This document shows positions 1-64,000 of a stretch of DNA of 64,000 nt, piece after piece. The stretch comes from Candidatus Saganbacteria bacterium (GTDB lineage Bacteria > Margulisbacteria > WOR-1 > XYC2-FULL-46-14 > WPAF01): positions 977-64,976 of the forward strand of contig WPAF01000003.1 of NCBI GenBank assembly GCA_009772965.1. The letters run 5' to 3'. The translations under genes were made by a program, and so were the position numbers. The notes below the pieces were generated by a model, which was given only the letters and a program-made list of their open reading frames with translations, was not told the origin of the DNA and searched no databases. How positions within the stretch are numbered: position 1 is the stretch's first letter; every line of letters begins with the position of its first letter.

Positions 1-26
1 TTTTTGCCATTAATTATGACTGCCAT

Positions 27-48
27 TTATCCACAATCCTTTTCCACA
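27..48. promoter_or_regulatory. Pair of direct DnaA-box-like 9-mers downstream of mnmE
   Basis: Read directly. TTATCCACA at 27-35 is a perfect consensus and TTTTCCACA at 40-48 has one mismatch. The window edge hides any continuation. Confidence 0.5.
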
Positions 49-52
49 CTTA

Positions 53-1351
53 TCATTTCCCGACACAAAACTTGCTAAATATATTATTAATTACCTGCTC
101 AGAAACTTCTTTTCCGGTAATCTCGCCGAGCGCAATTATTGCCTCTTTTAATTCCAACGCAATTAAACTTGCTTCCATCGATATTCTATCCGACCCACCC
201 ATTTTTTGCAAGCTTTCTTTTGCCATTATTAGTTTTTGCCTTTGTCTTTCCGAAAGCACCACAGCCTCGCCATTATTGCGAATGCCACTCATTATTTTAT
301 GGTATATTTCTTTTTCCAAAGCATCGATTCCTATGTTATTTATTGCGGAGGTTTTAATGCCATCGCACTTCTTGCAATCTTTTAGATCAACTTTATTATA
401 AACCCTTATTAGCGGCTTTCCTTCCGGGATCTCGCATTTATTGGCCTTTCCCCTTGTCACATCAATAATTTGCAGCACAACATCTGCCTCATCTATTGAT
501 TTTATTGCTCTTTTTATCCCTTCCCTTTCAACCTCATCCTTCCCTTTTCTAATTCCTGCCGTATCAACCAACATTACCGGAACCCCATTAATATTTGCCC
601 ATTCAGCAAGTGTATCTCTAGTTGTCCCGGGGATCGCCGAAACTATCGCCCTACTTTCCTTTAATAAAACATTTAATATACTTGATTTTCCTACATTTGG
701 TTCGCCAACTATTGCGATTTTTACCCCTTCCGTAGTTATTTTGCCTAACTCAGCGGAGCTAATCATGCCTTCAATTTCCCTAACAATCCCTTCAATTTTC
801 AATTCGCCCATTTTTAATATTAAGTCGCCGGGAAAGTCTATGGCCGCTTCTATTTTTTCAAGCTTTTCCATTAGTTTTCCTCTAATTTCATTGATTTTAT
901 CCGACAGCCCCCCTTCCAATTGACCTGATGCCGCCCTTAGTCCTTCTTTTGTTTTAGCTTGAATCATCGATATGATCGTTTCCGCTTTAATCAGATCCAT
1001 TTTCCCGTTTAGAAACGCCCTTTTTGTGAATTCTCCCCTCTCCGCCTGCCTAGCCCCACAGTCAACCGCTCTGGCAAGTATCTGCTTGACTATTGTTATG
1101 CCGCCATGCCCCATTATTTCAACAACGTCTTCGCCCGTGTAGCTTTTTGGCGCTTTATAATAGACAAACAATACTTCGTCTATATTTTTGATGAATCCAT
1201 GGCGCATTAATCGAGGTTTTAAATGATTTTTTTTGATTTTTAACAGTTTCTTAGTTATTTCTTGCGCTTTTTCCCCAGAAATCCTTACCATCCCCACCCC
1301 ACCTGCCCCCAAAGGAGTTGCTATTGCGGCAATTGTATCATTGAGCAGCAT
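53..1351 (-). CDS. mnmE: tRNA modification GTPase MnmE (TrmE)
   Basis: 432-aa ORF. G-domain motifs GEPNVGKSS, DTAG and NKVD are present, with the C-terminal FCVGK tail typical of MnmE. It sits in the classic position next to jag-yidC. Confidence 0.95.
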   Translation of the reverse strand: MLLNDTIAAIATPLGAGGVGMVRISGEKAQEITKKLLKIKKNHLKPRLMRHGFIKNIDEVLFVYYKAPKSYTGEDVVEIMGHGGITIVKQILARAVDCGARQAERGEFTKRAFLNGKMDLIKAETIISMIQAKTKEGLRAASGQLEGGLSDKINEIRGKLMEKLEKIEAAIDFPGDLILKMGELKIEGIVREIEGMISSAELGKITTEGVKIAIVGEPNVGKSSILNVLLKESRAIVSAIPGTTRDTLAEWANINGVPVMLVDTAGIRKGKDEVEREGIKRAIKSIDEADVVLQIIDVTRGKANKCEIPEGKPLIRVYNKVDLKDCKKCDGIKTSAINNIGIDALEKEIYHKIMSGIRNNGEAVVLSERQRQKLIMAKESLQKMGGSDRISMEASLIALELKEAIIALGEITGKEVSEQVINNIFSKFCVGK

Positions 1352-1352
1352 T

Positions 1353-1976
1353 TTATTTTAATGAAATAATCAACCTTCTGTCCCTACCCTCGCCCTGGCT
1401 TTCCGTCTTTAACTTACCATTGTTTTTTAAGTAAATATGAACTATCCTTCTTTCCCCCGCTGTCATTGGAGGGAGAACCTTTTCCTGCCCAGAACTAATT
1501 ACATCATCCGCCGCACTTTGCGCCAATCGCTCAAGCGCCATTTTCTGTTTTTCCTTGTATCCCCCGGCATCAATAGATATATTTGCCTTTTCTCCGTATT
1601 CTCTTCTTAATATTGAAGACATAACCGTTTGCATCGCCATCAACGTCAAGCCATCTTTCCCAATTATTTGCCCAAGATCTTCGCCTTTAATATTAATTTC
1701 TATCCCCTCTTCGTCATCCCTTGCTATATCAGCTATCGCCAAAAGCCCCATTTTGTTTAGTATTTCCTGCATAACATCATTTGCATAATTTGCTTTTGAT
1801 TTTTTTATCCACGCCTCAATCTCTGCCTCTTCTCCGCCAAATACGCCCAAAACCCCAGCCTTTCCCTCATGGATAACCCTATATGAGATTTTATCTTCCC
1901 CTACCCCAAAAACCTCAGCAGCAGACCTTATGGCCTCTTCCAGGCTCTTCCCCTTCATACTTACATTATTCATCAT
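1353..1976 (-). CDS. jag: Jag/KhpB-type RNA-binding protein (Jag_N + KH + R3H)
   Basis: 207-aa ORF with a C-terminal R3H-like segment (ERRIVHIYL...GEGRDRRLII). Conserved synteny between yidC and mnmE. Confidence 0.85.
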   Translation of the reverse strand: MMNNVSMKGKSLEEAIRSAAEVFGVGEDKISYRVIHEGKAGVLGVFGGEEAEIEAWIKKSKANYANDVMQEILNKMGLLAIADIARDDEEGIEINIKGEDLGQIIGKDGLTLMAMQTVMSSILRREYGEKANISIDAGGYKEKQKMALERLAQSAADDVISSGQEKVLPPMTAGERRIVHIYLKNNGKLKTESQGEGRDRRLIISLK

Positions 1977-1984
1977 TCTCTCCT

Positions 1985-2632
1985 TTAAAATGTTTCACGT
2001 GAAACATTTTTTCTTTTTAAAATATAGACTTGCTGAGCAATTGCAATTAAATTTGACACAACCCAATACAGTTGAACGCCAGACGGAAAAGATATACTTA
2101 TAAATGAGATAAAAAACGGCATTATCACATTTAATCCCATTTTATTACTTTCGGGGCTAGCTGGCATCGTTTTTTGCATAAAATATGTTGTTATACCAAT
2201 TAAAACTATCATGATGTAAAACGGATCTGGCTTTGACAAGTTACTTATCCACAGGAAGTTGGCGTTTGCTCCCTTAGCAATTATCATTTGCCCAAATTTT
2301 TCGCTCTGCAAAGCCATAAACAACGATATAAAAAATGGTATTTTGAGTAGAGTGGGGAGGCATCCGCCAAATGGATTAACTTTTTCCTTTTTGTACAATT
2401 CCATTAATTCTTTTTGCATTTGATCCGGCGTATCTTTAAGTTTTTTTTGTAGTTCGGCTATCTTTGGTTGAATTTTTTGCATTGCCGACATCTGAACAAT
2501 GGATGACAGGGTGAGGGGGTACAATGCAATATTTATTGTCACAGTAAGAAATATTATGGCCAATCCATAGTTATTTGTTAATGAATAAAAAAATGTTAAC
2601 GAGCTTATCATTATATCAACTAGCCAATTCAT
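1985..2632 (-). CDS. yidC: YidC/Oxa1-family membrane protein insertase (short form)
   Basis: 215-aa polytopic membrane ORF with a positively charged C-terminus. It overlaps yidD in the conserved rnpA-yidD-yidC order. Confidence 0.9.
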   Translation of the reverse strand: MNWLVDIMISSLTFFYSLTNNYGLAIIFLTVTINIALYPLTLSSIVQMSAMQKIQPKIAELQKKLKDTPDQMQKELMELYKKEKVNPFGGCLPTLLKIPFFISLFMALQSEKFGQMIIAKGANANFLWISNLSKPDPFYIMIVLIGITTYFMQKTMPASPESNKMGLNVIMPFFISFISISFPSGVQLYWVVSNLIAIAQQVYILKRKNVSRETF

Positions 2633-2868
2633 TTTATTGGATCATAGCCTCCTTTAAATAATTGGTTGCACCTTAGTATCCTGGCCATACCAAAAAAAAT
2701 GCCCCGCACAGCGCCATATTTATTAATTGCCGCTTTTGTGTATTCTGAACAAGTAGGATAGTATCTGCAATTTTTTCCCTGCCTGCCGGCAGGCAAGGCT
2801 ATCACAGAGCTATATTTTTGATATAGATCAATGGCGCCAATTAATAAATTACTAACAATTTTCTTCAA
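2629..2868 (-). CDS. yidD: Membrane protein insertion efficiency factor YidD
   Basis: 79-aa ORF with the YidD signatures YQ...CRYYPTCSEY and RILRCNQLFKGGYDP. It carries an extra LPAGRQ segment (see findings). Confidence 0.9.
   Translation of the reverse strand: MKKIVSNLLIGAIDLYQKYSSVIALPAGRQGKNCRYYPTCSEYTKAAINKYGAVRGIFFGMARILRCNQLFKGGYDPIK
2778..2798. repeat. 21-nt near-palindromic element (sense CCTTGCCTGCCGGCAGGCAGG), copy inside yidD
   Basis: The same 21-mer, read in the coding sense, occurs in valS at 38683-38703. Its core TGCCTGCCGGCAGGCA is a perfect palindrome. Confidence 0.85.
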
Positions 2869-3142
2869 TTATTTTCTTTATTTCAACAAAAGTATATTTA
2901 TTGATCGATTCGCTTACTTTTATAATCATACTTTTGAGAATTCCCATTTTTCGAACAATTTCTTTGATTTGTCTCTTTATTCTGTTTCTTTTAACGGCAT
3001 TGCCAATCTTTTTTCCTATTACAACGCCTAATTTTCCCTCATTATCGCTTGCTAAAACAAAAAGGCCAATCTCGGTTATCTTTTTCCTGCCTTCTCTAAA
3101 TATCTTTTTAAATTCGGCGCCTTTTTTAAGTGTTTTAAACAG
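2852..3142 (-). CDS. rnpA: Ribonuclease P protein component RnpA (start codon uncertain, possibly CTG)
   Basis: My translation of the minus strand reads (L)[20 protein letters not shown]...[24 protein letters not shown], which matches the RnpA KIGNAV.RNR.KR core. The ORF track missed it because no ATG/GTG/TTG lies between the upstream in-frame TAG and the conserved N-terminus. Confidence 0.75.
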
Positions 3143-3275
3143 AAAGCTTTTTTCTTCCTTTGGATCTTCTTCTGGCTAAAACTCTTTTTCCCCCACGGGT
3201 TTTTGATTTAACCAAGAATCCGTGAGTTCTTTTTCTTCTTATCATATGCGGCTGATATGTTCTTTTTGATCCCAT
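3135..3275 (-). CDS. rpmH: 50S ribosomal protein L34
   Basis: My translation is [46 protein letters not shown], a canonical L34 sequence. At 46 aa it falls below the ORF-track length cutoff. Confidence 0.92.
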
Positions 3276-3348
3276 AATATTAATTATACGTTTTTTTGTT
3301 TGGTGTTGTCAATGAATATTTATACATCCTATTTTCGTCCTTGCATTA

Positions 3349-3444
3349 TTATCCACATATTGATATTATATAGCTCAAGAGAAGGAAAAATGAAATTCAT
3401 CGCTGTGGATAACCGTGTTGACAACCATATGTTTCTGTTGATAA
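3349..3444. promoter_or_regulatory. DnaA-box cluster in the rpmH-dnaA spacer (dnaA promoter / oriC part)
   Basis: TTATCCACA at 3349-3357 and TGTGGATAA at 3404-3412 are both perfect and inverted relative to each other. The variant TGTTGATAA is at 3436-3444, with TGTTGACAA in between. Confidence 0.7.
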
Positions 3445-3456
3445 CTGGGTTAATTT

Positions 3457-4824
3457 GTGAATATTGATATTGATATTCATAATATTTGGGCTAAATTGCT
3501 TCCAGAAATCGAAAAAAGCCTAAGCAGGCCGCTTTATGAAACTCTGGTTTCTTCTGCTAAACCTCTAGAATTTAAAGATGGCGTTTTGCGAGTCGCCGTT
3601 CCTCATGAAGTTATAAAGGATTGGCTTTTAAAACATTGTTTAGCTCTTCTTGAAGGTGAAATTCAATTTATCAACAATAATATCAAAAAAATTGTTTTTT
3701 TTGTTGGGCCAAAGGATATGTTTCAAACGCCTGCGATAGAAGAATCCGGCATGCCTGATTTTCATGAAAATATTTCGAGGTCAATTCAAGTTGCCAAATT
3801 AAATCCCCGCTACACTTTTGATACATTTGTTGTTGGAAACGGCAACAGATTTGCCCACGCCGCCTCCCAAGCAGTTGCCGGAAATCCTGCGAATGTTTAT
3901 AATCCTTTATTTATTTATGGCGGGGTAGGGCTCGGAAAAACGCATCTGATGCAGGCGATAGGGTATGTTGTTCTTAAAAACTTTCCGAAAAAGCAAGTTC
4001 TTTATTTAACCTGCGAAATGTTCACTAACGATCTTATCCAATCAATCCAAACCGGAAAAATGCATGAGTTTAGAAATAAATACAGGAATAATGATTTGTT
4101 AATGGTTGACGATATCCAATTTTTAGCCGGAAAAGAAAGGACTCAAGAAGAGTTTTTCCACACCTTTAACGCGCTTCACGAAGCAAGAAAACAAATAATT
4201 GTTTCATCGGATCGTCCGCCAAAAGAAATTCCAACTTTAGAAGAAAGGCTGCTTTCTAGGTTTGAATGGGGGTTAATCGCGGACATTCAATCTCCCGACT
4301 TTGAAACCAGGATCGCTATTTTACGCAAAAAGGCGGATCTTGTTGAAGTAAACGTCCCAAATGAGGTAATCAACCTTATTGCCTCCAAAGTTTCTTCAAA
4401 CATCAGGGAATTGGAAGGCGCCTTAATCAGGGTTGTCGCGTTTGCCTCTCTCTCGTCATCGGATATTTCCGTTCCATTGGTTGAAGAAATTTTAAAGGAT
4501 ATATTAACCCCTAAAAAAGGCAATTCTTCTGTTTCAATTGATATTATAAAGAAATTGGTCGCTGAATATTATTCGGTTAGAATTGACGATATGTCGGCAA
4601 AAATCAGGACAAAAGAAATTGCCAACGCCAGGCAAGTTGCCATGTATTTATCCAGAGAATTAACCTCGGCTTCACTCCCAAAAATTGGCGCCGAGTTCGG
4701 AGGCAGGGATCATTCCACTGTGATACACGCGTGTGAAAAAATTAAATCGGCGATAAAAGAAGATAAAGAAGTTGATGAGGCGTTAAAAAACATCCTAAAA
4801 AGCTTGAAAAAGTATGCTCCTTAG
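3457..4824 (+). CDS. dnaA: Chromosomal replication initiator DnaA
   Basis: 455 aa with a GTG start. Walker A GGVGLGKTHL, DDIQFL, and the C-terminal DNA-binding signature GGRDHSTVIHA are present. Confidence 0.97.
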   Translation: MNIDIDIHNIWAKLLPEIEKSLSRPLYETLVSSAKPLEFKDGVLRVAVPHEVIKDWLLKHCLALLEGEIQFINNNIKKIVFFVGPKDMFQTPAIEESGMPDFHENISRSIQVAKLNPRYTFDTFVVGNGNRFAHAASQAVAGNPANVYNPLFIYGGVGLGKTHLMQAIGYVVLKNFPKKQVLYLTCEMFTNDLIQSIQTGKMHEFRNKYRNNDLLMVDDIQFLAGKERTQEEFFHTFNALHEARKQIIVSSDRPPKEIPTLEERLLSRFEWGLIADIQSPDFETRIAILRKKADLVEVNVPNEVINLIASKVSSNIRELEGALIRVVAFASLSSSDISVPLVEEILKDILTPKKGNSSVSIDIIKKLVAEYYSVRIDDMSAKIRTKEIANARQVAMYLSRELTSASLPKIGAEFGGRDHSTVIHACEKIKSAIKEDKEVDEALKNILKSLKKYAP

Positions 4825-5085
4825 TCCTGTTGAAAAGCTTTTGATAACCTGTTTATAATTGTTGGTTTTTGTTGATAAATTCCATTGTTTTCTAATAACT
4901 TTTTGAGCCTGTTAATTACTTGTCCTATTTTTTTGCGTTGCAGCAAATTATATTTTGTTTATCAACATATTCACACTTCCTATTACTACTCTTTTATATT
5001 ATAATTACTATCATTACGTTTCATGATGTTAATAAGTTTTTAAAGCGGGACATTAAATTTAGAAATATGTTAAAGGGGGAGAAAA
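4825..5085. promoter_or_regulatory. AT-rich dnaA-dnaN spacer with variant DnaA boxes (candidate oriC / unwinding region)
   Basis: TGTTGATAA at 4870-4878 and its complement TTATCAACA at 4959-4967. A long AT-rich tract runs from about 4920 to 5040. Confidence 0.5.
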
Positions 5086-6213
5086 ATGGAATTCATTTTT
5101 AATAAAAATACTTTTCAATCAGGCGTGTCAATTGTAGAAAGAATCGTATCAACAAAAAGCACTCTTCCAATAATTGGGAATATATTAATAGAAGCAGAAA
5201 AATCAGGAGTAAAGCTTTCAGCAAATAACCTGGAAATGGGAATTGAAATTAAAATACCGGCAAAAATAGTTAAAGAGGGTTCAATCTTAATTCCCGCGAA
5301 AACACTAAGCGGAATAGTTTCAAAACTTCCGGACAGCGATGTGAATTTTAAATTAAAAGAAAAAGGCGTAATCGCGATAAGCTATAAAAAGTCAAATTTC
5401 AACATCCATGGATTGCCGGCCGATGAATTTCCCCAGCTTCCGAGAATAAAGGAAAACAAGACAATAAAAATAGATAAAAAAATATTCCAAAGAATGATAG
5501 AGCAGACAATATTTTCATCATCAAGCTCTGAGGAAAAATTCGTGTTGAACGGTATTTTATTTGAAACCGGAAAAACCGATGGATCAAACGTAAGGATGGT
5601 CGCGACAGACGGATATAGGTTGGCAAAAATAGGGGAGACAATTGACGGAGTAGATATTAATGTCAGCGCGATTATCCCTTCAAAAGCTTTGAGCGAACTT
5701 CTAAAAATAATTAATGCTGAAAAAGAAGGAAATGTAACAATAAATATTTCATCCGACCAGGCGGCTTTCAACTTTAATAATGTTTATTTGGTCACAAGGC
5801 TGATCCAAGGGCAATTTCCGGATTATAAACAGGTAATCCCCAAGATGCTTGAAATTAAAATATTTGCGAATACAAAAATGCTGCTGCAGTCGTCAGAAAG
5901 GGCGGCGGTAATTGCTTCACAAAGCGCGAATATCGTAAAAATTGAAGTGAGGGGAGGGCAATTATATATTTCAGCCCAAGCGCCTGATGTCGGGTCGGTA
6001 GAAGAAGTATTGGATGTTGAAGTTAAGGGAAAAGAAAAGGCGGCTGCGGCGTTTAATATAAGGCTTTTAACAGACGCGCTAAAAGTAATAGAAGAAGAGT
6101 TTATAGTTTTGGAATTAGGCGCTCCGCTCAGTCCTGGAATGATAAAGCCAAAAGACGGGCCGGATTTTACATATATAGTAATGCCTATAAGGACGCAAGA
6201 GGTTTCTGCTTGA
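5086..6213 (+). CDS. dnaN: DNA polymerase III beta sliding clamp
   Basis: 375-aa ORF directly after dnaA. The length suits a three-domain clamp and the N-terminal pattern is typical (F.I.K..F...V..V...V..K.TLPIL.NILIEA). Confidence 0.95.
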   Translation: MEFIFNKNTFQSGVSIVERIVSTKSTLPIIGNILIEAEKSGVKLSANNLEMGIEIKIPAKIVKEGSILIPAKTLSGIVSKLPDSDVNFKLKEKGVIAISYKKSNFNIHGLPADEFPQLPRIKENKTIKIDKKIFQRMIEQTIFSSSSSEEKFVLNGILFETGKTDGSNVRMVATDGYRLAKIGETIDGVDINVSAIIPSKALSELLKIINAEKEGNVTINISSDQAAFNFNNVYLVTRLIQGQFPDYKQVIPKMLEIKIFANTKMLLQSSERAAVIASQSANIVKIEVRGGQLYISAQAPDVGSVEEVLDVEVKGKEKAAAAFNIRLLTDALKVIEEEFIVLELGAPLSPGMIKPKDGPDFTYIVMPIRTQEVSA

Positions 6214-6509
6214 CAGAGCTCCTGTCAGAAATACTCAAAGGCTCAGAAATAAATAAATTAATAAAAAACGCGAATATTGTATTATTATGGAGCGAATGCG
6301 TACCGCGGGAAATCGCGAAAAACACGGAAGCGATAAAAATAAGGAACAAGGTTTTATATGTGGATGCGAAAACCTCTGTTTGGGCGCAGGAGCTGAATTT
6401 TTTAAAAAAAGAAATTTTGGAAAAGATTAATGAGATAGCGGGGTTTAAGGCAGTAGCGGATATCAGGTTTAAAGCTGGAGGAAACGGAAATGACAAAAGA
6501 AAAATATGA
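6210..6509 (+). CDS. DUF721 / DciA-like small protein
   Basis: 99 aa in the slot between dnaN and gyrB, overlapping both neighbours. The pattern ...W..VVP..IA..T..I.I.N.VLYV...SSVWAQEL.F.K..IL..IN is typical of DUF721. Confidence 0.75.
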   Translation: MTELLSEILKGSEINKLIKNANIVLLWSECVPREIAKNTEAIKIRNKVLYVDAKTSVWAQELNFLKKEILEKINEIAGFKAVADIRFKAGGNGNDKRKI

Positions 6510-8451
6510 TGCGTCTAAGATAAAAATTCTTGGAGGCATTGAGGCGGTCAGAAAAAGACCCGCGATGTATATTGGATCAACAGGAAAAGCCGGGCTCCAC
6601 CATTTAGTATACGAAGTTGTTGATAACAGTGTGGATGAAGCGCTGGCCGGACATTGCAGCCTGGTTGGAGTAACAATACACAAAGATAATTCGGTATCGG
6701 TTGAGGATGACGGCAGGGGAATTCCATTCGACATACATCCTGAAACAAAAAGGCCGGCGGCGGAAGTGGTTTTAACCACGCTTCATGCCGGCGGAAAGTT
6801 TGGCGACTCGGTTTACAAGGTGTCCGGCGGATTGCACGGCGTTGGAGTTTCGGTTGTAAACGCGCTTTCCGAATGGATGGAGGCGGTAATTTGGAGGGAA
6901 GGGAAAGAATACTTTCAAAAATTCGATAGGGGAGAGCCGGAGCCGGAAAAAATAAAAAACATAAAGGACGCGGAAAAACACGGGACAAAAATAAATTTTT
7001 TACCGGACAAGGAAATATTTACAGAACTTGTTTTTGATTACGATACGGTTAAGCACCGCCTGCAGGAATTGGCATTTTTAAATAAAGGAATAAAAATAGT
7101 CTTAATAGATGAACGGGAGGAAGAAGTTAAGGCAGAAACCTTTTTCTATGAGGGCGGAGTAATAGAATTTATTGAACATTTAAACAAGGGCAAAGAAATG
7201 ATGTATAAGCCCCCGGCGGTTTTTTCTGGCGAAAAAGACGATGTTTTTGTCGAGGTCGGGCTCCAGCATTGTAAAGATTACTATGATGAAAATGTGTATT
7301 CCTATGTAAACTGCATTAGGACTAAAGAAGGCGGCACCCATGTTGTCGGGTTTAAAACGGCATTGACAAGAGTTGTAAATACTTACGGGCACAAAAACGG
7401 GCTGATTAAAGAAAACGAAACACTTCAGGGAGAAGATGTCAGGGAGGGATTGACGGTAGTTCTCAATACCAGAGTTCCAAACCCGCAATTTGAAGGGCAA
7501 ACCAAAACAAAGCTTGGCAATAGCGAAGTCAAAGGAATAGTGGATTCAATCGTTGTTGACGGCTTGGCAAATTACTTGGACAGAAATCCGGCCGCGGCGA
7601 AAACGATGATTGAAAAATCAATGCTGGCGTTTCGGGTAAGGGCGGCGGCGAGAAAAGCGCAGGAGCTTGAAAGAAAAAAATCGGCGCTTGATACGGCAAT
7701 GCTTCCCGGAAAGCTTGCAGACTGCTCGGAAACAAATGCCGCGAAATGCGAAATATTTATGGTTGAGGGCGACTCCGCCGGCGGCTCTGCCAAGCAGGGG
7801 AGAGATAGGAAATTTCAGGCGATACTGCCATTGCGGGGAAAAATTTTAAACGTTGAAAAAGCCCGCCTGGACAAAATACTGACAAACAATGAAATAAGGA
7901 CAATTATCACTGCCATCGGTCCGGGTGTTGTGACCGGACTTAAGGGCGGAGAGAATGGAAGCGGCGACAAAGAAACAGAGGTAACCGAAGAAAAAATAAT
8001 GAAGGAACTGCGTTATCATAAAATTATTCTCATGTGCGACGCGGATGTTGACGGCAGCCACATCAGAACCCTCATACTGACATTTTTTTACCGATATGCC
8101 AGAGAATTGATAGAAAGAGGATTTATTTATATTGCCCAGCCGCCGCTTTATTTAGTAAAAAAAGGAAAACAGCAAAAGTATGCATATAACGATGAAGAAA
8201 TGAATAAATTGGTAAAAGAATTTGGCAAAGACGGGGTTGGCGTGCAAAGATATAAAGGGCTGGGAGAGATGAATCCTGACCAGCTTTGGGAAACAACCAT
8301 GAATCCGGAAACCAGGACACTGCTTCAGATAACCCTTGAAGATGCTGAAGTCGCGGATGTGATTTTTAATGTTTTAATGGGCACGGAGGTCGAACCCAGA
8401 AGAGAATTTATTGAAAAGCATGGGAAAGAAGTAAAGAGGTTAGACATATAA
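6490..8451 (+). CDS. gyrB: DNA gyrase subunit B
   Basis: 653 aa with [17 protein letters not shown] (GHKL ATPase), the EGDSAGG Toprim motif and [12 protein letters not shown]. Confidence 0.97.
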
Positions 8452-10949
8452 TGGTTAAGAAAAGATCGGCATCTCCCGGAAGCCAAGACCCAAAAGAAGT
8501 AAATTTGCACGGAAAAATTGTTCAAACGACCATAGAACATGAGATGAAATCATCATACATTGACTACGCTATGAGCGTTATTGTGGGCAGGGCGCTTCCT
8601 GACGCGAGAGACGGATTAAAGCCAGTCCATCGCAGGATACTTTTTGCCATGGACGATTTGGGGCTTCACCCAAACAAGGCATACAAAAAATCCGCCAGGG
8701 TTGTTGGTGAAACTTTAGGAAAATACCATCCCCATGGAGATCTCTCCGTATACGACGCTATGGTTCGCATGGCGCAGGAATTCTCAATGAGATATATGCT
8801 GGTGGATGGGCAGGGCAATTTTGGGTCAGTAGACGGAGATTCTGCCGCGGCGATGAGATATACAGAAGTGCGCTTAATGCGCATGGCTTCGGAGATGCTG
8901 AATGATATTGAAAAAGAAACCGTAAATTTTGGGCCAAACTTTGACGAATCATTGCAAGAGCCGCTGGTTCTCCCTTCAAAATTTCCAAACCTCCTGGTAA
9001 ATGGCTCTTCGGGAATCGCGGTCGGCATGGCAACAAATATTCCGCCGCAAAATTTGTCTGAAGCTATTGATGGAATTATCGCAACTATAGAGAATCCTGA
9101 GATAACAGCAGAAGACCTGATAAAAATCGTAAAGGGGCCGGATTTTCCAACCGGCGGATTAATTTGCGGGAAACAAGCGATAAAAGACGCCTATCTTACC
9201 GGCAGAGGATTGATAACTGTTCGGGCAAGAGTTGAAACAGAAGAAATTCGCGGCGATAAAACCGCAATCATAGTCAAAGAACTGCCTTACCAGGTAAACA
9301 AGGCAGAATTAATTATAGCAATCGCGAATCTGGTAAAAGAGAAAAAAATAGTCGGGATATCGGATTTAAGAGACGAGTCAGACAGGGACGGCATGAGAAT
9401 TTATATTGAGCTAAAGCGCGACGTAAATTCTGAAGTGGTCTTAAACCAGCTTTACAAGCGGACAAACATGCAGACCACTTTTGGCGTCAATATGGTTGCG
9501 CTGGTTGATGGCGTTCCCAAGCTTTTAACCTTAAAAGATTTGATAAGCGTATTTATTAAACACAGGGAAGACGTTGTAACCAGAAGGACAAAATTCGAAC
9601 TGAAAAAAGCAGAAGAGCAGGCGCACATATTAGAAGGGATCTTGATCTGCCTTTCAAATCTTGACGCCGTAATTAAACTTATCCGAGGCAGCAAGAATGT
9701 TGATGAAGCGCGGGAAGGCTTACAGAAAAAATTTGAATTGAGCCAGATCCAAGCGCAGGCAATCCTTGACATGAAGCTGCAAAAATTAACCCAATTGGAA
9801 AGAGAAAAAATTGAAGAAGAACATAAGGCGCTTCAAAAGCTTATCGCGGAATTGAAAAAAATCCTTTCGGACATAAAAGAAATTTTGAAAATAATTGTCA
9901 AAGAATTGAATGAAATTAAAGAAGCCTATGGAGACAAAAGAAGAACCTCGCTGGTCGGAGCCGCGGAGGATATTTCTATTGAGGAACTAATCCCGGAAAT
10001 GGAAGTGGCAATATTATTTACCAGGGACGGATATATAAAACGAATGCCTGTTAGCGCCTTTAGGTCTCAGCTTAGGGGAGGCCGCGGAGTGAGCGGCATG
10101 GCAACCAGGGAAGAGGATCAAATAGATAAAATGTTTGTTTCTTCCACGCACAGCTATATATTATTTTTTACAAACAAGGGCAAGGTGCATAAAGTAAAAG
10201 TTTTTGAACTTCCGGAGGCAAGCCGGGCGGGAAAGGGCTCAAGCATTGCCAACTTTTTGCAAGTAGGAGAAGGGGAAAAGATTACCTCCGCCGTGCAAGT
10301 GGACACCTTTGACAAGAAAACCTTTCTCATGATGGCAACAACCATGGGAATGATTAAAAAAGTAGCAGTTCAAGACTTCCAAAACATAAGAAAATCCGGG
10401 ATTAACGCGATAAAACTAAAAGAAACAAATGAGCTTGATTGGGTAGAAGAAACAGACGGAAGCCAAGAGGTATTGCTTGGCACGCAAAGCGGATTAATGA
10501 TTCGATTCAACGAAAAAACGGTAAGAGCCATGGGCAGGACGGCTTCGGGTGTTAGGGGCATTAGAATTGGCAAAGGGGATAAGGTTGTTTCGATGGGTAT
10601 TGTAAAGCCAAAAGGCGACCTGCTTGTAATTTCAGACCACGGCTTTGGGAAGAGGATGAAGATGGATGAGTTTGGCGTGCAGGGCAGGGGAGGAAAGGGC
10701 CATATAGCGATAAAATTGCGGGATAATGACAAGGTTGCCGGAATGATGGTTATTGATAATGATGATGAGTTGCTTTTTGTTACCGCAAAGGGGACAATGA
10801 GCAGGCAAGCGGCGTCAGGGATATCCACCCAGGGCAGATATGCAAAAGGCGTCCGCATCCAGAGAATGGATGAAGGGGATAGTGTTGTAGCCTTGGCCAG
10901 AGTGGTTAAAAAGGAAGAAATAAACTTGGAGGCGAAAAATGAAGGATGA
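8451..10949 (+). CDS. gyrA: DNA gyrase subunit A
   Basis: 832 aa with [11 protein letters not shown], the AAMRYTE active-site Tyr region and C-terminal beta-pinwheel repeats. Confidence 0.97.
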
Positions 10950-11166
10950 AATAAAAGAAATTGACATCAAGCAGAATGAAGGCGTTTTGGATAGAGCAAT
11001 AAGAATTATTGTTGGTCTTGTTTTGGTTTGGTTAGTTTTTTCTTTTAATGATATCCCCGCTTTTTCCTGGCTGATTTTGATAATTGGCTTAGTTTTGGTT
11101 GTTAATGGAGTAAGCGGAGTCAGCTTTATCTACTGGCTGCTTAAAATCAAAACAACAAAAAAATGA
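10939..11166 (+). CDS. DUF2892-type small membrane protein (YgaP-like TM domain)
   Basis: 75 aa with the [12 protein letters not shown] motif followed by two TM helices. Confidence 0.7.
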
Positions 11167-11660
11167 AAGCAAAGAAAAACGGCAAAAATATTGTTTTAAT
11201 CGCAGTTTTATTGTTAGCTTTGTTTATCGGCTACAATTATATTTTCAACAGCAAGCCAAAAATTAAAATATATTTTATGAAAGGCGAGGGCATTACTTCA
11301 GTAGAAAGAAGAATCCTAGAAAACGAAGATGTTTTAAAGCTTTGCGCAAAGGAACTTATCTCCGGCCCAACAAGCAATGAACAAAAAGACGACATCTTCA
11401 GCGAAATCCCGAACAAAGCAAAAATATTGGACATCAAAACAAACGAAGATGTTGTAGAAGTAATTTTTAATGAAGAACTGGAAAATTATGGCGGCGGCAG
11501 CGCAAGGGTGCAGGGGCTGATTTCACAAATAGTTTACACTTTTACAGAAATCCCCGGAATAAAACGAGTTAAAATTTCAGTTAGGGGAAGGGATGAAGTG
11601 GCCTTGGGAGGGGAAGGATACGTGATTGATAAGCCTCTTTCTAGGGAAGATTTAAGATAG
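11163..11660 (+). CDS. GerMN domain-containing protein
   Basis: 165 aa with an N-terminal TM/signal anchor. The GerMN-like core reads GGGSARVQGLISQIVYTFTEIPGIKRVKISV.G. Confidence 0.7.
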   Translation: MKAKKNGKNIVLIAVLLLALFIGYNYIFNSKPKIKIYFMKGEGITSVERRILENEDVLKLCAKELISGPTSNEQKDDIFSEIPNKAKILDIKTNEDVVEVIFNEELENYGGGSARVQGLISQIVYTFTEIPGIKRVKISVRGRDEVALGGEGYVIDKPLSREDLR

Positions 11661-11675
11661 CTCAATAAATTTCGC

Positions 11676-11731
11676 TTGACCTTTTTAAGTTCAGCTGTTA
11701 TTATTCATCCTACAAATGAGACAATATTGTC
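11676..11731 (+). promoter_or_regulatory. Sigma70-type promoter plus 12-bp palindrome upstream of the AbiE pair
   Basis: TTGACC (11676-11681), a 17-nt spacer, then TATTAT (11699-11704). The perfect palindrome GACAATATTGTC at 11720-11731 lies between the -10 and the start codon and is a candidate operator. Confidence 0.55.
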
Positions 11732-11749
11732 CTATATGGAGGATGTGTT

Positions 11750-12550
11750 ATGCTAAAAGATGAATTAAATGACCGAGCTAAGGAAGAAGGCCTCACACTA
11801 AAAATCCTCGAAAAGGAGGCTCTGCAAATTTACATCCTGAGCGAATTGTTCGCTCTGCCTGAATCAACATTGTTGACCTTTCAGGGCGGAACTTGCTTGC
11901 GGCTGGTATATGGCGGGGTGCGTTACTCGGAAGATCTGGACTTTTTGACAACCGCTGACAACGATACAATTTTCCTAATCATCAATAACCTGACAAAAGC
12001 GCTTGCTTGGCTGGAGCCGCTTTTTGGCGGGAAGTTCATTGTCAAAAAACAAAAGGAATCCTCAACTTTTTTTCGCTATCGAATTCACAGCGAGAAAGAA
12101 AATTATCATGATTCGTTCTTCGTAAGCGTAGAATTTGCCCGGTATCCGGCCTATACCCTAAACATTTCGTCCCTACATCTGCAAAGAGAATTGCCGGGAT
12201 TGCCGCTGACCCTGGTTCGAGCGGAAAAACCTGAAGAACTGCTGGCCGATAAATTGTGCGCCATTGCCGGCCGCCCTTTCTGCAAAGGGCGTGATTATTT
12301 TGATCTTTGGCTGTTAAAACAACAAGGCATCAAACTCAATTCTGAATTATTGGGAAAAAAACTCAAAGATTATAACATTCCTTCCTCCTGTTTGGCTCGC
12401 GGCCTGGAACTTGCTTCGGCAGAAAGCATTAAAAATGAAATGGAAAGATTTTTACCTCAAAAATATCGGAGACAGTTTGAAGCCAATGGCTATATTGGTA
12501 TGCTGCAAGAAGCGCAAGGGTTGATCAAAGAAGGAATACAAGCGCTATGA
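11750..12550 (+). CDS. AbiEii/AbiGii-family nucleotidyltransferase toxin (DUF1814)
   Basis: 266 aa. LTFQGGTCLRLVYGGVRYSEDLDF is the typical AbiEii NTase N-terminal signature. Confidence 0.8.
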   Translation: MLKDELNDRAKEEGLTLKILEKEALQIYILSELFALPESTLLTFQGGTCLRLVYGGVRYSEDLDFLTTADNDTIFLIINNLTKALAWLEPLFGGKFIVKKQKESSTFFRYRIHSEKENYHDSFFVSVEFARYPAYTLNISSLHLQRELPGLPLTLVRAEKPEELLADKLCAIAGRPFCKGRDYFDLWLLKQQGIKLNSELLGKKLKDYNIPSSCLARGLELASAESIKNEMERFLPQKYRRQFEANGYIGMLQEAQGLIKEGIQAL

Positions 12551-13134
12551 AAAATTATTTTACCTCCTCCTCCTGGATGGCTCTTTTGCAAAAATTGGGG
12601 AAGGAAAAACAAAAAATTCTGACCCCTCAAACACTGCAGCGGGCCAGCGGCTTAAGCCGTGAAGCAATATTAAAAGCCATCCAACGCCTGAGCCGGCGCG
12701 GTCAGTTGATCAAGCTTTATAAAAAGGCCTATGCCAATAAATTCTCCCCGCCTTCACTTGAAGAAGTAGCCATGTATTATGGCAAGCCCTGTTATGTTTC
12801 CTTTGAGAGCGCGCTTCAAAATTGCGGCATCATTTCGCAAGCGCCGCAAGTGCTGACCTGCGCAACCACGCGAAAATTAAAAAACCTAAGGACGCCGCTG
12901 GGAGAAATTATTTTCCATCACCTCAGCCCCCGCTTATTTATTAGTTTTGAAAATGATAAGGGGATACTTCGCGGTACAGCCGAAAAGGCCCTGCTGGATT
13001 ATTTATATATCAATCTAAAAAATAAAAAACATGCCCCCCCCCTGGATGAATTTAATCTTGAGCAATTGGATAAGAAAAAAATCAGGGGACTTCTTAAATA
13101 TTTTCCCCATAGCGTCCGGGACAGTTTAAGATAA
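12547..13134 (+). CDS. AbiEi-family antitoxin-like transcriptional regulator
   Basis: 195 aa. It has an N-terminal wHTH with the ...RRGQLIKLYKKAY pattern and a C-terminal PCYVSFESALQ...AEKALLDYLY pattern. Its ATGA overlaps the toxin gene. Confidence 0.7.
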   Translation: MKNYFTSSSWMALLQKLGKEKQKILTPQTLQRASGLSREAILKAIQRLSRRGQLIKLYKKAYANKFSPPSLEEVAMYYGKPCYVSFESALQNCGIISQAPQVLTCATTRKLKNLRTPLGEIIFHHLSPRLFISFENDKGILRGTAEKALLDYLYINLKNKKHAPPLDEFNLEQLDKKKIRGLLKYFPHSVRDSLR

Positions 13135-14268
13135 TTCAGTAGAGCAAACCAAAAAATAATCTTTTAATTCAGGATAAAATTGTTTTAAGCTAATCCCTTT
13201 ATTTGCTTTTGTCACAAATTCCTTAAATGTCGGGGCGGAAAAGGGAGAGCCCAATTCTTTTTTCAGCTTGTTTGATTTTCTAAGGCAAATCTCCGCGACT
13301 TTTTTTAAACCATTTTTCCCCATCAATGAAAGATAAACACAGGCGGCTAAAGCGCAGAGCGCTTCATTGCTGCAAATATTGCTGGGCGCGCGTTCGCGCC
13401 TAATATGCTGTTCCCTTGTCTGCAGGGTTAGTGTATAGCCCTGCTTTCCTTCTAAATCAACCGTCTTTCCAACAAGACGGCCGGGAATTTGCCTAATAAG
13501 AGTATTTTTTACTGTAAAAATTCCAAGCCCCGGACCTCCGAAATTTCTCGCATTCCCTAGCGATTGCCCTTCGCCAACTACAATATCCGCGCCATATTCT
13601 CCAGGGGGCTTAAGAATTCCCAAAGATATTGGGTCAACAGAAACAATAAAAAGGGCGCCGGCCGCATGAGCTTTGTCCGCCAGCGATAAAACATCTTCGA
13701 TACAGCCAAAAAAATTCGGCTGGGAAATTATATAAGCCGCGCAGGATTTATCTATTCCAACATCGATAGTTTTTCCAGATTTATTATCAAAGGGAACCTC
13801 TTCAATTTCAAACTCCGCGCTTGCGGCGTAAGTTTTTAATGCTTTGCGGTGGTTTGGATGGAGGGCAGATGAAACAAGAACCTTGTTTCTGCCAGTATGC
13901 CTTAATGCAAGAAGAACAGCTTCGGCAAGGGCGGTTGCCCCGTCATACATGCTGGCATTGGCAACATCCATTGCAGTTAAAGCGCAGATAAGGGATTGGT
14001 ATTCATAAATTACCTGCAGTGTGCCCTGGCTGGCTTCGGCCTGGTAGGGGGTGTAAGCAGTATAAAACTCGCTTCTGCCGACAATATGTTTTAGCGCTGA
14101 TGGGATAAAATGATTATAACAGCCCGCGCCAAGATTGCTTGCCGCCTTAATGTTTTTTTGGCTTAAATTTTCCAAATCGTTGAGGAGTTCTGGTTCAGAA
14201 AGGCCGTCTGGCAGGGATAAAGCGTGTTTTAATTTGACTGATTCGGGGACGTCGTTAAAAAAAGTCAT
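13126..14268 (-). CDS. gcvPA: Glycine dehydrogenase (decarboxylating) subunit 1, shortened at both ends
   Basis: 380 aa with the core motifs YTPYQAE.SQG and REQHIRRE.A.SNICSN. By recollection typical GcvPA proteins are longer at both termini. Confidence 0.85.
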   Translation of the reverse strand: MTFFNDVPESVKLKHALSLPDGLSEPELLNDLENLSQKNIKAASNLGAGCYNHFIPSALKHIVGRSEFYTAYTPYQAEASQGTLQVIYEYQSLICALTAMDVANASMYDGATALAEAVLLALRHTGRNKVLVSSALHPNHRKALKTYAASAEFEIEEVPFDNKSGKTIDVGIDKSCAAYIISQPNFFGCIEDVLSLADKAHAAGALFIVSVDPISLGILKPPGEYGADIVVGEGQSLGNARNFGGPGLGIFTVKNTLIRQIPGRLVGKTVDLEGKQGYTLTLQTREQHIRRERAPSNICSNEALCALAACVYLSLMGKNGLKKVAEICLRKSNKLKKELGSPFSAPTFKEFVTKANKGISLKQFYPELKDYFLVCSTELS

Positions 14269-14270
14269 TT

Positions 14271-14645
14271 TTAGAGCAAAGCTTCGTAGTTATTTTGGCT
14301 TAAAAGATTTTTTAATTCTTCCTGGTTGGAAATTTTAACTTTTATAATCCAGCCGTTATCATACGGCGAGGTGTTTACCAACTCCGGATGCTTGGCCAGC
14401 TCCTGGTTGATCTCAATAACTTTACCCGAAACAGGGCTATAAAGGGTAGAAACTGTTTTAATTGACTCGACAACCCCAAACTCATCCATTTGCTTAAGCT
14501 CTGCTCCAACCTTTGGCAGCTCAACAAAAACTACATCGCCCAAGGCATCCTGCGCGAACCAGGTAATTCCGATAGTTGCCAAATCTCCATCAACTTTTGC
14601 CCATTCATGTTCTTTGGAATATAAAAGATTGCCGGGGTAATTCAT
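14271..14645 (-). CDS. gcvH: Glycine cleavage system H protein
   Basis: 124 aa with the lipoyl-lysine context VESIKTVS and an N-terminal YSKEHEW motif. Confidence 0.93.
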   Translation of the reverse strand: MNYPGNLLYSKEHEWAKVDGDLATIGITWFAQDALGDVVFVELPKVGAELKQMDEFGVVESIKTVSTLYSPVSGKVIEINQELAKHPELVNTSPYDNGWIIKVKISNQEELKNLLSQNNYEALL

Positions 14646-14646
14646 A

Positions 14647-14919
14647 TTAAGTCCTTTCTATTTTTGACAGGCGGTATTTTGAATAAAGAAAAATTGACCC
14701 GGAAATAAGCATCCTGGCCAAGCTGTCAAACATCCTGTCCTGGGCAACCCGCTGTTGATAATACTCATCCATCGCAGGCTCGGAGCTTTTTTCTTGAAGA
14801 GCCATGAATTTCCCCGTTGTTAAATTGATGGAAGCAGAAACAAAATCAATTGCACCCCAAAGAAGGATAAAAAAAGTAATCAGCGAAATAATATAATAGT
14901 AAATTTTTTTATATTCCAT
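14647..14919 (-). CDS. Hypothetical small 2-TM membrane protein inserted between gcvT and gcvH
   Basis: 90-aa ORF with two hydrophobic helices, tightly packed in the operon. No motif recognised. Confidence 0.55.
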   Translation of the reverse strand: MEYKKIYYYIISLITFFILLWGAIDFVSASINLTTGKFMALQEKSSEPAMDEYYQQRVAQDRMFDSLARMLISGSIFLYSKYRLSKIERT

Positions 14920-14931
14920 TCAGATTATATT

Positions 14932-15966
14932 TTATAACAATTTTTTGCTTGTGACAACTGCTGAATATTTTTGCCCCCGGATTTCAATCTCAACTTCCGT
15001 TTGTAGTTGGGCAAATTGGGGCTTGATGTAGGCCAGGGCAACGGGCATTTTTAAAACTGGAGAAAAAGTGCCTGATGTCACCCAGCCGATATTAGCGCCG
15101 CCCGACAAAACATTAAAATGCTCCCTAGGGATATTTCTATCTTTTAATTTTAATCCCACAAGCTTGTAAGGAGCGCCAGATTCTTTTAATTTTAAGAGGG
15201 CGGCTTTGCCGATAAAATCGGGCTTGTTAAACTTTACCGCCCACGAGTAGCCCGCGGCTATCGGAGAAATTTCGTTGTTATATTCATGCCCATAGAGAGG
15301 TAGCCCGGCCTCAAGCCGCAGGGTATCCCTTGCTCCAAGTCCGCAAGGAGGGATATTTTTTTCTAAAATTTCTTTCCATAAGCTCGCGGCCTTTTCATTC
15401 TCTACAAAAAACTCAAACCCATCCTCACCCGTATATCCCGTCCGCGAAACAACAATCCCCTTCCATTCAACCGTATGGTTGTGCGGCAATGAAACAGGGA
15501 GCCCGGGGAAGGCCTCTTTTGCCCCGTGCCCCTGCAGGGAAATCATAGAGATATCTTTCCTGTGGACAACATTTGCTCTTTCTTTTTGGTGGGAGGCAAA
15601 ATGCGCCAAGACTTTTTCTGTATTTGAAGCATTAACTACCAGGCGAAAAAATCCTTTGAGGCGATAAACTAAAATATCATCGATAACACCGCCGGCCTCG
15701 TTGCATAAGATAGAATACTGGCATTCGTTTTCAGCCAAAAGCGACGCGTCGTTTGTTGCGAGATATTGGAGGAAGGGGAGGGCGTTTGCCCCTGATATAT
15801 CAATGATCCCCATATGCCCAATATCAAAAACGCCGCAATTATCTCTAACTGCCAGATGTTCTAAAACAATGCCCGCGTATAAAACCGGCATTTCCCAGCC
15901 GGCAAAGGGCACCATTTTTGCGCCTAATTTTATATGTTCGTTGTAAAGAGCTGTTCTTTTTAGCAT
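14932..15966 (-). CDS. gcvT: Aminomethyltransferase (glycine cleavage T protein)
   Basis: 344 aa with LKRT.LY..H..LGAKMV.FAGWEMPV.Y and GYTGEDGFE motifs. Confidence 0.93.
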   Translation of the reverse strand: MLKRTALYNEHIKLGAKMVPFAGWEMPVLYAGIVLEHLAVRDNCGVFDIGHMGIIDISGANALPFLQYLATNDASLLAENECQYSILCNEAGGVIDDILVYRLKGFFRLVVNASNTEKVLAHFASHQKERANVVHRKDISMISLQGHGAKEAFPGLPVSLPHNHTVEWKGIVVSRTGYTGEDGFEFFVENEKAASLWKEILEKNIPPCGLGARDTLRLEAGLPLYGHEYNNEISPIAAGYSWAVKFNKPDFIGKAALLKLKESGAPYKLVGLKLKDRNIPREHFNVLSGGANIGWVTSGTFSPVLKMPVALAYIKPQFAQLQTEVEIEIRGQKYSAVVTSKKLL

Positions 15967-15973
15967 AAATATA

Positions 15974-17026
15974 TTATTTTAATAAAGAAACAAACTTCTT
16001 GTTTTGCGCCGGCAAACCGATTGAAACCCTTATTGCTTGCGGCAGGCCAAACGATTGAAGCGAGCGGATAATTACGCCTTTTTCAACCATGCTTTTGGCG
16101 AATTCTTCGGCAGGCCTTTTTAAATTCACAAAGATAAAATTCGCCTCGGTCTTTTTATAATCAATTTCCAGCTTGTCAAACTCAGAATAAAAGTATTTCT
16201 TCCCCTCAGCGTTATTCTTGAAAGTTTTTTCTAAAAACTTTTTGTCGTCAAGCGCGGCAACGGCGGCTGCTTGCGCGAGGCGGTTGACATTAAAAGGCAT
16301 TTTTACTTTAAACAACGGCGCCAACAATTCTTTTGGCCCTATGCCATAGCCGATCCTAATCCCCGCCAGCCCATAAAATTTTGAAAAAGTGCGCAGGGCA
16401 ATTACATTTCTTCCCTGCTTGATATATTTTAAGACATCCGGATAATCTTTACTTTCAACAAACTCGGCGTAGGCCTCATCTACTACCACTATGATATTTT
16501 CAGGAATGTTTTTCATAAATGAATCAAATTCGCCGGCAGTGAAAATAGTCCCGGTAGGATTGTTTGGATTTGTTAAAAAGATAATCTTCGTTTTGCTTGT
16601 TATAGCCGAAGAGATCGCCCCAAGATCAACGGCAAATTCTTTAAGATCCACAAAAACGGCATTTCCATCATAGATTTTAGAAACAAGCTCGTATACGCTG
16701 AATGTGTTTTTTGAAATTATTACTTCGTCGCCTTGATTAATATATGAAGCCGCGAGAACCTGCATAATATCGTCAGACCCGTTGCCGCAGACAAAACATT
16801 CTGCGGGCAGTGAGAATTTATTTGAAAGCGCTTCTCTTAATTTATTTGAGCTTTGGTCGGGGTATATGTGAAGATTGCTTGTTTCTTTTTTTATTGCTTC
16901 AAGCGCCTTTGGCGACGGGCCAAAGGGATTTTCATTTGAAGCAAGCTTAATCAGCCCGGAGATAGTTTTTCCAGGGACATAAGCTTTTATCTCTCTTATA
17001 TTTTTTCGGAGCAAGGATTCATTCAT
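15974..17026 (-). CDS. hisC: Histidinol-phosphate aminotransferase
   Basis: 350 aa, class-II aminotransferase. PLP-lysine context TFSKFYGLAGIRIGY, with an N-terminal ASNENP motif. Confidence 0.88.
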   Translation of the reverse strand: MNESLLRKNIREIKAYVPGKTISGLIKLASNENPFGPSPKALEAIKKETSNLHIYPDQSSNKLREALSNKFSLPAECFVCGNGSDDIMQVLAASYINQGDEVIISKNTFSVYELVSKIYDGNAVFVDLKEFAVDLGAISSAITSKTKIIFLTNPNNPTGTIFTAGEFDSFMKNIPENIIVVVDEAYAEFVESKDYPDVLKYIKQGRNVIALRTFSKFYGLAGIRIGYGIGPKELLAPLFKVKMPFNVNRLAQAAAVAALDDKKFLEKTFKNNAEGKKYFYSEFDKLEIDYKKTEANFIFVNLKRPAEEFAKSMVEKGVIIRSLQSFGLPQAIRVSIGLPAQNKKFVSLLK

Positions 17027-17727
17027 TAAAAGGGATTAATCCAGCTGATGCCAAAAAGAACCTGCTTGGGATCTTTTCCCAGCTGGTTGGCATTATTGGT
17101 GTCGCCAAAAATATTTATTGCCCGGACGTCAATTGCAAATGTCGGCAGAAGCTTAACCCGGACGCCGCCGTTGATTTGGACCAAACTTTCTCCGGCAAAT
17201 AAGTCAGCAAGGATTGAAAAAGCATCCATAGGGACGTCTATCCCCGCCATGCCCAATGGGCGGAACCTGTTGCCGGGAAAATCGGCCAAAAAGCCGAATG
17301 AGAGGCGCGGCCCTTGTTTAAAAGGCTTGGTGGCAACCATGTAAAGGGCGGTCTGGGTTTTGCTGGCAAGGTTTTCAACTCCAATGGCAAGCAGTAACGG
17401 ATCGCTCCCGTCGCCGATGCCGGGGGAATATTTCATGTTGATAAAAACGCCTTCGCGCAATTCTTTTCCGGTTTGATTCAATCCCCCCACAAGCCCCAGC
17501 TCAAAATTTTGGAAGGTGCCAAGGTTTGCCTTGTAATACAATGTGGGGATCTGGTTATTTGCGTATTGGGAGCCGTAATCAACAGAAATGTTCCAGTTTT
17601 TATAAGGAAGCACTGTGGCGTCGGGAATGCGAGTCAGTCCGGATGCGCCCGTTAAAGATGGAAAAGGGAAATAAGCAAAAGAGGGGAGGGAAAGGCAAAG
17701 AAAAAGCAGGCAAATTAATTTTTTCAT
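17026..17727 (-). CDS. Putative outer-membrane beta-barrel protein (unknown family)
   Basis: 233 aa with a cleavable signal peptide (LSLPSFA), alternating beta-strand-like pattern and C-terminal aromatic residue (..WINPF). Confidence 0.6.
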   Translation of the reverse strand: MKKLICLLFLCLSLPSFAYFPFPSLTGASGLTRIPDATVLPYKNWNISVDYGSQYANNQIPTLYYKANLGTFQNFELGLVGGLNQTGKELREGVFINMKYSPGIGDGSDPLLLAIGVENLASKTQTALYMVATKPFKQGPRLSFGFLADFPGNRFRPLGMAGIDVPMDAFSILADLFAGESLVQINGGVRVKLLPTFAIDVRAINIFGDTNNANQLGKDPKQVLFGISWINPF

Positions 17728-17728
17728 T

Positions 17729-18829
17729 TTAAGCCCCCTTGTTTAGGGCTTCATTATATAAGCATTCAACTTTTTTTGCAATCGCGGTTGAAGAAAACCT
17801 ATTTATAATGTCTTCGCGGGCGGCTTTTCCCATTTTCTCCCTTAATTTTTCGTCAGTTAAGAGCAATTTAATATGTTCAACAAACCCTTCTTTTGTTGTC
17901 AGGTATCCATCAATGCCCGACCGCACCGTATCAACCAACCCGCCGGCAAAAAGGGCGACTGCCGGAAGTCCCGCCGCTTTTGCTTCAGCCAAGACCAGCC
18001 CTTGCGTTTCTGTAGTTGAAGAAAAAACAAAAATATCGCCGATTGAATAATAGGAAAGGATTTCGGGATACTTTACTTCGCCAACCATTATGAGGTTTGG
18101 GATTTTTGCTTTTTTGATTTCATTTTCCATCGGGCCCGCGCCTACAATCGCGAGATAGGATAATTTGTTTAGCTTTTTAAAAGAGTGCAATAAAAAAGAA
18201 AGATTTTTTTCTTTAGAGAGACGTCCGACATAAACCAATACTTTTGCATCCTGCGGGATATTGTACTTTTTTCTTAACTGGAATTTATTGGCTTCTTTAA
18301 TATGCGAAAGGTCAACCCCGGTCGGCACAATCTCGATCCGATTTCTAACAGTCCAGCTTTTTAAAACCCTTTTTGCCATTTTTGATGGGGCAATTATTAA
18401 ATCCGTCCTGCGGCAAAAAGTTACAATATACTGCGATAGGGCAAGCTTGGATAATGGCTCAGGGATAAATTGGGCGTAGTGGACATATCTCGTGAAAAGA
18501 GTATGAAAAGTATAAATGAAAGGGACTCTTCTTCGATGAGCGAGGTATCGGGCGATGAGGCCGGTTTGGAAAGGGGAGTGGGAATGGATTAAATCAACCT
18601 CAGGAATTCGGATTAGGTAGGGCAGGGCAAGGCGAAAATTGGGATAACCGGTTGGCAGGGAAGGGAACCTTATTATATCTGGATCAAAATCAACATACCC
18701 CGGGTATCGGGGTGCGAAAATATAGACCCTATGGCCAAGCTCCCTTAATTCTTTTACTAAAATTTCTATGGAATTTGTGACGCCGGATAAGTAGGGCTTG
18801 TAGGAATCGCAGAAAAACGCTATCCTCAT
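17729..18829 (-). CDS. Glycosyltransferase family 4 (GT-B fold)
   Basis: 366 aa with an N-terminal FCDSYKPYLSGV and a C-terminal E..G....EA.A.G.P motif (ETQGLVLAEAKAAGLP). Confidence 0.85.
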   Translation of the reverse strand: MRIAFFCDSYKPYLSGVTNSIEILVKELRELGHRVYIFAPRYPGYVDFDPDIIRFPSLPTGYPNFRLALPYLIRIPEVDLIHSHSPFQTGLIARYLAHRRRVPFIYTFHTLFTRYVHYAQFIPEPLSKLALSQYIVTFCRRTDLIIAPSKMAKRVLKSWTVRNRIEIVPTGVDLSHIKEANKFQLRKKYNIPQDAKVLVYVGRLSKEKNLSFLLHSFKKLNKLSYLAIVGAGPMENEIKKAKIPNLIMVGEVKYPEILSYYSIGDIFVFSSTTETQGLVLAEAKAAGLPAVALFAGGLVDTVRSGIDGYLTTKEGFVEHIKLLLTDEKLREKMGKAAREDIINRFSSTAIAKKVECLYNEALNKGA

Positions 18830-19746
18830 TTTTTTTCTTTAATAATTAGTTTTCTTAATGCGGCTTGTATCTCAAAATCTTTTTTATGGTCAATGGCAGG
18901 GAACCCGGAAATGATTGAATTTGGCGGGATATTTTTTGTGACGCCCGAGCGAGCCATAACTACCGTATTTTCGCCAACATTTATATGTCCCGCAAACCCT
19001 GCCTGCCCGCCGACTGAAACATTATTTTCTAAAACCACTGACCCGGCAAAGCCAACCAAACTGGTAATCGCGCAGTTTTTACCAAGCTTGCAATTGTGGG
19101 CGACGTGAGAAATGTTATCGATTTTTGTGCCCTTACCGATAATTGTATCGCCGATAGTCCCGCGGGCGATGCAGACGTTAGCATAAATTTCTACATCATC
19201 TTCTATTATAACGCCGCCAACCTGGGGGATTTTTTTAAGGCCTTCATCTGAAGGGACAAACCCATAACCGTCTGTTCCGATCCTTGCGCCGGAGTGGATA
19301 ATGCAGCGGTTTCCAATTGAAACATTTTGATAAATTGTGACATTTGGATAAATAATAACATTGTCCCCGATTTTTGAATTTGGGCCGATATAAGAAAAAG
19401 GGCCGATAGAAACATCTTTTCCGATAACCGCGGTTTTATGGATTGAAGCTTGGGGATGTATCCCTTTTTCAACTTCCGTTGGGGGCGCGAACAAGGATAA
19501 AATTTTAGCCATGGCAAGGCGCGGGTTTTTGGCAATTATGGATGGCTTGTTATTATCTTTTATTTCTTCAGGCACAAGCAAAGCCGAGGCGCTGGATTGC
19601 ACGGCGGCAGTTAAATATTTTTCTTCAAGGACAAAGACCAAGTCGCCTTTTTGCGCTTTTTCCGGCAGGGAAACTCTTTTTATTTCAGTGTTTGGATCGC
19701 CGGTTATTTTTCCATCTACTAAAAGGGCGAGATCCGTTAGAATCAC
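18826..19746 (-). CDS. lpxD: UDP-3-O-acylglucosamine N-acyltransferase
   Basis: 306 aa with the LpxD N-terminal domain followed by a long left-handed beta-helix hexapeptide repeat region. Adjacent to skp. Confidence 0.85.
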   Translation of the reverse strand: MILTDLALLVDGKITGDPNTEIKRVSLPEKAQKGDLVFVLEEKYLTAAVQSSASALLVPEEIKDNNKPSIIAKNPRLAMAKILSLFAPPTEVEKGIHPQASIHKTAVIGKDVSIGPFSYIGPNSKIGDNVIIYPNVTIYQNVSIGNRCIIHSGARIGTDGYGFVPSDEGLKKIPQVGGVIIEDDVEIYANVCIARGTIGDTIIGKGTKIDNISHVAHNCKLGKNCAITSLVGFAGSVVLENNVSVGGQAGFAGHINVGENTVVMARSGVTKNIPPNSIISGFPAIDHKKDFEIQAALRKLIIKEKK

Positions 19747-20201
19747 TTATTAAGTTCGGAAACAACCATATCGGTTATATCCATTCCGCCGTAAATGATA
19801 ACCTGCTTATCAAGCACAGATTCAAGCCCCAGCTTTTGGGCGATTTTTGTGACCGCAACGACGATATTCTTTTGCAGTGAAAGCGTCAGCTTTTCGTTTA
19901 GCTTTAAAAGAGAATCTCTTTTTGGGGCCAGTTTTTCTTCTAAGCTGGCGCGCATTTTATCGATTTCTTCTTTGCTCTTGCCGTTTTTTTGCGCTTCTTC
20001 AAGCTTCTTTTGGCTTTCTTCAAATTCTTTTTTAAAAGTTTCTTCTTCTTTGGCAAGCTCTTTTTGGGCTTTTGATGTTTCCTTGTAATCCTTAAAAACT
20101 TTTTGTATGTCAACAAACCCCATCGAAGATGCCGCCGACTGCGCAAACGCCGCCCCGCCGATAACCATTAGTGCGATAAGAGAAATTGCAACCTTTTTCA
20201 T
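19743..20201 (-). CDS. skp: OmpH/Skp periplasmic chaperone
   Basis: 152 aa with a signal peptide and a Lys/Glu-rich coiled-coil body. Classic skp-lpxD adjacency. Confidence 0.85.
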   Translation of the reverse strand: MKKVAISLIALMVIGGAAFAQSAASSMGFVDIQKVFKDYKETSKAQKELAKEEETFKKEFEESQKKLEEAQKNGKSKEEIDKMRASLEEKLAPKRDSLLKLNEKLTLSLQKNIVVAVTKIAQKLGLESVLDKQVIIYGGMDITDMVVSELNK

Positions 20202-20303
20202 AAACTTTTTCCTCCCTTTCTAGAACTGGGAATATTATATCATATTCTAAAGAATGTGGGGAAGGGAAGATGTTAAAAGAATGCTGGAAGGAGAGGGGGA
20301 AGA

Positions 20304-20345
20304 AAAGATTTTTAGTTTTTTTGGGATTGTAGTATTGGGACATGG
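20304..20345. repeat. 42-bp direct repeat, copy 1 (flanks the rhuM-fic module)
   Basis: 41 of 42 nt identical to 22491-22532. On the minus strand it reads ATG TCC CAA TAC TAC AAT CCC AAA AAA ACT AAA AAT CTT. Confidence 0.9.
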
Positions 20346-21371
20346 TTAGATTTCTTTAGTATTTTTCTCCAGCGTCTTTACCGTACGATCAAAATCAGAG
20401 ATGTAGTTTTTATCGCGTTCTTCGACATATTTTATATATTCTTCCTCTGCCTTTTTCGAAGCATTTTCTGCACTTATGCTACCAGCATGCGTCAACAATT
20501 CCCGCTCGCTCAAGCGAAGAAAAGCATCAAGTTTAGCTATCCAATCAGCCATTTTCATCAACCTACCTTTTGTTGCCTGCAGTTCAGCAAAATCAAGATA
20601 CATAGATACAATTAGATTCAGCTGTTTCAGCTCATTTTCTTTCAGATAATTCTTAGCAATTTTTGTATCCTGCTGGGTAATATAATTCCCCTTAAAACTG
20701 GTAAGACCCATAAGCGGTTTTTTACTATCCGCCCTTTTTGAAATTATTTCTGCAGCAGTATGGCCATGGACAGCAAAATGCATCTTATTCTGTACAGTTG
20801 CAAAAAATTCTTTTGTAAGCTTCTCGTCTTTCTTATAATCTATACTTGTAGCGTAAATATCTGTCACTTTTTGATAAAAATTCCTTTCACTACTCCTAAT
20901 ATCTCGAATGCGTTGGAGTAGCTCATCAAAATAACGGGCACGGCCTCCACCCTGTTTTAAGCGCTCATCATCAATGGCAAAACCTTTGACAATGTATTCT
21001 TTTAGTCGTTGTGTTGCCCATATCCGAAATTGCGTACCACGCAGTGATTTTACGCGGTAACCAACTGAAATTATGACGTCAAGATTATAATGCTTAACTT
21101 CATAGTCTTTTCCGTCCGAGCCAGTTCGTCGGGATTCCCGACATACTGATTTTTCTTCAAGCTCTCTTTCTTTAAAAATATTATTAACATGTTCTGTAAT
21201 AGTAGAGCGACCTTTCTCAAACAATTCAGCCATTTGATCTTGTGTCAGCCAAACTGTTTCATCCTCTAACCGAACTTCTATTTTTTCACAACCATCCTCT
21301 GTGGTATAAAGAAGGAATGATCCATTTTTGAGGATTGTTTTGTCTTTTTTATCCGCGTCTTTTTTCTTCAT
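20346..21371 (-). CDS. RhuM-family protein
   Basis: 341 aa. The N-terminal pattern LYTTEDG..KIEV.LEDETVWLTQ.QMAELF...RSTITEH..NIF...EL and NLDVIISVGYRV.S..GTQFR.WAT..L match the RhuM family from memory. Confidence 0.75.
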   Translation of the reverse strand: MKKKDADKKDKTILKNGSFLLYTTEDGCEKIEVRLEDETVWLTQDQMAELFEKGRSTITEHVNNIFKERELEEKSVCRESRRTGSDGKDYEVKHYNLDVIISVGYRVKSLRGTQFRIWATQRLKEYIVKGFAIDDERLKQGGGRARYFDELLQRIRDIRSSERNFYQKVTDIYATSIDYKKDEKLTKEFFATVQNKMHFAVHGHTAAEIISKRADSKKPLMGLTSFKGNYITQQDTKIAKNYLKENELKQLNLIVSMYLDFAELQATKGRLMKMADWIAKLDAFLRLSERELLTHAGSISAENASKKAEEEYIKYVEERDKNYISDFDRTVKTLEKNTKEI

Positions 21372-21415
21372 CCTAGCTCCTATAATCTATATTTATAGCA
21401 TTTAGCACTATATCT

Positions 21416-22303
21416 TTACAGCGGCAGGCAGGCAACGCCGATTTTCCAGACATTCTTCTCCAAAAAGGCTTCAATGGTTTGTCGGGTAGCTTTATTTATA
21501 AGATTGGAATGTGAGAGTTTATTATTTTTTGCGTATTCAGAAAGAGTAATAATTTTTTTACCTTCCAGGTATGCCAGGCGTTTATGGTAGCTGTTAGCCA
21601 GCGCCTTCCCCACTATTTCTTCCATAATATGCGACAATCCTTTTTCGTCATGCTCCCTGAACGCTTCATAATATTTTTTTCTATCAATGAATTTTATATT
21701 TATTGGAACAAATCCTTCTCGTATTAACAAATAATTATTAATGACCCGCCCAATACGGCCATTGCCATCAACAAATGGGTGGGTATATTCAAAAGCAAGG
21801 TGTAATTTTGCTATCCTTTTAATGATGCCTTCATGACTTGCGGCATTATACTCGGCCAGCATTTTTTCAAGACGTGCCACAACTTCTTTTGGATTGGGAG
21901 CAATATGATTCGCAACACGCACAAACTCATTATCTTTTCTAAATCTTCCGGCAACATCGTCGCGGATATTGGAAATCAACATTTTGTGAAGCGATAAAAT
22001 TACCTCTAAAGTAAGCTCTTGTTCTTTGGCTCTTTTGTCTATGTAAGACACAACTCGCGCCAGATTCTTTGCTTCAAAAATTTCTCTTTCAGTGATAAAC
22101 CTATCCAGATTAATTTGCAGAAGTATTTTTTCGGTTTCTTCAAGAGTAAGGGTGCTATTTTCTATGGCATTTGAGTTATATACCTGCTCCGCTACCTCTG
22201 TTTCAGCGATAAGCTTAATAAGCGCATCCTTGCCTATAGACGCATTATAGTATCTTTCACGGAGAGAATTTACTTTATTGAAAACATTGAGTATTTTAGT
22301 CAT
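21416..22303 (-). CDS. fic: Fic-family protein (class II, auto-inhibited type)
   Basis: 295 aa with the Fic motif HPFVDGNGRIGR and an N-terminal inhibitory-helix motif SNAIEN, i.e. (S/T)xxxE(G/N). Confidence 0.9.
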   Translation of the reverse strand: MTKILNVFNKVNSLRERYYNASIGKDALIKLIAETEVAEQVYNSNAIENSTLTLEETEKILLQINLDRFITEREIFEAKNLARVVSYIDKRAKEQELTLEVILSLHKMLISNIRDDVAGRFRKDNEFVRVANHIAPNPKEVVARLEKMLAEYNAASHEGIIKRIAKLHLAFEYTHPFVDGNGRIGRVINNYLLIREGFVPINIKFIDRKKYYEAFREHDEKGLSHIMEEIVGKALANSYHKRLAYLEGKKIITLSEYAKNNKLSHSNLINKATRQTIEAFLEKNVWKIGVACLPL

Positions 22304-22345
22304 ATATTACTGTTAATTATATACAATCTTCACGTTTTTGTCAAT

Positions 22346-22389
22346 ATAACCGTGAAAACACTGGAATTATACCTATTTTTCACGGTTAT
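22346..22389. promoter_or_regulatory. 13-bp perfect inverted repeat upstream of fic (candidate operator)
   Basis: ATAACCGTGAAAA (22346-22358) and TTTTCACGGTTAT (22377-22389) are separated by 18 nt. They lie 43-86 nt upstream of the fic start. Confidence 0.5.
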
Positions 22390-22530
22390 GACTATAGATC
22401 CCCCGGCGACCGCCCCTTTCCCATCCTGCGGTCAAGATATTGTTTTTTTTGATCGGCTTAGTTTGAATGGTTCTGGATCATTGGGATGATAAAGATTTTT
22501 AGTTTTTTTGGGATTGTAATATTGGGACAT
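22390..22530 (-). pseudogene. 5' remnant of a PD-(D/E)XK (Cas4/RecB-like) nuclease family gene, frameshifted and deleted
   Basis: The minus strand reads MSQYYNPKKTKNLYHPNDPEPFKLSRSKKTIS*. A shifted frame continues ..YLDRRMGKGRSPG. From memory this resembles the N-terminus (..YNP..TKNL..P....PFKLSRSK....CPRCFYLDRRLG..RP) of a widespread nuclease family. Confidence 0.45.
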
Positions 22531-22532
22531 GG
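22491..22532. repeat. 42-bp direct repeat, copy 2
   Basis: 41 of 42 nt identical to 20304-20345. It begins 5 nt after the stop of the 22538-23050 gene. Confidence 0.9.
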
Positions 22533-22537
22533 GTATT

Positions 22538-23050
22538 TTAAGAGAATATCGGCTTGAAAGCGATACGAAGCATTGGCTTTAGAAATTCTATAGTTTCAGA
22601 CTTTACGGCAACAGTCCAATATTGCTTATTTCTGTCATAAATGATAAACCCTCTATTTCCCAAATCAATCAATTGCATATGAACTTTGTTTGTTGCATTT
22701 TCATTTAAATTTCCAATTATCTGCCAAAGAGGTATTGGCACTGAGGTATAAGTCGCATGGCCATAAATAGTAACCAATAAAAGAAATTCTTCCCCACTAA
22801 GATTCTTTTTTGCCAACTCATTTAAAATATCCTGGGTGCTAACTAAAGAAGTTGGTTCGATATTAGTGTCTATGTTTTTTGTTTGATCAAATAATCCAGT
22901 CACCCCTGGGAAAGAAACTCCTTTCAATCTTTTAAAAAGATCAGCAATTTGTAATCTAAATATAATCACCCCTACTAAAATAGCAAAAGGAAAATTGATA
23001 ACCTTTATCAAATCCAACAAACAATAATATGCAACCTTAATTTCACGCAT
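22538..23050 (-). CDS. Hypothetical N-terminally membrane-anchored protein (third gene of TM/HEPN-like operon)
   Basis: 170 aa with one TM helix (INFPFAILVGVIIFRL) followed by a soluble domain of about 120 aa. No motif recognised. Confidence 0.65.
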   Translation of the reverse strand: MREIKVAYYCLLDLIKVINFPFAILVGVIIFRLQIADLFKRLKGVSFPGVTGLFDQTKNIDTNIEPTSLVSTQDILNELAKKNLSGEEFLLLVTIYGHATYTSVPIPLWQIIGNLNENATNKVHMQLIDLGNRGFIIYDRNKQYWTVAVKSETIEFLKPMLRIAFKPIFS

Positions 23051-23165
23051 TGTTATTACTCCTTATCAAATATTAATCCGGCGACTTTCCTCATCCTGCC
23101 CCTCTCCACCAAAACCGAGAATTCATTAAACATATTATCAGAAACTTCAACCTGAACAATCAAAA

Positions 23166-23651
23166 CTATAGATTAATGCCAAGACCTATTATATGTTTCT
23201 TAAATCCATTGAGCGTGTCGGTCAGATAAGAATATACTAATGTCCTTTTTTCTGAATCACTAATATCAAATCTCATTAGCAGATGCTTAAATGCACGATA
23301 AGTTGTTTTTCCTTTTTTATTCTTCTTTACGTCCGCTTCTTTTTTTATGTAAAGATCTTCATACTTATCGTCTTCATCAAGGGAACAGACAAAAGGCAAA
23401 CTTGTAACTTCAGGGTGTGCCAAAGCATTTCTACACCCTTTAATAGCCTCTCTATCAAAAGCTTCTTTGCCATTTTCCATTAGCACTTCATTTATCCTAT
23501 GAAATACTACAAACAAAAAAAGATATTGGGCCCAAAGTTCATAGGAGGATTCCAGCTCACTTAAACCTTCTCGTATCTGGGTTATTTTTAACTCAACTTT
23601 TTGAGCGACTGAAAACAAGTTTTTCAGTATACGCTCTAACCTTGTCAGCAT
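23166..23651 (-). CDS. Hypothetical small alpha-helical protein with an Rx4H (HEPN-like) motif
   Basis: 161 aa. CRNALAHPE (R74-x4-H79) fits the HEPN RNase motif R[N]xxxH. Helix-rich composition, and the start overlaps the upstream gene stop (ATGCTGA). Confidence 0.6.
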   Translation of the reverse strand: MLTRLERILKNLFSVAQKVELKITQIREGLSELESSYELWAQYLFLFVVFHRINEVLMENGKEAFDREAIKGCRNALAHPEVTSLPFVCSLDEDDKYEDLYIKKEADVKKNKKGKTTYRAFKHLLMRFDISDSEKRTLVYSYLTDTLNGFKKHIIGLGINL

Positions 23652-24250
23652 TTTCCCCTTCTCTTACAACAACAATTTCTTTTTCCGAAAAGAAAAGGCT
23701 TTTCATTTATCCCATTTACAAATAAAATAAATAATATTATAATTAATAATGAGTATGATTTGTCAAATAGTTGGGGTATATCTCTAAATAAAATGAAGAA
23801 AAACAGAATCGCAATTGATATAGCTGTAAATAATGATAAAACAAAAACAAAAGTTCTATGTGTTATTCCTTTATATAAATCGAAATACTCCTTTTTATGT
23901 TCGTCAATTTTCCATTCGGGATATTTACCATTACTCAAATATTCCCTTATTTTTTGAACTTGTTTCCAATTACTATCTGCAAACAAAGTATTTCTTAAGT
24001 AAATTTGAAAAATTGACAAATTTAATATAATTAATACTAAACTTAAGAGCACCAGAACAATCCATTTCCAATCTGCCCCAATAGTAGATTCAAATTTTAC
24101 CCAAGCCATACCGCCATAAATTGCTAAATTCAAAGTTATAAAATAACTTAATAAAAAAGTAGTTATTCCTCGGCCTGATTCATTTATTGACATTAACAAT
24201 TCCCATTCAAGCTTAAGAAGGTCATCTACTTTATTATTCTCTTCTCCCAT
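23645..24250 (-). CDS. Hypothetical 4-TM membrane protein (first gene of operon)
   Basis: 201 aa with four hydrophobic helices, a central loop of about 45 aa and a Cys-rich basic tail (NCCCKRRGKC). An RBS-like AGGAAAGG lies upstream. Confidence 0.7.
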   Translation of the reverse strand: MGEENNKVDDLLKLEWELLMSINESGRGITTFLLSYFITLNLAIYGGMAWVKFESTIGADWKWIVLVLLSLVLIILNLSIFQIYLRNTLFADSNWKQVQKIREYLSNGKYPEWKIDEHKKEYFDLYKGITHRTFVFVLSLFTAISIAILFFFILFRDIPQLFDKSYSLLIIILFILFVNGINEKPFLFGKRNCCCKRRGKC

Positions 24251-24357
24251 ATTTATATTCCTTTCCTAAAACTAGTTACAAATACTTATTAATTATATCT
24301 CCTTGAGAAGGTATCCGCTAGCAAAGGTTACAAATAATAATATGTGCATGTTTTAAC

Positions 24358-24585
24358 CTATCCCCCCCCAGCCAAAGCAATGGCTTCAAATAAAACATCA
24401 AATTGAAAAGAGGCAACAGAAGAAGACTGGCGGTTTTTTAATTTTTCATACGTCGGATTTGCCCTATAAGCATCAACACACTCGGATAATTTTATAAATC
24501 GCGCCAGATCAAACTTTGGCGCGAAAGAAAAAATTGAAAACTATTTATCACGATCCTTTTTCTCTATCTCCAAAAGCTTTTTCAT
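24358..24585 (-). pseudogene. Short reading frame interrupted by an in-frame TAG (gene remnant)
   Basis: AAAGGAG RBS plus ATG at 24585. It reads MKKLLEIEKKDRDK-TAG-FSIFSFAPKFDLARFIKLSECVDAYRANPTYEKLKNRQSSSVASFQFDVLFEAIALAGGG*. The TAG is at 24541-24543 and the frame ends in a G8 run. Confidence 0.4.
24431..24450. repeat. 20-bp direct repeat, copy 1 (CGGTTTTTTAATTTTTCATA)
   Basis: Identical to 25781-25800, exactly 1350 bp away. Confidence 0.85.
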
Positions 24586-24598
24586 TATATAAGCTCCT

Positions 24599-25663
24599 TT
24601 AATTTATTATCGGAATCCTTAATAATTTCCAGCGGTCTCTATTATTTGAACAAATGGTATTAATCTGGTTTCTGTCTCGATCCCAATAATAATAATTATC
24701 TTTACAAGAAAAGGCTAAATATCTTCCGTCAGGAGAAAAAGACAATTCAGCAACAGAAAAATCAAATAACTTTTTTGGTTCTTCTTTAATCCTATGCAAA
24801 TCAACCTCGTAAACCGCTCCTGGGATTGTTTTTGTATCCCGAGAACTAAACACTATTTTATTTGGTTCCCGGGGATCAATATCGAAATTCGAAGTTTTAA
24901 TATTAATGATATCTGGTAATTTTCCGCTGTCCATGTCTAAAACCCGCAATTTATTTTCTTTATTAGAAAGAATATCTTCATCTTCCAAAAAGAATAGGTT
25001 TTTCCCATATCTCCATTTCGTAGATGCAGATATGCCAAAAGATGCCACCGGGATATCTGTAAGAATCTTTGTTCCTCCTCCGTTCAATATTGCAATAAAC
25101 AATGTATTATCAGGGGAAACATTTATTTTGCCATTGCTAGCTTTTTGATATTTTTTTCCTCTAAAGATAAAAGATTTACTGTCTGGTGCCCAATCTAAAA
25201 AGGCGGCGCCGAGAACGGGAGTTTCAATTGTTTCATGAATAGTCTTATCTTCCATCTTCATGATTTTGAAAGCATAATCATGCCATTTTGACAGATATCT
25301 TTTAATAAAGTACTTACCATCTGGCGATATTTGCCTATAGTCTAGCGGGATATCATCCTGATCTAAAAGGTTCATATAAGGACGAATATCTTTTTCTATT
25401 TTATCCTTCCTAAAACCAAATGAGCCGATTGTTATTTTGTAGGTTTCGTAGATTTTTGGTCTATCCGGAGGAAAATGCCCCTTATATATAGGAAGGTACT
25501 GACCTAAATTACTAAGCGGAGTTAATATAAAATCTCGATCATCGTATGCTATTACATTAACAAATAATGAATTATTGTCTGACCATAATAAGCCATAAGC
25601 AGAATTACAAAGCATAGCTATGGCTATCCCAAACAATAAAAAACCTTTAATATATTGACGCAT
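24599..25663 (-). CDS. Secreted PD40/TolB-like beta-propeller repeat protein
   Basis: 354 aa with a signal peptide. Repeats ISPDGKYFIKR and FSPDGRYLAFS are typical of WD40-like PD40 blades. Confidence 0.7.
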   Translation of the reverse strand: MRQYIKGFLLFGIAIAMLCNSAYGLLWSDNNSLFVNVIAYDDRDFILTPLSNLGQYLPIYKGHFPPDRPKIYETYKITIGSFGFRKDKIEKDIRPYMNLLDQDDIPLDYRQISPDGKYFIKRYLSKWHDYAFKIMKMEDKTIHETIETPVLGAAFLDWAPDSKSFIFRGKKYQKASNGKINVSPDNTLFIAILNGGGTKILTDIPVASFGISASTKWRYGKNLFFLEDEDILSNKENKLRVLDMDSGKLPDIINIKTSNFDIDPREPNKIVFSSRDTKTIPGAVYEVDLHRIKEEPKKLFDFSVAELSFSPDGRYLAFSCKDNYYYWDRDRNQINTICSNNRDRWKLLRIPIIN

Positions 25664-25686
25664 AAAAACCTCCTGTGATTAAACTG

Positions 25687-25706
25687 GATCCCCGCCTTCG
25701 CGGGGA
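25687..25706. repeat. REP-like GC hairpin (ATCCCCGC-CTTC-GCGGGGAT)
   Basis: 8-bp perfect stem with flanks TGG...GAC. It has the same architecture as the hairpin at 54638-54658. Confidence 0.55.
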
Positions 25707-25780
25707 TGACACATAATTGCCCACGCGATAAATTGCGTTTCTACATACGTATATATACCTCTCCTGAAAAAACAAACCGT

Positions 25781-25800
25781 CGGTTTTTTAATTTTTCATA
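25781..25800. repeat. 20-bp direct repeat, copy 2
   Basis: Identical to 24431-24450 and covers the stop codon of the truncated dinD-like gene. Confidence 0.85.
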
Positions 25801-26312
25801 ATCCCACCATAAAGCCCCATATAACCGAAATCTTGGAAATTGGCATAATTGATTACCCCCGCTTCTTTGGCTGCTTTCGCGAGATTTTTATTGTGCTCTT
25901 TCATTTCGCCGCGCAAATAAACACGCTTGCTATCTTCAATCTGCAACTCGTGTACTTCTTGCTTTCTGGTCTGAATTGCAAAATATGTCTGTGCTAAAGC
26001 AATTTCTTCTTTGCGCGGATCACCGTTTTGGGCTATAAGATAACAGGCATAGCGGGATAATTTGTAATCCTCGATTACTTGCCCCTGAATTTCTCCGTAC
26101 TGATTGCGAGATTTTTGGGGTTCGCTCACGTGAGCGAAATGCAAATTTACCTCTTGCCCGCTATTTTCACAAGCTTTTTTACCTCGTTCTATGGCAGGTG
26201 AAAATTTGCCATATTCTGTATACCCCAGCAATTTATATAAATCCCGGGCGCGCCAAAACTCCTTACCATATTCGTTAATCTTTTTTATTTGCTCAAAAAT
26301 ATTGTTGGCCAT
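25788..26312 (-). CDS. dinD: DNA-damage-inducible protein D (DinD)-like, C-terminally truncated
   Basis: 174 aa. FE.IK..NE.G.EFW.ARDL...LGY..Y..F...I.+A..AC..SG and YACYLIAQNGDP match the DinD family from memory. The ORF ends abruptly (..GLYGGIMKN*) inside the 20-bp repeat. Confidence 0.65.
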   Translation of the reverse strand: MANNIFEQIKKINEYGKEFWRARDLYKLLGYTEYGKFSPAIERGKKACENSGQEVNLHFAHVSEPQKSRNQYGEIQGQVIEDYKLSRYACYLIAQNGDPRKEEIALAQTYFAIQTRKQEVHELQIEDSKRVYLRGEMKEHNKNLAKAAKEAGVINYANFQDFGYMGLYGGIMKN

Positions 26313-26405
26313 TGTTTCTCCCGAATTTTTATTATAACACTGTCAACGGAAAAAATATTGCATAATTCCCTGCAAGTTTGCCGCCATTTTGCTTGGATAT
26401 TACGT

Positions 26406-26433
26406 TTGACACCAAAATTTCATAAGATATAAT
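26406..26433 (+). promoter_or_regulatory. Near-consensus sigma70 promoter (TTGACA-16-TATAAT)
   Basis: TTGACA at 26406-26411 and TATAAT at 26428-26433. The -10 ends only 8 nt before the TTG start at 26442, implying a very short or absent leader. Confidence 0.55.
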
Positions 26434-26441
26434 AGGTTAAG

Positions 26442-26810
26442 TTGAAAAGAAATATTTTTTTGGCAGTCCTACTTATATTTTCGCTTTGTGCCATCGGGCA
26501 TGCGAAGGTTGTCGGGTTGGCGCTGAACTATAAAAACCCATTTAATCCTTCTATTGGCGAAACAACAAAAATTATGTATACCCTTGACCAAAGCTCAGGG
26601 GTGACAATCTACATTTTTAATCTTGTCGGCAAATGCATAAAGAAAATCAACTGTCCGGCCGGGGGGCAGGGGGCGAGATTGGGATTTAATGAAGTTGAAT
26701 GGGACGGCTACTCTGATACAAAAGAGCTTATGGGAAATGACTCCTACATTGCTTGTTTGATTTCAGAAGGGAAAGTAATTGCAAAGTGCAAAATAGCAAT
26801 ATTAAAGTAA
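26442..26810 (+). CDS. Small secreted protein consisting of a FlgD-Ig / T9SS C-terminal-sorting-like domain
   Basis: 122 aa with a signal peptide. NPFNPS...TKIMYTL....VTIYIFNLVG..I..I.......G.NEVEWDG is the pattern of FlgD-Ig/Por secretion-tail domains. Confidence 0.65.
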   Translation: MKRNIFLAVLLIFSLCAIGHAKVVGLALNYKNPFNPSIGETTKIMYTLDQSSGVTIYIFNLVGKCIKKINCPAGGQGARLGFNEVEWDGYSDTKELMGNDSYIACLISEGKVIAKCKIAILK

Positions 26811-27781
26811 TAGCCGTATTCATTATATTGCTTTGCCAGCTAAAATCATTCGGCGGGTCATTAGACATTGGGAAAATAGGTTTTGGGGCAAGGGCGATCG
26901 CGCTTGGCAGGTCGCAGGTTGCGGCACAGGATATCTCTTCTATATATATGTGCCCAGCAAATGCGGCGCAAATAAGCAACGTTGAGCTTGTGAGCATGTA
27001 CTCAAAGTTTACCGAGGAAGTAATTTATAATTATTTGGGGCTTGGAATCCCGATGCTGGAGGGAAAACTGGGCGGAATTGGAGTCGCGTATCTTTCCACT
27101 GGCGTCACATCAATCAATAACACTGCGTTAGATAATTCCGGCCATCCTTATGTTGTTTCTTCATTTGACCAGAGCAATAAAATGCTTATCTTAAGCGCGG
27201 GCGGGAAAATAAACAGTTTTTTTTCGTCAGGAGTTTCAATAAAGTTTTTTACCAAATCGTTTGAGGGGATTAATCGCGGATCCGCGAATGGGTTTGACGC
27301 GGATCTTGGCTTTATTTTTAATCCTAACGAAAGGGGATTTATTGGCTTATCAGCCCAAAACATCCTGCCGATTGATTTTGGGAGTTTAGCCTGGGGATCG
27401 GGCGCGACAGAAGATACCCCTGCAAGCCTTAGGATTGGCGGGAAGTTTGGATTAAAGGAAAACTTGGCCTTGCTTTTTGATCTTGATTCCGAGGGCGTTC
27501 ATTCCGGGGTTGAGTGGCATCCAACAAAACCTCTTGCCATTCGCGGCGGATTTGAAAGGATGTCAGACATAAATAGTTTCTCGATTGGGGCGGGGCTTGA
27601 GCTGATGGGAGTTTCTTTTGATTACGCATACAGCATAAGCTCGTCTTTTTATGAAGCCTCAACCCATTATTTTTCGCTGGGGCTGAAAGCGCCGTATCGG
27701 AATTTTGAAGTCCGGCCGATAGCTCCGGCGCAGGAAAAAGAACCGCAATTTTCCTTGATTGACGCAGGTTTTGAGAATTGA
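26753..27781 (+). CDS. PorV/PorQ-family outer-membrane beta-barrel protein (start uncertain)
   Basis: 342 aa. GFGARAIALGRSQVAAQD.SSIY.CPAN, FDADLGFIF, LRIGG, SGVEWHP, IRGGFE and FDYAY follow the PorV/PorQ pattern. The ATG at 26753 overlaps the previous gene by 58 nt, so a later non-canonical start is possible. Confidence 0.7.
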   Translation: MFDFRRESNCKVQNSNIKVIAVFIILLCQLKSFGGSLDIGKIGFGARAIALGRSQVAAQDISSIYMCPANAAQISNVELVSMYSKFTEEVIYNYLGLGIPMLEGKLGGIGVAYLSTGVTSINNTALDNSGHPYVVSSFDQSNKMLILSAGGKINSFFSSGVSIKFFTKSFEGINRGSANGFDADLGFIFNPNERGFIGLSAQNILPIDFGSLAWGSGATEDTPASLRIGGKFGLKENLALLFDLDSEGVHSGVEWHPTKPLAIRGGFERMSDINSFSIGAGLELMGVSFDYAYSISSSFYEASTHYFSLGLKAPYRNFEVRPIAPAQEKEPQFSLIDAGFEN

Positions 27782-27798
27782 TAGAATAGGAGAACAAT

Positions 27799-28656
27799 AT
27801 GAAAAGATTTTTAACCGCATTGATGTTGATAAGCTGTTTCTCGTGCGCGTTTGGCGCGGTAGTCCCATGGGCGGACATTTGGACGAATACCGGATATCTC
27901 ACTACAAACGGAGAAAGCAATAACTTTAGCGCGTTTTTACTTCGCTCAGAAGGTAAGGTCGGCCTTAGGGCAGAAGAGTCAATCATTCCGCTTGAGCCAT
28001 ATGTCGCATATTACGGCGTATTGTCGCAGGATAAAAACTATTGGAATAATAATTGTGCGTACGGCGCGGGTCTCCGGCTGATGCCATTTACATCCTACCA
28101 ATCAACCGATTGGACAAATGAATGGATAAAAGACCTTAAGCTTTTTTCTGAAGTATTAAGGATGTCTGTACTAAACGATAAGGCAACCGCAGATGTTGAT
28201 AAAATTAAAACCAGTGATTTTCGTGTTGGCGTTGATGTTTGGCACGAATGGAACTTAAAAGAGATAGACAATAAAGCCCCGTGGGCTGAAATATGGGGGA
28301 ATTTGTCATACCGGCAAACCAGTTTTTTTGCTGAAGCAAATAATTTTCCAAACAACCAATTTAACACATACCTATTATATCTGCAGTCGAAATGGGGGAT
28401 GCATTTTGACGGCGGAATCAGGCCTTATGTTTGTTCGTATCTCACATATTCCGGCGTCCCCAAATCATGGCTCAATAGTTTTTATTACGGGCTTGGCCTA
28501 AGGGTGGAGCCGTTTAGGGAGCAAAAAGATCCGCCGGAAATGCTTAAAAAATTTAAAATGTTCCTCGAAGTGCTCGGCATTTCATGGCTAAAGGAAAATG
28601 AGGGCAGGCCTTCATCTGACTTCAGGTTTGGCGTTGACTTTACCTTTGGAAGATAA
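27799..28656 (+). CDS. Hypothetical outer-membrane protein (beta-barrel-like)
   Basis: 285 aa with a signal peptide (CFSCAFG), many aromatic-ended beta-strand-like segments and a C-terminal ..FGVDFTFGR. Confidence 0.6.
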   Translation: MKRFLTALMLISCFSCAFGAVVPWADIWTNTGYLTTNGESNNFSAFLLRSEGKVGLRAEESIIPLEPYVAYYGVLSQDKNYWNNNCAYGAGLRLMPFTSYQSTDWTNEWIKDLKLFSEVLRMSVLNDKATADVDKIKTSDFRVGVDVWHEWNLKEIDNKAPWAEIWGNLSYRQTSFFAEANNFPNNQFNTYLLYLQSKWGMHFDGGIRPYVCSYLTYSGVPKSWLNSFYYGLGLRVEPFREQKDPPEMLKKFKMFLEVLGISWLKENEGRPSSDFRFGVDFTFGR

Positions 28657-28658
28657 TA

Positions 28659-29219
28659 ATGTACCTCGTTGTTGGCCTAGGAAATCCGGGAAAGCAGTAT
28701 GAAAACACCCGCCATAACACGGGCTTTCTCGTAGTTGAGGAATTTGCAAAGCTCTTAAATGTTTCCGAGTTCAAGTCAAAGAGCAAACTCTTTTCCCTTA
28801 CCGCGGAAGCTGACGTCAGCGGGCACAAAGTTATCATCGCTGAGCCCCAAACCTTTATGAATAATTCAGGGCAGGCGGTTTCTGCGCTGGCAAACTGGTA
28901 TAAAATAAATCTTGACCATATAATCATAGCTTATGACGACGTTGACCTCGAAATCGGAAAAATCCGGATTCGCCAAAACGGCAATTCCGGAGGGCACCAC
29001 GGGATTGAATCAATTATTTTGCACCGTGGCTTATCTGATTTTAATAGAGTCCGCGTTGGAATAGGAAGAGAAAGCTTAACCGGTGACGTGGCTGATTATG
29101 TCCTTCAAAAAATTCCAAACGAACAAAAAGATCTCTTGGCAATTACCAAAGCGGCGGAAGCCATTAAGGCTATAATTGAAGAAGGCATCGATAGCGCCAT
29201 GAACCGTTTTAATGCTTGA
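28659..29219 (+). CDS. pth: Peptidyl-tRNA hydrolase
   Basis: 186 aa starting VGLGNPG..Y..TRHN.GF. Confidence 0.95.
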   Translation: MYLVVGLGNPGKQYENTRHNTGFLVVEEFAKLLNVSEFKSKSKLFSLTAEADVSGHKVIIAEPQTFMNNSGQAVSALANWYKINLDHIIIAYDDVDLEIGKIRIRQNGNSGGHHGIESIILHRGLSDFNRVRVGIGRESLTGDVADYVLQKIPNEQKDLLAITKAAEAIKAIIEEGIDSAMNRFNA

Positions 29220-32139
29220 ATTTGCCGAGTTAATTGGTACAACCTCCGGATTAATTGGCGCCTCAAAAAGCTGTGTTTTGGCAAAATTATCCCCGGATTT
29301 GATTATTACAAATTCCTCAGGACAGGCCAGCATAATCAAGCGCGAAATAGAATTGATATCCGGCAAAAAAGTTTTTCTTTTGCCGGCGCTTGATATTTTC
29401 CCCGGAGAAGAAATTGCCCCAAGCAAAGAATTAATTGGAGAAAGGTGCGCAATATTATCGCGCTGGGAAGGGATTGTTGTCGCCCCGCTAAAAGCAATTT
29501 TGCAAAAGACAAGCAATGAAATCAAATCAATAACAATTCAGCAGGGGGGAAAGATTGATCGCGATAATTTAATTGAACAACTGGTTGGGCTTGGATATAA
29601 AAGGATGGGCATTGTTGGGGAGAGGGGGGAGTTTTCAGTGCGCGGCGGGATAATTGATGTTTTTGCCGCAAACATGGAGATGCCTGTCAGGTTTGAACTT
29701 TGGGGAGATAAGGTTGACTCAATGCGAAGCTTTGATTCGCAAAACCAAAAATCCCAGCAAAAAATAAATGAGGCGGTAGTTTTTCCTGCGATTGAACTTT
29801 TTGAAAAATCAGTGCTTGATTTTTTGCCCAAAAACCCAAAAGTTGCCATTGATGAGCCGGCAATTTTAAAACAAACATATGAAAAGCTGTTCGACGAGGC
29901 AAAGGAGTTTAATGGGGAAAAAGATTTTATTAGCTTTGAGGAAATAATTAAGACAAACCCGACAACTGTTTCCTCTTTTGAAAAATCAATAATAGAACCG
30001 GCGCCGAAGTTTTTTGGAAAAATCGAGGAATTAAAAAGCGAACTGGAAAAAAGAAAAAAAGTTTATATAGTCAGCAAGCACGCGGAAGCGCTCAAAGAAA
30101 GCATAAGCCATCCGATAATTTTAGGGGAGCTTTCCGGCGGCTTTGTTATAAATGATACAGCCGTCATAACAGATTATGAATTATTCGGAGAAAAGATGAA
30201 TCCTCCCAAAGCAGTTTCAAGGGAAGGGGTTGACGAGTCGCTCCTTGCGGACATTAAAATCGGTGATTACGTCGTACACGAAAATTATGGGATCGGGATT
30301 TACTGCGGGATGGAAAAAGTAGAAGGGGTTGAGGGCGAGCATCTTTTAATTGAATACGCGGAAAGCGACAAGCTTTATGTTCCTCTTACCATGATTGGCA
30401 TGGTTGAAAAATATTCCGTCAAGGAAGGGTTTAAGCCAAAACTGGCGAGATTGGGCGGGCAGGAATGGGCAAGGACAAAAAACAGGGTAAAAAAATCGGT
30501 AAAAGATATGGCCGAAGAACTATTGAGCTTATATGCCGACCGCTCGCAGGCGGAAAGGGCTCCGTATCCTCAGGTGGATGTTTGGCAAAAAGAACTTGAA
30601 GCCTCTTTTCCCTATGAAGAAACCAAAGACCAGCAAAAAGCAATTATTGAAGTACAAAACGATATGTCTTTGCCAAAGCCGATGGATCGGCTGATTTGCG
30701 GAGATGTGGGATACGGCAAAACAGAAGTCGCGATCAGAGCTGCGGCTAAAGCGGCGGCATTTGGGAAACAAGCCGCCATCTTGGCGCCGACAACTATTCT
30801 CGCGGAACAGCATTACAATAATATTAAAGAAAGGTTTAATTCTCTCCCGTTTTCAGTTGATATGCTAAGCAGATTCAGGAGCAAGGCCGAACAAAAAAAT
30901 ACAATCGCAAAGCTGGCAGAAGGCACAGTTGATGTAATTGTCGGAACACACCGCCTGCTTTCAAAAGACATTAAATTTAAAAATTTGGGACTTATAATAA
31001 TTGATGAAGAACAAAGGTTTGGGGTTGCGCACAAGGAAAAACTCAAGCGGCTAAAAGTCTCGGTAGACTCTTTAACCCTTACGGCAACTCCGATCCCGAG
31101 GACTTTATATTTTTCTCTTTCCGGCGTCCGCGACATGAGTTTAATTAACACCGCCCCGCTTGACCGATCGCCGGTAAAAACATATGTGTTGGCTTGGAGC
31201 GAATCGGTTTTAAGGGAGGCGGTGCTTAAGGAGCTTGATAGAGGGGGGCAGATCTATTTTGTTTATAACAAGGTTGAGACGATATCCGGGATGGCGGCAA
31301 AACTGAAAAAAATTGTTCCCGAAGCGCGAGTAGGGATTGCCCATGGCCAGATGGGAGAAAAAATGCTTGAGCAAACAATGGGAAAATTTTTACAGCGCGA
31401 ATTTGATATTTTACTATGCTCAACTATCATTGAATCCGGCCTGGACATAACAAATGTCAATACAATTATAATTGACGAGGCCGATCGTTTTGGGCTTTCC
31501 CAGCTTTACCAATTAAGGGGGAGGGTGGGAAGATCTTCCGTAAAAGCATACGCGTATCTTTTTTATTATCCTGAAAAAATATTATCAACTTCCGCGATTG
31601 AGCGGCTTAAGGCGATCCAGGAATATGCATCCTTGGGCTCCGGCTACAAGTTGGCCATGAGAGATCTTGAAATACGGGGTGCGGGAAATATTCTTGGCGC
31701 GGAACAGCATGGGCATATGCTTTCGGTCGGCTTTGATATGTACTGCGAACTGCTTGAAGAGGCGGCCAGGGAAATAAAAGGGATTAAAGAGCCCACCCCC
31801 AGGCAAGTAGAAATTGATATCAAGGTTGACGCCTACATCCCAGCCGATTATATGGAAGATGAAAGGCAGAGGATCGCGACATACCGCCGGATAAATTTAA
31901 TTGAAAAAGAGAACGAGCTTAGGGATCTGTTTAATGAGCTTGAAGACCGGTTTGGAAAAATGCAAAACCCGCTAAAAAGCCTTTTTGAAATCATTGAGCT
32001 CAAACTTTTCGCGAAAGCCCGGGGCGTAAAGTTGATAAAAGAAAATAATGGGCTTATCAAGGTAGAATATTTTAACGGAAGCGGCAAAGAGTTTAAAAAA
32101 TGCCCGATTCCGGAAATTAAATCCCGAGTCGAGAAGTAA
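29212..32139 (+). CDS. mfd: Transcription-repair coupling factor Mfd
   Basis: 975 aa with the CarD-like RID region (GDYVVHENYGIG), SF2 helicase motifs GDVGYGKTEV and DEEQRFGV, and the TRG/translocation region. Confidence 0.95.
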   Translation: MLEFAELIGTTSGLIGASKSCVLAKLSPDLIITNSSGQASIIKREIELISGKKVFLLPALDIFPGEEIAPSKELIGERCAILSRWEGIVVAPLKAILQKTSNEIKSITIQQGGKIDRDNLIEQLVGLGYKRMGIVGERGEFSVRGGIIDVFAANMEMPVRFELWGDKVDSMRSFDSQNQKSQQKINEAVVFPAIELFEKSVLDFLPKNPKVAIDEPAILKQTYEKLFDEAKEFNGEKDFISFEEIIKTNPTTVSSFEKSIIEPAPKFFGKIEELKSELEKRKKVYIVSKHAEALKESISHPIILGELSGGFVINDTAVITDYELFGEKMNPPKAVSREGVDESLLADIKIGDYVVHENYGIGIYCGMEKVEGVEGEHLLIEYAESDKLYVPLTMIGMVEKYSVKEGFKPKLARLGGQEWARTKNRVKKSVKDMAEELLSLYADRSQAERAPYPQVDVWQKELEASFPYEETKDQQKAIIEVQNDMSLPKPMDRLICGDVGYGKTEVAIRAAAKAAAFGKQAAILAPTTILAEQHYNNIKERFNSLPFSVDMLSRFRSKAEQKNTIAKLAEGTVDVIVGTHRLLSKDIKFKNLGLIIIDEEQRFGVAHKEKLKRLKVSVDSLTLTATPIPRTLYFSLSGVRDMSLINTAPLDRSPVKTYVLAWSESVLREAVLKELDRGGQIYFVYNKVETISGMAAKLKKIVPEARVGIAHGQMGEKMLEQTMGKFLQREFDILLCSTIIESGLDITNVNTIIIDEADRFGLSQLYQLRGRVGRSSVKAYAYLFYYPEKILSTSAIERLKAIQEYASLGSGYKLAMRDLEIRGAGNILGAEQHGHMLSVGFDMYCELLEEAAREIKGIKEPTPRQVEIDIKVDAYIPADYMEDERQRIATYRRINLIEKENELRDLFNELEDRFGKMQNPLKSLFEIIELKLFAKARGVKLIKENNGLIKVEYFNGSGKEFKKCPIPEIKSRVEK

Positions 32140-32440
32140 ACTCCCTGATCATGGATTGTTTTTTTATTTCTGCAATCGGCCTTCCCTGCTTATCGTTGAT
32201 AATTATCGATTGCTTCTTGATTGTGATTTTTCCATTATTTACATCTTCAATAGTTGACTTTGAAAGAAATACCGAAATCATAAGGTCTGAAATTTCAGGA
32301 TTCAACTTGCCGTTTAAAAAATATTTCGGCTCAATTTCAATTTCTGTATGAATGCCTTTTATGGTGTTTCTTTTTCCATAATCCTTCCATAATTGGCGTA
32401 TTGCGTTTTGTAATTCGGAAATTGGATCTTTCTCCTTCAT
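32117..32440 (-). CDS. Hypothetical protein
   Basis: 107-aa ORF, start-stop coupled to the upstream 219-aa ORF. Its 3' end overlaps the mfd 3' end by 23 nt. No motif recognised. Confidence 0.5.
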   Translation of the reverse strand: MKEKDPISELQNAIRQLWKDYGKRNTIKGIHTEIEIEPKYFLNGKLNPEISDLMISVFLSKSTIEDVNNGKITIKKQSIIINDKQGRPIAEIKKQSMIREFTSRLGI

Positions 32441-33096
32441 TGTGTTTCCCCTTTCTCCAGTAAAATATTACAAGCAAGCTTTGCCCTTTTTTCGGGCAGG
32501 TATTTTTCAGTGACCGCCATTATTAATTTATCTGGCTGGTAGATGATATTTTCTTTCTCGGCTTGAAAAGAAACTCCAGCTGCTGCCACGCCGGCAGATT
32601 GCGGATTTTTTATTGAATCGGGCAGTCCCGGGAGTATTCCTGTTGAAGGCGCGCCGATTTGCGATTTTGGTTTTTGATAAAGAGGTTCAGGACTTTTATC
32701 CCTTTCAATTGAAAGAGAAACAAGGTATAAATGTTTTTGGATGGCAGAATTTTTTGCCATTTCTTTTAATTGTTCTGGGCGGACATGAATAAGATTATCT
32801 TCGGCTGGAGAAAATTTTCCAGTAATACGGACGCCATGGTATAAACCATAAATTACATTGGTCATTTGCTGTGGGTTTAATCCAGTGCTCGCAAGGAGCC
32901 GGAGAAGCTCTTTCCCTTTTACTGTTGTTTGCCCGATTTTAAAAGAAAGTCCGGCAATTCCTCTTGGGTCAGATATTAGTGACGCGATAATTTTTTGTAA
33001 AAGTTCAGTGGAAATTGTTTGCCCGGCAGGCAGCATTTGCAAGCGAGAAACTATGTCTGTAATATTTACAGGTTTTATATTTGTGTTATTAATCAT
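32437..33096 (-). CDS. Hypothetical protein
   Basis: 219-aa ORF with coding-like composition and no recognised motif. Confidence 0.55.
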   Translation of the reverse strand: MINNTNIKPVNITDIVSRLQMLPAGQTISTELLQKIIASLISDPRGIAGLSFKIGQTTVKGKELLRLLASTGLNPQQMTNVIYGLYHGVRITGKFSPAEDNLIHVRPEQLKEMAKNSAIQKHLYLVSLSIERDKSPEPLYQKPKSQIGAPSTGILPGLPDSIKNPQSAGVAAAGVSFQAEKENIIYQPDKLIMAVTEKYLPEKRAKLACNILLEKGETQ

Positions 33097-33145
33097 ATGC
33101 TTACATTACTTAATCGTGATATAGGGCGGAAAACTTGCACGAAAT

Positions 33146-33538
33146 ATGGTAAAATTGAATAAAATGAAGGAATTTGACCGGTTAGTTGAGGTTGTGGCAG
33201 TCCTCCGCAAAAAATGCCCCTGGGATAAGAATCAGACGCACAAATCGCTTAAACCATACATGATAGAAGAGGTTAATGAAGCTATCGAAGCGATTGACCT
33301 GGGGAACCATAAGCACTTGGCGGAAGAAATTGGGGACATGCTCCTGCATATAATTATGCACGCTGAAATAGCCAAAGAAAAAAACAAATTTGACATTAAA
33401 GATGTCTTGGAAAATATTACCGAAAAAATGATCCGTCGCCATCCGCATGTTTTTGGGAAAGGGAAGGCGCGCACGATTAAAGGAGTTTTAAAAAAATGGA
33501 AGCAAATAAAAAAGGAGGAGAAAAAACGTGAACATTAA
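33146..33538 (+). CDS. mazG: MazG-family nucleotide pyrophosphohydrolase
   Basis: 130 aa with CPWD..QTH.SL..Y..EE..E...AI and EE.GD.LL.. motifs, plus RHPHVFG. Confidence 0.88.
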   Translation: MVKLNKMKEFDRLVEVVAVLRKKCPWDKNQTHKSLKPYMIEEVNEAIEAIDLGNHKHLAEEIGDMLLHIIMHAEIAKEKNKFDIKDVLENITEKMIRRHPHVFGKGKARTIKGVLKKWKQIKKEEKKREH

Positions 33539-35312
33539 TCGGAGGAGCGTTTTTTTCTGGGGGATGGTTATTCTTTTGGGCGTTATGATGTTCGCCCCGC
33601 TGTATAAAACAGACCAGGCGAAAGAGATTTCGTTTTCAAATTTTTTAAATTTAATTGAGACAGGAAAAGTAAAAGAAGTGACAATTGCCGGAGAAATCGT
33701 TTCCGGAAAATTGAAAGATAACTCGCTGTTTAGAGCCAGAGCCTTAAACTATCCCAACTTGGTTCCGAACTTAAGGGAAAAGGGTATAGATATTAAAGTT
33801 GAGTCGCCAATGGAATCAGGCTGGGCCTGGGCGCTTATTTCGCAAATCGTTTTTCCTTTGGCGTTTTTTGGCTTTTTGTGGTGGCTGCTTTTAAGGCAGG
33901 CGCAGTCGGCAAACAGCGCCGCGCTTTCTTTTGGAAAATCTCCCGCGAAGCCGCTTTCAGGAAAAATAAAAATCACATTCGCGGACGTTGCCGGCGTTGA
34001 TGAAGCAAAAGAAGAGCTAAAAGAGATTGTAGACTTTTTAAAAACACCGGAAAAATTCCAAAAACTCGGCGCGAAAATACCAAAAGGACTCTTGCTCATG
34101 GGTGCGCCTGGAACAGGCAAAACTTTGCTTGCAAGGGCGATTGCCGGAGAAGCCGATGTGCCGTTTTTTTCAATTTCCGGCTCAGATTTTGTTGAAATGT
34201 TTGTCGGCGTGGGAGCGGCCAGGGTAAGGGCCATTTTCCAGCAGGCAAAAAAACAAACGCCTTCAATTATTTTTATGGACGAAATTGACGCGGTTGGAAG
34301 GCACAGGGGGGCAGGGTTGGGGGGAGGACATGATGAAAGGGAGCAAACGCTCAACCAGCTGCTGGTTGAAATGGACGGCTTTGACCCAAAAATAAATATT
34401 ATTGTTATTGCCGCAACAAACAGGCCGGACATCCTTGATCCCGCGCTTTTGAGGCCGGGAAGGTTTGACCGGCAGGTGGTTTTAGACAAGCCGGACTTAA
34501 GGGGCAGAGAAGAAATTTTAAAAATCCACGCGAAAAACAAGCCGCTGGCAAAAGATGTTGATTTAAAAGTTGTCGCGCGCAGGACTCCCGGATTTACCGG
34601 AGCGGATTTGGAAAATTTGCTAAATGAAGCGGCGATTCTTGCGGCAAGGGCGGATAAAAAAGAGATATTCAAAGAGGAATTAGAAGAAGCCGCGGACAGG
34701 GTTATGGCGGGTCCCGAAAAAAAGAGCAGGGTCATTTCTGAAAAAGAAAAAAAGATAATCGCGTTCCATGAAGTGGGGCATGCTTTGATTTCAAAGCTTT
34801 TGCCAAATGCGGATCCGGTGCATAAAATTTCTATCCTGCCTAGGGGATTGGCGCTTGGCTATACGCTTGCCTTGCCTCTGCAGGACAAATACCTGGTTTC
34901 AAAAAGCGAGATAATCGACCAAATAACGATTTTACTAGGCGGAAGGGCTTCTGAAGAAACAGAATTTTCTGAAGTCACATCAGGAGCGCATAATGACTTG
35001 GAGCGGGCAACTGAGCTTGCCAAAAAAATGGTGACAGAGTACGGCATGTCAAAGCTGGGGGCCAGGACTTTTGGCAGGAAAGACCGGCAAATATTTTTGG
35101 GCAGGGATATCGCGGAAATGAAGGATTATGGTGAACAAACCGCCGATGCCATAGATTGCGAAGTAAAAAGCATTATTGATGTTTGCCATAAAAAAGCCGT
35201 GGAAATAATCAATTCAAACAAAGCTCAGCTTGAAAAAATTGCCGGGATCCTCATGGAAAAAGAAACGCTTGAAGGGGAAGACCTCGAAAACGCGTTTAAA
35301 ACAAGCCAGTAA
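33528..35312 (+). CDS. ftsH: ATP-dependent zinc metalloprotease FtsH
   Basis: 594 aa with two N-terminal TM helices, Walker [19 protein letters not shown], the SRH and the zinc site HEVGHAL. Confidence 0.97.
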
Positions 35313-35970
35313 TTTCTGAAACCGTGGCAAAAGAAAACCCGCGCCTTTTGAGCTCTTTTATAATAATTGGGAGAGCGACAATTGTTTGCGCGCTGCTGTC
35401 GTGCATCAAAACAATGTCCCCTCCCGTAATCCTTGATAAAACGCGGCGGGAGATTGACTGCGAATTTCTCATGCCGTAAAAGGCATGGGAAAAATCATCG
35501 GCATTAACCGACCACATTACAATATGATATCCTGCCTTTTCTACGACAGCTCTTTTCTCGCTGTTAATAACGCCATGCGGCGGCCTGAATAGTTTTATTT
35601 GTTTGTCTGCTTCCCTTAATATTATTTCTGAAGTAAGGTCAATTTCATCCAGCAGTTTATTGTTGTTTATCCAACTGGTTCGCGAATGATAATAAGTATG
35701 GTTCCCAATTTCATGCCCTTCATTTGCAATCTCCAGCAATAGCTCAGGGTTTTCTTTAACCTTTTTCCCGACCAAAAAAAATGTCGCTTTAATATTATTT
35801 TCTCTTAATATATCCAAAACAAATTCTGTAAAAAGAGGGTTTGGCCCGTCATCAAAGGTGAGAGCGATTTTATTGCGGTAAATGCCCCTGCAATAAGTTT
35901 GTCCAAAGGCAAACGAAATAAATATCAGCAAAAAAGTAAACACTTTCAGGCGCATAATCAATTTTAACAT
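35296..35970 (-). CDS. Polysaccharide deacetylase (NodB homology domain) family protein
   Basis: 224 aa with a signal/anchor, TFDDGP, and H..H motifs (HEIGNHTYYH). Confidence 0.88.
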   Translation of the reverse strand: MLKLIMRLKVFTFLLIFISFAFGQTYCRGIYRNKIALTFDDGPNPLFTEFVLDILRENNIKATFFLVGKKVKENPELLLEIANEGHEIGNHTYYHSRTSWINNNKLLDEIDLTSEIILREADKQIKLFRPPHGVINSEKRAVVEKAGYHIVMWSVNADDFSHAFYGMRNSQSISRRVLSRITGGDIVLMHDSSAQTIVALPIIIKELKRRGFSFATVSEITGLF

Positions 35971-35989
35971 ATCGTGTTATAATTCAAAT

Positions 35990-36859
35990 ATGTTTGAATG
36001 TGTCCCAAATATCTCGGAAGGGCAGGACGAAAGCGCTGTCCAGCAAATAGCTGCCTCAGTGAAAACGGCAAAAGTGCTGAATTTCCATCTTGATCCAGAC
36101 CATAACAGGAGCGTAATAACAATGGTTGGAGACGCGAAGGGGATAAGGCAGGCGGCAATTGACCTTACTCAACGCGCTGTTGAGCTTTTGGATATTAGGG
36201 AACATAAGGGAGTCCATCCTTTTATTGGAGTAGTAGATGTTGTTCCCTTTGTTCCGTTGAACGGATCAAAAATAAGTGAAGCGGTTGAAATTGCCCATGA
36301 AGTAGGGGAAAAACTTTGGGAAAAATTGAAACTGCCGGTTTATTTTTATGGGGAGGCGGCAAAAATTGCGGAAAGGAAGGAACTTCCTTATATAAGGCGG
36401 GGAGGGTACAAAGCATTAGCCAATGAAATACATGAGCCCCATAGAGTTCCGGATGTTGGCTATGGGCTCCATTTAACGGCAGGCGCCGCGGCAGTGGGAG
36501 CAAGAGATTTTTTAATCGCCTTTAACGTGAACCTAAAAACAAAAGATATTGATATCGCGAAATCTATTGCAAAAAACATCCGGGAAAAAGACGGCGGCCT
36601 GCCGGGAGTCAGGGCTTTGGGCATGTATCTTGAAACTTGCGGCACGGCGCAGGTTTCGGTTAATATCACTTCGCACAAAATGTGTTCTTTGCAGAGGGTT
36701 TTTGATGAAATAAAAATGTGGGCGATTGAATACAATGTTGAAATAATTGATTCAGAACTGGTTGGCATGATACCGGAAAAACTGTATTCTTTAAATATGA
36801 AAAAGCAGTTGAGGATAAGCAACTTTTCAGAAAGCCTGATTTTAAAGGAGAAAATATGA
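35990..36859 (+). CDS. ftcD: Glutamate formimidoyltransferase (FtcD N-terminal domain type)
   Basis: 289 aa. It starts MFECVPNISEG and the FT-domain pattern continues throughout. Confidence 0.85.
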   Translation: MFECVPNISEGQDESAVQQIAASVKTAKVLNFHLDPDHNRSVITMVGDAKGIRQAAIDLTQRAVELLDIREHKGVHPFIGVVDVVPFVPLNGSKISEAVEIAHEVGEKLWEKLKLPVYFYGEAAKIAERKELPYIRRGGYKALANEIHEPHRVPDVGYGLHLTAGAAAVGARDFLIAFNVNLKTKDIDIAKSIAKNIREKDGGLPGVRALGMYLETCGTAQVSVNITSHKMCSLQRVFDEIKMWAIEYNVEIIDSELVGMIPEKLYSLNMKKQLRISNFSESLILKEKI

Positions 36860-39549
36860 CCGAAGAATTATCAAAAACATACAGTCCTTCAGAGGTTGAA
36901 CAAAAATGGTATAAAATATGGGAAGAGAATAAGTTATTTACGCCTGATAAAAACTCAACCGCCAAGCCATTTGTTATAGTAATTCCTCCTCCCAATGTGA
37001 CGGGCTCTTTGCATATGGGGCACGCGCTCAATAATGCCATCCAGGACTTGCTTATCCGCTACAAAAAAATGAATGGCTTTAATACCTTATGGATCCCGGG
37101 AACCGACCATGCCGGCATCGCGACGCAAAACGTGGTTGAGCGTGAATTAAAAAAAGAAGGCAAGCGCAAAGAGGATCTTGGCAGGGAGAAATTTGTTGAA
37201 AAAATATGGGAATGGAAAAAAGAATACGGGGGAAGGATTACAAATCAGTTAAGAAGGCTAGGCGCGTCATGCGATTGGACAAGAGAGCGGTTTACTATGG
37301 ATGAAGGATTGTCAAAAGCTGTGCGCCGCCACTTTGTCCAGCTATACAATGAAGGGCTTATTTATCGCGGGAAGCGAATCATCAACTGGTGCCCGCGCTG
37401 TAAAACCGCGCTTTCTGATATTGAGGTTGAGCACGAAACAAAAAAATCTTCACTTTGGCATATAAAATACGGCTCAATTATTGTTGCCACCACGCGGCCA
37501 GAGACTATGCTGGGAGATACTGCTATTGCCGTTAACCCAAAAGATGAAAGATATAAACACTTGTGGGGTAAGACAATAGAACTGCCTCTTGTCGGCCGAA
37601 TGGTTCCAATTATAAAGGATGATTTTGTGGATCCTTCTTTTGGCACGGGAGCGGTAAAGGTGACCCCTTCCCATGATCCAAATGATTATGAAATGGGGAT
37701 GAGGCACAATCTGCCTTTTGTAAATATTATGACTCCTGATGGCCATATCACATTGGCGGAAATTGAAAAAAAAGAAAATATTTCCATGCTTGAGGGCATG
37801 GATCGTTTTGCAGCCAGGGAAAGAATTGTTGGGATGCTTGAAGAAAACGGTTTTCTTGAAAAAATAGAAGATTATGAAACGTCAATTGGCCATTGCTACC
37901 GGTGTAAAACAGTTATTGAGCCCTATCTTTCAGACCAGTGGTTTGTAAAAGTGGGTCCTCTTGCCAAAAAAGGAATTGAAGCGGTTGAAAAGGGGGAAAT
38001 CAAATTTGTCCCCGAGCGTTGGACCAAAGTATATTTGCAATGGATGACCAATCTCCGCGACTGGTGCATATCAAGGCAATTGTGGTGGGGGCACCAAGTT
38101 CCTGCCTGGTACTGCAGGAATGGAATGACAAATGACAAATGTCAAATGTCAAATGAATGTAATGAAATTATAGTATCGGAAGAGAAGCCGGAGAAATGTC
38201 CAAAGTGCGGTGGAAAAAACTTAGTGCAGGATCCGGATGTTTTTGATACCTGGTTTTCGTCCGCGCTTTGGCCATTTTCAACCCTTGGCTGGCCTGACAA
38301 TACAGAGGATTTAACAAAGTTTTATCCAACAGATGTTTTGGTCACAAGCTACGACATTATCACATTTTGGGTGGCAAGGATGATAATGGCCGGCCTTCAT
38401 TTCATGAAAAAAGCTCCGTTCCATACCGTTTATATCCATGGCCTGGTAAAAGATATCCATGGGAAAAAGATGAGCAAATCCTGGGGCAATGTGATTGACC
38501 CGATTGAAGTTATTGAAAAGGCGGGGGCAGACGCATTGCGCTTTGCATTTATTTCTTTAATTGCCGGGCAGGGGCAGGATGTAAAACTTTCAGAAGAAAA
38601 AATAACCGAGGCAAGAAATTTTGCCAATAAAATATGGAATGTGAGCAGGTTTGTGATGATGAATACTTCCCCCAGTCCCAAGCCTTGCCTGCCGGCAGGC
38701 AGGCCTATGGAGGGACAGGGGGAGGAATTAGAAGATAAATGGATCCTTTCGCGATTCAACCAAACAGCAAAGGATGTATCCAGCGCGATTGAAAAATATA
38801 ATTTTGGCGAGGGCGCGCGGCTGCTTTATGAATTTGTTTGGGGGGAATTTTGCGACTGGTATGTTGAAATTGCCAAGATAAGGATATATGGCAATGATGA
38901 AAAAAAGAAAGAACAGGCATCTCGGATTTTGATGGAAGTTTTACAGGGCTCACTTAAACTTTTACATCCCTTCATGCCTTTTATAACTGAAGAAATTTAT
39001 CGGCGAACACAAGCCAAATCAATCATGCTGGAGAAATGGCCGGAAAATATTAAGGCAGACGAAACAGCGATTTCAAAAATGGAATATCTTAAAACCCTAA
39101 TCACCGCGATAAGAAACATAAAAGCAGAAACCGGGACGCAGACCAAAACCCTTGAAGAAGTTATTTTAGCCCCGGATGATTCTGAGAAAAAAGCCATTAT
39201 TGAAGGAGAGGCAATAATTAAGGCGCTGGCAAAAATAAGCAGGATCACAGTTAAAGATGAATTAAAAGATAAGCCCCAGCAATCAGCCGCTTTTATGGCA
39301 AATAATACAAAAGGATATGTGCCGCTCAAAGGGCTGATCGATCTAGAAAAAGAAATGGAAAGAATCAATAAAGAAATTGATAAGACAGAGCAAGAGATAC
39401 AAAAGATAAAAACTCTTTTATCTGACAATAACTTTATTGCCCGGGCGCCTAAAGAGGCTATTGAAAAGCAATCCGCCAGGCAGAAGGAATTAGCTGAAAA
39501 AATTAAACTACTTCACGAGAGATCAATAAACTTGTGTGGAGACAAATAG
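36856..39549 (+). CDS. valS: Valine--tRNA ligase
   Basis: 897 aa with the HIGH motif (LHMGHAL), KMSKS, CP1 editing domain and C-terminal coiled coil. Confidence 0.97.
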   Translation: MTEELSKTYSPSEVEQKWYKIWEENKLFTPDKNSTAKPFVIVIPPPNVTGSLHMGHALNNAIQDLLIRYKKMNGFNTLWIPGTDHAGIATQNVVERELKKEGKRKEDLGREKFVEKIWEWKKEYGGRITNQLRRLGASCDWTRERFTMDEGLSKAVRRHFVQLYNEGLIYRGKRIINWCPRCKTALSDIEVEHETKKSSLWHIKYGSIIVATTRPETMLGDTAIAVNPKDERYKHLWGKTIELPLVGRMVPIIKDDFVDPSFGTGAVKVTPSHDPNDYEMGMRHNLPFVNIMTPDGHITLAEIEKKENISMLEGMDRFAARERIVGMLEENGFLEKIEDYETSIGHCYRCKTVIEPYLSDQWFVKVGPLAKKGIEAVEKGEIKFVPERWTKVYLQWMTNLRDWCISRQLWWGHQVPAWYCRNGMTNDKCQMSNECNEIIVSEEKPEKCPKCGGKNLVQDPDVFDTWFSSALWPFSTLGWPDNTEDLTKFYPTDVLVTSYDIITFWVARMIMAGLHFMKKAPFHTVYIHGLVKDIHGKKMSKSWGNVIDPIEVIEKAGADALRFAFISLIAGQGQDVKLSEEKITEARNFANKIWNVSRFVMMNTSPSPKPCLPAGRPMEGQGEELEDKWILSRFNQTAKDVSSAIEKYNFGEGARLLYEFVWGEFCDWYVEIAKIRIYGNDEKKKEQASRILMEVLQGSLKLLHPFMPFITEEIYRRTQAKSIMLEKWPENIKADETAISKMEYLKTLITAIRNIKAETGTQTKTLEEVILAPDDSEKKAIIEGEAIIKALAKISRITVKDELKDKPQQSAAFMANNTKGYVPLKGLIDLEKEMERINKEIDKTEQEIQKIKTLLSDNNFIARAPKEAIEKQSARQKELAEKIKLLHERSINLCGDK
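38683..38703. repeat. 21-nt near-palindromic element, copy inside valS
   Basis: CCTTGCCTGCCGGCAGGCAGG is identical to the sense-strand copy in yidD and is translated here as ..PCLPAGRP... Confidence 0.85.
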
Positions 39550-39588
39550 CGTTGTAGAATAGGGAATATTTACTGAAAGGAGTAGATC

Positions 39589-39753
39589 ATGATATACGAC
39601 AGGTCTGAGTATAAAGGGAAGCCGATGCTGGTCATTAAAAGAAGCGAGGACGACAAGTTTCCTTTTTCTTTTGGGATTGCAAAAGCAAAGATGATTCTTG
39701 AAAGCATAGAAGAAATAAAGCAATTTGTAAAAGACTGCGAAGCACAGGGGTAA
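39589..39753 (+). CDS. Small hypothetical protein (54 aa)
   Basis: GAAAGGAG lies 6 nt upstream of the ATG. The ORF reads MIYDRSEYKGKPMLVIKRSEDDKFPFSFGIAKAKMILESIEEIKQFVKDCEAQG*. It fills the valS-typA gap and is below the ORF-track cutoff. Confidence 0.5.
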   Translation: MIYDRSEYKGKPMLVIKRSEDDKFPFSFGIAKAKMILESIEEIKQFVKDCEAQG

Positions 39754-39757
39754 AACT

Positions 39758-41554
39758 TTACTTCTGGCGCGATCTTTGATGTTCTGTTAAATGCTTTTTA
39801 CGCAGGCGAATGCTTTTGGGCGTGATTTCAACTAATTCGTCATCATCAATAAATTCAAGCGCCTGTTCAAGCGATAGGATTATTGGCGGGGTGAGGCGAA
39901 TAGCTTCATCTGCGCTGGCGGCGCGAATATTGGTTTGTTTCTTTTCTTTGCAGGGATTTACCGTCATATCTTGCGAGCGCATATTCTCGCCAACAATCAT
40001 CCCTTCATAAACATTTGTTCCGGAGCCGATAAATAAGTGCGATCTTTCCTGTAAATTATTTAACGCGTAAGACGCGGACTTGCCGGCGATCCCTGAAATT
40101 ATAACGCCATTTTGCCGCTTGGCGATTTCTCCCTTAAATCTTTCGTATTTGTAAAATGAATGGTTAAGTATCCCTTCTCCTTTAGTACTCATTATAAACT
40201 CCGCCCTAAAGCCAAGCAGCCCGCGCGTGGGGAGATTAAAGGCAAAGCTGGTTGTCCCGCCTTTAGTAGACATATCCTGCATCTCGCCGCGGCGTTTGCC
40301 CATCATTTCAATAACAACTCCCGAGTATTCGTCCGGCACTGAGATGATTGCCTGTTCAATCGGCTCCATCTTTTCGTTATGGATGGTTTTATAAATTACT
40401 TTTGGCTGTGAAACCTGGACTTCGTAGCCCTCTCGCCGCATTTTTTCTAAAAGGATTGAAAGATGCAGTTCTCCTCTTCCGGAAAGCTTAAACCCTTCAA
40501 TTCCGCTAAGCGCTTCAAGGCGCAAGCCGACATCAGTCTGCATTTCACGTTCAAGGCGTTCCTTCAAATGCCTGCTTGTTACATACTTGCCGTCTTTCCC
40601 GGCAAAAGGGGAATCGTTAACCAAAAATTCCATGGTTAACGTGGGCTCGTCAATTTTTAGCAAAGGCAAGGCCATTGGATTTGCGGCGGAAGCTATCGTT
40701 TCCCCTATTGTGATATCCGGAATTCCGGCAATCGCGACTAGATCGCCGCAGGGAACTTCATTAACCTCAACTTGTTTTAGCCCCTCGAAGACAGAAAGCT
40801 TTGTGATTTTGGCCTGAGCAATTGAGCCATCAAGCTTGCAAACAACAATTGGGGAATTTATTTCGAGCTTTCCTCGGTTTACCCTGCAAATTGCAATCCT
40901 TCCGACATAGTCATTATAGGCAAGGTTGGTTACCAGTAATTGAAGCGGCTTATCGCTAAAATCCGGATAGAGAGGAACATGTTTTAAAATAGTTTCAAAG
41001 AGCGGCGAAAGGTCTACGGATTTATCTTCCAGATTGTATTTTGCAACTCCCTCGCGTGAAATCGTATAAACTATCGGAAAATCAAGCTGGTCATCAGTCG
41101 CGTCGAGCTTTACGAACAGGTCAAAAACTTTGTCTATCACTTTTAGCGGCCGTGCGGCTTTTTTGTCAATTTTATTGATTACAACAATCGGGCGCAATCC
41201 CAACTTAAGCGATTTTGATAAGACAAATTTAGTTTGCGGCATGGGGCCTTCCTGCGCATCAACCAGCAAAAGCACGCTGTCCACCATTTTTAATACGCGC
41301 TCTACCTCTGACCCAAAGTCCGCGTGTCCGGGAGTATCAACAATATTAATCTTAATATCTTTGTAATGTATTGAGCAGTTTTTTGAAAATATGGTAATGC
41401 CGCGCTCTCTCTCCAATTCGTTTGAATCCATAACCAGATCAGTTATTTCGTCCCGCTCCCCAAAAGCGCCGCCCTGCCTTAATAGATGGTCAGTCAAAGT
41501 AGTTTTGCCATGGTCAACATGAGCAATAATCGCAATATTAATGATTTTAGACAT
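39758..41554 (-). CDS. typA: Translational GTPase TypA/BipA
   Basis: G1 motif AHVDHGKTT, DTPGH and the EF-G-like domain order. I prefer the ATG at 41554 (MSKIINIAII...) over the TTG at 41572 listed in the track. Confidence 0.93.
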   Translation of the reverse strand: MSKIINIAIIAHVDHGKTTLTDHLLRQGGAFGERDEITDLVMDSNELERERGITIFSKNCSIHYKDIKINIVDTPGHADFGSEVERVLKMVDSVLLLVDAQEGPMPQTKFVLSKSLKLGLRPIVVINKIDKKAARPLKVIDKVFDLFVKLDATDDQLDFPIVYTISREGVAKYNLEDKSVDLSPLFETILKHVPLYPDFSDKPLQLLVTNLAYNDYVGRIAICRVNRGKLEINSPIVVCKLDGSIAQAKITKLSVFEGLKQVEVNEVPCGDLVAIAGIPDITIGETIASAANPMALPLLKIDEPTLTMEFLVNDSPFAGKDGKYVTSRHLKERLEREMQTDVGLRLEALSGIEGFKLSGRGELHLSILLEKMRREGYEVQVSQPKVIYKTIHNEKMEPIEQAIISVPDEYSGVVIEMMGKRRGEMQDMSTKGGTTSFAFNLPTRGLLGFRAEFIMSTKGEGILNHSFYKYERFKGEIAKRQNGVIISGIAGKSASYALNNLQERSHLFIGSGTNVYEGMIVGENMRSQDMTVNPCKEKKQTNIRAASADEAIRLTPPIILSLEQALEFIDDDELVEITPKSIRLRKKHLTEHQRSRQK

Positions 41555-41580
41555 TACTGTATAGTATAGCAAAATATAGC

Positions 41581-41609
41581 TTGAATTTAAAAAAGCTTAT
41601 GATTATACT
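41581..41609 (+). promoter_or_regulatory. Sigma70-type promoter (TTGAAT-17-TATACT) for the 41648 lipoprotein gene
   Basis: Hexamers at 41581-41586 and 41604-41609, with the RBS CTGGAGG upstream of the ATG at 41648. Confidence 0.45.
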
Positions 41610-41647
41610 ATGTAAAAGTAAAAAGGTTTTATCCTGGAGGAACAATC

Positions 41648-43435
41648 ATGAAAAAATTACTCGGGTTTGTATTTTTGATATTGATTTTAATTGGGGGAAT
41701 ATTGATTTCTGGTTGCGGGAAACAGAACGGCGACTCAAGTGGAGAAAGAAACAAAGGCCCAACAGTTTCGCTTAGCAATTTGTTTGATGTTTCCGGAGCC
41801 AAAGCAATTGCCACTGCTTCCTCTGCTAATACTGTTTCAGGCAGTGCAATTAAAACTTTTTCGGCAAATAATGTTACAGAATTATTAAAGCTTAACTCCA
41901 GCGGGGAAATTTCTTCAGTCCTTTCTTCTGCTTTAGCATCACAATGGCATCCGCCTATTTCTGTCATTGAAACTGGCCCGGATGGATCTTTATACATTGG
42001 TTTCCAATGGGGAATATGGGTTTCCTCTACAACTAGCGCTGAAACTCAAGCTTCCTTTTTTAAAATAACAACCAGCGGTAGCATTGAAATAGTAGATAGT
42101 GCTGTATATGGGATAGGAACCTGGTATGGCGGATCAGAAAACGGCGAGTTGCCAGCCAAACAAGTACAATTTGATAGTGCTGGAACTGTTTACTATTTAG
42201 GGAAAACTTCTGCTGGAAATACTATCTTAAAGAAAAAAACCACTGCTGGTGTCATAAGCCAGATAGGAAGTTCTAATTATGAAGTGCGTGATTTCTTGGT
42301 AACACCAGGGGGATTTATCATTTTTCATGGATCAAATGTTGGGAATTGGAGCATTGAATGGCTGCGCGTAATCAATGGAAGTACAGTTAGTAATATCTTT
42401 TACAATGATGGCGCGGGTTATTTGCGTGCCTATTACTATTACAATTATGAAACCACTAATTATATATTCTTGATTGGAGAAAATTTAACCCTTTTAGACG
42501 AAAACTCTGTGCCCAAAAAGTATTCCGGAATTACTCGGGTGACATTAAGCTCAGCGGGACTTCCTACCGCAGTTGAAGCTCTATATGATGACAAAAATAT
42601 GTATAATGAAACTTATAATACTATTGGCAGCCAACTTACCTGGGGATATTGGGATCCAACTGATATGATTAACAAAAAGTTTTTTTCTACCAATAACTAT
42701 GGGCAAGTAGTTCTCCCCTTATCTTTAGAAGCTGGAGTAACCGAAGCCGCAATCCGTTCTTTTGTCAGAACAAAATATCAGAGCATTACAACTGACACCC
42801 TTAATGACATTACTTTTGCAGGTCTAGCCGCTACTTTAGAAAGTTGGCAGGTCAACAGTTATTTAGATGATATTATAGCTGCTAACCTTTCTGGTAAGAC
42901 ATGGTCAAAGTGGCGTGAAGAAAACGGCCTTTCAGGAGTACAATTTGGTAATGCAAAACAATTAGTCTTTGCTCCGAATGGTAAACTTTATGCTGTAATG
43001 CGTTTAGATAGTTGGGGAGCCGGTAGTTCAAAAGGGGATAAATTATTCCAAGTTATAAATGAATATGGCGGCGCGGAAATTACAGTTTTTCCTCAAGATA
43101 CGACAAATTATTACAAATCCATGAGTAAAGTCCGAGCCTACGGTAATTATGCTGTTTATTTATCCAACAAGGTTGGCAGTTACAAAATTTATCGCTTGGA
43201 TTTAACCAATTCTTCTGCTTCGCCAATTGACATGATTCCCAGCAAATCCAACATTGAAATATTTAACTTTGATTACGATGCTACTACTGGATTGTTATAT
43301 TTTGATGTTTATGACCTTAGCAATAACACTTCCTATTTAGCGCAACAAGCTTTAACCAGTACCGTTCTCACCAGTCAAGTTTCAGCTGGAACTTATACTA
43401 TTACGGATATAGTGCCATTTCAAGCAACAAAGTAG
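41648..43435 (+). CDS. Hypothetical lipoprotein, beta-propeller-like
   Basis: 595 aa with the lipobox LISGC. Recurrent blade-like motifs (GPDGSLYIGF, DSAGTVYYLG, APNGKLYAV, ATTGLLYFDV). No family recognised. Confidence 0.7.
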   Translation: MKKLLGFVFLILILIGGILISGCGKQNGDSSGERNKGPTVSLSNLFDVSGAKAIATASSANTVSGSAIKTFSANNVTELLKLNSSGEISSVLSSALASQWHPPISVIETGPDGSLYIGFQWGIWVSSTTSAETQASFFKITTSGSIEIVDSAVYGIGTWYGGSENGELPAKQVQFDSAGTVYYLGKTSAGNTILKKKTTAGVISQIGSSNYEVRDFLVTPGGFIIFHGSNVGNWSIEWLRVINGSTVSNIFYNDGAGYLRAYYYYNYETTNYIFLIGENLTLLDENSVPKKYSGITRVTLSSAGLPTAVEALYDDKNMYNETYNTIGSQLTWGYWDPTDMINKKFFSTNNYGQVVLPLSLEAGVTEAAIRSFVRTKYQSITTDTLNDITFAGLAATLESWQVNSYLDDIIAANLSGKTWSKWREENGLSGVQFGNAKQLVFAPNGKLYAVMRLDSWGAGSSKGDKLFQVINEYGGAEITVFPQDTTNYYKSMSKVRAYGNYAVYLSNKVGSYKIYRLDLTNSSASPIDMIPSKSNIEIFNFDYDATTGLLYFDVYDLSNNTSYLAQQALTSTVLTSQVSAGTYTITDIVPFQATK

Positions 43436-43792
43436 AGATTGGTGGGGTAATTTGGAGTGGGGATATAACGCATATAAAGCTAATAAAGGTGAAAAATATA
43501 TCATTGCCCGTATAATATGGCTAATGAATCATAATTCTTCCATTCATTTAGCGCGTGCGGCTCAACGTCAATGTAAAATCGCTTTAAAAGTGACAGATGG
43601 ATTGATCTTGTAAAAATCGATTATCAATACTCGAAACAGTAGTGGGATTATTCAATTGATTAAAGTTATACATCCAAACACATCGAATTTTTGCTAAGGT
43701 CATAAATATATCTAACGCTTACCCGATAAATTTCATACAAGAAAATACACTATTAAACCGATTAATATTATAGAGGTGTATTAATACCCAAT

Positions 43793-45541
43793 ATGAGTTC
43801 AATAAAGATTCCCCAAAGTAATAGTCCTATATATGTTTCGCAGAATAAAACCAGAGGCCTTGAGTGGCATGGCGTTAATTGGCTGCGTGAGTGGAAAAAA
43901 CCCGACTTAAATACACAGCAACGAATCGACCTAATCAGAGGCCAACGCCGCTTACTGGCTGTTAGAGTTGTTGATATTCTTCAAAATACTACTAAATTAT
44001 CCAACGAAGTAAGAACAAAATTAATTGGGCAAATTACAGAAATAGTTGACGATAAAGATATGGATGGTTATTTTGATGTTAGTTTTCAGGAATTAAATGG
44101 AGTTTTGAATAAGGCCGGCATTAACATCGATGAAAACAAATTAAGAGAAACCATGCTCAATGGAAAACATGGATTAGTGAGATATTTTAATGACGCAGGA
44201 TATAGGCGCGGATATTTATACGCTAATACAGAAGTGTTGGAAATAATTGCGAAACATGGAAAATTTTGGCAAAAAGAATGCAAAAGTGCAGATGAAGACT
44301 TCATAGATGAAGAAAAAGAAGCGCAAAAAGCAAAAACAGAACCCGTTTGTAATTATTCTCAATTTCAAAAAAACTTTGATAGGACGAATGCAGCTAGTTT
44401 ATTAATTGAAGCCTCTGCTGAAAAAGCAAGGCCTTTACAGCTGCTCTTGGGCAATAATGGTAATTCATACTTTATTCGGGCGGCTCTGGCCATTTTTTCC
44501 CAGGCAGGGCTGGAAATGGACAGAGCGTATGATTTAGAACATGTGTCTGCTGTTCTCCGTAATGTAGCGGATGATCCCCAGCGATTAAGCGCCTTTTTAA
44601 AATATTATTTTAAGTATTTTTATCATCATCCGGTAACTGCCGGCATAAGAAATGATTATCTTTCCTCAGCCAAAAACTTAGCAGAAGCGACCCAATTACT
44701 AAAAGCGCTTTCCCGCGCGGCGGTTAGCGATCGTCCGCTTCGAGAGGGAGCAATAAGAATTAGTTGCGGCGATTATGCTTGCATCGCTGGAATGTTGTTA
44801 AAATCAATTGGATATGAAACAAAATATTCAGGAGTATATTTTGTTTACCCTACTGGGCCTTTTAAAATTATAGGGCATGGTGTTTTATTTGCATTTAAAA
44901 GAGGGGAAAAAGAAGGAGAGAAAGATAGGCTTTTTGTTGTTTCAAATGACTCAGCTTACTTTATCCCAGTCAAAATAACTGGGAAAAATATGCAAATTAT
45001 CGCCCGACGTGCTACAAGATTAATTATTAGGGATATGATGGGGGAAAATAAAATTATTGTAATCCCCCAAATATTTCTTACAGATAGCATAAATGACATC
45101 CCGCGCAATTTTGATAAAAATGTGATAAATATATATTTGTATGCGTTTTACGCCAGGCTTGTGCATAAGCTGGATAACGCGGAGCAATTGATTGCAAATC
45201 TTCCCATGAATAACCCAAACAGAGATGCAATTTTACAAAAGGCGAAGAAGACCATAAAAAATATTGAGAAAAAAATGGCAATTTTGCAAAAGGTTGCAGG
45301 AAAATTAAGGAGAAAAAGCTTCTCATTTAGCGATGGGGGTGTTTATTCTTCTGGAAATGTCGCAAGAGACATTGCAAGCATTAAAAGAAGGGTCAAAGCT
45401 TTAAAATACAACATTAGGCAAAAAGAAGTTCTTTCAGAACATATAGGTATTATGACAAGAGATGCAAAAGCGATACTAGGCCAGCCAAATACTGCTGCAG
45501 AAAAACTTAATGAACAACTCAAGAGCCTGGTAAAAAAATAA
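43793..45541 (+). CDS. Hypothetical 582-aa protein with a transglutaminase/papain-like Cys-His-Asp/Asn signature
   Basis: No signal peptide. The segment ISCGDYACIAGMLLKSIGYE...IIGHGVLFAF...LFVVSNDS has the spacing of a transglutaminase-like cysteine peptidase core. The C-terminus is basic coiled coil. Confidence 0.7.
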   Translation: MSSIKIPQSNSPIYVSQNKTRGLEWHGVNWLREWKKPDLNTQQRIDLIRGQRRLLAVRVVDILQNTTKLSNEVRTKLIGQITEIVDDKDMDGYFDVSFQELNGVLNKAGINIDENKLRETMLNGKHGLVRYFNDAGYRRGYLYANTEVLEIIAKHGKFWQKECKSADEDFIDEEKEAQKAKTEPVCNYSQFQKNFDRTNAASLLIEASAEKARPLQLLLGNNGNSYFIRAALAIFSQAGLEMDRAYDLEHVSAVLRNVADDPQRLSAFLKYYFKYFYHHPVTAGIRNDYLSSAKNLAEATQLLKALSRAAVSDRPLREGAIRISCGDYACIAGMLLKSIGYETKYSGVYFVYPTGPFKIIGHGVLFAFKRGEKEGEKDRLFVVSNDSAYFIPVKITGKNMQIIARRATRLIIRDMMGENKIIVIPQIFLTDSINDIPRNFDKNVINIYLYAFYARLVHKLDNAEQLIANLPMNNPNRDAILQKAKKTIKNIEKKMAILQKVAGKLRRKSFSFSDGGVYSSGNVARDIASIKRRVKALKYNIRQKEVLSEHIGIMTRDAKAILGQPNTAAEKLNEQLKSLVKK

Positions 45542-45607
45542 TTATCAAGACCTGAAATTTCCCTAAAAATCCTTCGATATATACACAGATTGTTATAAGG
45601 AGGGTTT

Positions 45608-46135
45608 ATGGGCTGTTCATTGCTTAGTGGGTGTTTTTCCCTGTTCAATATGTACAAAGCCTCGAGTCCTTGTGATACAAGGAAAGAAACATTAAATCAA
45701 ATTGTATTATTAGAAAAACAAATCGCAAATCATGAAAAGCAATCAAATAAAGATACAAATAAATTAATTGCCCTATATATTAAATTAGCTTGCCTCTATA
45801 ACGATACCTGCGACGCATCAAAAGCCGTAGATATATGGAAAAATAAGATAATAAGACTTAAGCCGGCAGATGTTTATTTAAGGGCAAGCTTTATCATTTT
45901 CTTAAATAAATGCGACTGCATTGAAAATAGAGCAGAGATATTATTAGAGATTAAAAAGTATAAAAAACTATTGCCATCAAAACTATTGCCATCAAATAAA
46001 AATATATGTATTAATGAAGCTAATCGGATAGGACAGCTTTATAGTTTTGATTTAAAAGCATTAGAATACAGAATATTAAAAATAAAACGCAAAATAATGG
46101 AAACAAAACCTAGTCCCCCCTTACGCCGGAAATAA
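45608..46135 (+). CDS. Hypothetical small lipoprotein, helical-repeat (TPR-like)
   Basis: 175 aa with the RBS AAGGAGG and lipobox LLSGC. It contains a perfect 15-nt tandem duplication (KLLPS-KLLPS) at 45965-45994. Confidence 0.6.
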   Translation: MGCSLLSGCFSLFNMYKASSPCDTRKETLNQIVLLEKQIANHEKQSNKDTNKLIALYIKLACLYNDTCDASKAVDIWKNKIIRLKPADVYLRASFIIFLNKCDCIENRAEILLEIKKYKKLLPSKLLPSNKNICINEANRIGQLYSFDLKALEYRILKIKRKIMETKPSPPLRRK

Positions 46136-46210
46136 CTTATTAATCCTTGTGATGCTAAACGCTCTTCCGCTGGTCGGGTCAATATTTAATACAACAGCGT
46201 TAAACAAGCC
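46121..46210 (-). pseudogene. Diverged duplicate of the last ~30 codons of ymdB
   Basis: The minus strand reads GLFNAVVLNIDPTSGRAFSITRINKLFPA*, versus the real YmdB end GLFNAVVLNIDPTSGRALSISRISKLFPA*. About 82% nt identity at a constant offset of 1330 bp. Confidence 0.8.
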
Positions 46211-46296
46211 CATCGTAGATTCTGGTTGACAAGTTGTCCGTTTTAAGTCAAAATATGGAATGAGATATTCCAAATATGGTCTAAATATGGAGAAAT

Positions 46297-47430
46297 ATGA
46301 ATAAAATTAATCGATTTTTTCCTTTAGAAGAACAAAGTTTTTTTCTTTTTGGTCCTAGAGGCACCGGAAAATCAACTTTAATTAAGGAAGCCTTTAGCAA
46401 AGCAATTTATATTGATCTCCTGCTTCCGGACATTTATAGGAATTACAGCGGAAGGCCGGAACGGCTAAAGGATTTGGTCTATGCCCAACCCAACGGATCG
46501 GTTTTTATTCTTGATGAAGTCCAAAAAATTCCTGAGATTTTGGAAGTAGTGCATAGCTTACTTGAAGAAAAGAAGGGCTGGCAGTTTATTCTTACCGGTT
46601 CAAGCGCCCGCAAATTAAAGAGAGCTAATATTGACTTGCTTGCAGGCAGAGCATTGTTGCGGCATCTGCATCCCTTTATCGCGGCAGAACTCAAAGAACT
46701 TTTTTCGCTGGAATCGGCATTGAATATAGGCCTCCTCCCGGTTGTGCTTGACAGCAAAGATCCCGCGGAAACATTAAAGTCTTACATTAACCTTTATATC
46801 AGGGAAGAAGTCCATTTAGAAGGGTTGACAAGAAATATTGGTGATTTTTCCCGCTTTCTTGAAACAATCAGTTTTTCTCATGGATCGATTTTGAATATCA
46901 GCAATGTCGCAAGAGAAAGCCAAATCGAAAGAAAAACTGTCGAGTGCTATGTTAATATTTTAGAGGATTTATTAATTGCTTTCCGCCTGCCGGCGTTTTC
47001 CAAGCGGGCAAAAAGGAAAGTCTCTGTCCACCCCAAGTTTTATTATTTTGATGCTGGCGTTTTTCGTTCACTCAGGCCGTCCGGACCGCTGGATCGAGGC
47101 GGGGACATAATAGGCGCTGCCCTGGAAGGACTGGTCGCACAGCACTTGCGAGCTTGGATTGATTATAAAAAATATGACAGTAATTTATTTTTTTGGCGGA
47201 CCAGCGCCGGATCAGAAGTGGATTTTATCGTTTATGGCCAGGATATATTTTGGGCGATCGAAGTTAAAAACTCCGCGTTGATCCATAATTCCGATTTGCG
47301 CCCTTTGAAATCATTTGGAGAAGAATACCCCGAAGCTAAAAAAATATTGCTTTACCGAGGAAAAGAGGAAATTATTAGAAATGATATCAAGATACAACCC
47401 TGCGAGTCATTTCTAAAAGAACTGGCGTAG
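46297..47430 (+). CDS. AAA ATPase with DUF4143 C-terminal domain (AAA_14 family)
   Basis: 377 aa with Walker A GPRGTGKST, Walker B ILDEVQ and the DUF4143-type region ...KFYFFDAGV. Confidence 0.85.
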   Translation: MNKINRFFPLEEQSFFLFGPRGTGKSTLIKEAFSKAIYIDLLLPDIYRNYSGRPERLKDLVYAQPNGSVFILDEVQKIPEILEVVHSLLEEKKGWQFILTGSSARKLKRANIDLLAGRALLRHLHPFIAAELKELFSLESALNIGLLPVVLDSKDPAETLKSYINLYIREEVHLEGLTRNIGDFSRFLETISFSHGSILNISNVARESQIERKTVECYVNILEDLLIAFRLPAFSKRAKRKVSVHPKFYYFDAGVFRSLRPSGPLDRGGDIIGAALEGLVAQHLRAWIDYKKYDSNLFFWRTSAGSEVDFIVYGQDIFWAIEVKNSALIHNSDLRPLKSFGEEYPEAKKILLYRGKEEIIRNDIKIQPCESFLKELA

Positions 47431-47450
47431 TCAACCCCCGCTCCACGTAA

Positions 47451-48236
47451 TCACGCAGGAAATAATTTACTAATCCTAGAGATACTAAGCGCTCTTCCGC
47501 TGGTTGGATCTATATTTAAAACTACCGCGTTAAACAGCCCGCGGCCGGTTTCAGTTGGTTCGAATTTTTCGGGCATTTGGGTTACAAACCTTTTTATTAT
47601 CTGTTCCTTGTTCATGCCGATTATTGAATCATAAGCGCCAACCATGCCAACGTCCGAGATAAATGCTGTTTCCTCAGGGAGTATTCTTTCGTCCGCGGTC
47701 ATAACATGCGTGTGCGTGCCGACAACCGCGGAAGCCCTGCCGTCTAAGAAGTGGGCAAACGCGCATTTTTCAGAAGTTGCCTCAGCGTGGATATCAACGA
47801 TAATTATTTTTGCCTGAGAGCTTACTTTGGGGATTAATTTTTCGGCCGTTTGGAAGGGACAGTCCATGCACTGCATAAAAACACGTCCCAAAAAATTAAC
47901 AATACCGATCTTTATGCCTTGAACTTCAATTACAATATGGTCATTGCCGGGGACAGAGGGGGGAAAGTTGGCGGGGCGGACCAGCCGGTCAAGCGAAGAA
48001 ATTTTTGAAATGATTTCTTTTTTTTCCCATAAATGGTTTCCCATGGTAATGGCGTCAACACCCATAGAAATCAATTCATTGTAAATCTTTTCGCTGATGC
48101 TGTATCCGTGCGCCGAGTTTTCCCCGTTCGCGATAACGGCATCTATGGAATATGTTTTTTTTATTTCAGGCAGCATTTCTTTTACGATGGTGCGGCCGTA
48201 GGAACCAACAATATCCCCAATAAATAATATATTCAT
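47451..48236 (-). CDS. ymdB: YmdB-family metallophosphoesterase (TIGR00282)
   Basis: 261 aa starting MNILFIGDIVG, with GNH and GTHTHV motifs. Conserved rny-ymdB pairing. Confidence 0.9.
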   Translation of the reverse strand: MNILFIGDIVGSYGRTIVKEMLPEIKKTYSIDAVIANGENSAHGYSISEKIYNELISMGVDAITMGNHLWEKKEIISKISSLDRLVRPANFPPSVPGNDHIVIEVQGIKIGIVNFLGRVFMQCMDCPFQTAEKLIPKVSSQAKIIIVDIHAEATSEKCAFAHFLDGRASAVVGTHTHVMTADERILPEETAFISDVGMVGAYDSIIGMNKEQIIKRFVTQMPEKFEPTETGRGLFNAVVLNIDPTSGRALSISRISKLFPA

Positions 48237-48240
48237 TTTG

Positions 48241-49788
48241 TTATTTCGCGATCTCCTGGGACCTGGTTTCGCGGATCACGGTTACTTTTATTTCGCCGGG
48301 ATATTCAAGGTCGGACTCTATCTTTTTGGCAATGTCATAAGCCAGTTTTGGCGCCATCTGGTCGTCAATTTTTTCCGGCTGGACAATTACTCTTACTTCC
48401 CTTCCGGCCTGGATCGCAAAAACCCTTTCAACCCCTTCAAACGCCTTGGCAACGGCCTCAAGTTTTTCAAGCCGCTTTACATATGCTTCAAGGGTATCCC
48501 TTCTGGCGCCGGGACGGGCGGCCGAAATAGCGTCTGAAACAAGAACCAATATTGCCTCTATGCTTTGAGCCGGGATATCTTCGTGATGCGCCTCAATGGC
48601 GTGTATAACCTCAGCCGACTCTCCGGCTTTTTGGGCAAAAAGGGCGCCAAGCTTGGTGTGCGTTCCCTCAACTTCCTGGTCAATTGCTTTTCCAATATCG
48701 TGCAGGAGCCCCGCGCGCTTTGCGAGCTTTATATTTACCCCAAGTTCCGCGGCAACCATTCCGGCCAGATGGGAAACTTCTTTACTGTGCTGTAAAACGT
48801 TTTGACCATAACTTGTGCGGTAATGGAGCCGGCCTAAAAGCTGGATCAAAACCGGAGGAAGTCCGTGGACATCGCATTCAATTGTTGCGGATTCCCCGTG
48901 TTCCCACATGGCGGCCTTAAGTTCAAGCTTGCTTTTTTCGTACATTTCTTCAACTCTGGCCGGGTGTATCCTCCCATCTACAATTAATTTGCTTAAGGTC
49001 AAACGGGCGGTTTCCCTGCGAAGCGGATCAAAACTTGAAAGGATTACGGCTTCCGGCGTATCGTCAACAATTAAATCAACCCCTGTCTTTGTTTCAAATG
49101 CCCTAATATTTCTTCCTTCGCGCCCGATTATGCGGCCTTTCATATCGTCTGAGGGCAGTTCAACCATAGTGGTTGTGGTTTCAACCACGTGGTCAACCGC
49201 GCACCGCTGGATGGCAGTAGCCAGAATTTCGCGCGCCATTTTTTCCGCGTCTTTTTTTATTTCTTCTTCTTTGCGTTTAATAATAAGCGCGGCATCGCGT
49301 TCTACGTCTTTTCCCAAGCTTTCAAGCAAAACCTTTCTTGCTTCCTCTTTGGGGAGGCCGGAGATTTTTTCAAGTTCTTGGATTTGTTTTTCGTGGCCTT
49401 TTTGAAGTTCTTCGCGGATCTTTGCCAGCTCATCGGCTTTTTCTTTTATCTTTTTTTCTTCCGCATCATTAATTTTTTCCTTTTTTTCAAGGTGTTCTTC
49501 CCTTTGCAGCAGGCGCCTTTCGATGCCTGAAAGTTCCTGCTTCCTCTCTTTTGTTTCCTGGTCAAAATCCCTCCTGAGTTTTACCGCTTCTTCCTTTAAG
49601 TCAAGGATAGCTTCTTTGCGCTTGGTTTCCGCTTCTCTCTTCGCGTCTTCTAAAATCCTTTTTGCGGTTTCTTCTGCTACCCTGATTTTTTGCTCAGCCA
49701 TATTCCTTTTTATGGCTAAATACGCGACTGCCAGCCCAAAAGCCAATAGCAGCCCAATTGCTGAATAAATTAATGTTTCCAAAGTCAT
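48241..49788 (-). CDS. rny: Ribonuclease Y
   Basis: 515 aa with an N-terminal TM anchor, Lys/Glu coiled coil, KH domain ([12 protein letters not shown]) and HD domain (LLHDIGKA). Confidence 0.95.
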
Positions 49789-49835
49789 TTAAATCACTCC
49801 CTTTATTTTTCCGATTATTACGCTGTTGCTCTCGC

Positions 49836-50876
49836 TTACGGCTTTATTGCCTTTTTTGCGGGTTCCGCCTTTTTGTTTTCTTTTTCTTTCTCGCTCTCAA
49901 TAAATTTCCTGATGCTGCTTTCCATCTTGTTTGAAATTGAAGAATGCTCTTTTAAAAATTGGATGCTTGCTTCGTATCCTTGTCCTAATTTCTCGCCCTC
50001 AAACGCGTACCATGAGCCGCTCTTGTCAGCCAAACCAAATTTTAACCCGAGGTCTAGATATTCCGCTTCTTTTGAAATGCCTTCCCCGTGGATCAACACA
50101 AAAGATGAATCGCGGAATGGCGGGGCAACCTTATTTTTTACGACTTTTACTTTTACGCGGGTTCCGATAATTTTATCCCCGTCTTTTATTTTTTCCTGCG
50201 CGCGGACATCAAGCCGCACTGAAGAGTAAAATTTCAGCGCGCGGCCGCCGGGGGTGGTTTCGGGACTGCCAAACACAATGCCGATTTTTTCCCTAAGCTG
50301 GTTTATAAAAATTAAAACAGTTTTTGATTTTGAAACGACCGCAGTAAGTTTTCTTAGCGCTTGCGACATCAGGCGCGCCTGCAGGCCCATTTGGGGATCT
50401 CCCATATCTCCTTCAATTTCCGCCTTTGGAACCAGCGCGGCAACCGAATCTATCACAATCACGTCCAAAGCCCCTGAGCGGATAAGGGTTTCGCATATTT
50501 CAAGCCCTTGTTCCCCGTAATCCGGCTGTGAAATCAGCAGATTGTCAACATCCACCCCTAACTTTTTGGCATATTTTGGATCCATCGCGTGTTCAGCATC
50601 AATAAAAGCTGCGGTTCCTCCTCTTTTTTGGGCTTCTGCCACCACCTGAAGCGACACAGTCGTTTTTCCCCCCGATTCCGGGCCAAAAATTTCAATTATC
50701 CTTCCCCTAGGAAGCCCTCCAACCCCGAGGGCGGCATCAAGCCCAATGCTTCCGGTAGGAATTGTTTCAATTTGCAGTTTGGATGCTTCACCCATTTTCA
50801 TGATAGAGCCCTTGCCAAAGTTTTTTTCAATCTGCGAAATCGCGATCCATAGCGCCTTATTCTTTTCGTCTTTCAT
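49836..50876 (-). CDS. recA: Recombinase RecA
   Basis: 346 aa with Walker [10 protein letters not shown] and the L1/L2 loop regions. Confidence 0.97.
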
Positions 50877-50898
50877 CTTTTTCCTCCTTGTCTATTTA

Positions 50899-51447
50899 TT
50901 AAATTTCTCCGCCCAATTCAATCCATAAAAGCCCCAGCGCGGCTTGAGCCGCTCTTTCCCTTATCTCTCCCCTTGTTCCCGCAAGATGGAGTTCTTTGCA
51001 CTCGCAGCCTTTTTCGGATGCGATAGCAATATAAACCAGTCCAACCGGCGATTTCTGAAGGGGGAGGGGACCTGCGCAACCGGTAGTAGAAAGCCCAAAA
51101 TCAGTTTTAAAGCGCTTTTTTATTCCCTCTGCCATCGCGCATGCGACTTTACTGCTTACCGGACCCTCCGCCGCAATTAATGAGCCAGGGATCATAAGCT
51201 CCGCGACTTTAATCCGGCTGTGATAGCTTATAATCCCGCCGATAAAATAATTCGAACTTCCGGAAAATGCCGTCAACCTTGAAGAAAGCAAACCTCCGGT
51301 TACCGATTCGGCAGTTGAAATTGTTTTATGGCTCTTTGACAGAAGATCAAAAATCTCATCATCTGAAATCTTCCCAATGCTTTCTAATATATTTGAGAAG
51401 AAGTCCTCAATTGATACATCAATTTTATCTTCTGACAAAATACTCAA
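50899..51447 (-). CDS. pncC: CinA C-terminal domain / nicotinamide-nucleotide amidohydrolase PncC-like
   Basis: 182 aa with TAESVTGGLL...GGIISY and GLSTTGCAGP motifs, immediately upstream of recA. Confidence 0.85.
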   Translation of the reverse strand: MSILSEDKIDVSIEDFFSNILESIGKISDDEIFDLLSKSHKTISTAESVTGGLLSSRLTAFSGSSNYFIGGIISYHSRIKVAELMIPGSLIAAEGPVSSKVACAMAEGIKKRFKTDFGLSTTGCAGPLPLQKSPVGLVYIAIASEKGCECKELHLAGTRGEIRERAAQAALGLLWIELGGEI

Positions 51448-51928
51448 CTCCCGAGATTAAAGAAATAATTACCGAAAACCAAAGCACAGGCATCGCGTTA
51501 GGCAGCTGCAAAATACACATAAAAACCGCAATAACCTGGACAATAGTTTTAAGTTTTCCCAAATGTCCGGCGGCAATGATATGGCCTTCCCGCGCCGAAT
51601 TCATCCTTAACGCCTGCACAAAAAAGTCGCGGGCGATAATAATTATTACCGGAAGCGCCGGGATATATCTCATTTCAACAAGCCCTATCAGAGCCGATAT
51701 TACAAGGATCTTATCCGCTATGGGATCCAAAAATTTGCCTAGATCGGAGGTCTCTTTCAGCTGTCTGGCCAAAAAACCGTCAAGCGCATCCGATAAAGCC
51801 AAAATTAAAAAAATCAAGGATGAATAAATCGGCTGAAAAGTCAACAAAAAGTAGAGAAAGAGGGGAGTTAAAAGTATTCTTCCAAAAGTTATTAAGTTAG
51901 GTACAGTACAACCGTCCGGTGAGCTCAT
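51425..51928 (-). CDS. pgsA: CDP-diacylglycerol--glycerol-3-phosphate 3-phosphatidyltransferase
   Basis: 167 aa with the CDP-alcohol phosphatidyltransferase motif DALDGFLAR....G...D...DK. Confidence 0.88.
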   Translation of the reverse strand: MSSPDGCTVPNLITFGRILLTPLFLYFLLTFQPIYSSLIFLILALSDALDGFLARQLKETSDLGKFLDPIADKILVISALIGLVEMRYIPALPVIIIIARDFFVQALRMNSAREGHIIAAGHLGKLKTIVQVIAVFMCILQLPNAMPVLWFSVIISLISGVEYFVRR

Positions 51929-53093
51929 AGCTTTTTGAATTTGTTATTTTTATTTTAGCAAACTCACCTGGAGATAAATTCGCATTGCCGAGACAAACTG
52001 AACAATCGATTTCCGGAGCATCCATTGGAGTACGAGCCAAGCCCGAACCTTCGTATAATACTTCCAAATATTTTCCAACCAAGTTTTGATTCAGCTCCTT
52101 AGAAACCTTTTTCTGCAGCAACATTAACTTTTGGAAACGGTAACTTTTAATTTTCTCGGGAACCTGCCCCCTCATTTTTGACGCAGGCGTCCCATCTTCC
52201 TTGCTGAATTTAAAGCATCCAACTCTTTCAAACTTCATTTCTTTAACAAAATCAAAGAGTTCTTCAAAATCCTTTTCCGTTTCGGTTGGGAATCCGACGA
52301 TAAAACTCGTTCTTATCGCTATTCCCGGTATCTTCCTCCTTAATCTCTCAACTAAATTTCGAATTCCTTGCCCATTTATTTGGGCGCGATTCATTAACTT
52401 TAATATTTTATCACTTATATGCTGTAGAGGCAAGTCAATGTATTTTACGATTTTGGGCTCCAATTTAATAATTTTTATAAGCTTTTCTGTTATATGCGCG
52501 GGGTTGGCATACATAATCCTAATCCAATGAATTCCTTTGATTTTCGCGGTTTTCTGTAAGATATCCGGCAGTTTGGGGTGGGCGGTTGTGTCCTGGGCAA
52601 TATAAATTATTTCTTTTACGCCCTTTTTGGCAAGTTGCTTTGCTTCCTCCAAAATGTCTTGGGTTTTACGTATCTTTAATTTCCCCCGAATTATTGGGAT
52701 CATGCAGTATGAGCATTTATTGCCGCAGCCCTCAGATATTTTTATATATGCTGTCCATGGGGGAGTCGCTTTGATTCTTGGGATTTGGTAGCTATGCAAG
52801 CCGATTGTATCAATTACTCCGGCAACGCCTTTTAAAGGCACGGAAAAACGGCGGCACCAAACAGGGTAGCAGCCGGCCAAATAAATTTCTTTTTTGTATT
52901 TTTTTAATTCTTTTATTGTTTCTTTTACTTCATCTCTCGCGGCTTTTAAAAACGCGCAGGTGTTGATAATAAAAAAATCGGCCTCTTTTTCGCTTGCGAT
53001 AATTTTATGGCCGGATGCGGCAAGCTGTCCCATTAAAACTTCTGTATCGGTTAGGTTTTTAGGGCAGCCAAGAGAGATAACAAAAACATTCAC
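51897..53093 (-). CDS. rimO: MiaB/RimO-family radical SAM methylthiotransferase (likely RimO)
   Basis: 398 aa with the UPF0004 N-domain (SLGCPKN), radical SAM CGNKCSYC and a C-terminal TRAM domain. Confidence 0.8.
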   Translation of the reverse strand: MNVFVISLGCPKNLTDTEVLMGQLAASGHKIIASEKEADFFIINTCAFLKAARDEVKETIKELKKYKKEIYLAGCYPVWCRRFSVPLKGVAGVIDTIGLHSYQIPRIKATPPWTAYIKISEGCGNKCSYCMIPIIRGKLKIRKTQDILEEAKQLAKKGVKEIIYIAQDTTAHPKLPDILQKTAKIKGIHWIRIMYANPAHITEKLIKIIKLEPKIVKYIDLPLQHISDKILKLMNRAQINGQGIRNLVERLRRKIPGIAIRTSFIVGFPTETEKDFEELFDFVKEMKFERVGCFKFSKEDGTPASKMRGQVPEKIKSYRFQKLMLLQKKVSKELNQNLVGKYLEVLYEGSGLARTPMDAPEIDCSVCLGNANLSPGEFAKIKITNSKSYELTGRLYCT

Positions 53094-54106
53094 AACGGCT
53101 TAAAGGCCAGTTGTCCGCAGGCGGCCTGAATATCTTCGCCTCTTCTATTTCGCAGGTTTACGTTTATCTTGTTGTTTATTAAAGTCCTAAGAAATAGGTT
53201 TACCGTTTTAATTTCCGAGGCCTTAAAGGAGCCGCCGATAGAATTAAAAGGGATAAGATTTACATTAACAAGAAGTCCCTGGCAAAAATCCAATAAACTG
53301 ACAAGCGCATCGGGGGTGTCATTAACATCTTTTATCATTATATACTCAAGCGTTACTCTTCTGCCGGTTCTCGATATGTAATATTTTATCGCGTCTTTTA
53401 TCCTTGAAAGCGGTATCTTTTTATTTATCGGCATAAGGCGGGAGCGGATCCTTTCATCGGCGGAATTAAGCGAAACAGCCAGCCGGACCTGCCAATCCTC
53501 AGCGGCAAAAATTCGAATTTTTTCTGGTATCCCGCTTGTAGAAATAGATATTTTCCTCTGCCCAAAATTGAGCCCTTCCTTTGAGATTAACACATTTATG
53601 GATTTAACTACATTGGCATAATTTAAAAACGGCTCTCCCATTCCCATGTAAACTATGTTGGTGACGCCGGGAAAATTTTTTGTTATCAGATAAACTTGCC
53701 CGATAATTTCCGAAGCAGTCAAGTTCCTTTTAAATCCTGATTGCCCTGTTGCGCAAAAAGCGCAGGCAAGGGGACAGCCAACTTGGGTTGAAACGCAAAT
53801 AGTAAACCTGCCGTCGCTTGATTTTAACAAAACGCTTTCTATGCGGGTTCCGTCCGACAGCCCGAATAAAAATTTAATGGTTTTATCTTTTGACTTAAAA
53901 GTTTTAATTATTCGCGGCAGGCCAATGGCAAAGTTTTGCGATAAAACTTCCCTCAGCTCAAGCGGCAAGTCGCTCATCAGGGAAAAATCAAAAACCAATT
54001 TTTTATGCAGCCAAAGGAAAACCTGTTTTGCCCTAAACTTTGGGATATTAAGCTCCGCAAAACGGGAGCACAGGGATTTTAAGTCATAATCGAATATATT
54101 TTGCAT
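53090..54106 (-). CDS. rlmN: 23S rRNA (adenine2503-C2)-methyltransferase RlmN
   Basis: 338 aa with radical SAM CPLACAFCATG and the downstream catalytic Cys (..QAACGQL). Confidence 0.92.
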   Translation of the reverse strand: MQNIFDYDLKSLCSRFAELNIPKFRAKQVFLWLHKKLVFDFSLMSDLPLELREVLSQNFAIGLPRIIKTFKSKDKTIKFLFGLSDGTRIESVLLKSSDGRFTICVSTQVGCPLACAFCATGQSGFKRNLTASEIIGQVYLITKNFPGVTNIVYMGMGEPFLNYANVVKSINVLISKEGLNFGQRKISISTSGIPEKIRIFAAEDWQVRLAVSLNSADERIRSRLMPINKKIPLSRIKDAIKYYISRTGRRVTLEYIMIKDVNDTPDALVSLLDFCQGLLVNVNLIPFNSIGGSFKASEIKTVNLFLRTLINNKINVNLRNRRGEDIQAACGQLAFKPL

Positions 54107-54126
54107 ATTTTACCTGAATATATATC

Positions 54127-54618
54127 TTATCTATAATTAATAAATTGCAGCTCAATTGGGAGGTTCGCTTGTTTTAGGTTTTGCATAACGGCCTGGAGAT
54201 CGTCAATCTTTTTGCCAAAAACCCTAATTTGGTCGCCCTGGATCTGGCTTTGCACCTTAAGCCCAAAATCCTTTATCTTTTTATTGATTTCTTTTGCTTG
54301 CTCAGCTGATATGCCTTGCTTAATTTTGGCTTCCTGCCGGACGGCGCCGCCAAGCGAATGCTCGATTTTTCCGTAATCGAAAAACTTTAAAGAAATCCCT
54401 CTTTTGATTAATTTTGTGCTAAGTATGTCTATTACGCTTTTCAATTTAAACTCATCATCGGAGATATAAACTAATTTATCTTCTTCATGATTGATTTCTG
54501 TTTTTGACCCTTTAAAATCAAAGCGCTGGCTTATTTCTTTTAATGCCATGCTGATTGCATTATCAAGCTCAGCCAAATTAATTTTTGAAACAATATCAAA
54601 CGAATGGTCTTGCGGCAT
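54127..54618 (-). CDS. yajQ: YajQ-family nucleotide/cyclic-di-GMP-binding protein
   Basis: 163 aa starting MP...SFDIVS.....E..NA. It has the conserved YajQ length and pattern. Confidence 0.9.
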   Translation of the reverse strand: MPQDHSFDIVSKINLAELDNAISMALKEISQRFDFKGSKTEINHEEDKLVYISDDEFKLKSVIDILSTKLIKRGISLKFFDYGKIEHSLGGAVRQEAKIKQGISAEQAKEINKKIKDFGLKVQSQIQGDQIRVFGKKIDDLQAVMQNLKQANLPIELQFINYR

Positions 54619-54637
54619 AAAGGTAATTATATCATGG

Positions 54638-54658
54638 ATGCCCGATTAAATCGGGCAT
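54638..54658. repeat. REP-like hairpin (ATGCCCGAT-TAA-ATCGGGCAT) in the divergent yajQ/lysC spacer
   Basis: 9-bp perfect stem. The flanks TGG...GAC are the same as those of the hairpin at 25687. Confidence 0.55.
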
Positions 54659-54688
54659 GACGCAATATTATTTGGTATAATCAAACAT

Positions 54689-55915
54689 ATGGCAATAATT
54701 GTACACAAATACGGCGGGACATCGGTTGGGACAGCGGAAAAGATAAAAAATGTCGCCTGCAGGGTAAAAAAAACACGGGATCAAGGAGACGAGGTTTTGG
54801 TAATTGTTTCGGCCATGGGTCATACAACCGACGAGCTAATTGAGCTCATGAATAAAGTTTCCGAAAATCCCGATCCTAGGGAATACGATATGCTTGTTTC
54901 TACCGGAGAACAGGTTTCTGCCGCGCTTCTGGCTATGGCGCTTCAATCCATCGGTTGTCCGGCTGTTTCTTTAACCGGCGGGCAGGCGGGGGTAATAACT
55001 GAAGACATTTATAAAAAAGCGCGGATCAAAGAAATAAAACTTGACCGCATAAAAAAGGAATTAAAAGCCGGCAAAGTGGCGGTTATTACCGGATTTCAAG
55101 GCGTAGACAGCAAGGGCGACATTATCACAATCGGTAGGGGAGGGTCAGACACATCTGCGGTTGCAATTGCCGCCGCACTCAATGCAAAAGTTTGTGAAAT
55201 TTATACTGATGTAGACGGAGTTTACACGACAGATCCAAGAATTGTTCCAGAGGCAAAAAAATTAAAAAGCATATCTTATGAAGAAATGCTTGAGCTGGCA
55301 TCGCTTGGCGCGCAAGTTCTTCATCCAAGATCAATTGAATGCGCAAGCATTTACGGGATGGTAATTCATCTTCGATCATCATTAAATGAAAGCGAAGGCA
55401 CTTATATTAAGGAGGCAACAAAAATGGAAAAGAAAGAAGCGGTGAGGGGGATAGCGCTTGATGAAAATATCGCAAAGATAGGGATATTAAAAGTTCCGGA
55501 CAAGCCGGGAACCGCCTCAAAAATATTTGGCGCGCTGGCGGATGAAAAAATCAATGTCGACATGATTATCCAATCAATCCATTCCCAGGGGACGCAGGCG
55601 GACATGGCTTTTACTGTTGATACTCCGGATTTAAAAAAAGCGGTAGAAATCGCAAAACGAGTTGCTAAGGAATTAGGAGCGGCAGAAGTTATTTCTGATC
55701 CCGATGTTGCAAAAGTTTCGCTGGTTGGCATTGGGATGGTATCCCAACCCGGGACTGCTTCAAAAATGTTTAAGGCGCTTTCGGAATCAAAAATTAATAT
55801 CCAGATGATTTCCACGTCAGAAATAAAAATATCGTGCGTTGTAAAATTCGAGGAAGGGAAAAAAGCTGTTCAGGTTCTTCATAAGGCCTTTGGATTAGAT
55901 AAAATTTCCCAGTGA
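54689..55915 (+). CDS. lysC: Aspartate kinase
   Basis: 408 aa with an N-terminal KYGGTS, the amino-acid kinase fold and two C-terminal ACT domains. Confidence 0.95.
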   Translation: MAIIVHKYGGTSVGTAEKIKNVACRVKKTRDQGDEVLVIVSAMGHTTDELIELMNKVSENPDPREYDMLVSTGEQVSAALLAMALQSIGCPAVSLTGGQAGVITEDIYKKARIKEIKLDRIKKELKAGKVAVITGFQGVDSKGDIITIGRGGSDTSAVAIAAALNAKVCEIYTDVDGVYTTDPRIVPEAKKLKSISYEEMLELASLGAQVLHPRSIECASIYGMVIHLRSSLNESEGTYIKEATKMEKKEAVRGIALDENIAKIGILKVPDKPGTASKIFGALADEKINVDMIIQSIHSQGTQADMAFTVDTPDLKKAVEIAKRVAKELGAAEVISDPDVAKVSLVGIGMVSQPGTASKMFKALSESKINIQMISTSEIKISCVVKFEEGKKAVQVLHKAFGLDKISQ

Positions 55916-56520
55916 TTCAAATACTCATTATACTTGCCTTGATTTCATATTTTATCGGCGCGATCCCATTCAGCTTAATTATTTCCAAATTAATAAAAGG
56001 GGTTGATGTGCGCAGGGAAGGAAGCGGCAATATTGGTGCGACCAATACTCTTGTTACCTCAGGCAAACTTGCCGGTTCGCTTGCCCTTATTTTTGATGTT
56101 GCCAAAGGTTTTTCGGCGGTTTTGCTTGCGAAGTTGTTTATCGGGGGAGACATAGCTTGTTTAATCGCGGGGGTTTTTGTGGTTTTGGGGCATGATTTTT
56201 CAATTTATTTAAAATTTAACGGGGGCAAAGGGCTTGCCGCGACAGTTGGCGCTATGATAGCCATTAATCCATATGTTGTTTTTATTTGCCTAGCGGCTTA
56301 TGTAGTATTTTTATGTATTACCAGATATCTAATACTGAGTTCGCTAATGGTTTTGGCTGTTTCTCCGCTGATATTTTATTTTTTAAAAGAAAGTTTCGCC
56401 ATTATCCTTTTCAGTATAATTATTTTTATAGTAGCTCTTTATGCTCATCGGGGAGATATTGACAAACTTGTATCCGGGCGTGAGAAGCCCATCTTCGAAG
56501 TCCTAAAGGGATATCTCTAA
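55912..56520 (+). CDS. plsY: Glycerol-3-phosphate acyltransferase PlsY
   Basis: 202 aa, polytopic, with the GSGNIGATN motif. Confidence 0.93.
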   Translation: MIQILIILALISYFIGAIPFSLIISKLIKGVDVRREGSGNIGATNTLVTSGKLAGSLALIFDVAKGFSAVLLAKLFIGGDIACLIAGVFVVLGHDFSIYLKFNGGKGLAATVGAMIAINPYVVFICLAAYVVFLCITRYLILSSLMVLAVSPLIFYFLKESFAIILFSIIIFIVALYAHRGDIDKLVSGREKPIFEVLKGYL

Positions 56521-57146
56521 TTCGCCGATAAGTTTGTATCATTATTTCTGTCGCATTCCCATTTTAATGGATTATTATTTATATATCTTTGAATTTTATA
56601 TAATGAATTTTCGTTGCGAATTATATGATCATAATAACGTGATTGCCAAAACGGTTGTCCGTTGGTATTTTGACAATCGTTGATTTTTTTTGATGATTGC
56701 ATTTTGAACCGGCCGATTATTTTCGGAATCAACATTTTCCGGCGTATTATATGAATGGGGGTTGGTTGTTGTCGTCGTAGGGGCAATTCATGAATTGCCC
56801 CTACGACGGGGATTGCCCCAACATGAATTGCACCTACAGATGTAACAATAATAATCCCATGTACATGATTTGGCATCACAACAAACGCATCCAATTCGAT
56901 ATTATTATAATGATTTATTAAATCATTCCATTGTTCCTGAACGATTTGGCCCTGTTTTGATAAGATCATTTTTCCGTTATTGACATATCCAAGGGCATGG
57001 ATTCTATTTTTAACGCATATTGTAATAAAATAATATCCCCTAGACGAATAATCCCATGTTTGTAACCTAATTGATTCTATCCTATATTTGTTTTTGAATA
57101 AGGTCATAGTTATAAAAATTAGCGTTTGCCTTAAAATATAAAGCAA
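56517..57146 (-). CDS. rayT: REP-associated tyrosine transposase (RayT / IS200-like Y1 HUH transposase)
   Basis: 209 aa with the HUH motif MPNHVHGII and C-terminal catalytic-Tyr region SRYYDHIIRNE......YINNNP.KW. It also has an internal VGAIH repeat insert. Confidence 0.85.
   Translation of the reverse strand: MLYILRQTLIFITMTLFKNKYRIESIRLQTWDYSSRGYYFITICVKNRIHALGYVNNGKMILSKQGQIVQEQWNDLINHYNNIELDAFVVMPNHVHGIIIVTSVGAIHVGAIPVVGAIHELPLRRQQPTPIHIIRRKMLIPKIIGRFKMQSSKKINDCQNTNGQPFWQSRYYDHIIRNENSLYKIQRYINNNPLKWECDRNNDTNLSAN
56773..56808. repeat. 36-bp perfect palindrome inside the rayT coding sequence
   Basis: CGTCGTAGGGGCAATTCA|TGAATTGCCCCTACGACG, checked base by base. It encodes part of VGAIHELPLRR. 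Confidence 0.9.
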
Positions 57147-57204
57147 TTTGTTTGCCAGGGCGATAGGTTTAAAGGAAAAAATATGCTAAAATTAAAGTAA
57201 ATTT

Positions 57205-57780
57205 ATGAAAAAAGAAATAATATTAGGGGTTTTAATAGGTTTGTTTTTTGTAGTTGCAGGAAAAACTGAGGCAGAAAACAAATATGGCTTAGCAATTAAT
57301 TGCGGGTTTATTAATAATTTTCAGCAATTTTCGGGCGTAGATTATTTAACTGGAAATATTTTACAAGTAGGATACTATTATAAATTTAATAATTTTTATA
57401 GAACTGCTTTGGAATTTGCATTTGTTGCTGATCATGGTGTATTTAAAGATGCTTCCTCGTCAACACTTAATGTGGAAACCGCGTCATATCTAAATCTTAG
57501 ACATATGTTTTACTCTCCAAAGATTGCCGAATTAAACCCCTATCTCTCTATAAGTACTGGGTTAAATGCTGTTAACTCATGGAGGAAAACAAATAATTCA
57601 TTTTCTGCTACCGGTAATAATGTTTATTGTGATATTGGATTAGGCGTGGGTTGTGATTGGAGGATATGGGGATCTGGCTTCAATCTTGATTTCTTTATAC
57701 CGGCGTTTTTTAATGCTTGGTATCAAAAGGCGAGGTTGCCGTATATTTTTTCTTTTGGAACTAAGTTTGATTTGATGTAA
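57205..57780 (+). CDS. Hypothetical outer-membrane beta-barrel protein (OmpA-like 8-strand size)
   Basis: 191 aa with a signal peptide (..AGKTEA), alternating strands and a C-terminal ..GTKFDLM. Confidence 0.6.
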   Translation: MKKEIILGVLIGLFFVVAGKTEAENKYGLAINCGFINNFQQFSGVDYLTGNILQVGYYYKFNNFYRTALEFAFVADHGVFKDASSSTLNVETASYLNLRHMFYSPKIAELNPYLSISTGLNAVNSWRKTNNSFSATGNNVYCDIGLGVGCDWRIWGSGFNLDFFIPAFFNAWYQKARLPYIFSFGTKFDLM

Positions 57781-57793
57781 GCTTGAATAGTTT

Positions 57794-57869
57794 CGGGGCG
57801 TGGCCCAGCTTGGTCTAAGGCGCTACCTTGGGGTGGTAGAGATCGTGGGTTCAAATCCCGCCGCCCCGA
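57794..57869 (+). tRNA. tRNA-Pro (anticodon GGG)
   Basis: Manual cloverleaf. Acceptor CGGGGCG/CGCCCCG plus discriminator A, anticodon stem CTACC/GGTAG, loop TTGGGGT (G37), T-arm GTGGG-TTCAAAT-CCCGC. CCA is not encoded. Confidence 0.85.
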
Positions 57870-57881
57870 ATTGACTAACAA

Positions 57882-57955
<74 letters not shown>

Positions 57956-58008
57956 TTTGACTCCTCCTTCACCCATCTGCTATCATTTAGGGGGAATAGA
58001 AAGGAATT

Positions 58009-58887
58009 ATGAAGTTACGTGAAAAGAATAAATTTTATACACTCATGTTTGTGCCGCATGATGCCGCGGCAAAAACTCTTAGCCTCCGCATACCCTCTTC
58101 AGTATTAAAAAGCTTTATTGCAGTCTTTCTTACTTTTGCCACAGTTTTTTCGGTTTCCCTGCTTTATGCTTCTTTTTTATCAGGAAAGTTAATCCATTAT
58201 AAAACCGTTGTCCAAAACTCGTCTGAAAAAGATAAAAAAATCGAACAGATAGTTGTAATAAAAAAAGAACTTCAGGAAATACAAGACCAGAACAATTCAT
58301 TAAGGAGAATGCTGGGCTTAAAAGTTGAAAAGAAAAAAATCAAAAATGAATTAAATAATTTAGAAAAAGTAGAAAGCGTAACCCTTGATATAAACAATTC
58401 CCTAAGCGAAATTGAAAAAACAAAAAATAGTTTAGAAGAGCTTAAGGCGAGAGTCGCTTATCTAAACGACCGCTTGGCCAGTACCCCAAATTCCTGGCCG
58501 ATCCGCGGGCAAATTATGTCAACTTTTGGCTACAGGGTATCTCCATGGAGAGGATTTCATTCCGGGATTGATATCAATGCCCAATACGGCAGTCCTGTTA
58601 GGGCAACTGCCACGGGAGTTGTTGCTCAGGTTGGCTGGATGAGTGGCTATGGCAAGGTTGTAAAGGTCAACCATGGATACGGTTTTTCTACATTATATGC
58701 GCATAATTCAGTGTTAGCGGTTCAGGTTGGGCAAAAAGTAACCAAAGGACAAATTATTTCATACGTTGGCACATCAGGATATTCAACCGGGCCGCACTGC
58801 CATTATGAAGTTATAAGAAGGGGCTTTGCCCTCAACCCATATCCATTTTTGGGGATGGATGTTCTAACCGCAAGCAGGTATTTTTAA
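58009..58887 (+). CDS. M23-family metallopeptidase (LytM domain) with N-terminal TM and coiled coil
   Basis: 292 aa with HSGIDI and HCHYEV zinc-ligand motifs. Confidence 0.9.
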   Translation: MKLREKNKFYTLMFVPHDAAAKTLSLRIPSSVLKSFIAVFLTFATVFSVSLLYASFLSGKLIHYKTVVQNSSEKDKKIEQIVVIKKELQEIQDQNNSLRRMLGLKVEKKKIKNELNNLEKVESVTLDINNSLSEIEKTKNSLEELKARVAYLNDRLASTPNSWPIRGQIMSTFGYRVSPWRGFHSGIDINAQYGSPVRATATGVVAQVGWMSGYGKVVKVNHGYGFSTLYAHNSVLAVQVGQKVTKGQIISYVGTSGYSTGPHCHYEVIRRGFALNPYPFLGMDVLTASRYF

Positions 58888-58889
58888 TT

Positions 58890-59234
58890 ATGGAGAAAAA
58901 AGTGATTAATTCAATAATTGGGGAAGGGACAACGATAAAGGGAGAAATTAATTGCCCCGGCTCGCTTCAGTTAGAAGGGGAAGTTGTTGGCAGTATTAAG
59001 GCGGTTGGCGATATCTTTATTGCCGGCAAAGGAAAAGTGGCGGGAGATTTAAAAGGGGCAAGGGTTGTAGTTTCCGGAATTGTTGAAGGGAATATAATTG
59101 CCGAAAAAGGGCTTGAAATATTAAAAACCGGAAAGGTTAACGGAGAAATCACCTGCGATAAGCTATTAATTGAAGAAGGGTCTTCGTATCAGGGTAAAGT
59201 AAATGTCCCTCCTCAAAGAAATGAAAATTATTAA
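58890..59234 (+). CDS. Bactofilin (polymer-forming cytoskeletal protein)
   Basis: 114 aa with the repetitive beta-helical pattern G.I.G.I...G.L.I.G.V.G.I typical of DUF583. Confidence 0.85.
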   Translation: MEKKVINSIIGEGTTIKGEINCPGSLQLEGEVVGSIKAVGDIFIAGKGKVAGDLKGARVVVSGIVEGNIIAEKGLEILKTGKVNGEITCDKLLIEEGSSYQGKVNVPPQRNENY

Positions 59235-59926
59235 TGTCTGAGCTTTTTGTTGTCGCCACGCCAATCGGCAATCTTGAAGATATTACTTATCGTGCCATAA
59301 GAATTTTATCAGAAGTCGACTTAATTGCGGCGGAAGATACAAGGCAGACAAAAAAACTGCTTGACCGCTATTCAATAAAAACCCCAATGACCAGCTATCA
59401 CAAGTTTAACATCAAATCGAAAACTGACTATCTTGTTGAAATGATTAAAAACGGGAAAAAGATTGCACTTGTTTCAGATTCAGGGATGCCCGGGATTTCC
59501 GATCCGGGGTATGAGTTGGTAAAATCAGCGATAAACAATAATATTAAAGTAATTCCAATTCCAGGGGCATCCGCATTAGTTTCGGCTTTGGCGGTTTCGG
59601 GCTTGCCAACAGATAAATTTATTTTTCTGGGCTTTTTGCAAAAAAAACCGGGGAAAAGAAGAAAGGCATTAAAGGAGATTGAAAATTTTGACGGGACGGC
59701 CATCATTTACGAATCCCCCTACCGTGTGGTAAAATGTTTAGAAGATATCTTTAGCGTCCTGGGCGATAGGCAGGTTGTTATTGCGCGGGAGCTGACAAAG
59801 ATTTATGAAGAGGTTTTACGGGGAAAGGTTTCCGAGCTGATTAAAGCTCGCAGTGTTTATAAAGGGGAGGTGGTAATTTTAGTAAACGGAAAATCCATGT
59901 CAGTCGCTCAATCGGGAGAGATGTAA
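59234..59926 (+). CDS. rsmI: 16S rRNA (cytidine1402-2'-O)-methyltransferase RsmI
   Basis: 230 aa starting L.VVATPIGNLEDIT.RA...L, with AAEDTR and the SD.G.P.ISDPG motif. Confidence 0.9.
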   Translation: MSELFVVATPIGNLEDITYRAIRILSEVDLIAAEDTRQTKKLLDRYSIKTPMTSYHKFNIKSKTDYLVEMIKNGKKIALVSDSGMPGISDPGYELVKSAINNNIKVIPIPGASALVSALAVSGLPTDKFIFLGFLQKKPGKRRKALKEIENFDGTAIIYESPYRVVKCLEDIFSVLGDRQVVIARELTKIYEEVLRGKVSELIKARSVYKGEVVILVNGKSMSVAQSGEM

Positions 59927-59983
59927 AAGGTTTTGCGGGTTCTATTCCTGCCTGATCATGGAGAATCAAGAGTTACCCGAAGA

Positions 59984-60009
59984 CTCTATATTCTTAAGGG
60001 AGTATAGAG
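59984..60009 (+). promoter_or_regulatory. Hairpin enclosing the RBS immediately before the TonB-dependent receptor start
   Basis: CTCTATA (59984-59990) pairs with TATAGAG (60003-60009). The 12-nt loop TTCTTAAGGGAG contains the only SD-like sequence, and the ATG is at 60010. Confidence 0.4.
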
Positions 60010-61836
60010 ATGTTAAATCAAACATCACGGAATCTAATTATCAAATTTATTCTTTCAGCATTGTTTATTAATTGTTTATTTATTATTGGAAACTGTTTGC
60101 CCTTGGCTGGCCAAAGCACGCAAATAGGCACTTCAGCTTTTGGAGCTCCCAGGTATTACGGCCAGGAATTGATTGTGACTGCCGCAAAAATCCCGCAATT
60201 AATATCTGAATCTTCTGCCAGCATTACTGTTGTCACAAAAGAAGAAATAAAAGCTTCAGGTGCCACAAATGTTGCCGATGCTTTACGCTTTGTTTCCGGG
60301 CTAGACGTAAAAAGTACAGGATACCCGGCAGGAGAAATTACACTTAGGCTTCGAGGGTCTACCTCTGACCAGGTCTTGCTTTTAGTTGACGGACGACGGA
60401 TTAATTCTCCCCAGGGGGGATGGAATCAATTTGATAGCATCTCTTTAAATAATATTGAAAAAATTGAAGTGGTGCGCGGCCCAGCTTCAGCTTTATATGG
60501 AGCGGATGCGGTGGGTGGCGTAATTAATGTTATTTCAAAAAAAGGGATCGAGCCTGAAACCAAAATTTCTGCTTCTCTTTCAAGTTATGATACTCAAAAC
60601 TATTCATTTGCCCATAGTTTGAGCGAAGGAGCAATTAGCGGCTTTTTTGCTTTGGAATCTATGAAGTCAAATGGCCACAGGGCGAATAGTGATTACAGCG
60701 GACAAGATTTTAGCGGAAAGCTCAACTTTGAAATGCGGGAAAAAGTAAACATAGCTCTTTCTACAAATTATTATCAGATGGAAAAAGGGATTCCAAACAC
60801 AATAATTACCCCTTCTCTTACTGATCGCCAAACGGATAAAAAAAATCATCTGGAATTATCTGGGAATATAGAAAATTTAGAGATACGTGCTTATCAAAAT
60901 CAGTTTGATCGGTTATTCTTTTCTACTGCCAATAGCCGCCATAAGAATTGGACGGAAGGATTAGAAGTCGAACTAAAATCACCATTTCTAATTTCTGGAG
61001 TTGAACTGCGAAGAGATCAGATTGAAAGCACGGAAAATAGCCGGCACGCGGTTTATAATCTCGCTTCATTTTTACAGAAAGAAATTAATTTTAACAAGTT
61101 GTTGAAAGTTGTTTTGGGCGTAAGAGGCGATGAGCATTCCACCTTTGGGGGCGTAATAAGCCCTCGATTAGGATTGGTTTATCATCCTGTAGCAAGCACT
61201 ACATTGAGAAGTTCCTGGGGAGGGTCTTTTCGCGCGCCTAATTTTGATGATTTATATTGGCCAACTACTACTTGGGCTGCGGGGAATCTTAACCTTAAGC
61301 CAGAAAGGGCGCAAACATTTGATATTGGGATAGACCAACAATTTAATACTTTGACCACGGCTAGCCTGGGTTGGTTTAGCAGTGAGGTTAAAGATATGAT
61401 TGACTGGGCTCCGGATAGTGGTGGTACCTGGCGGCCGTCTAATGTATATGCGGCCAAGCTGCAAGGAGTAGAGGTGGAGCTTAAAAGGAAATTTAGTTCT
61501 TTGCTTTCGGGTTTTATTAATTATACTTATCTTAAAGCTGTTAATTCCTCCACCAATAATGAGCTTATCTATAAACCCAATAATAAGGCCAACATTGGGC
61601 TGCGGTTTGACAATACCAGACAAACAGCTTATCTAAATTTAAGGTTTGTCGATAAACAATTTACAGATGTCACGAATACAGACATACTTCCTTCTTATAC
61701 TGTTGTTGATACTGGTTTAGAATCAGCCCCATTTATAATTAAAATTAATAACTTATTTGATATAAATTACCAGGAATCAAGAGATTATCCCATGCCGGGA
61801 AGAACTTATACTTTAGGGATAGCACATAATTATTAG
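60010..61836 (+). CDS. TonB-dependent outer-membrane receptor (BtuB-like by context)
   Basis: 608 aa with a signal peptide, plug domain (ITVVTKEEI...NVADALR.V.G, RG..S.QVL.L.DG), a 22-strand barrel-sized body and a C-terminal aromatic residue. B12 salvage genes follow. Confidence 0.88.
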   Translation: MLNQTSRNLIIKFILSALFINCLFIIGNCLPLAGQSTQIGTSAFGAPRYYGQELIVTAAKIPQLISESSASITVVTKEEIKASGATNVADALRFVSGLDVKSTGYPAGEITLRLRGSTSDQVLLLVDGRRINSPQGGWNQFDSISLNNIEKIEVVRGPASALYGADAVGGVINVISKKGIEPETKISASLSSYDTQNYSFAHSLSEGAISGFFALESMKSNGHRANSDYSGQDFSGKLNFEMREKVNIALSTNYYQMEKGIPNTIITPSLTDRQTDKKNHLELSGNIENLEIRAYQNQFDRLFFSTANSRHKNWTEGLEVELKSPFLISGVELRRDQIESTENSRHAVYNLASFLQKEINFNKLLKVVLGVRGDEHSTFGGVISPRLGLVYHPVASTTLRSSWGGSFRAPNFDDLYWPTTTWAAGNLNLKPERAQTFDIGIDQQFNTLTTASLGWFSSEVKDMIDWAPDSGGTWRPSNVYAAKLQGVEVELKRKFSSLLSGFINYTYLKAVNSSTNNELIYKPNNKANIGLRFDNTRQTAYLNLRFVDKQFTDVTNTDILPSYTVVDTGLESAPFIIKINNLFDINYQESRDYPMPGRTYTLGIAHNY

Positions 61837-61838
61837 AA

Positions 61839-62513
61839 ATGAAACAAATAATAGCTTCATGGAGCGGGGGCAAAGATAGCTGCTTTGCCTGTTATAAGGC
61901 GCTGCAGTCAGGCCTGGAAGTTTCATATATTTTAAATTCGATCTCAAAAAAATTTAAAAGGTCTTCTTTCCATGGCGTAAGAGAAAAACTTTTGGAATTG
62001 CAGTCAGAGAACATAGGAATTCCTCTTTGCAAAAATTGGGTTACGGCTAAAAGTTATGAAAATAGTTTTAAGGCCTTAATCCGCAAGTTGAAGCCTCGGG
62101 GGGTAATTTTTGGAGACATTGATTTGCAGGAGCACCGAGATTGGATTGAGCGGGTTTGCAGGGAAATCGGAGTAAAGCCTTATATGCCGCTGTGGGGGTC
62201 TGATCAAGAAAAATTGCTTATAGAATTTGTTGAGGCGGGATTTAAAGCAATAGTTGTAGCGGCAAACGCAAAAATATTTGGCAAAGAATGGTTAGGACGC
62301 AAAGTTGACAAAAAATTTCTTGCTGATTTAAAAAAACTTCCGGTTACCCCCTGCGGAGAATTAGGCGAATACCATACTTTTGTAATCGATGGCCCGCTTT
62401 TTAGGAAGCCCGTAGAAATTAGTTATGGAAAAACAGTATTACGAAGGGGTTATTGGTTTTTAGATTTGGAACCCTGCCTGCCTGCCTGCCGGTCAGGCAG
62501 GGTAACAACATGA
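61839..62513 (+). CDS. PP-loop ATP pyrophosphatase, Dph6/MJ0570-related (DUF71)
   Basis: 224 aa with an N-terminal SWSGGKDS PP-loop. The C-terminal tail (..EPCLPACRSGRVTT) is encoded by the 62471 hairpin. Confidence 0.75.
   Translation: MKQIIASWSGGKDSCFACYKALQSGLEVSYILNSISKKFKRSSFHGVREKLLELQSENIGIPLCKNWVTAKSYENSFKALIRKLKPRGVIFGDIDLQEHRDWIERVCREIGVKPYMPLWGSDQEKLLIEFVEAGFKAIVVAANAKIFGKEWLGRKVDKKFLADLKKLPVTPCGELGEYHTFVIDGPLFRKPVEISYGKTVLRRGYWFLDLEPCLPACRSGRVTT
62471..62503. repeat. GC-rich hairpin related to the CTGCCTGCC..GGCAGGCAG element
   Basis: ACCCTGCCTG (62471-62480) pairs perfectly with CAGGCAGGGT (62494-62503). The loop CCTGCCTGCCGGT repeats the CCTG unit. It sits 6 nt before the cobS ATG. 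Confidence 0.7.
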
Positions 62514-63253
62514 AAAACCTACTTACTGCTATCCAATTTTTGACGCGAATACCTGTTCCGGGACAGGTAGGGAATGGAAAGATGTCAAGATCCATGCCCT
62601 ACTTCCCGGCGGTGGGCTTGCTTATAGGCGGAATTTTAGTAATTATAAATTTGACGCTTTCACCTTTTTTCCCGCGGCTTTTAGTGGATGTTTTATTGCT
62701 TATCACTTTAATACTGGTTACCGGGGCTTTTCATCTGGATGGTTTTGCGGATACTATTGACGGTTTTTATGCCGGGAGATCAAAGGAAGAAGCATTAAAA
62801 ATTATGAGAGACGCGCGGATCGGCGCCATGGCGGTAATTGGTTTGATTTGCTTATTGGGATTAAAACTGGCGCTTTTATACGAAATTCCAGAAATGTTTA
62901 AGAGTATTTCACTTTTAGTTATGCCCGTAATCGGGCGATGGATGATGGCGCTTTCCGGCGCGGTATCCGCCTATGCGCGGTCATCAGGCGGGTTAGGTGA
63001 AGCTTTTACCAATCGAGTGGGGCTAAAAGATTTTATATATGCCAGTTTCTTGCCGGTGGTTTTAATTTTAGGATTGCTTCAGATCAGAGGGATTATACTT
63101 ATATTTTTGGCGGTTATTTTTACTTTATGCCTAACTGCGTATATTAAAAAGAAAATTGGCGGCATGACCGGCGATACTTTGGGCGCTGTTAATGAAATAG
63201 TGGAAGTGATGGTTTTATTGAGCATCTTAATGATGGCAGGTTTTAATTTATGA
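62510..63253 (+). CDS. cobS: Adenosylcobinamide-GDP ribazoletransferase (cobalamin synthase)
   Basis: The N-terminus MKNLLTAIQFLTRIPVP is the typical CobS start. The protein is polytopic with a DGFAD motif. I prefer the ATG at 62510 to the track start at 62453. Confidence 0.88.
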   Translation: MKNLLTAIQFLTRIPVPGQVGNGKMSRSMPYFPAVGLLIGGILVIINLTLSPFFPRLLVDVLLLITLILVTGAFHLDGFADTIDGFYAGRSKEEALKIMRDARIGAMAVIGLICLLGLKLALLYEIPEMFKSISLLVMPVIGRWMMALSGAVSAYARSSGGLGEAFTNRVGLKDFIYASFLPVVLILGLLQIRGIILIFLAVIFTLCLTAYIKKKIGGMTGDTLGAVNEIVEVMVLLSILMMAGFNL

Positions 63254-63816
63254 GGTTAATTTTAGTCAGGCACGGCGAAACTGATAATAATATGAAATAT
63301 AATGGGATTACGGATGTGTCTTTAAGCCATAATGGGCGCTTGCAAGCCGAATTAATTAAAAAGAGGTTGGAGAACGAGCCCATAGCAAAGATTTATACCA
63401 GCGATCTTTCCCGCGCGGTGGAGACCGCTAAAACGATCAATTTGCCGCATGGGGTAGATTTAGAAATAGAGCCGGATCTTCGCGAGATAAATTTTGGACT
63501 TTGGGAAGGCCTTACATTTTCTGAAATAAATATTCGATATAATGAGCAGTTTAAAAAATGGATGGAAAAGACAACCGATTTCAGGTTTCCCGAAGGAGAA
63601 ACACTTGGAGAAGTAAGGAAGCGGGCGGCCAAAGTTTTAACCAGGATTAAAAAAGAGCAGAAAGATATTATTATGGTGGGACATGGCGGGCCGATAAGGA
63701 TAATACTTTGTGAGGTTTTAAATTTGGACTTATCAAATTTTTGGAAAATAAGCATTGATCAAGGAAGCATTAATGTTGTCAAGCTAGAAAAGGGGGGAGC
63801 CGTTTGGCTAAATTGA
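63250..63816 (+). CDS. cobC: Alpha-ribazole phosphatase (histidine phosphatase family)
   Basis: 188 aa with the RHGET motif (LVRHGETDNN) and a downstream GHGG. It sits between cobS and cobU. Confidence 0.8.
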   Translation: MRLILVRHGETDNNMKYNGITDVSLSHNGRLQAELIKKRLENEPIAKIYTSDLSRAVETAKTINLPHGVDLEIEPDLREINFGLWEGLTFSEINIRYNEQFKKWMEKTTDFRFPEGETLGEVRKRAAKVLTRIKKEQKDIIMVGHGGPIRIILCEVLNLDLSNFWKISIDQGSINVVKLEKGGAVWLN

Positions 63817-64000
63817 TATTGATCCTTGGCGGGGCGCGAAGCGGAAAATCTACCTACGCCGCACAACTGGCCAGCTCCTGTAAAAAAGTTGCTTATATCG
63901 CAACCGCTCGCAGGGACGATGACCCGGAGATGAAGGAAAGAATTAAAGAACATCAAAGAATAAGGCCAGCGGGCTGGTTGACTGTTGAAGAACCTCTGGC
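63804..64000 (+). CDS. cobU: Adenosylcobinamide kinase / adenosylcobinamide-phosphate guanylyltransferase (partial, runs off window)
   Basis: My translation from the TTG at 63804 is (M)AKLILILGGARSGKSTYAAQLA...VAYIATA...DDPEMKERIKEHQ..RP..W.T.EEP. The P-loop GGARSGKS is present and an AGGGGGGAG RBS lies upstream. Confidence 0.8.
   Translation, partial: MAKLILILGGARSGKSTYAAQLASSCKKVAYIATARRDDDPEMKERIKEHQRIRPAGWLTVEEPL

Follow-up and report, generated by a model that had tools for sequence, protein, structure and literature searches.

Three adjacent genes in the window (the whole stretch of 64,000 nucleotides that was analyzed) are best, if tentatively, explained as a patchwork of very rare defense-island cargo, acquired horizontally and transcribed together, rather than as a dedicated three-component system. 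Their products are a putative four-helix membrane protein (gene 1), a soluble helical protein with an R-N-x3-H motif (gene 2), and a protein with one N-terminal hydrophobic segment (gene 3), which an earlier note on this DNA had proposed to act together as a novel system. The three minus-strand ORFs described in that note (22538–24250; 201, 161, and 170 aa) were reproduced, as was the sequence ATGCTGA, in which the stop codon of gene 1 overlaps the start of gene 2 by 4 nt (Table 1). The proposal of a novel three-gene system finds only partial support, since the three genes are not kept together: the families of genes 1 and 2 are split elsewhere, and gene 3 is without a homolog. When the co-occurrence of the three families across genomes was analyzed, genes 1 and 2 were found together only in the clonal population from which the window comes.

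Table 1. Features of the three-gene block and of the region upstream of it (positions in the window)
Feature	Position	Strand	Description
Gene 1	23645–24250	minus	201-aa ORF
Gene 2	23166–23651	minus	161-aa ORF
Gene 3	22538–23050	minus	170-aa ORF
CRNALAHPE motif codons (C73–E81)	23409–23435	minus	Candidate Rx4H active-site motif
Putative promoter/operator of gene 1	24275–24336	minus	TATTTGTAAC twice, 52 nt apart, around TATAAT at 24292–24297
GC-rich 8-bp hairpin, UCGCGCCA-N10-UGGCGCGA	24499–24524	minus	3' of a 354-aa gene; present in the MFE and centroid folds

An SD-like sequence, GAAGGGGA, lies just 5' of the overlap between genes 1 and 2, and a terminator scan found no terminator-like site inside the three-gene block. 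Based on the 4-nt overlap, this SD-like site, and the uninterrupted block, genes 1 and 2 are probably coupled. Gene 3 follows gene 2 after a gap of 115 nt and has a ribosome-binding site of its own (AAGGAG, 8 nt upstream of its start). All three ORFs are intact and have good ribosome-binding sites despite lying in AT-rich DNA in which stop codons are frequent. The GC content is 0.31–0.34 over 22–25 kb and 0.40–0.47 in the flanks, and the AT-richness of the operon relative to core genes, previously judged by eye, was borne out by GC3 values of 0.21–0.29, compared with 0.40–0.43 in OmpH, LpxD, and GT4. Direct repeats that bracket cassettes lie on both sides of the block, and this position, together with the low GC3, argues for a foreign origin. 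The contigs with this locus are all 99.94% or more identical and therefore give no evidence of selection within the lineage. In one of them (L003), a homopolymer run is longer by one A, which breaks gene 1; this frameshift may be an assembly error.

The two copies of the direct repeat GTTACAAATA upstream of gene 1, at 24275 and 24327, are the only exact ones in the window and lie on either side of the TATAAT as had been reported. Only 0.15 copies are expected, and 1 of 100 shuffled sequences reached two. When the TATTTGTAAC repeat is extended to 15 nt, its copies are 87% identical. No −35 element was found near the TATAAT, and a consensus promoter scan did not call the site. A type III antitoxin-like or other RNA element was also considered for the region upstream of gene 1 and was rejected, since neither a tandem array nor a stable RNA fold was detected there (fold z-score +0.88). 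The hairpin listed in Table 1 is followed by an A/U-rich stretch and was missed by the terminator scan because its loop is longer than 8 nt; this structure may be a terminator that insulates the transcription unit of gene 1.

Analysis of the surrounding islet confirmed the Fic (E=2.8e-23), RhuM (E=2.3e-112), and Bro-N/DinD genes that had been reported as neighbors. The DinD match (E=1.1e-62) spans model positions 10–182 of 288, so this gene is truncated, as claimed, and breaks off at 174 aa. The gene start MSQYYNPKKTKNL, with which a neighboring remnant of a putative nuclease gene begins, is duplicated. An AbiEii gene (PF08843, 11750–12550) does lie 10 kb away, together with its own partner. 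The window contains no R-M gene or Type IIG remnant, and no integrase, transposase, or phage structural or packaging genes were found in the islet. Comparison of four neighbor proteins with PDB sequences returned nothing. The islet also holds a secreted beta-propeller gene that is without a link to defense.

The predicted defense-type setting holds beyond the window. In all five independent contexts, recognized defense genes lie within one to three genes of the family member; context statistics rest on these five loci because each family comprises only three sequence clusters. The closest relative of gene 2 is encoded in a Margulisiibacteriota MAG (locus L001; two sequence-identical loci, L013 and L014, were counted with it as one context), where it lies beside an AbiV HEPN gene (E=1.6e-17) and a gene for a 275-aa R-x4-H protein (LRHRIVH). 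No TM gene adjoins this relative, and pnp is directly upstream. In locus L010, the gene 2 relative is preceded by HmaC/DUF499 (E=9.5e-25) and by a 3-TM protein with a weak SLATT_4/2TM match; when the gene 1 family was aligned with this 3-TM protein by hhalign, no homology was found (probability 6.6%). Loci L005 and L009 each contain a Type IIG R-M gene (PADLOC E=4.4e-118) and a 4-TM gene of the gene 1 family, which in L005 is followed by a gene for a 267-aa protein containing FRNLLSH and in L009 only by an IS200-like transposase gene. Because the two families occur separately in L001, L005, and L009, an obligate gene 1–gene 2 pair is excluded.

Among 5.8 billion proteins, gene 1 homologs were found in two further clusters, P0003 and P0004, which are 57–60% identical to gene 1. 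The genes for both homologs start 1–4 nt after MmeI-like Type IIG R-M genes; the two R-M enzymes are 33% identical to each other, and their 4-TM genes are 61% identical. For gene 2, a search of 1.84 billion cluster representatives gave two relatives, P0002 (65% identity) and P0007 (25% identity). A further candidate from an exhaustive search, P0006 (3,294 aa, E=2.9e-18), was discarded as spurious because this surface protein is repetitive and its score adds up the contributions of 19 repeats. GTDB genomes, IMG/VR, and JGI metagenomes contributed no additional members to either family; the single metagenome match is the same contig as L005. Searches of phages and plasmids (tblastn) with either gene also returned nothing. 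The dN/dS values of the gene 1 family (0.16–0.30) and of gene 2 (0.17) reflect purifying selection, which indicates that both are real genes. Neither gene matched a named family in Pfam, NCBIfam, PADLOC, or PHROGs, and the statement of the earlier note that no family could be recognized stands to that extent; what the note overlooked in finding no named system is that the neighborhood is of a known R-M/HEPN/Fic/DOC/RhuM type.

The four TM helices ascribed to gene 1 are plausible because hydropathy shows strong hydrophobic segments at residues ∼55–86, 131–159, and 160–188 and a weaker one at 29–51. From hydropathy and charge distribution, gene 1 is predicted to be N-in/C-in with a 47-aa basic cytoplasmic loop at residues 85–131; the loop is conserved and distinctive. 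The Cys-rich basic tail mentioned in the earlier note is present in gene 1 and is not conserved, being missing from both homologs. Comparison with PDB sequences gave no match to gene 1. Weak, sub-threshold matches to PycTM/2TM effector models (E 0.017–0.16; best 0.017 for PycTM and 0.035 for 2TM) cover TM1–TM2 in two of the three family members. These matches, and that of the L010 3-TM protein, recall the CBASS/Pycsar effectors of the 2TM, SLATT, and PycTM types, from which gene 1 differs in its four TM helices and conserved loop. With no significant HMM match and no cyclase gene in any of the loci (the window, L005, or L009), the assignment of gene 1 as a CBASS/Pycsar 2TM or SLATT effector was rejected. 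P0003 also matches PF24838 (8xMP) over model positions 13–132 of 136 with 22 bits (E=1.5e-4), which is below the 30 bits set as the gathering threshold. Neither the window protein nor P0004 matches 8xMP, and we treat the similarity as a lead only; a literature search for this name returned PDB codes alone.

Gene 2 is soluble and helical, with no hydrophobic TM segment by hydropathy, and the CRNALAHPE motif previously recognized in it, an R-N-x3-H sequence, was found again at residues 73–81. When the three family members are compared, R74, A76, A78, H79, P80, and E81 do not vary, and residue 75 is N in the window protein and P0007 (RNAFAH) and D in P0002 (RDALAH). At 25% identity, the resulting block, h-R-[ND]-A-x-A-H-P-E, is better conserved than any other part of gene 2. 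In the published HEPN signature, Rx4-6H, the R is directly followed by a polar residue (N, D, or H), and the motif lies at the end of the third helix (PMC3710099); gene 2 has such a residue directly after R74. In the AF2 model, helices span residues 4–29, 37–59, 67–77, and 133–156, with a low-confidence insert at 78–132; R74 is near the end of predicted helix 3, and H79 begins the loop that follows (overall pLDDT 57.6). The end of helix 2 bears an acidic residue (E55, E in P0002, and D in P0007); the acidic residue of HEPN helix 2 is typically part of Ex3[KR], and the x3-K form is present only in P0007 (DTLQK). The R followed by N or D is a published feature of HEPN proteins, and the acidic residue of helix 2 and the predicted placement of R74 and H79 may correspond to two others (PMC3710099). 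Gene 2 is a HEPN-like candidate.

Fold comparisons of gene 2 were not significant. The helix order is compatible with HEPN in a model whose pLDDT is 57.6 overall and below 50 at residues 78–132, and the search for a HEPN bundle by AlphaFold and Foldseek that the earlier note had proposed did not yield one: the best E values were 0.64 (PDB) and 0.19 (BFVD), and HepT chains appeared at E 2.6–4.7 amid generic helical bundles. None of the three family members matched a Pfam HEPN model even at E≤10. The family profile, which was built from three sequences and thus has low power, gave two non-significant, unrelated matches among PDB sequences (none named Csx28) and hhalign probabilities below 1% against the 143- and 267-aa proteins of L005, the 275-aa protein of L001, and AbiV. 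A match to phrog_12570 (E=7.6e-4) was set aside as chance because it was seen in only one of the three members. Of the 93 window ORFs with 100 aa or more, 2 contain R[ND]xxxH, and the expectation for a length of 161 aa is 0.013, or ∼1 per 75 proteins of this size, so the motif alone is within the chance of a whole-window scan. The sole Rfam match in the islet, Trp_leader_2 at 23501–23635, lies inside the gene 2 coding sequence and was dismissed (34 bits against a threshold of 100, E=0.11). Based on these results, the claim that gene 2 is a HEPN RNase is upheld as to the motif, which is kept at 25% identity, and not as to a significant fold match. The likeliest reading is that gene 2 belongs to the HEPN superfamily as a new, small, and highly divergent member.

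Gene 3 has one N-terminal hydrophobic segment by hydropathy (residues 8–40, with a helix at ∼17–36), in agreement with the single N-terminal TM helix described earlier. Its only match among 5.8 billion proteins is itself, and nothing was found in PDB sequences, phages, plasmids, Pfam, NCBIfam, PADLOC, or PHROGs. A 170-codon ORF in DNA of ∼33% GC, with AAGGAG 8 nt upstream, is probably a real gene. The AF2 model, made from a single sequence, is unusable (pLDDT 40); its secondary-structure order at residues 72–164 is H-H-H-b-b-b-H, into which the wHTH order H-H-H-beta-beta fits, and by that order the C-terminal domain is possibly a winged helix.

The HEPN-TM immune system has a two-gene architecture (DefenseFinder FS_HEPN_TM). 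This system is named in phage-inducible chromosomal islands (PICIs; PMC12948488), and with Csx27/Csx28 and the TM-fused HEPN families it shows that pairings of TM and HEPN proteins already have names, contrary to the statement that the block resembles no named system. HEPN-TM is like the present block in placing a HEPN-type protein and a membrane protein in a small mobile defense locus. The gene 1 and gene 2 families differ from it in that they also occur apart, and the absence of integrase and packaging genes argues against a PICI location; PADLOC v2 gave no match on the block. Csx27 and Csx28, the accessory proteins of type VI-B CRISPR-Cas13b (10.1101/092577), are membrane effectors of ∼20 kDa each that amplify nuclease-based defense. 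Csx27 has several TM segments, and Csx28 combines a TM helix with a four-helix bundle whose divergent Rx4-6H motif is a non-catalytic oligomer interface rather than an RNase site (10.1101/2021.11.02.466367). The block shares with them small size and the combination of a TM protein with an Rx4-6H-motif protein, whereas gene 2 is without a TM segment. Membership of the block in the Csx27/Csx28 group was rejected because no Cas13b is present among the Pfam-annotated genes at ∼1,750–34,000 of the window, no repeat array is present at 19.5–27 kb, and the profile search of PDB sequences found no similarity to Csx28. In the TM-fused HEPN families (DUF4145-related and others; PMC3710099, section 15), the HEPN-type domain is predicted at the cytoplasmic face of the inner membrane and the two parts form one polypeptide; here they are separate genes whose pairing is not conserved. 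A HEPN-MNT (HepT-MntA) type II toxin-antitoxin system was likewise rejected, since it requires an adjacent nucleotidyltransferase gene and no MNT antitoxin gene lies beside the gene 2 family member in the window, L001, or L010; the AbiEii gene is distant and has a partner of its own.

The nearest likeness of the locus as a whole is to the PrrC-EcoprrI paradigm (Anantharaman et al. 2013, PMC3710099). That study links 16 or more HEPN clades to R-M systems, frequently accompanied by Fic/DOC or RhuM, and describes a fusion with DUF499 in one clade (PMC3710099). The block resembles these neighborhoods in having a small Rx4H protein by Fic and RhuM, in its mobile low-GC region, and in the location of relatives by AbiV, DUF499/HmaC, and (via gene 1) Type IIG R-M genes. 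DinD is also present in the window islet, beside Fic and RhuM. Unlike the paradigm, the window contains no R-M genes, gene 2 is not fused to an ABC-ATPase or any other domain, and its sequence is not detectably similar to PrrC, RloC, ApeA, or the HEPN families of Pfam; a 4-TM partner, in turn, does not belong to the paradigm.

It is possible, if doubtful, that the block is a true two- or three-component abortive-infection module, in which activation of the gene 2 RNase would be coupled to membrane depolarization by gene 1, with or without gene 3, as in HEPN-TM of PICIs or Cas13b-Csx28. The translational coupling of genes 1 and 2, the recurrence of an R-x4-H protein after a TM protein in the window, L005, and L010, where the parts are not homologous, the PycTM/2TM matches over TM1–TM2, and the named precedents (PMC12948488; 10.1101/2021.11.02.466367) are consistent with such a module. 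The other loci speak against it: pnp takes the place of a TM partner in L001, only a transposase gene follows the 4-TM gene in L009, the L010 3-TM protein is not homologous to gene 1, and gene 3 is unique to its lineage. The 2TM matches, moreover, have E values of at least 0.017 and fall on hydrophobic segments, which are prone to compositional bias. A related and bolder possibility, which we consider a long shot, is that the gene 1 family is a hitherto unrecognized modular membrane adaptor or effector located 3' of different immune enzymes that target nucleic acids (the two divergent Type IIG R-M enzymes and, in the window, a HEPN-like RNase) and that gene 2 founds a new HEPN clade working with gene 1; nuclease activation would then lead to membrane depolarization or growth arrest, extending by analogy the logic of Cas13b-Csx28 to R-M systems.

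Two further explanations give the block no part in immunity, or none any longer. These may be unrelated mobile-element or lineage-specific genes gathered in a recombination hotspot, with R-N-x3-H as a structural or binding feature and not an RNase site. The motif is short, the corresponding motif of Csx28 is an oligomer interface, no link to any defense or HEPN family is statistically significant, and a beta-propeller gene shares the islet. We nevertheless consider this reading unlikely, since all five independent contexts adjoin recognized defense genes, conservation within gene 2 is highest in the motif block, and the islet is free of integrase, transposase, and phage structural genes. Alternatively, because the island is decaying (the truncated DinD and the remnants), the block could consist of relics that no longer work together, left behind by a degraded R-M/Abi locus and preserved whole only by chance in a clonal population. 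The lack of an R-M gene or remnant, the near-identity of the locus contigs, and the contig with a broken gene 1 are in keeping with decay. The frameshift falls in a homopolymer, the three ORFs are intact in DNA rich in stop codons, and the between-lineage dN/dS of genes 1 and 2 shows constraint, all of which make decay improbable.

If the block is a patchwork of defense cargo, gene 2 would act as a metal-independent RNase through R74, N75, and H79 that is activated by infection or stress; once activated, it would cut host or phage RNA and cause growth arrest (abortive infection). Gene 1 would be a modular inner-membrane partner that attaches 3' of nucleic-acid-targeting defense enzymes, a Type IIG R-M protein elsewhere and the HEPN-like protein here, and would serve as a membrane sensor, an anchor, or a second, membrane-depolarizing effector. 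Gene 3 would be a lineage-specific add-on, possibly a membrane-tethered winged-helix regulator. The whole islet would thus be the remnant of an R-M/HEPN/Fic/DOC/RhuM-type defense neighborhood that lacks the R-M component.

Pairings of TM and HEPN proteins (HEPN-TM, Csx28) and R-M/HEPN/Fic/DOC/RhuM neighborhoods are known already, and the practical value of the new families is limited by their size, three sequence clusters each for genes 1 and 2, all from uncultured organisms. The HEPN superfamily supplies toxins to toxin-antitoxin, abortive-infection, CRISPR, and R-M-linked defenses. Should gene 2 prove to be a genuine HEPN RNase, it would represent a new, extremely rare clade of this superfamily from a poorly studied candidate phylum. 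The less expected result is the presence of the 4-TM family directly after two divergent Type IIG enzymes. This arrangement points to a membrane partner for some single-polypeptide R-M enzymes, a feature that the current view of Type IIG systems does not include.

In an ORF listing of the window, all three genes of the minus-strand block that an earlier note had proposed as one novel HEPN/membrane defence operon were recovered, and the ATGCTGA in which gene 1 ends and gene 2 starts was reproduced on the minus strand. A Shine-Dalgarno-like sequence, GAAGGGGA, is located just 5' of the gene 2 start, gene 3, with an AAGGAG site of its own, lies 115 nt beyond gene 2, and a terminator scan found no terminator-like sites in the 22-25 kb region. 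Judging from stop-codon frequency, it is very unlikely that an ORF of 170 codons with a canonical ribosome-binding site, such as gene 3, occurs by chance in DNA of ∼33% GC. Between lineages, dN/dS is 0.16-0.30 for gene 1 and 0.17 for gene 2, indicating purifying selection. Kyte-Doolittle analysis bore out the four hydrophobic helices proposed for gene 1 and the single N-terminal one proposed for gene 3; gene 2 had none. The trio region, described by eye as AT-rich, is compositionally foreign, with a GC content of 0.31-0.34 (versus 0.40-0.47 in the flanks) and a GC3 of 0.21-0.29 (versus 0.40-0.43 in OmpH, LpxD, and GT4).

Features of the window, and gene orders at loci with homologues of gene 1 (gene 1') or gene 2 (gene 2', gene 2'')
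Feature	Position	Strand	Details
AbiEii	11750-12550		266 aa; PF08843
45-nt direct repeat	20304-20348 and 22491-22535		96% identical; brackets Fic-RhuM cassette
Fic	downstream of trio		PF02661, E=2.8e-23
RhuM	downstream of trio		PF13310, E=2.3e-112
Gene 3	22538-23050	minus	170 aa
Gene 2	23166-23651	minus	161 aa
Gene 1	23645-24250	minus	201 aa
25-nt direct repeat	24426-24450 and 25776-25800		92% identical; brackets beta-propeller gene
GC-rich hairpin	24499-24524	minus	8 bp, 10-nt loop; A/U-rich sequence after
Secreted beta-propeller gene	24599-25663		354 aa
DinD, C-terminally truncated	upstream of trio		NCBIfam E=1.1e-62; covers positions 10-182 of 288
L001 locus			pnp - gene 2' - 275-aa protein (LRHRIVH) - AbiV-type HEPN - purL
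L005 locus	5288-10579		902-aa Type IIG R-M gene - 4 nt - gene 1' - 143-aa helical protein - 267-aa protein (FRNLLSH)
L009 locus			948-aa Type IIG R-M gene - 1 nt - gene 1' - IS200-like transposase gene
L010 locus	2-2329		HmaC C-terminus - Zn-ribbon protein - 147-aa protein - gene 2'' (P0007) - 204-aa protein

As the earlier note had found no recognisable family, so did searches of Pfam, NCBIfam, PADLOC, and PHROGs return no significant match to genes 1-3. Among 5.8 billion proteins, gene 2 matched itself and P0002 (65% identity) only, and gene 3 had no homologue besides itself; gene 1 has two homologue clusters, P0003 and P0004 (57-60% identity). When 1.84 billion cluster representatives were searched exhaustively with a HMMER profile, one remote relative of gene 2 emerged: P0007, at 25% identity (175 aa, E=2.3e-4). 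The second match, a repetitive protein, was judged spurious. GTDB species genomes, IMG/VR, JGI metagenomes, phages, and plasmids contained no additional members. Contigs that carry the locus of the window share at least 99.94% identity and thus represent one clonal population. The families are extremely rare and absent from current databases, with three sequence clusters each for genes 1 and 2, all from uncultured bacteria.

Four independent contexts besides the window contained a homologue (L001, L005, L009, and L010), and each was a defence context, in line with the setting proposed earlier. L001, which has the same sequence as L013 and L014 (the latter from Candidatus Margulisiibacteriota MAG GCA_041650855.1), has a supported AbiV-type HEPN gene (PF18728, E=1.6e-17) and no membrane gene. 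Three consecutive small R-x4-6-H genes (gene 2' with RDALAH, the 275-aa protein of no family with RHRIVH, and the Pfam-supported AbiV HEPN) are wedged between pnp and purL at 10001-11996 of this contig and make up a compact HEPN and HEPN-like islet amid housekeeping genes. At L010, the HmaC C-terminus (Hma defence system, E=9.5e-25) is separated from the gene 2 relative by a 90-aa Zn-ribbon protein and by a 147-aa protein that has a weak HTH_19 match and three TM helices; the view of this locus is limited to a contig of only 2.6 kb.

The gene 1 homologues are found directly 3' of restriction-modification (R-M) genes. The L005 locus, also present on L006-L008 and L011, begins with an MmeI-like Type IIG enzyme (PADLOC E=4.4e-118); its 143-aa protein belongs to no family, and its 267-aa protein carries a textbook FRNLLSH motif yet matches nothing in Pfam or PADLOC. 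Possibly, these genes form a multi-gene defence operon linked to R-M that has yet to be characterised; the opposite strand carries a 23S_rRNA_IVP four-helix-bundle gene. The R-M enzymes of L005 and L009 are 33% identical, whereas their 4-TM proteins are 61% identical, showing that the link between Type IIG R-M and the 4-TM protein recurs with clearly different enzymes. Because either gene 1 or gene 2 occurs without the other, they are not an obligate pair; gene 3 is without a homologue, and the trio is not a conserved system. The proposal of one novel three-gene system was thus only partly borne out.

The Fic, RhuM, truncated DinD, and AbiEii neighbours were found as originally described, and PADLOC lists the first three as candidate defence families (PDC-S04/SoFic, PDC-S05, and PDC-S13, respectively). 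No R-M remnant was found in the window. The trio is flanked by two cassettes, each between its own pair of direct repeats. Within the window, the 45-nt repeat occurs at its two sites only, and both copies encode the same minus-strand gene start, MSQYYNPKKTKNL, indicating that insertion or rearrangement of the cassette duplicated the 5' part of a disrupted gene, which the earlier note calls a nuclease gene. The upstream copy of the 25-nt repeat begins at the stop codon of truncated DinD, which suggests that DinD was split or truncated when the beta-propeller gene was inserted; a short ORF remnant ending in YEKLKNRQSSSVASFQFDVLFEAIALAGGG and a stop follows the downstream copy. The window is near the chromosomal origin (Jag, YidC, DnaA, DnaN, DciA, GyrB, and GyrA in window 1-11000), placing the defence-type islet only ∼20 kb from dnaA. 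At 11750-13134, AbiEii is followed, with a 4-nt overlap, by a 195-aa protein for which no Pfam hit is recorded. The canonical AbiE order has the AbiEi antitoxin first, so this order would be the reverse.

Upstream of gene 1, the 10-mer GTTACAAATA is present in exactly two copies in 64 kb (0.15 expected; two copies in 1 of 100 shuffles), and these bracket a TATAAT. The repeat and TATAAT of the promoter region described earlier are real; the TATAAT has no -35 element, and the site was not called in a scan for consensus promoters. The sequence 5' of gene 1 contained neither a tandem array nor a stable RNA structure, and no Rfam match there was credible. The hairpin that lies ∼75 nt 3' of the beta-propeller stop, missed by the consensus scan because of its loop length, may be the terminator of the beta-propeller transcript, in which case gene 1 would have a separate transcription unit.

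HEPN proteins are recognised by an Rx4-6H motif in which R is followed by N, D, or H, and an acidic residue of helix 2 is often conserved; their sequence is otherwise poorly conserved and tolerates inserts (PMC3710099). Gene 2 has this motif in CRNALAHPE (residues 73-81): R74, A76, A78, H79, P80, and E81 never vary among the three members, N, D, and N occupy position 75, and the block is the most conserved stretch at 25% identity. An acidic residue is kept at the end of predicted helix 2 (E55; D in P0007). A weak AlphaFold2 model (mean pLDDT 57.6; below 50 for residues 78-132) has helices at 4-29, 37-59, and 67-77, an insert with a small hairpin, and a helix at 133-156, an order that would set R74 at the end of helix 3, the expected place of the HEPN motif. 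Foldseek comparison of this model gave best matches at E=0.64 in the PDB, with HepT chains at 2.6-4.7 among generic bundles, and E=0.19 in BFVD. The gene 2 profile matched no PDB sequence, no Pfam HEPN family matched any of the three members at E<=10, and hhalign detected no match between the family and neighbouring HEPN-type proteins. Since R[ND]xxxH is found in 2 of the 93 window ORFs, the motif by itself is weak evidence; its conservation, position, and genomic context raise the probability. The earlier assignment thus stands for the motif; fold and profile searches gave no significant match, and we lean only slightly toward placing gene 2 in the HEPN superfamily. Caution in reading the motif as an RNase site comes from Csx28, a small defence protein in which Rx4-6H forms a pore-oligomer interface instead (10.1101/2021.11.02.466367).

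From its charge distribution, gene 1 is predicted to be N-in/C-in, and its basic cytoplasmic loop of 47 aa is conserved. Its Cys-rich basic tail, noted previously, exists but is missing in both homologues; it spans the last codons, including the overlap with the gene 2 start, and is probably incidental. Gene 1 weakly matches effector models of the PycTM/2TM kind (E 0.017-0.16), and one family member weakly matches Pfam 8xMP (22 bits versus a 30-bit cut-off); both are leads, not evidence. Basic residues after the gene 3 helix probably place its soluble domain in the cytoplasm. The predicted H-H-H-b-b-b-H order, together with the pattern of the sequence, hints at a winged helix; Pfam and PDB sequence searches gave this no support, and the AlphaFold2 model is unusable (pLDDT 40).

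R-M systems are linked to at least 16 HEPN clades, often with Fic/DOC or RhuM toxins in multi-pronged defence, and one HEPN clade is fused to DUF499, an HmaC-type ATPase (PMC3710099); the islet in the window fits this neighbourhood type. TM and HEPN proteins are also paired in TM-fused HEPN families (PMC3710099), Csx27/Csx28 (10.1101/092577; 10.1101/2021.11.02.466367), and the PICI HEPN-TM system (PMC12948488), analogues that the earlier statement of no matching named system overlooks. Our preferred reading, held tentatively, takes the trio as a patchwork of uncommon defence cargo genes that are transcribed together. Gene 2 would be a divergent HEPN-like RNase with an effector or toxin role, gene 1 a modular partner in the membrane, associated elsewhere with Type IIG R-M enzymes, and gene 3 a lineage-specific add-on. 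A genuine integrated abortive-infection module of TM plus HEPN proteins is a rival reading; with gene 1 and gene 2 families found apart, we regard such a module as rather unlikely.

That these are non-immune mobile-element genes with a coincidental motif would accord with the shortness of the motif and with the searches, in which no defence or HEPN family matched significantly; given the defence contexts of the homologues, we consider it improbable. Decaying relics are a still poorer explanation, given the purifying selection on genes 1 and 2. In L003, a contig from another sample, one extra A in a homopolymer (window 23965) splits gene 1 into ORFs of 106 and 112 aa, and two extra G are present in a poly-G tract ∼110 nt 5' of gene 1 (window 24369), differences that could be assembly errors or genuine length (phase-type) variation.

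From these results, we conclude that the trio is a new version of known themes and not categorically new. The least expected finding is a conserved 4-TM gene that is repeatedly welded to divergent Type IIG restriction enzymes.
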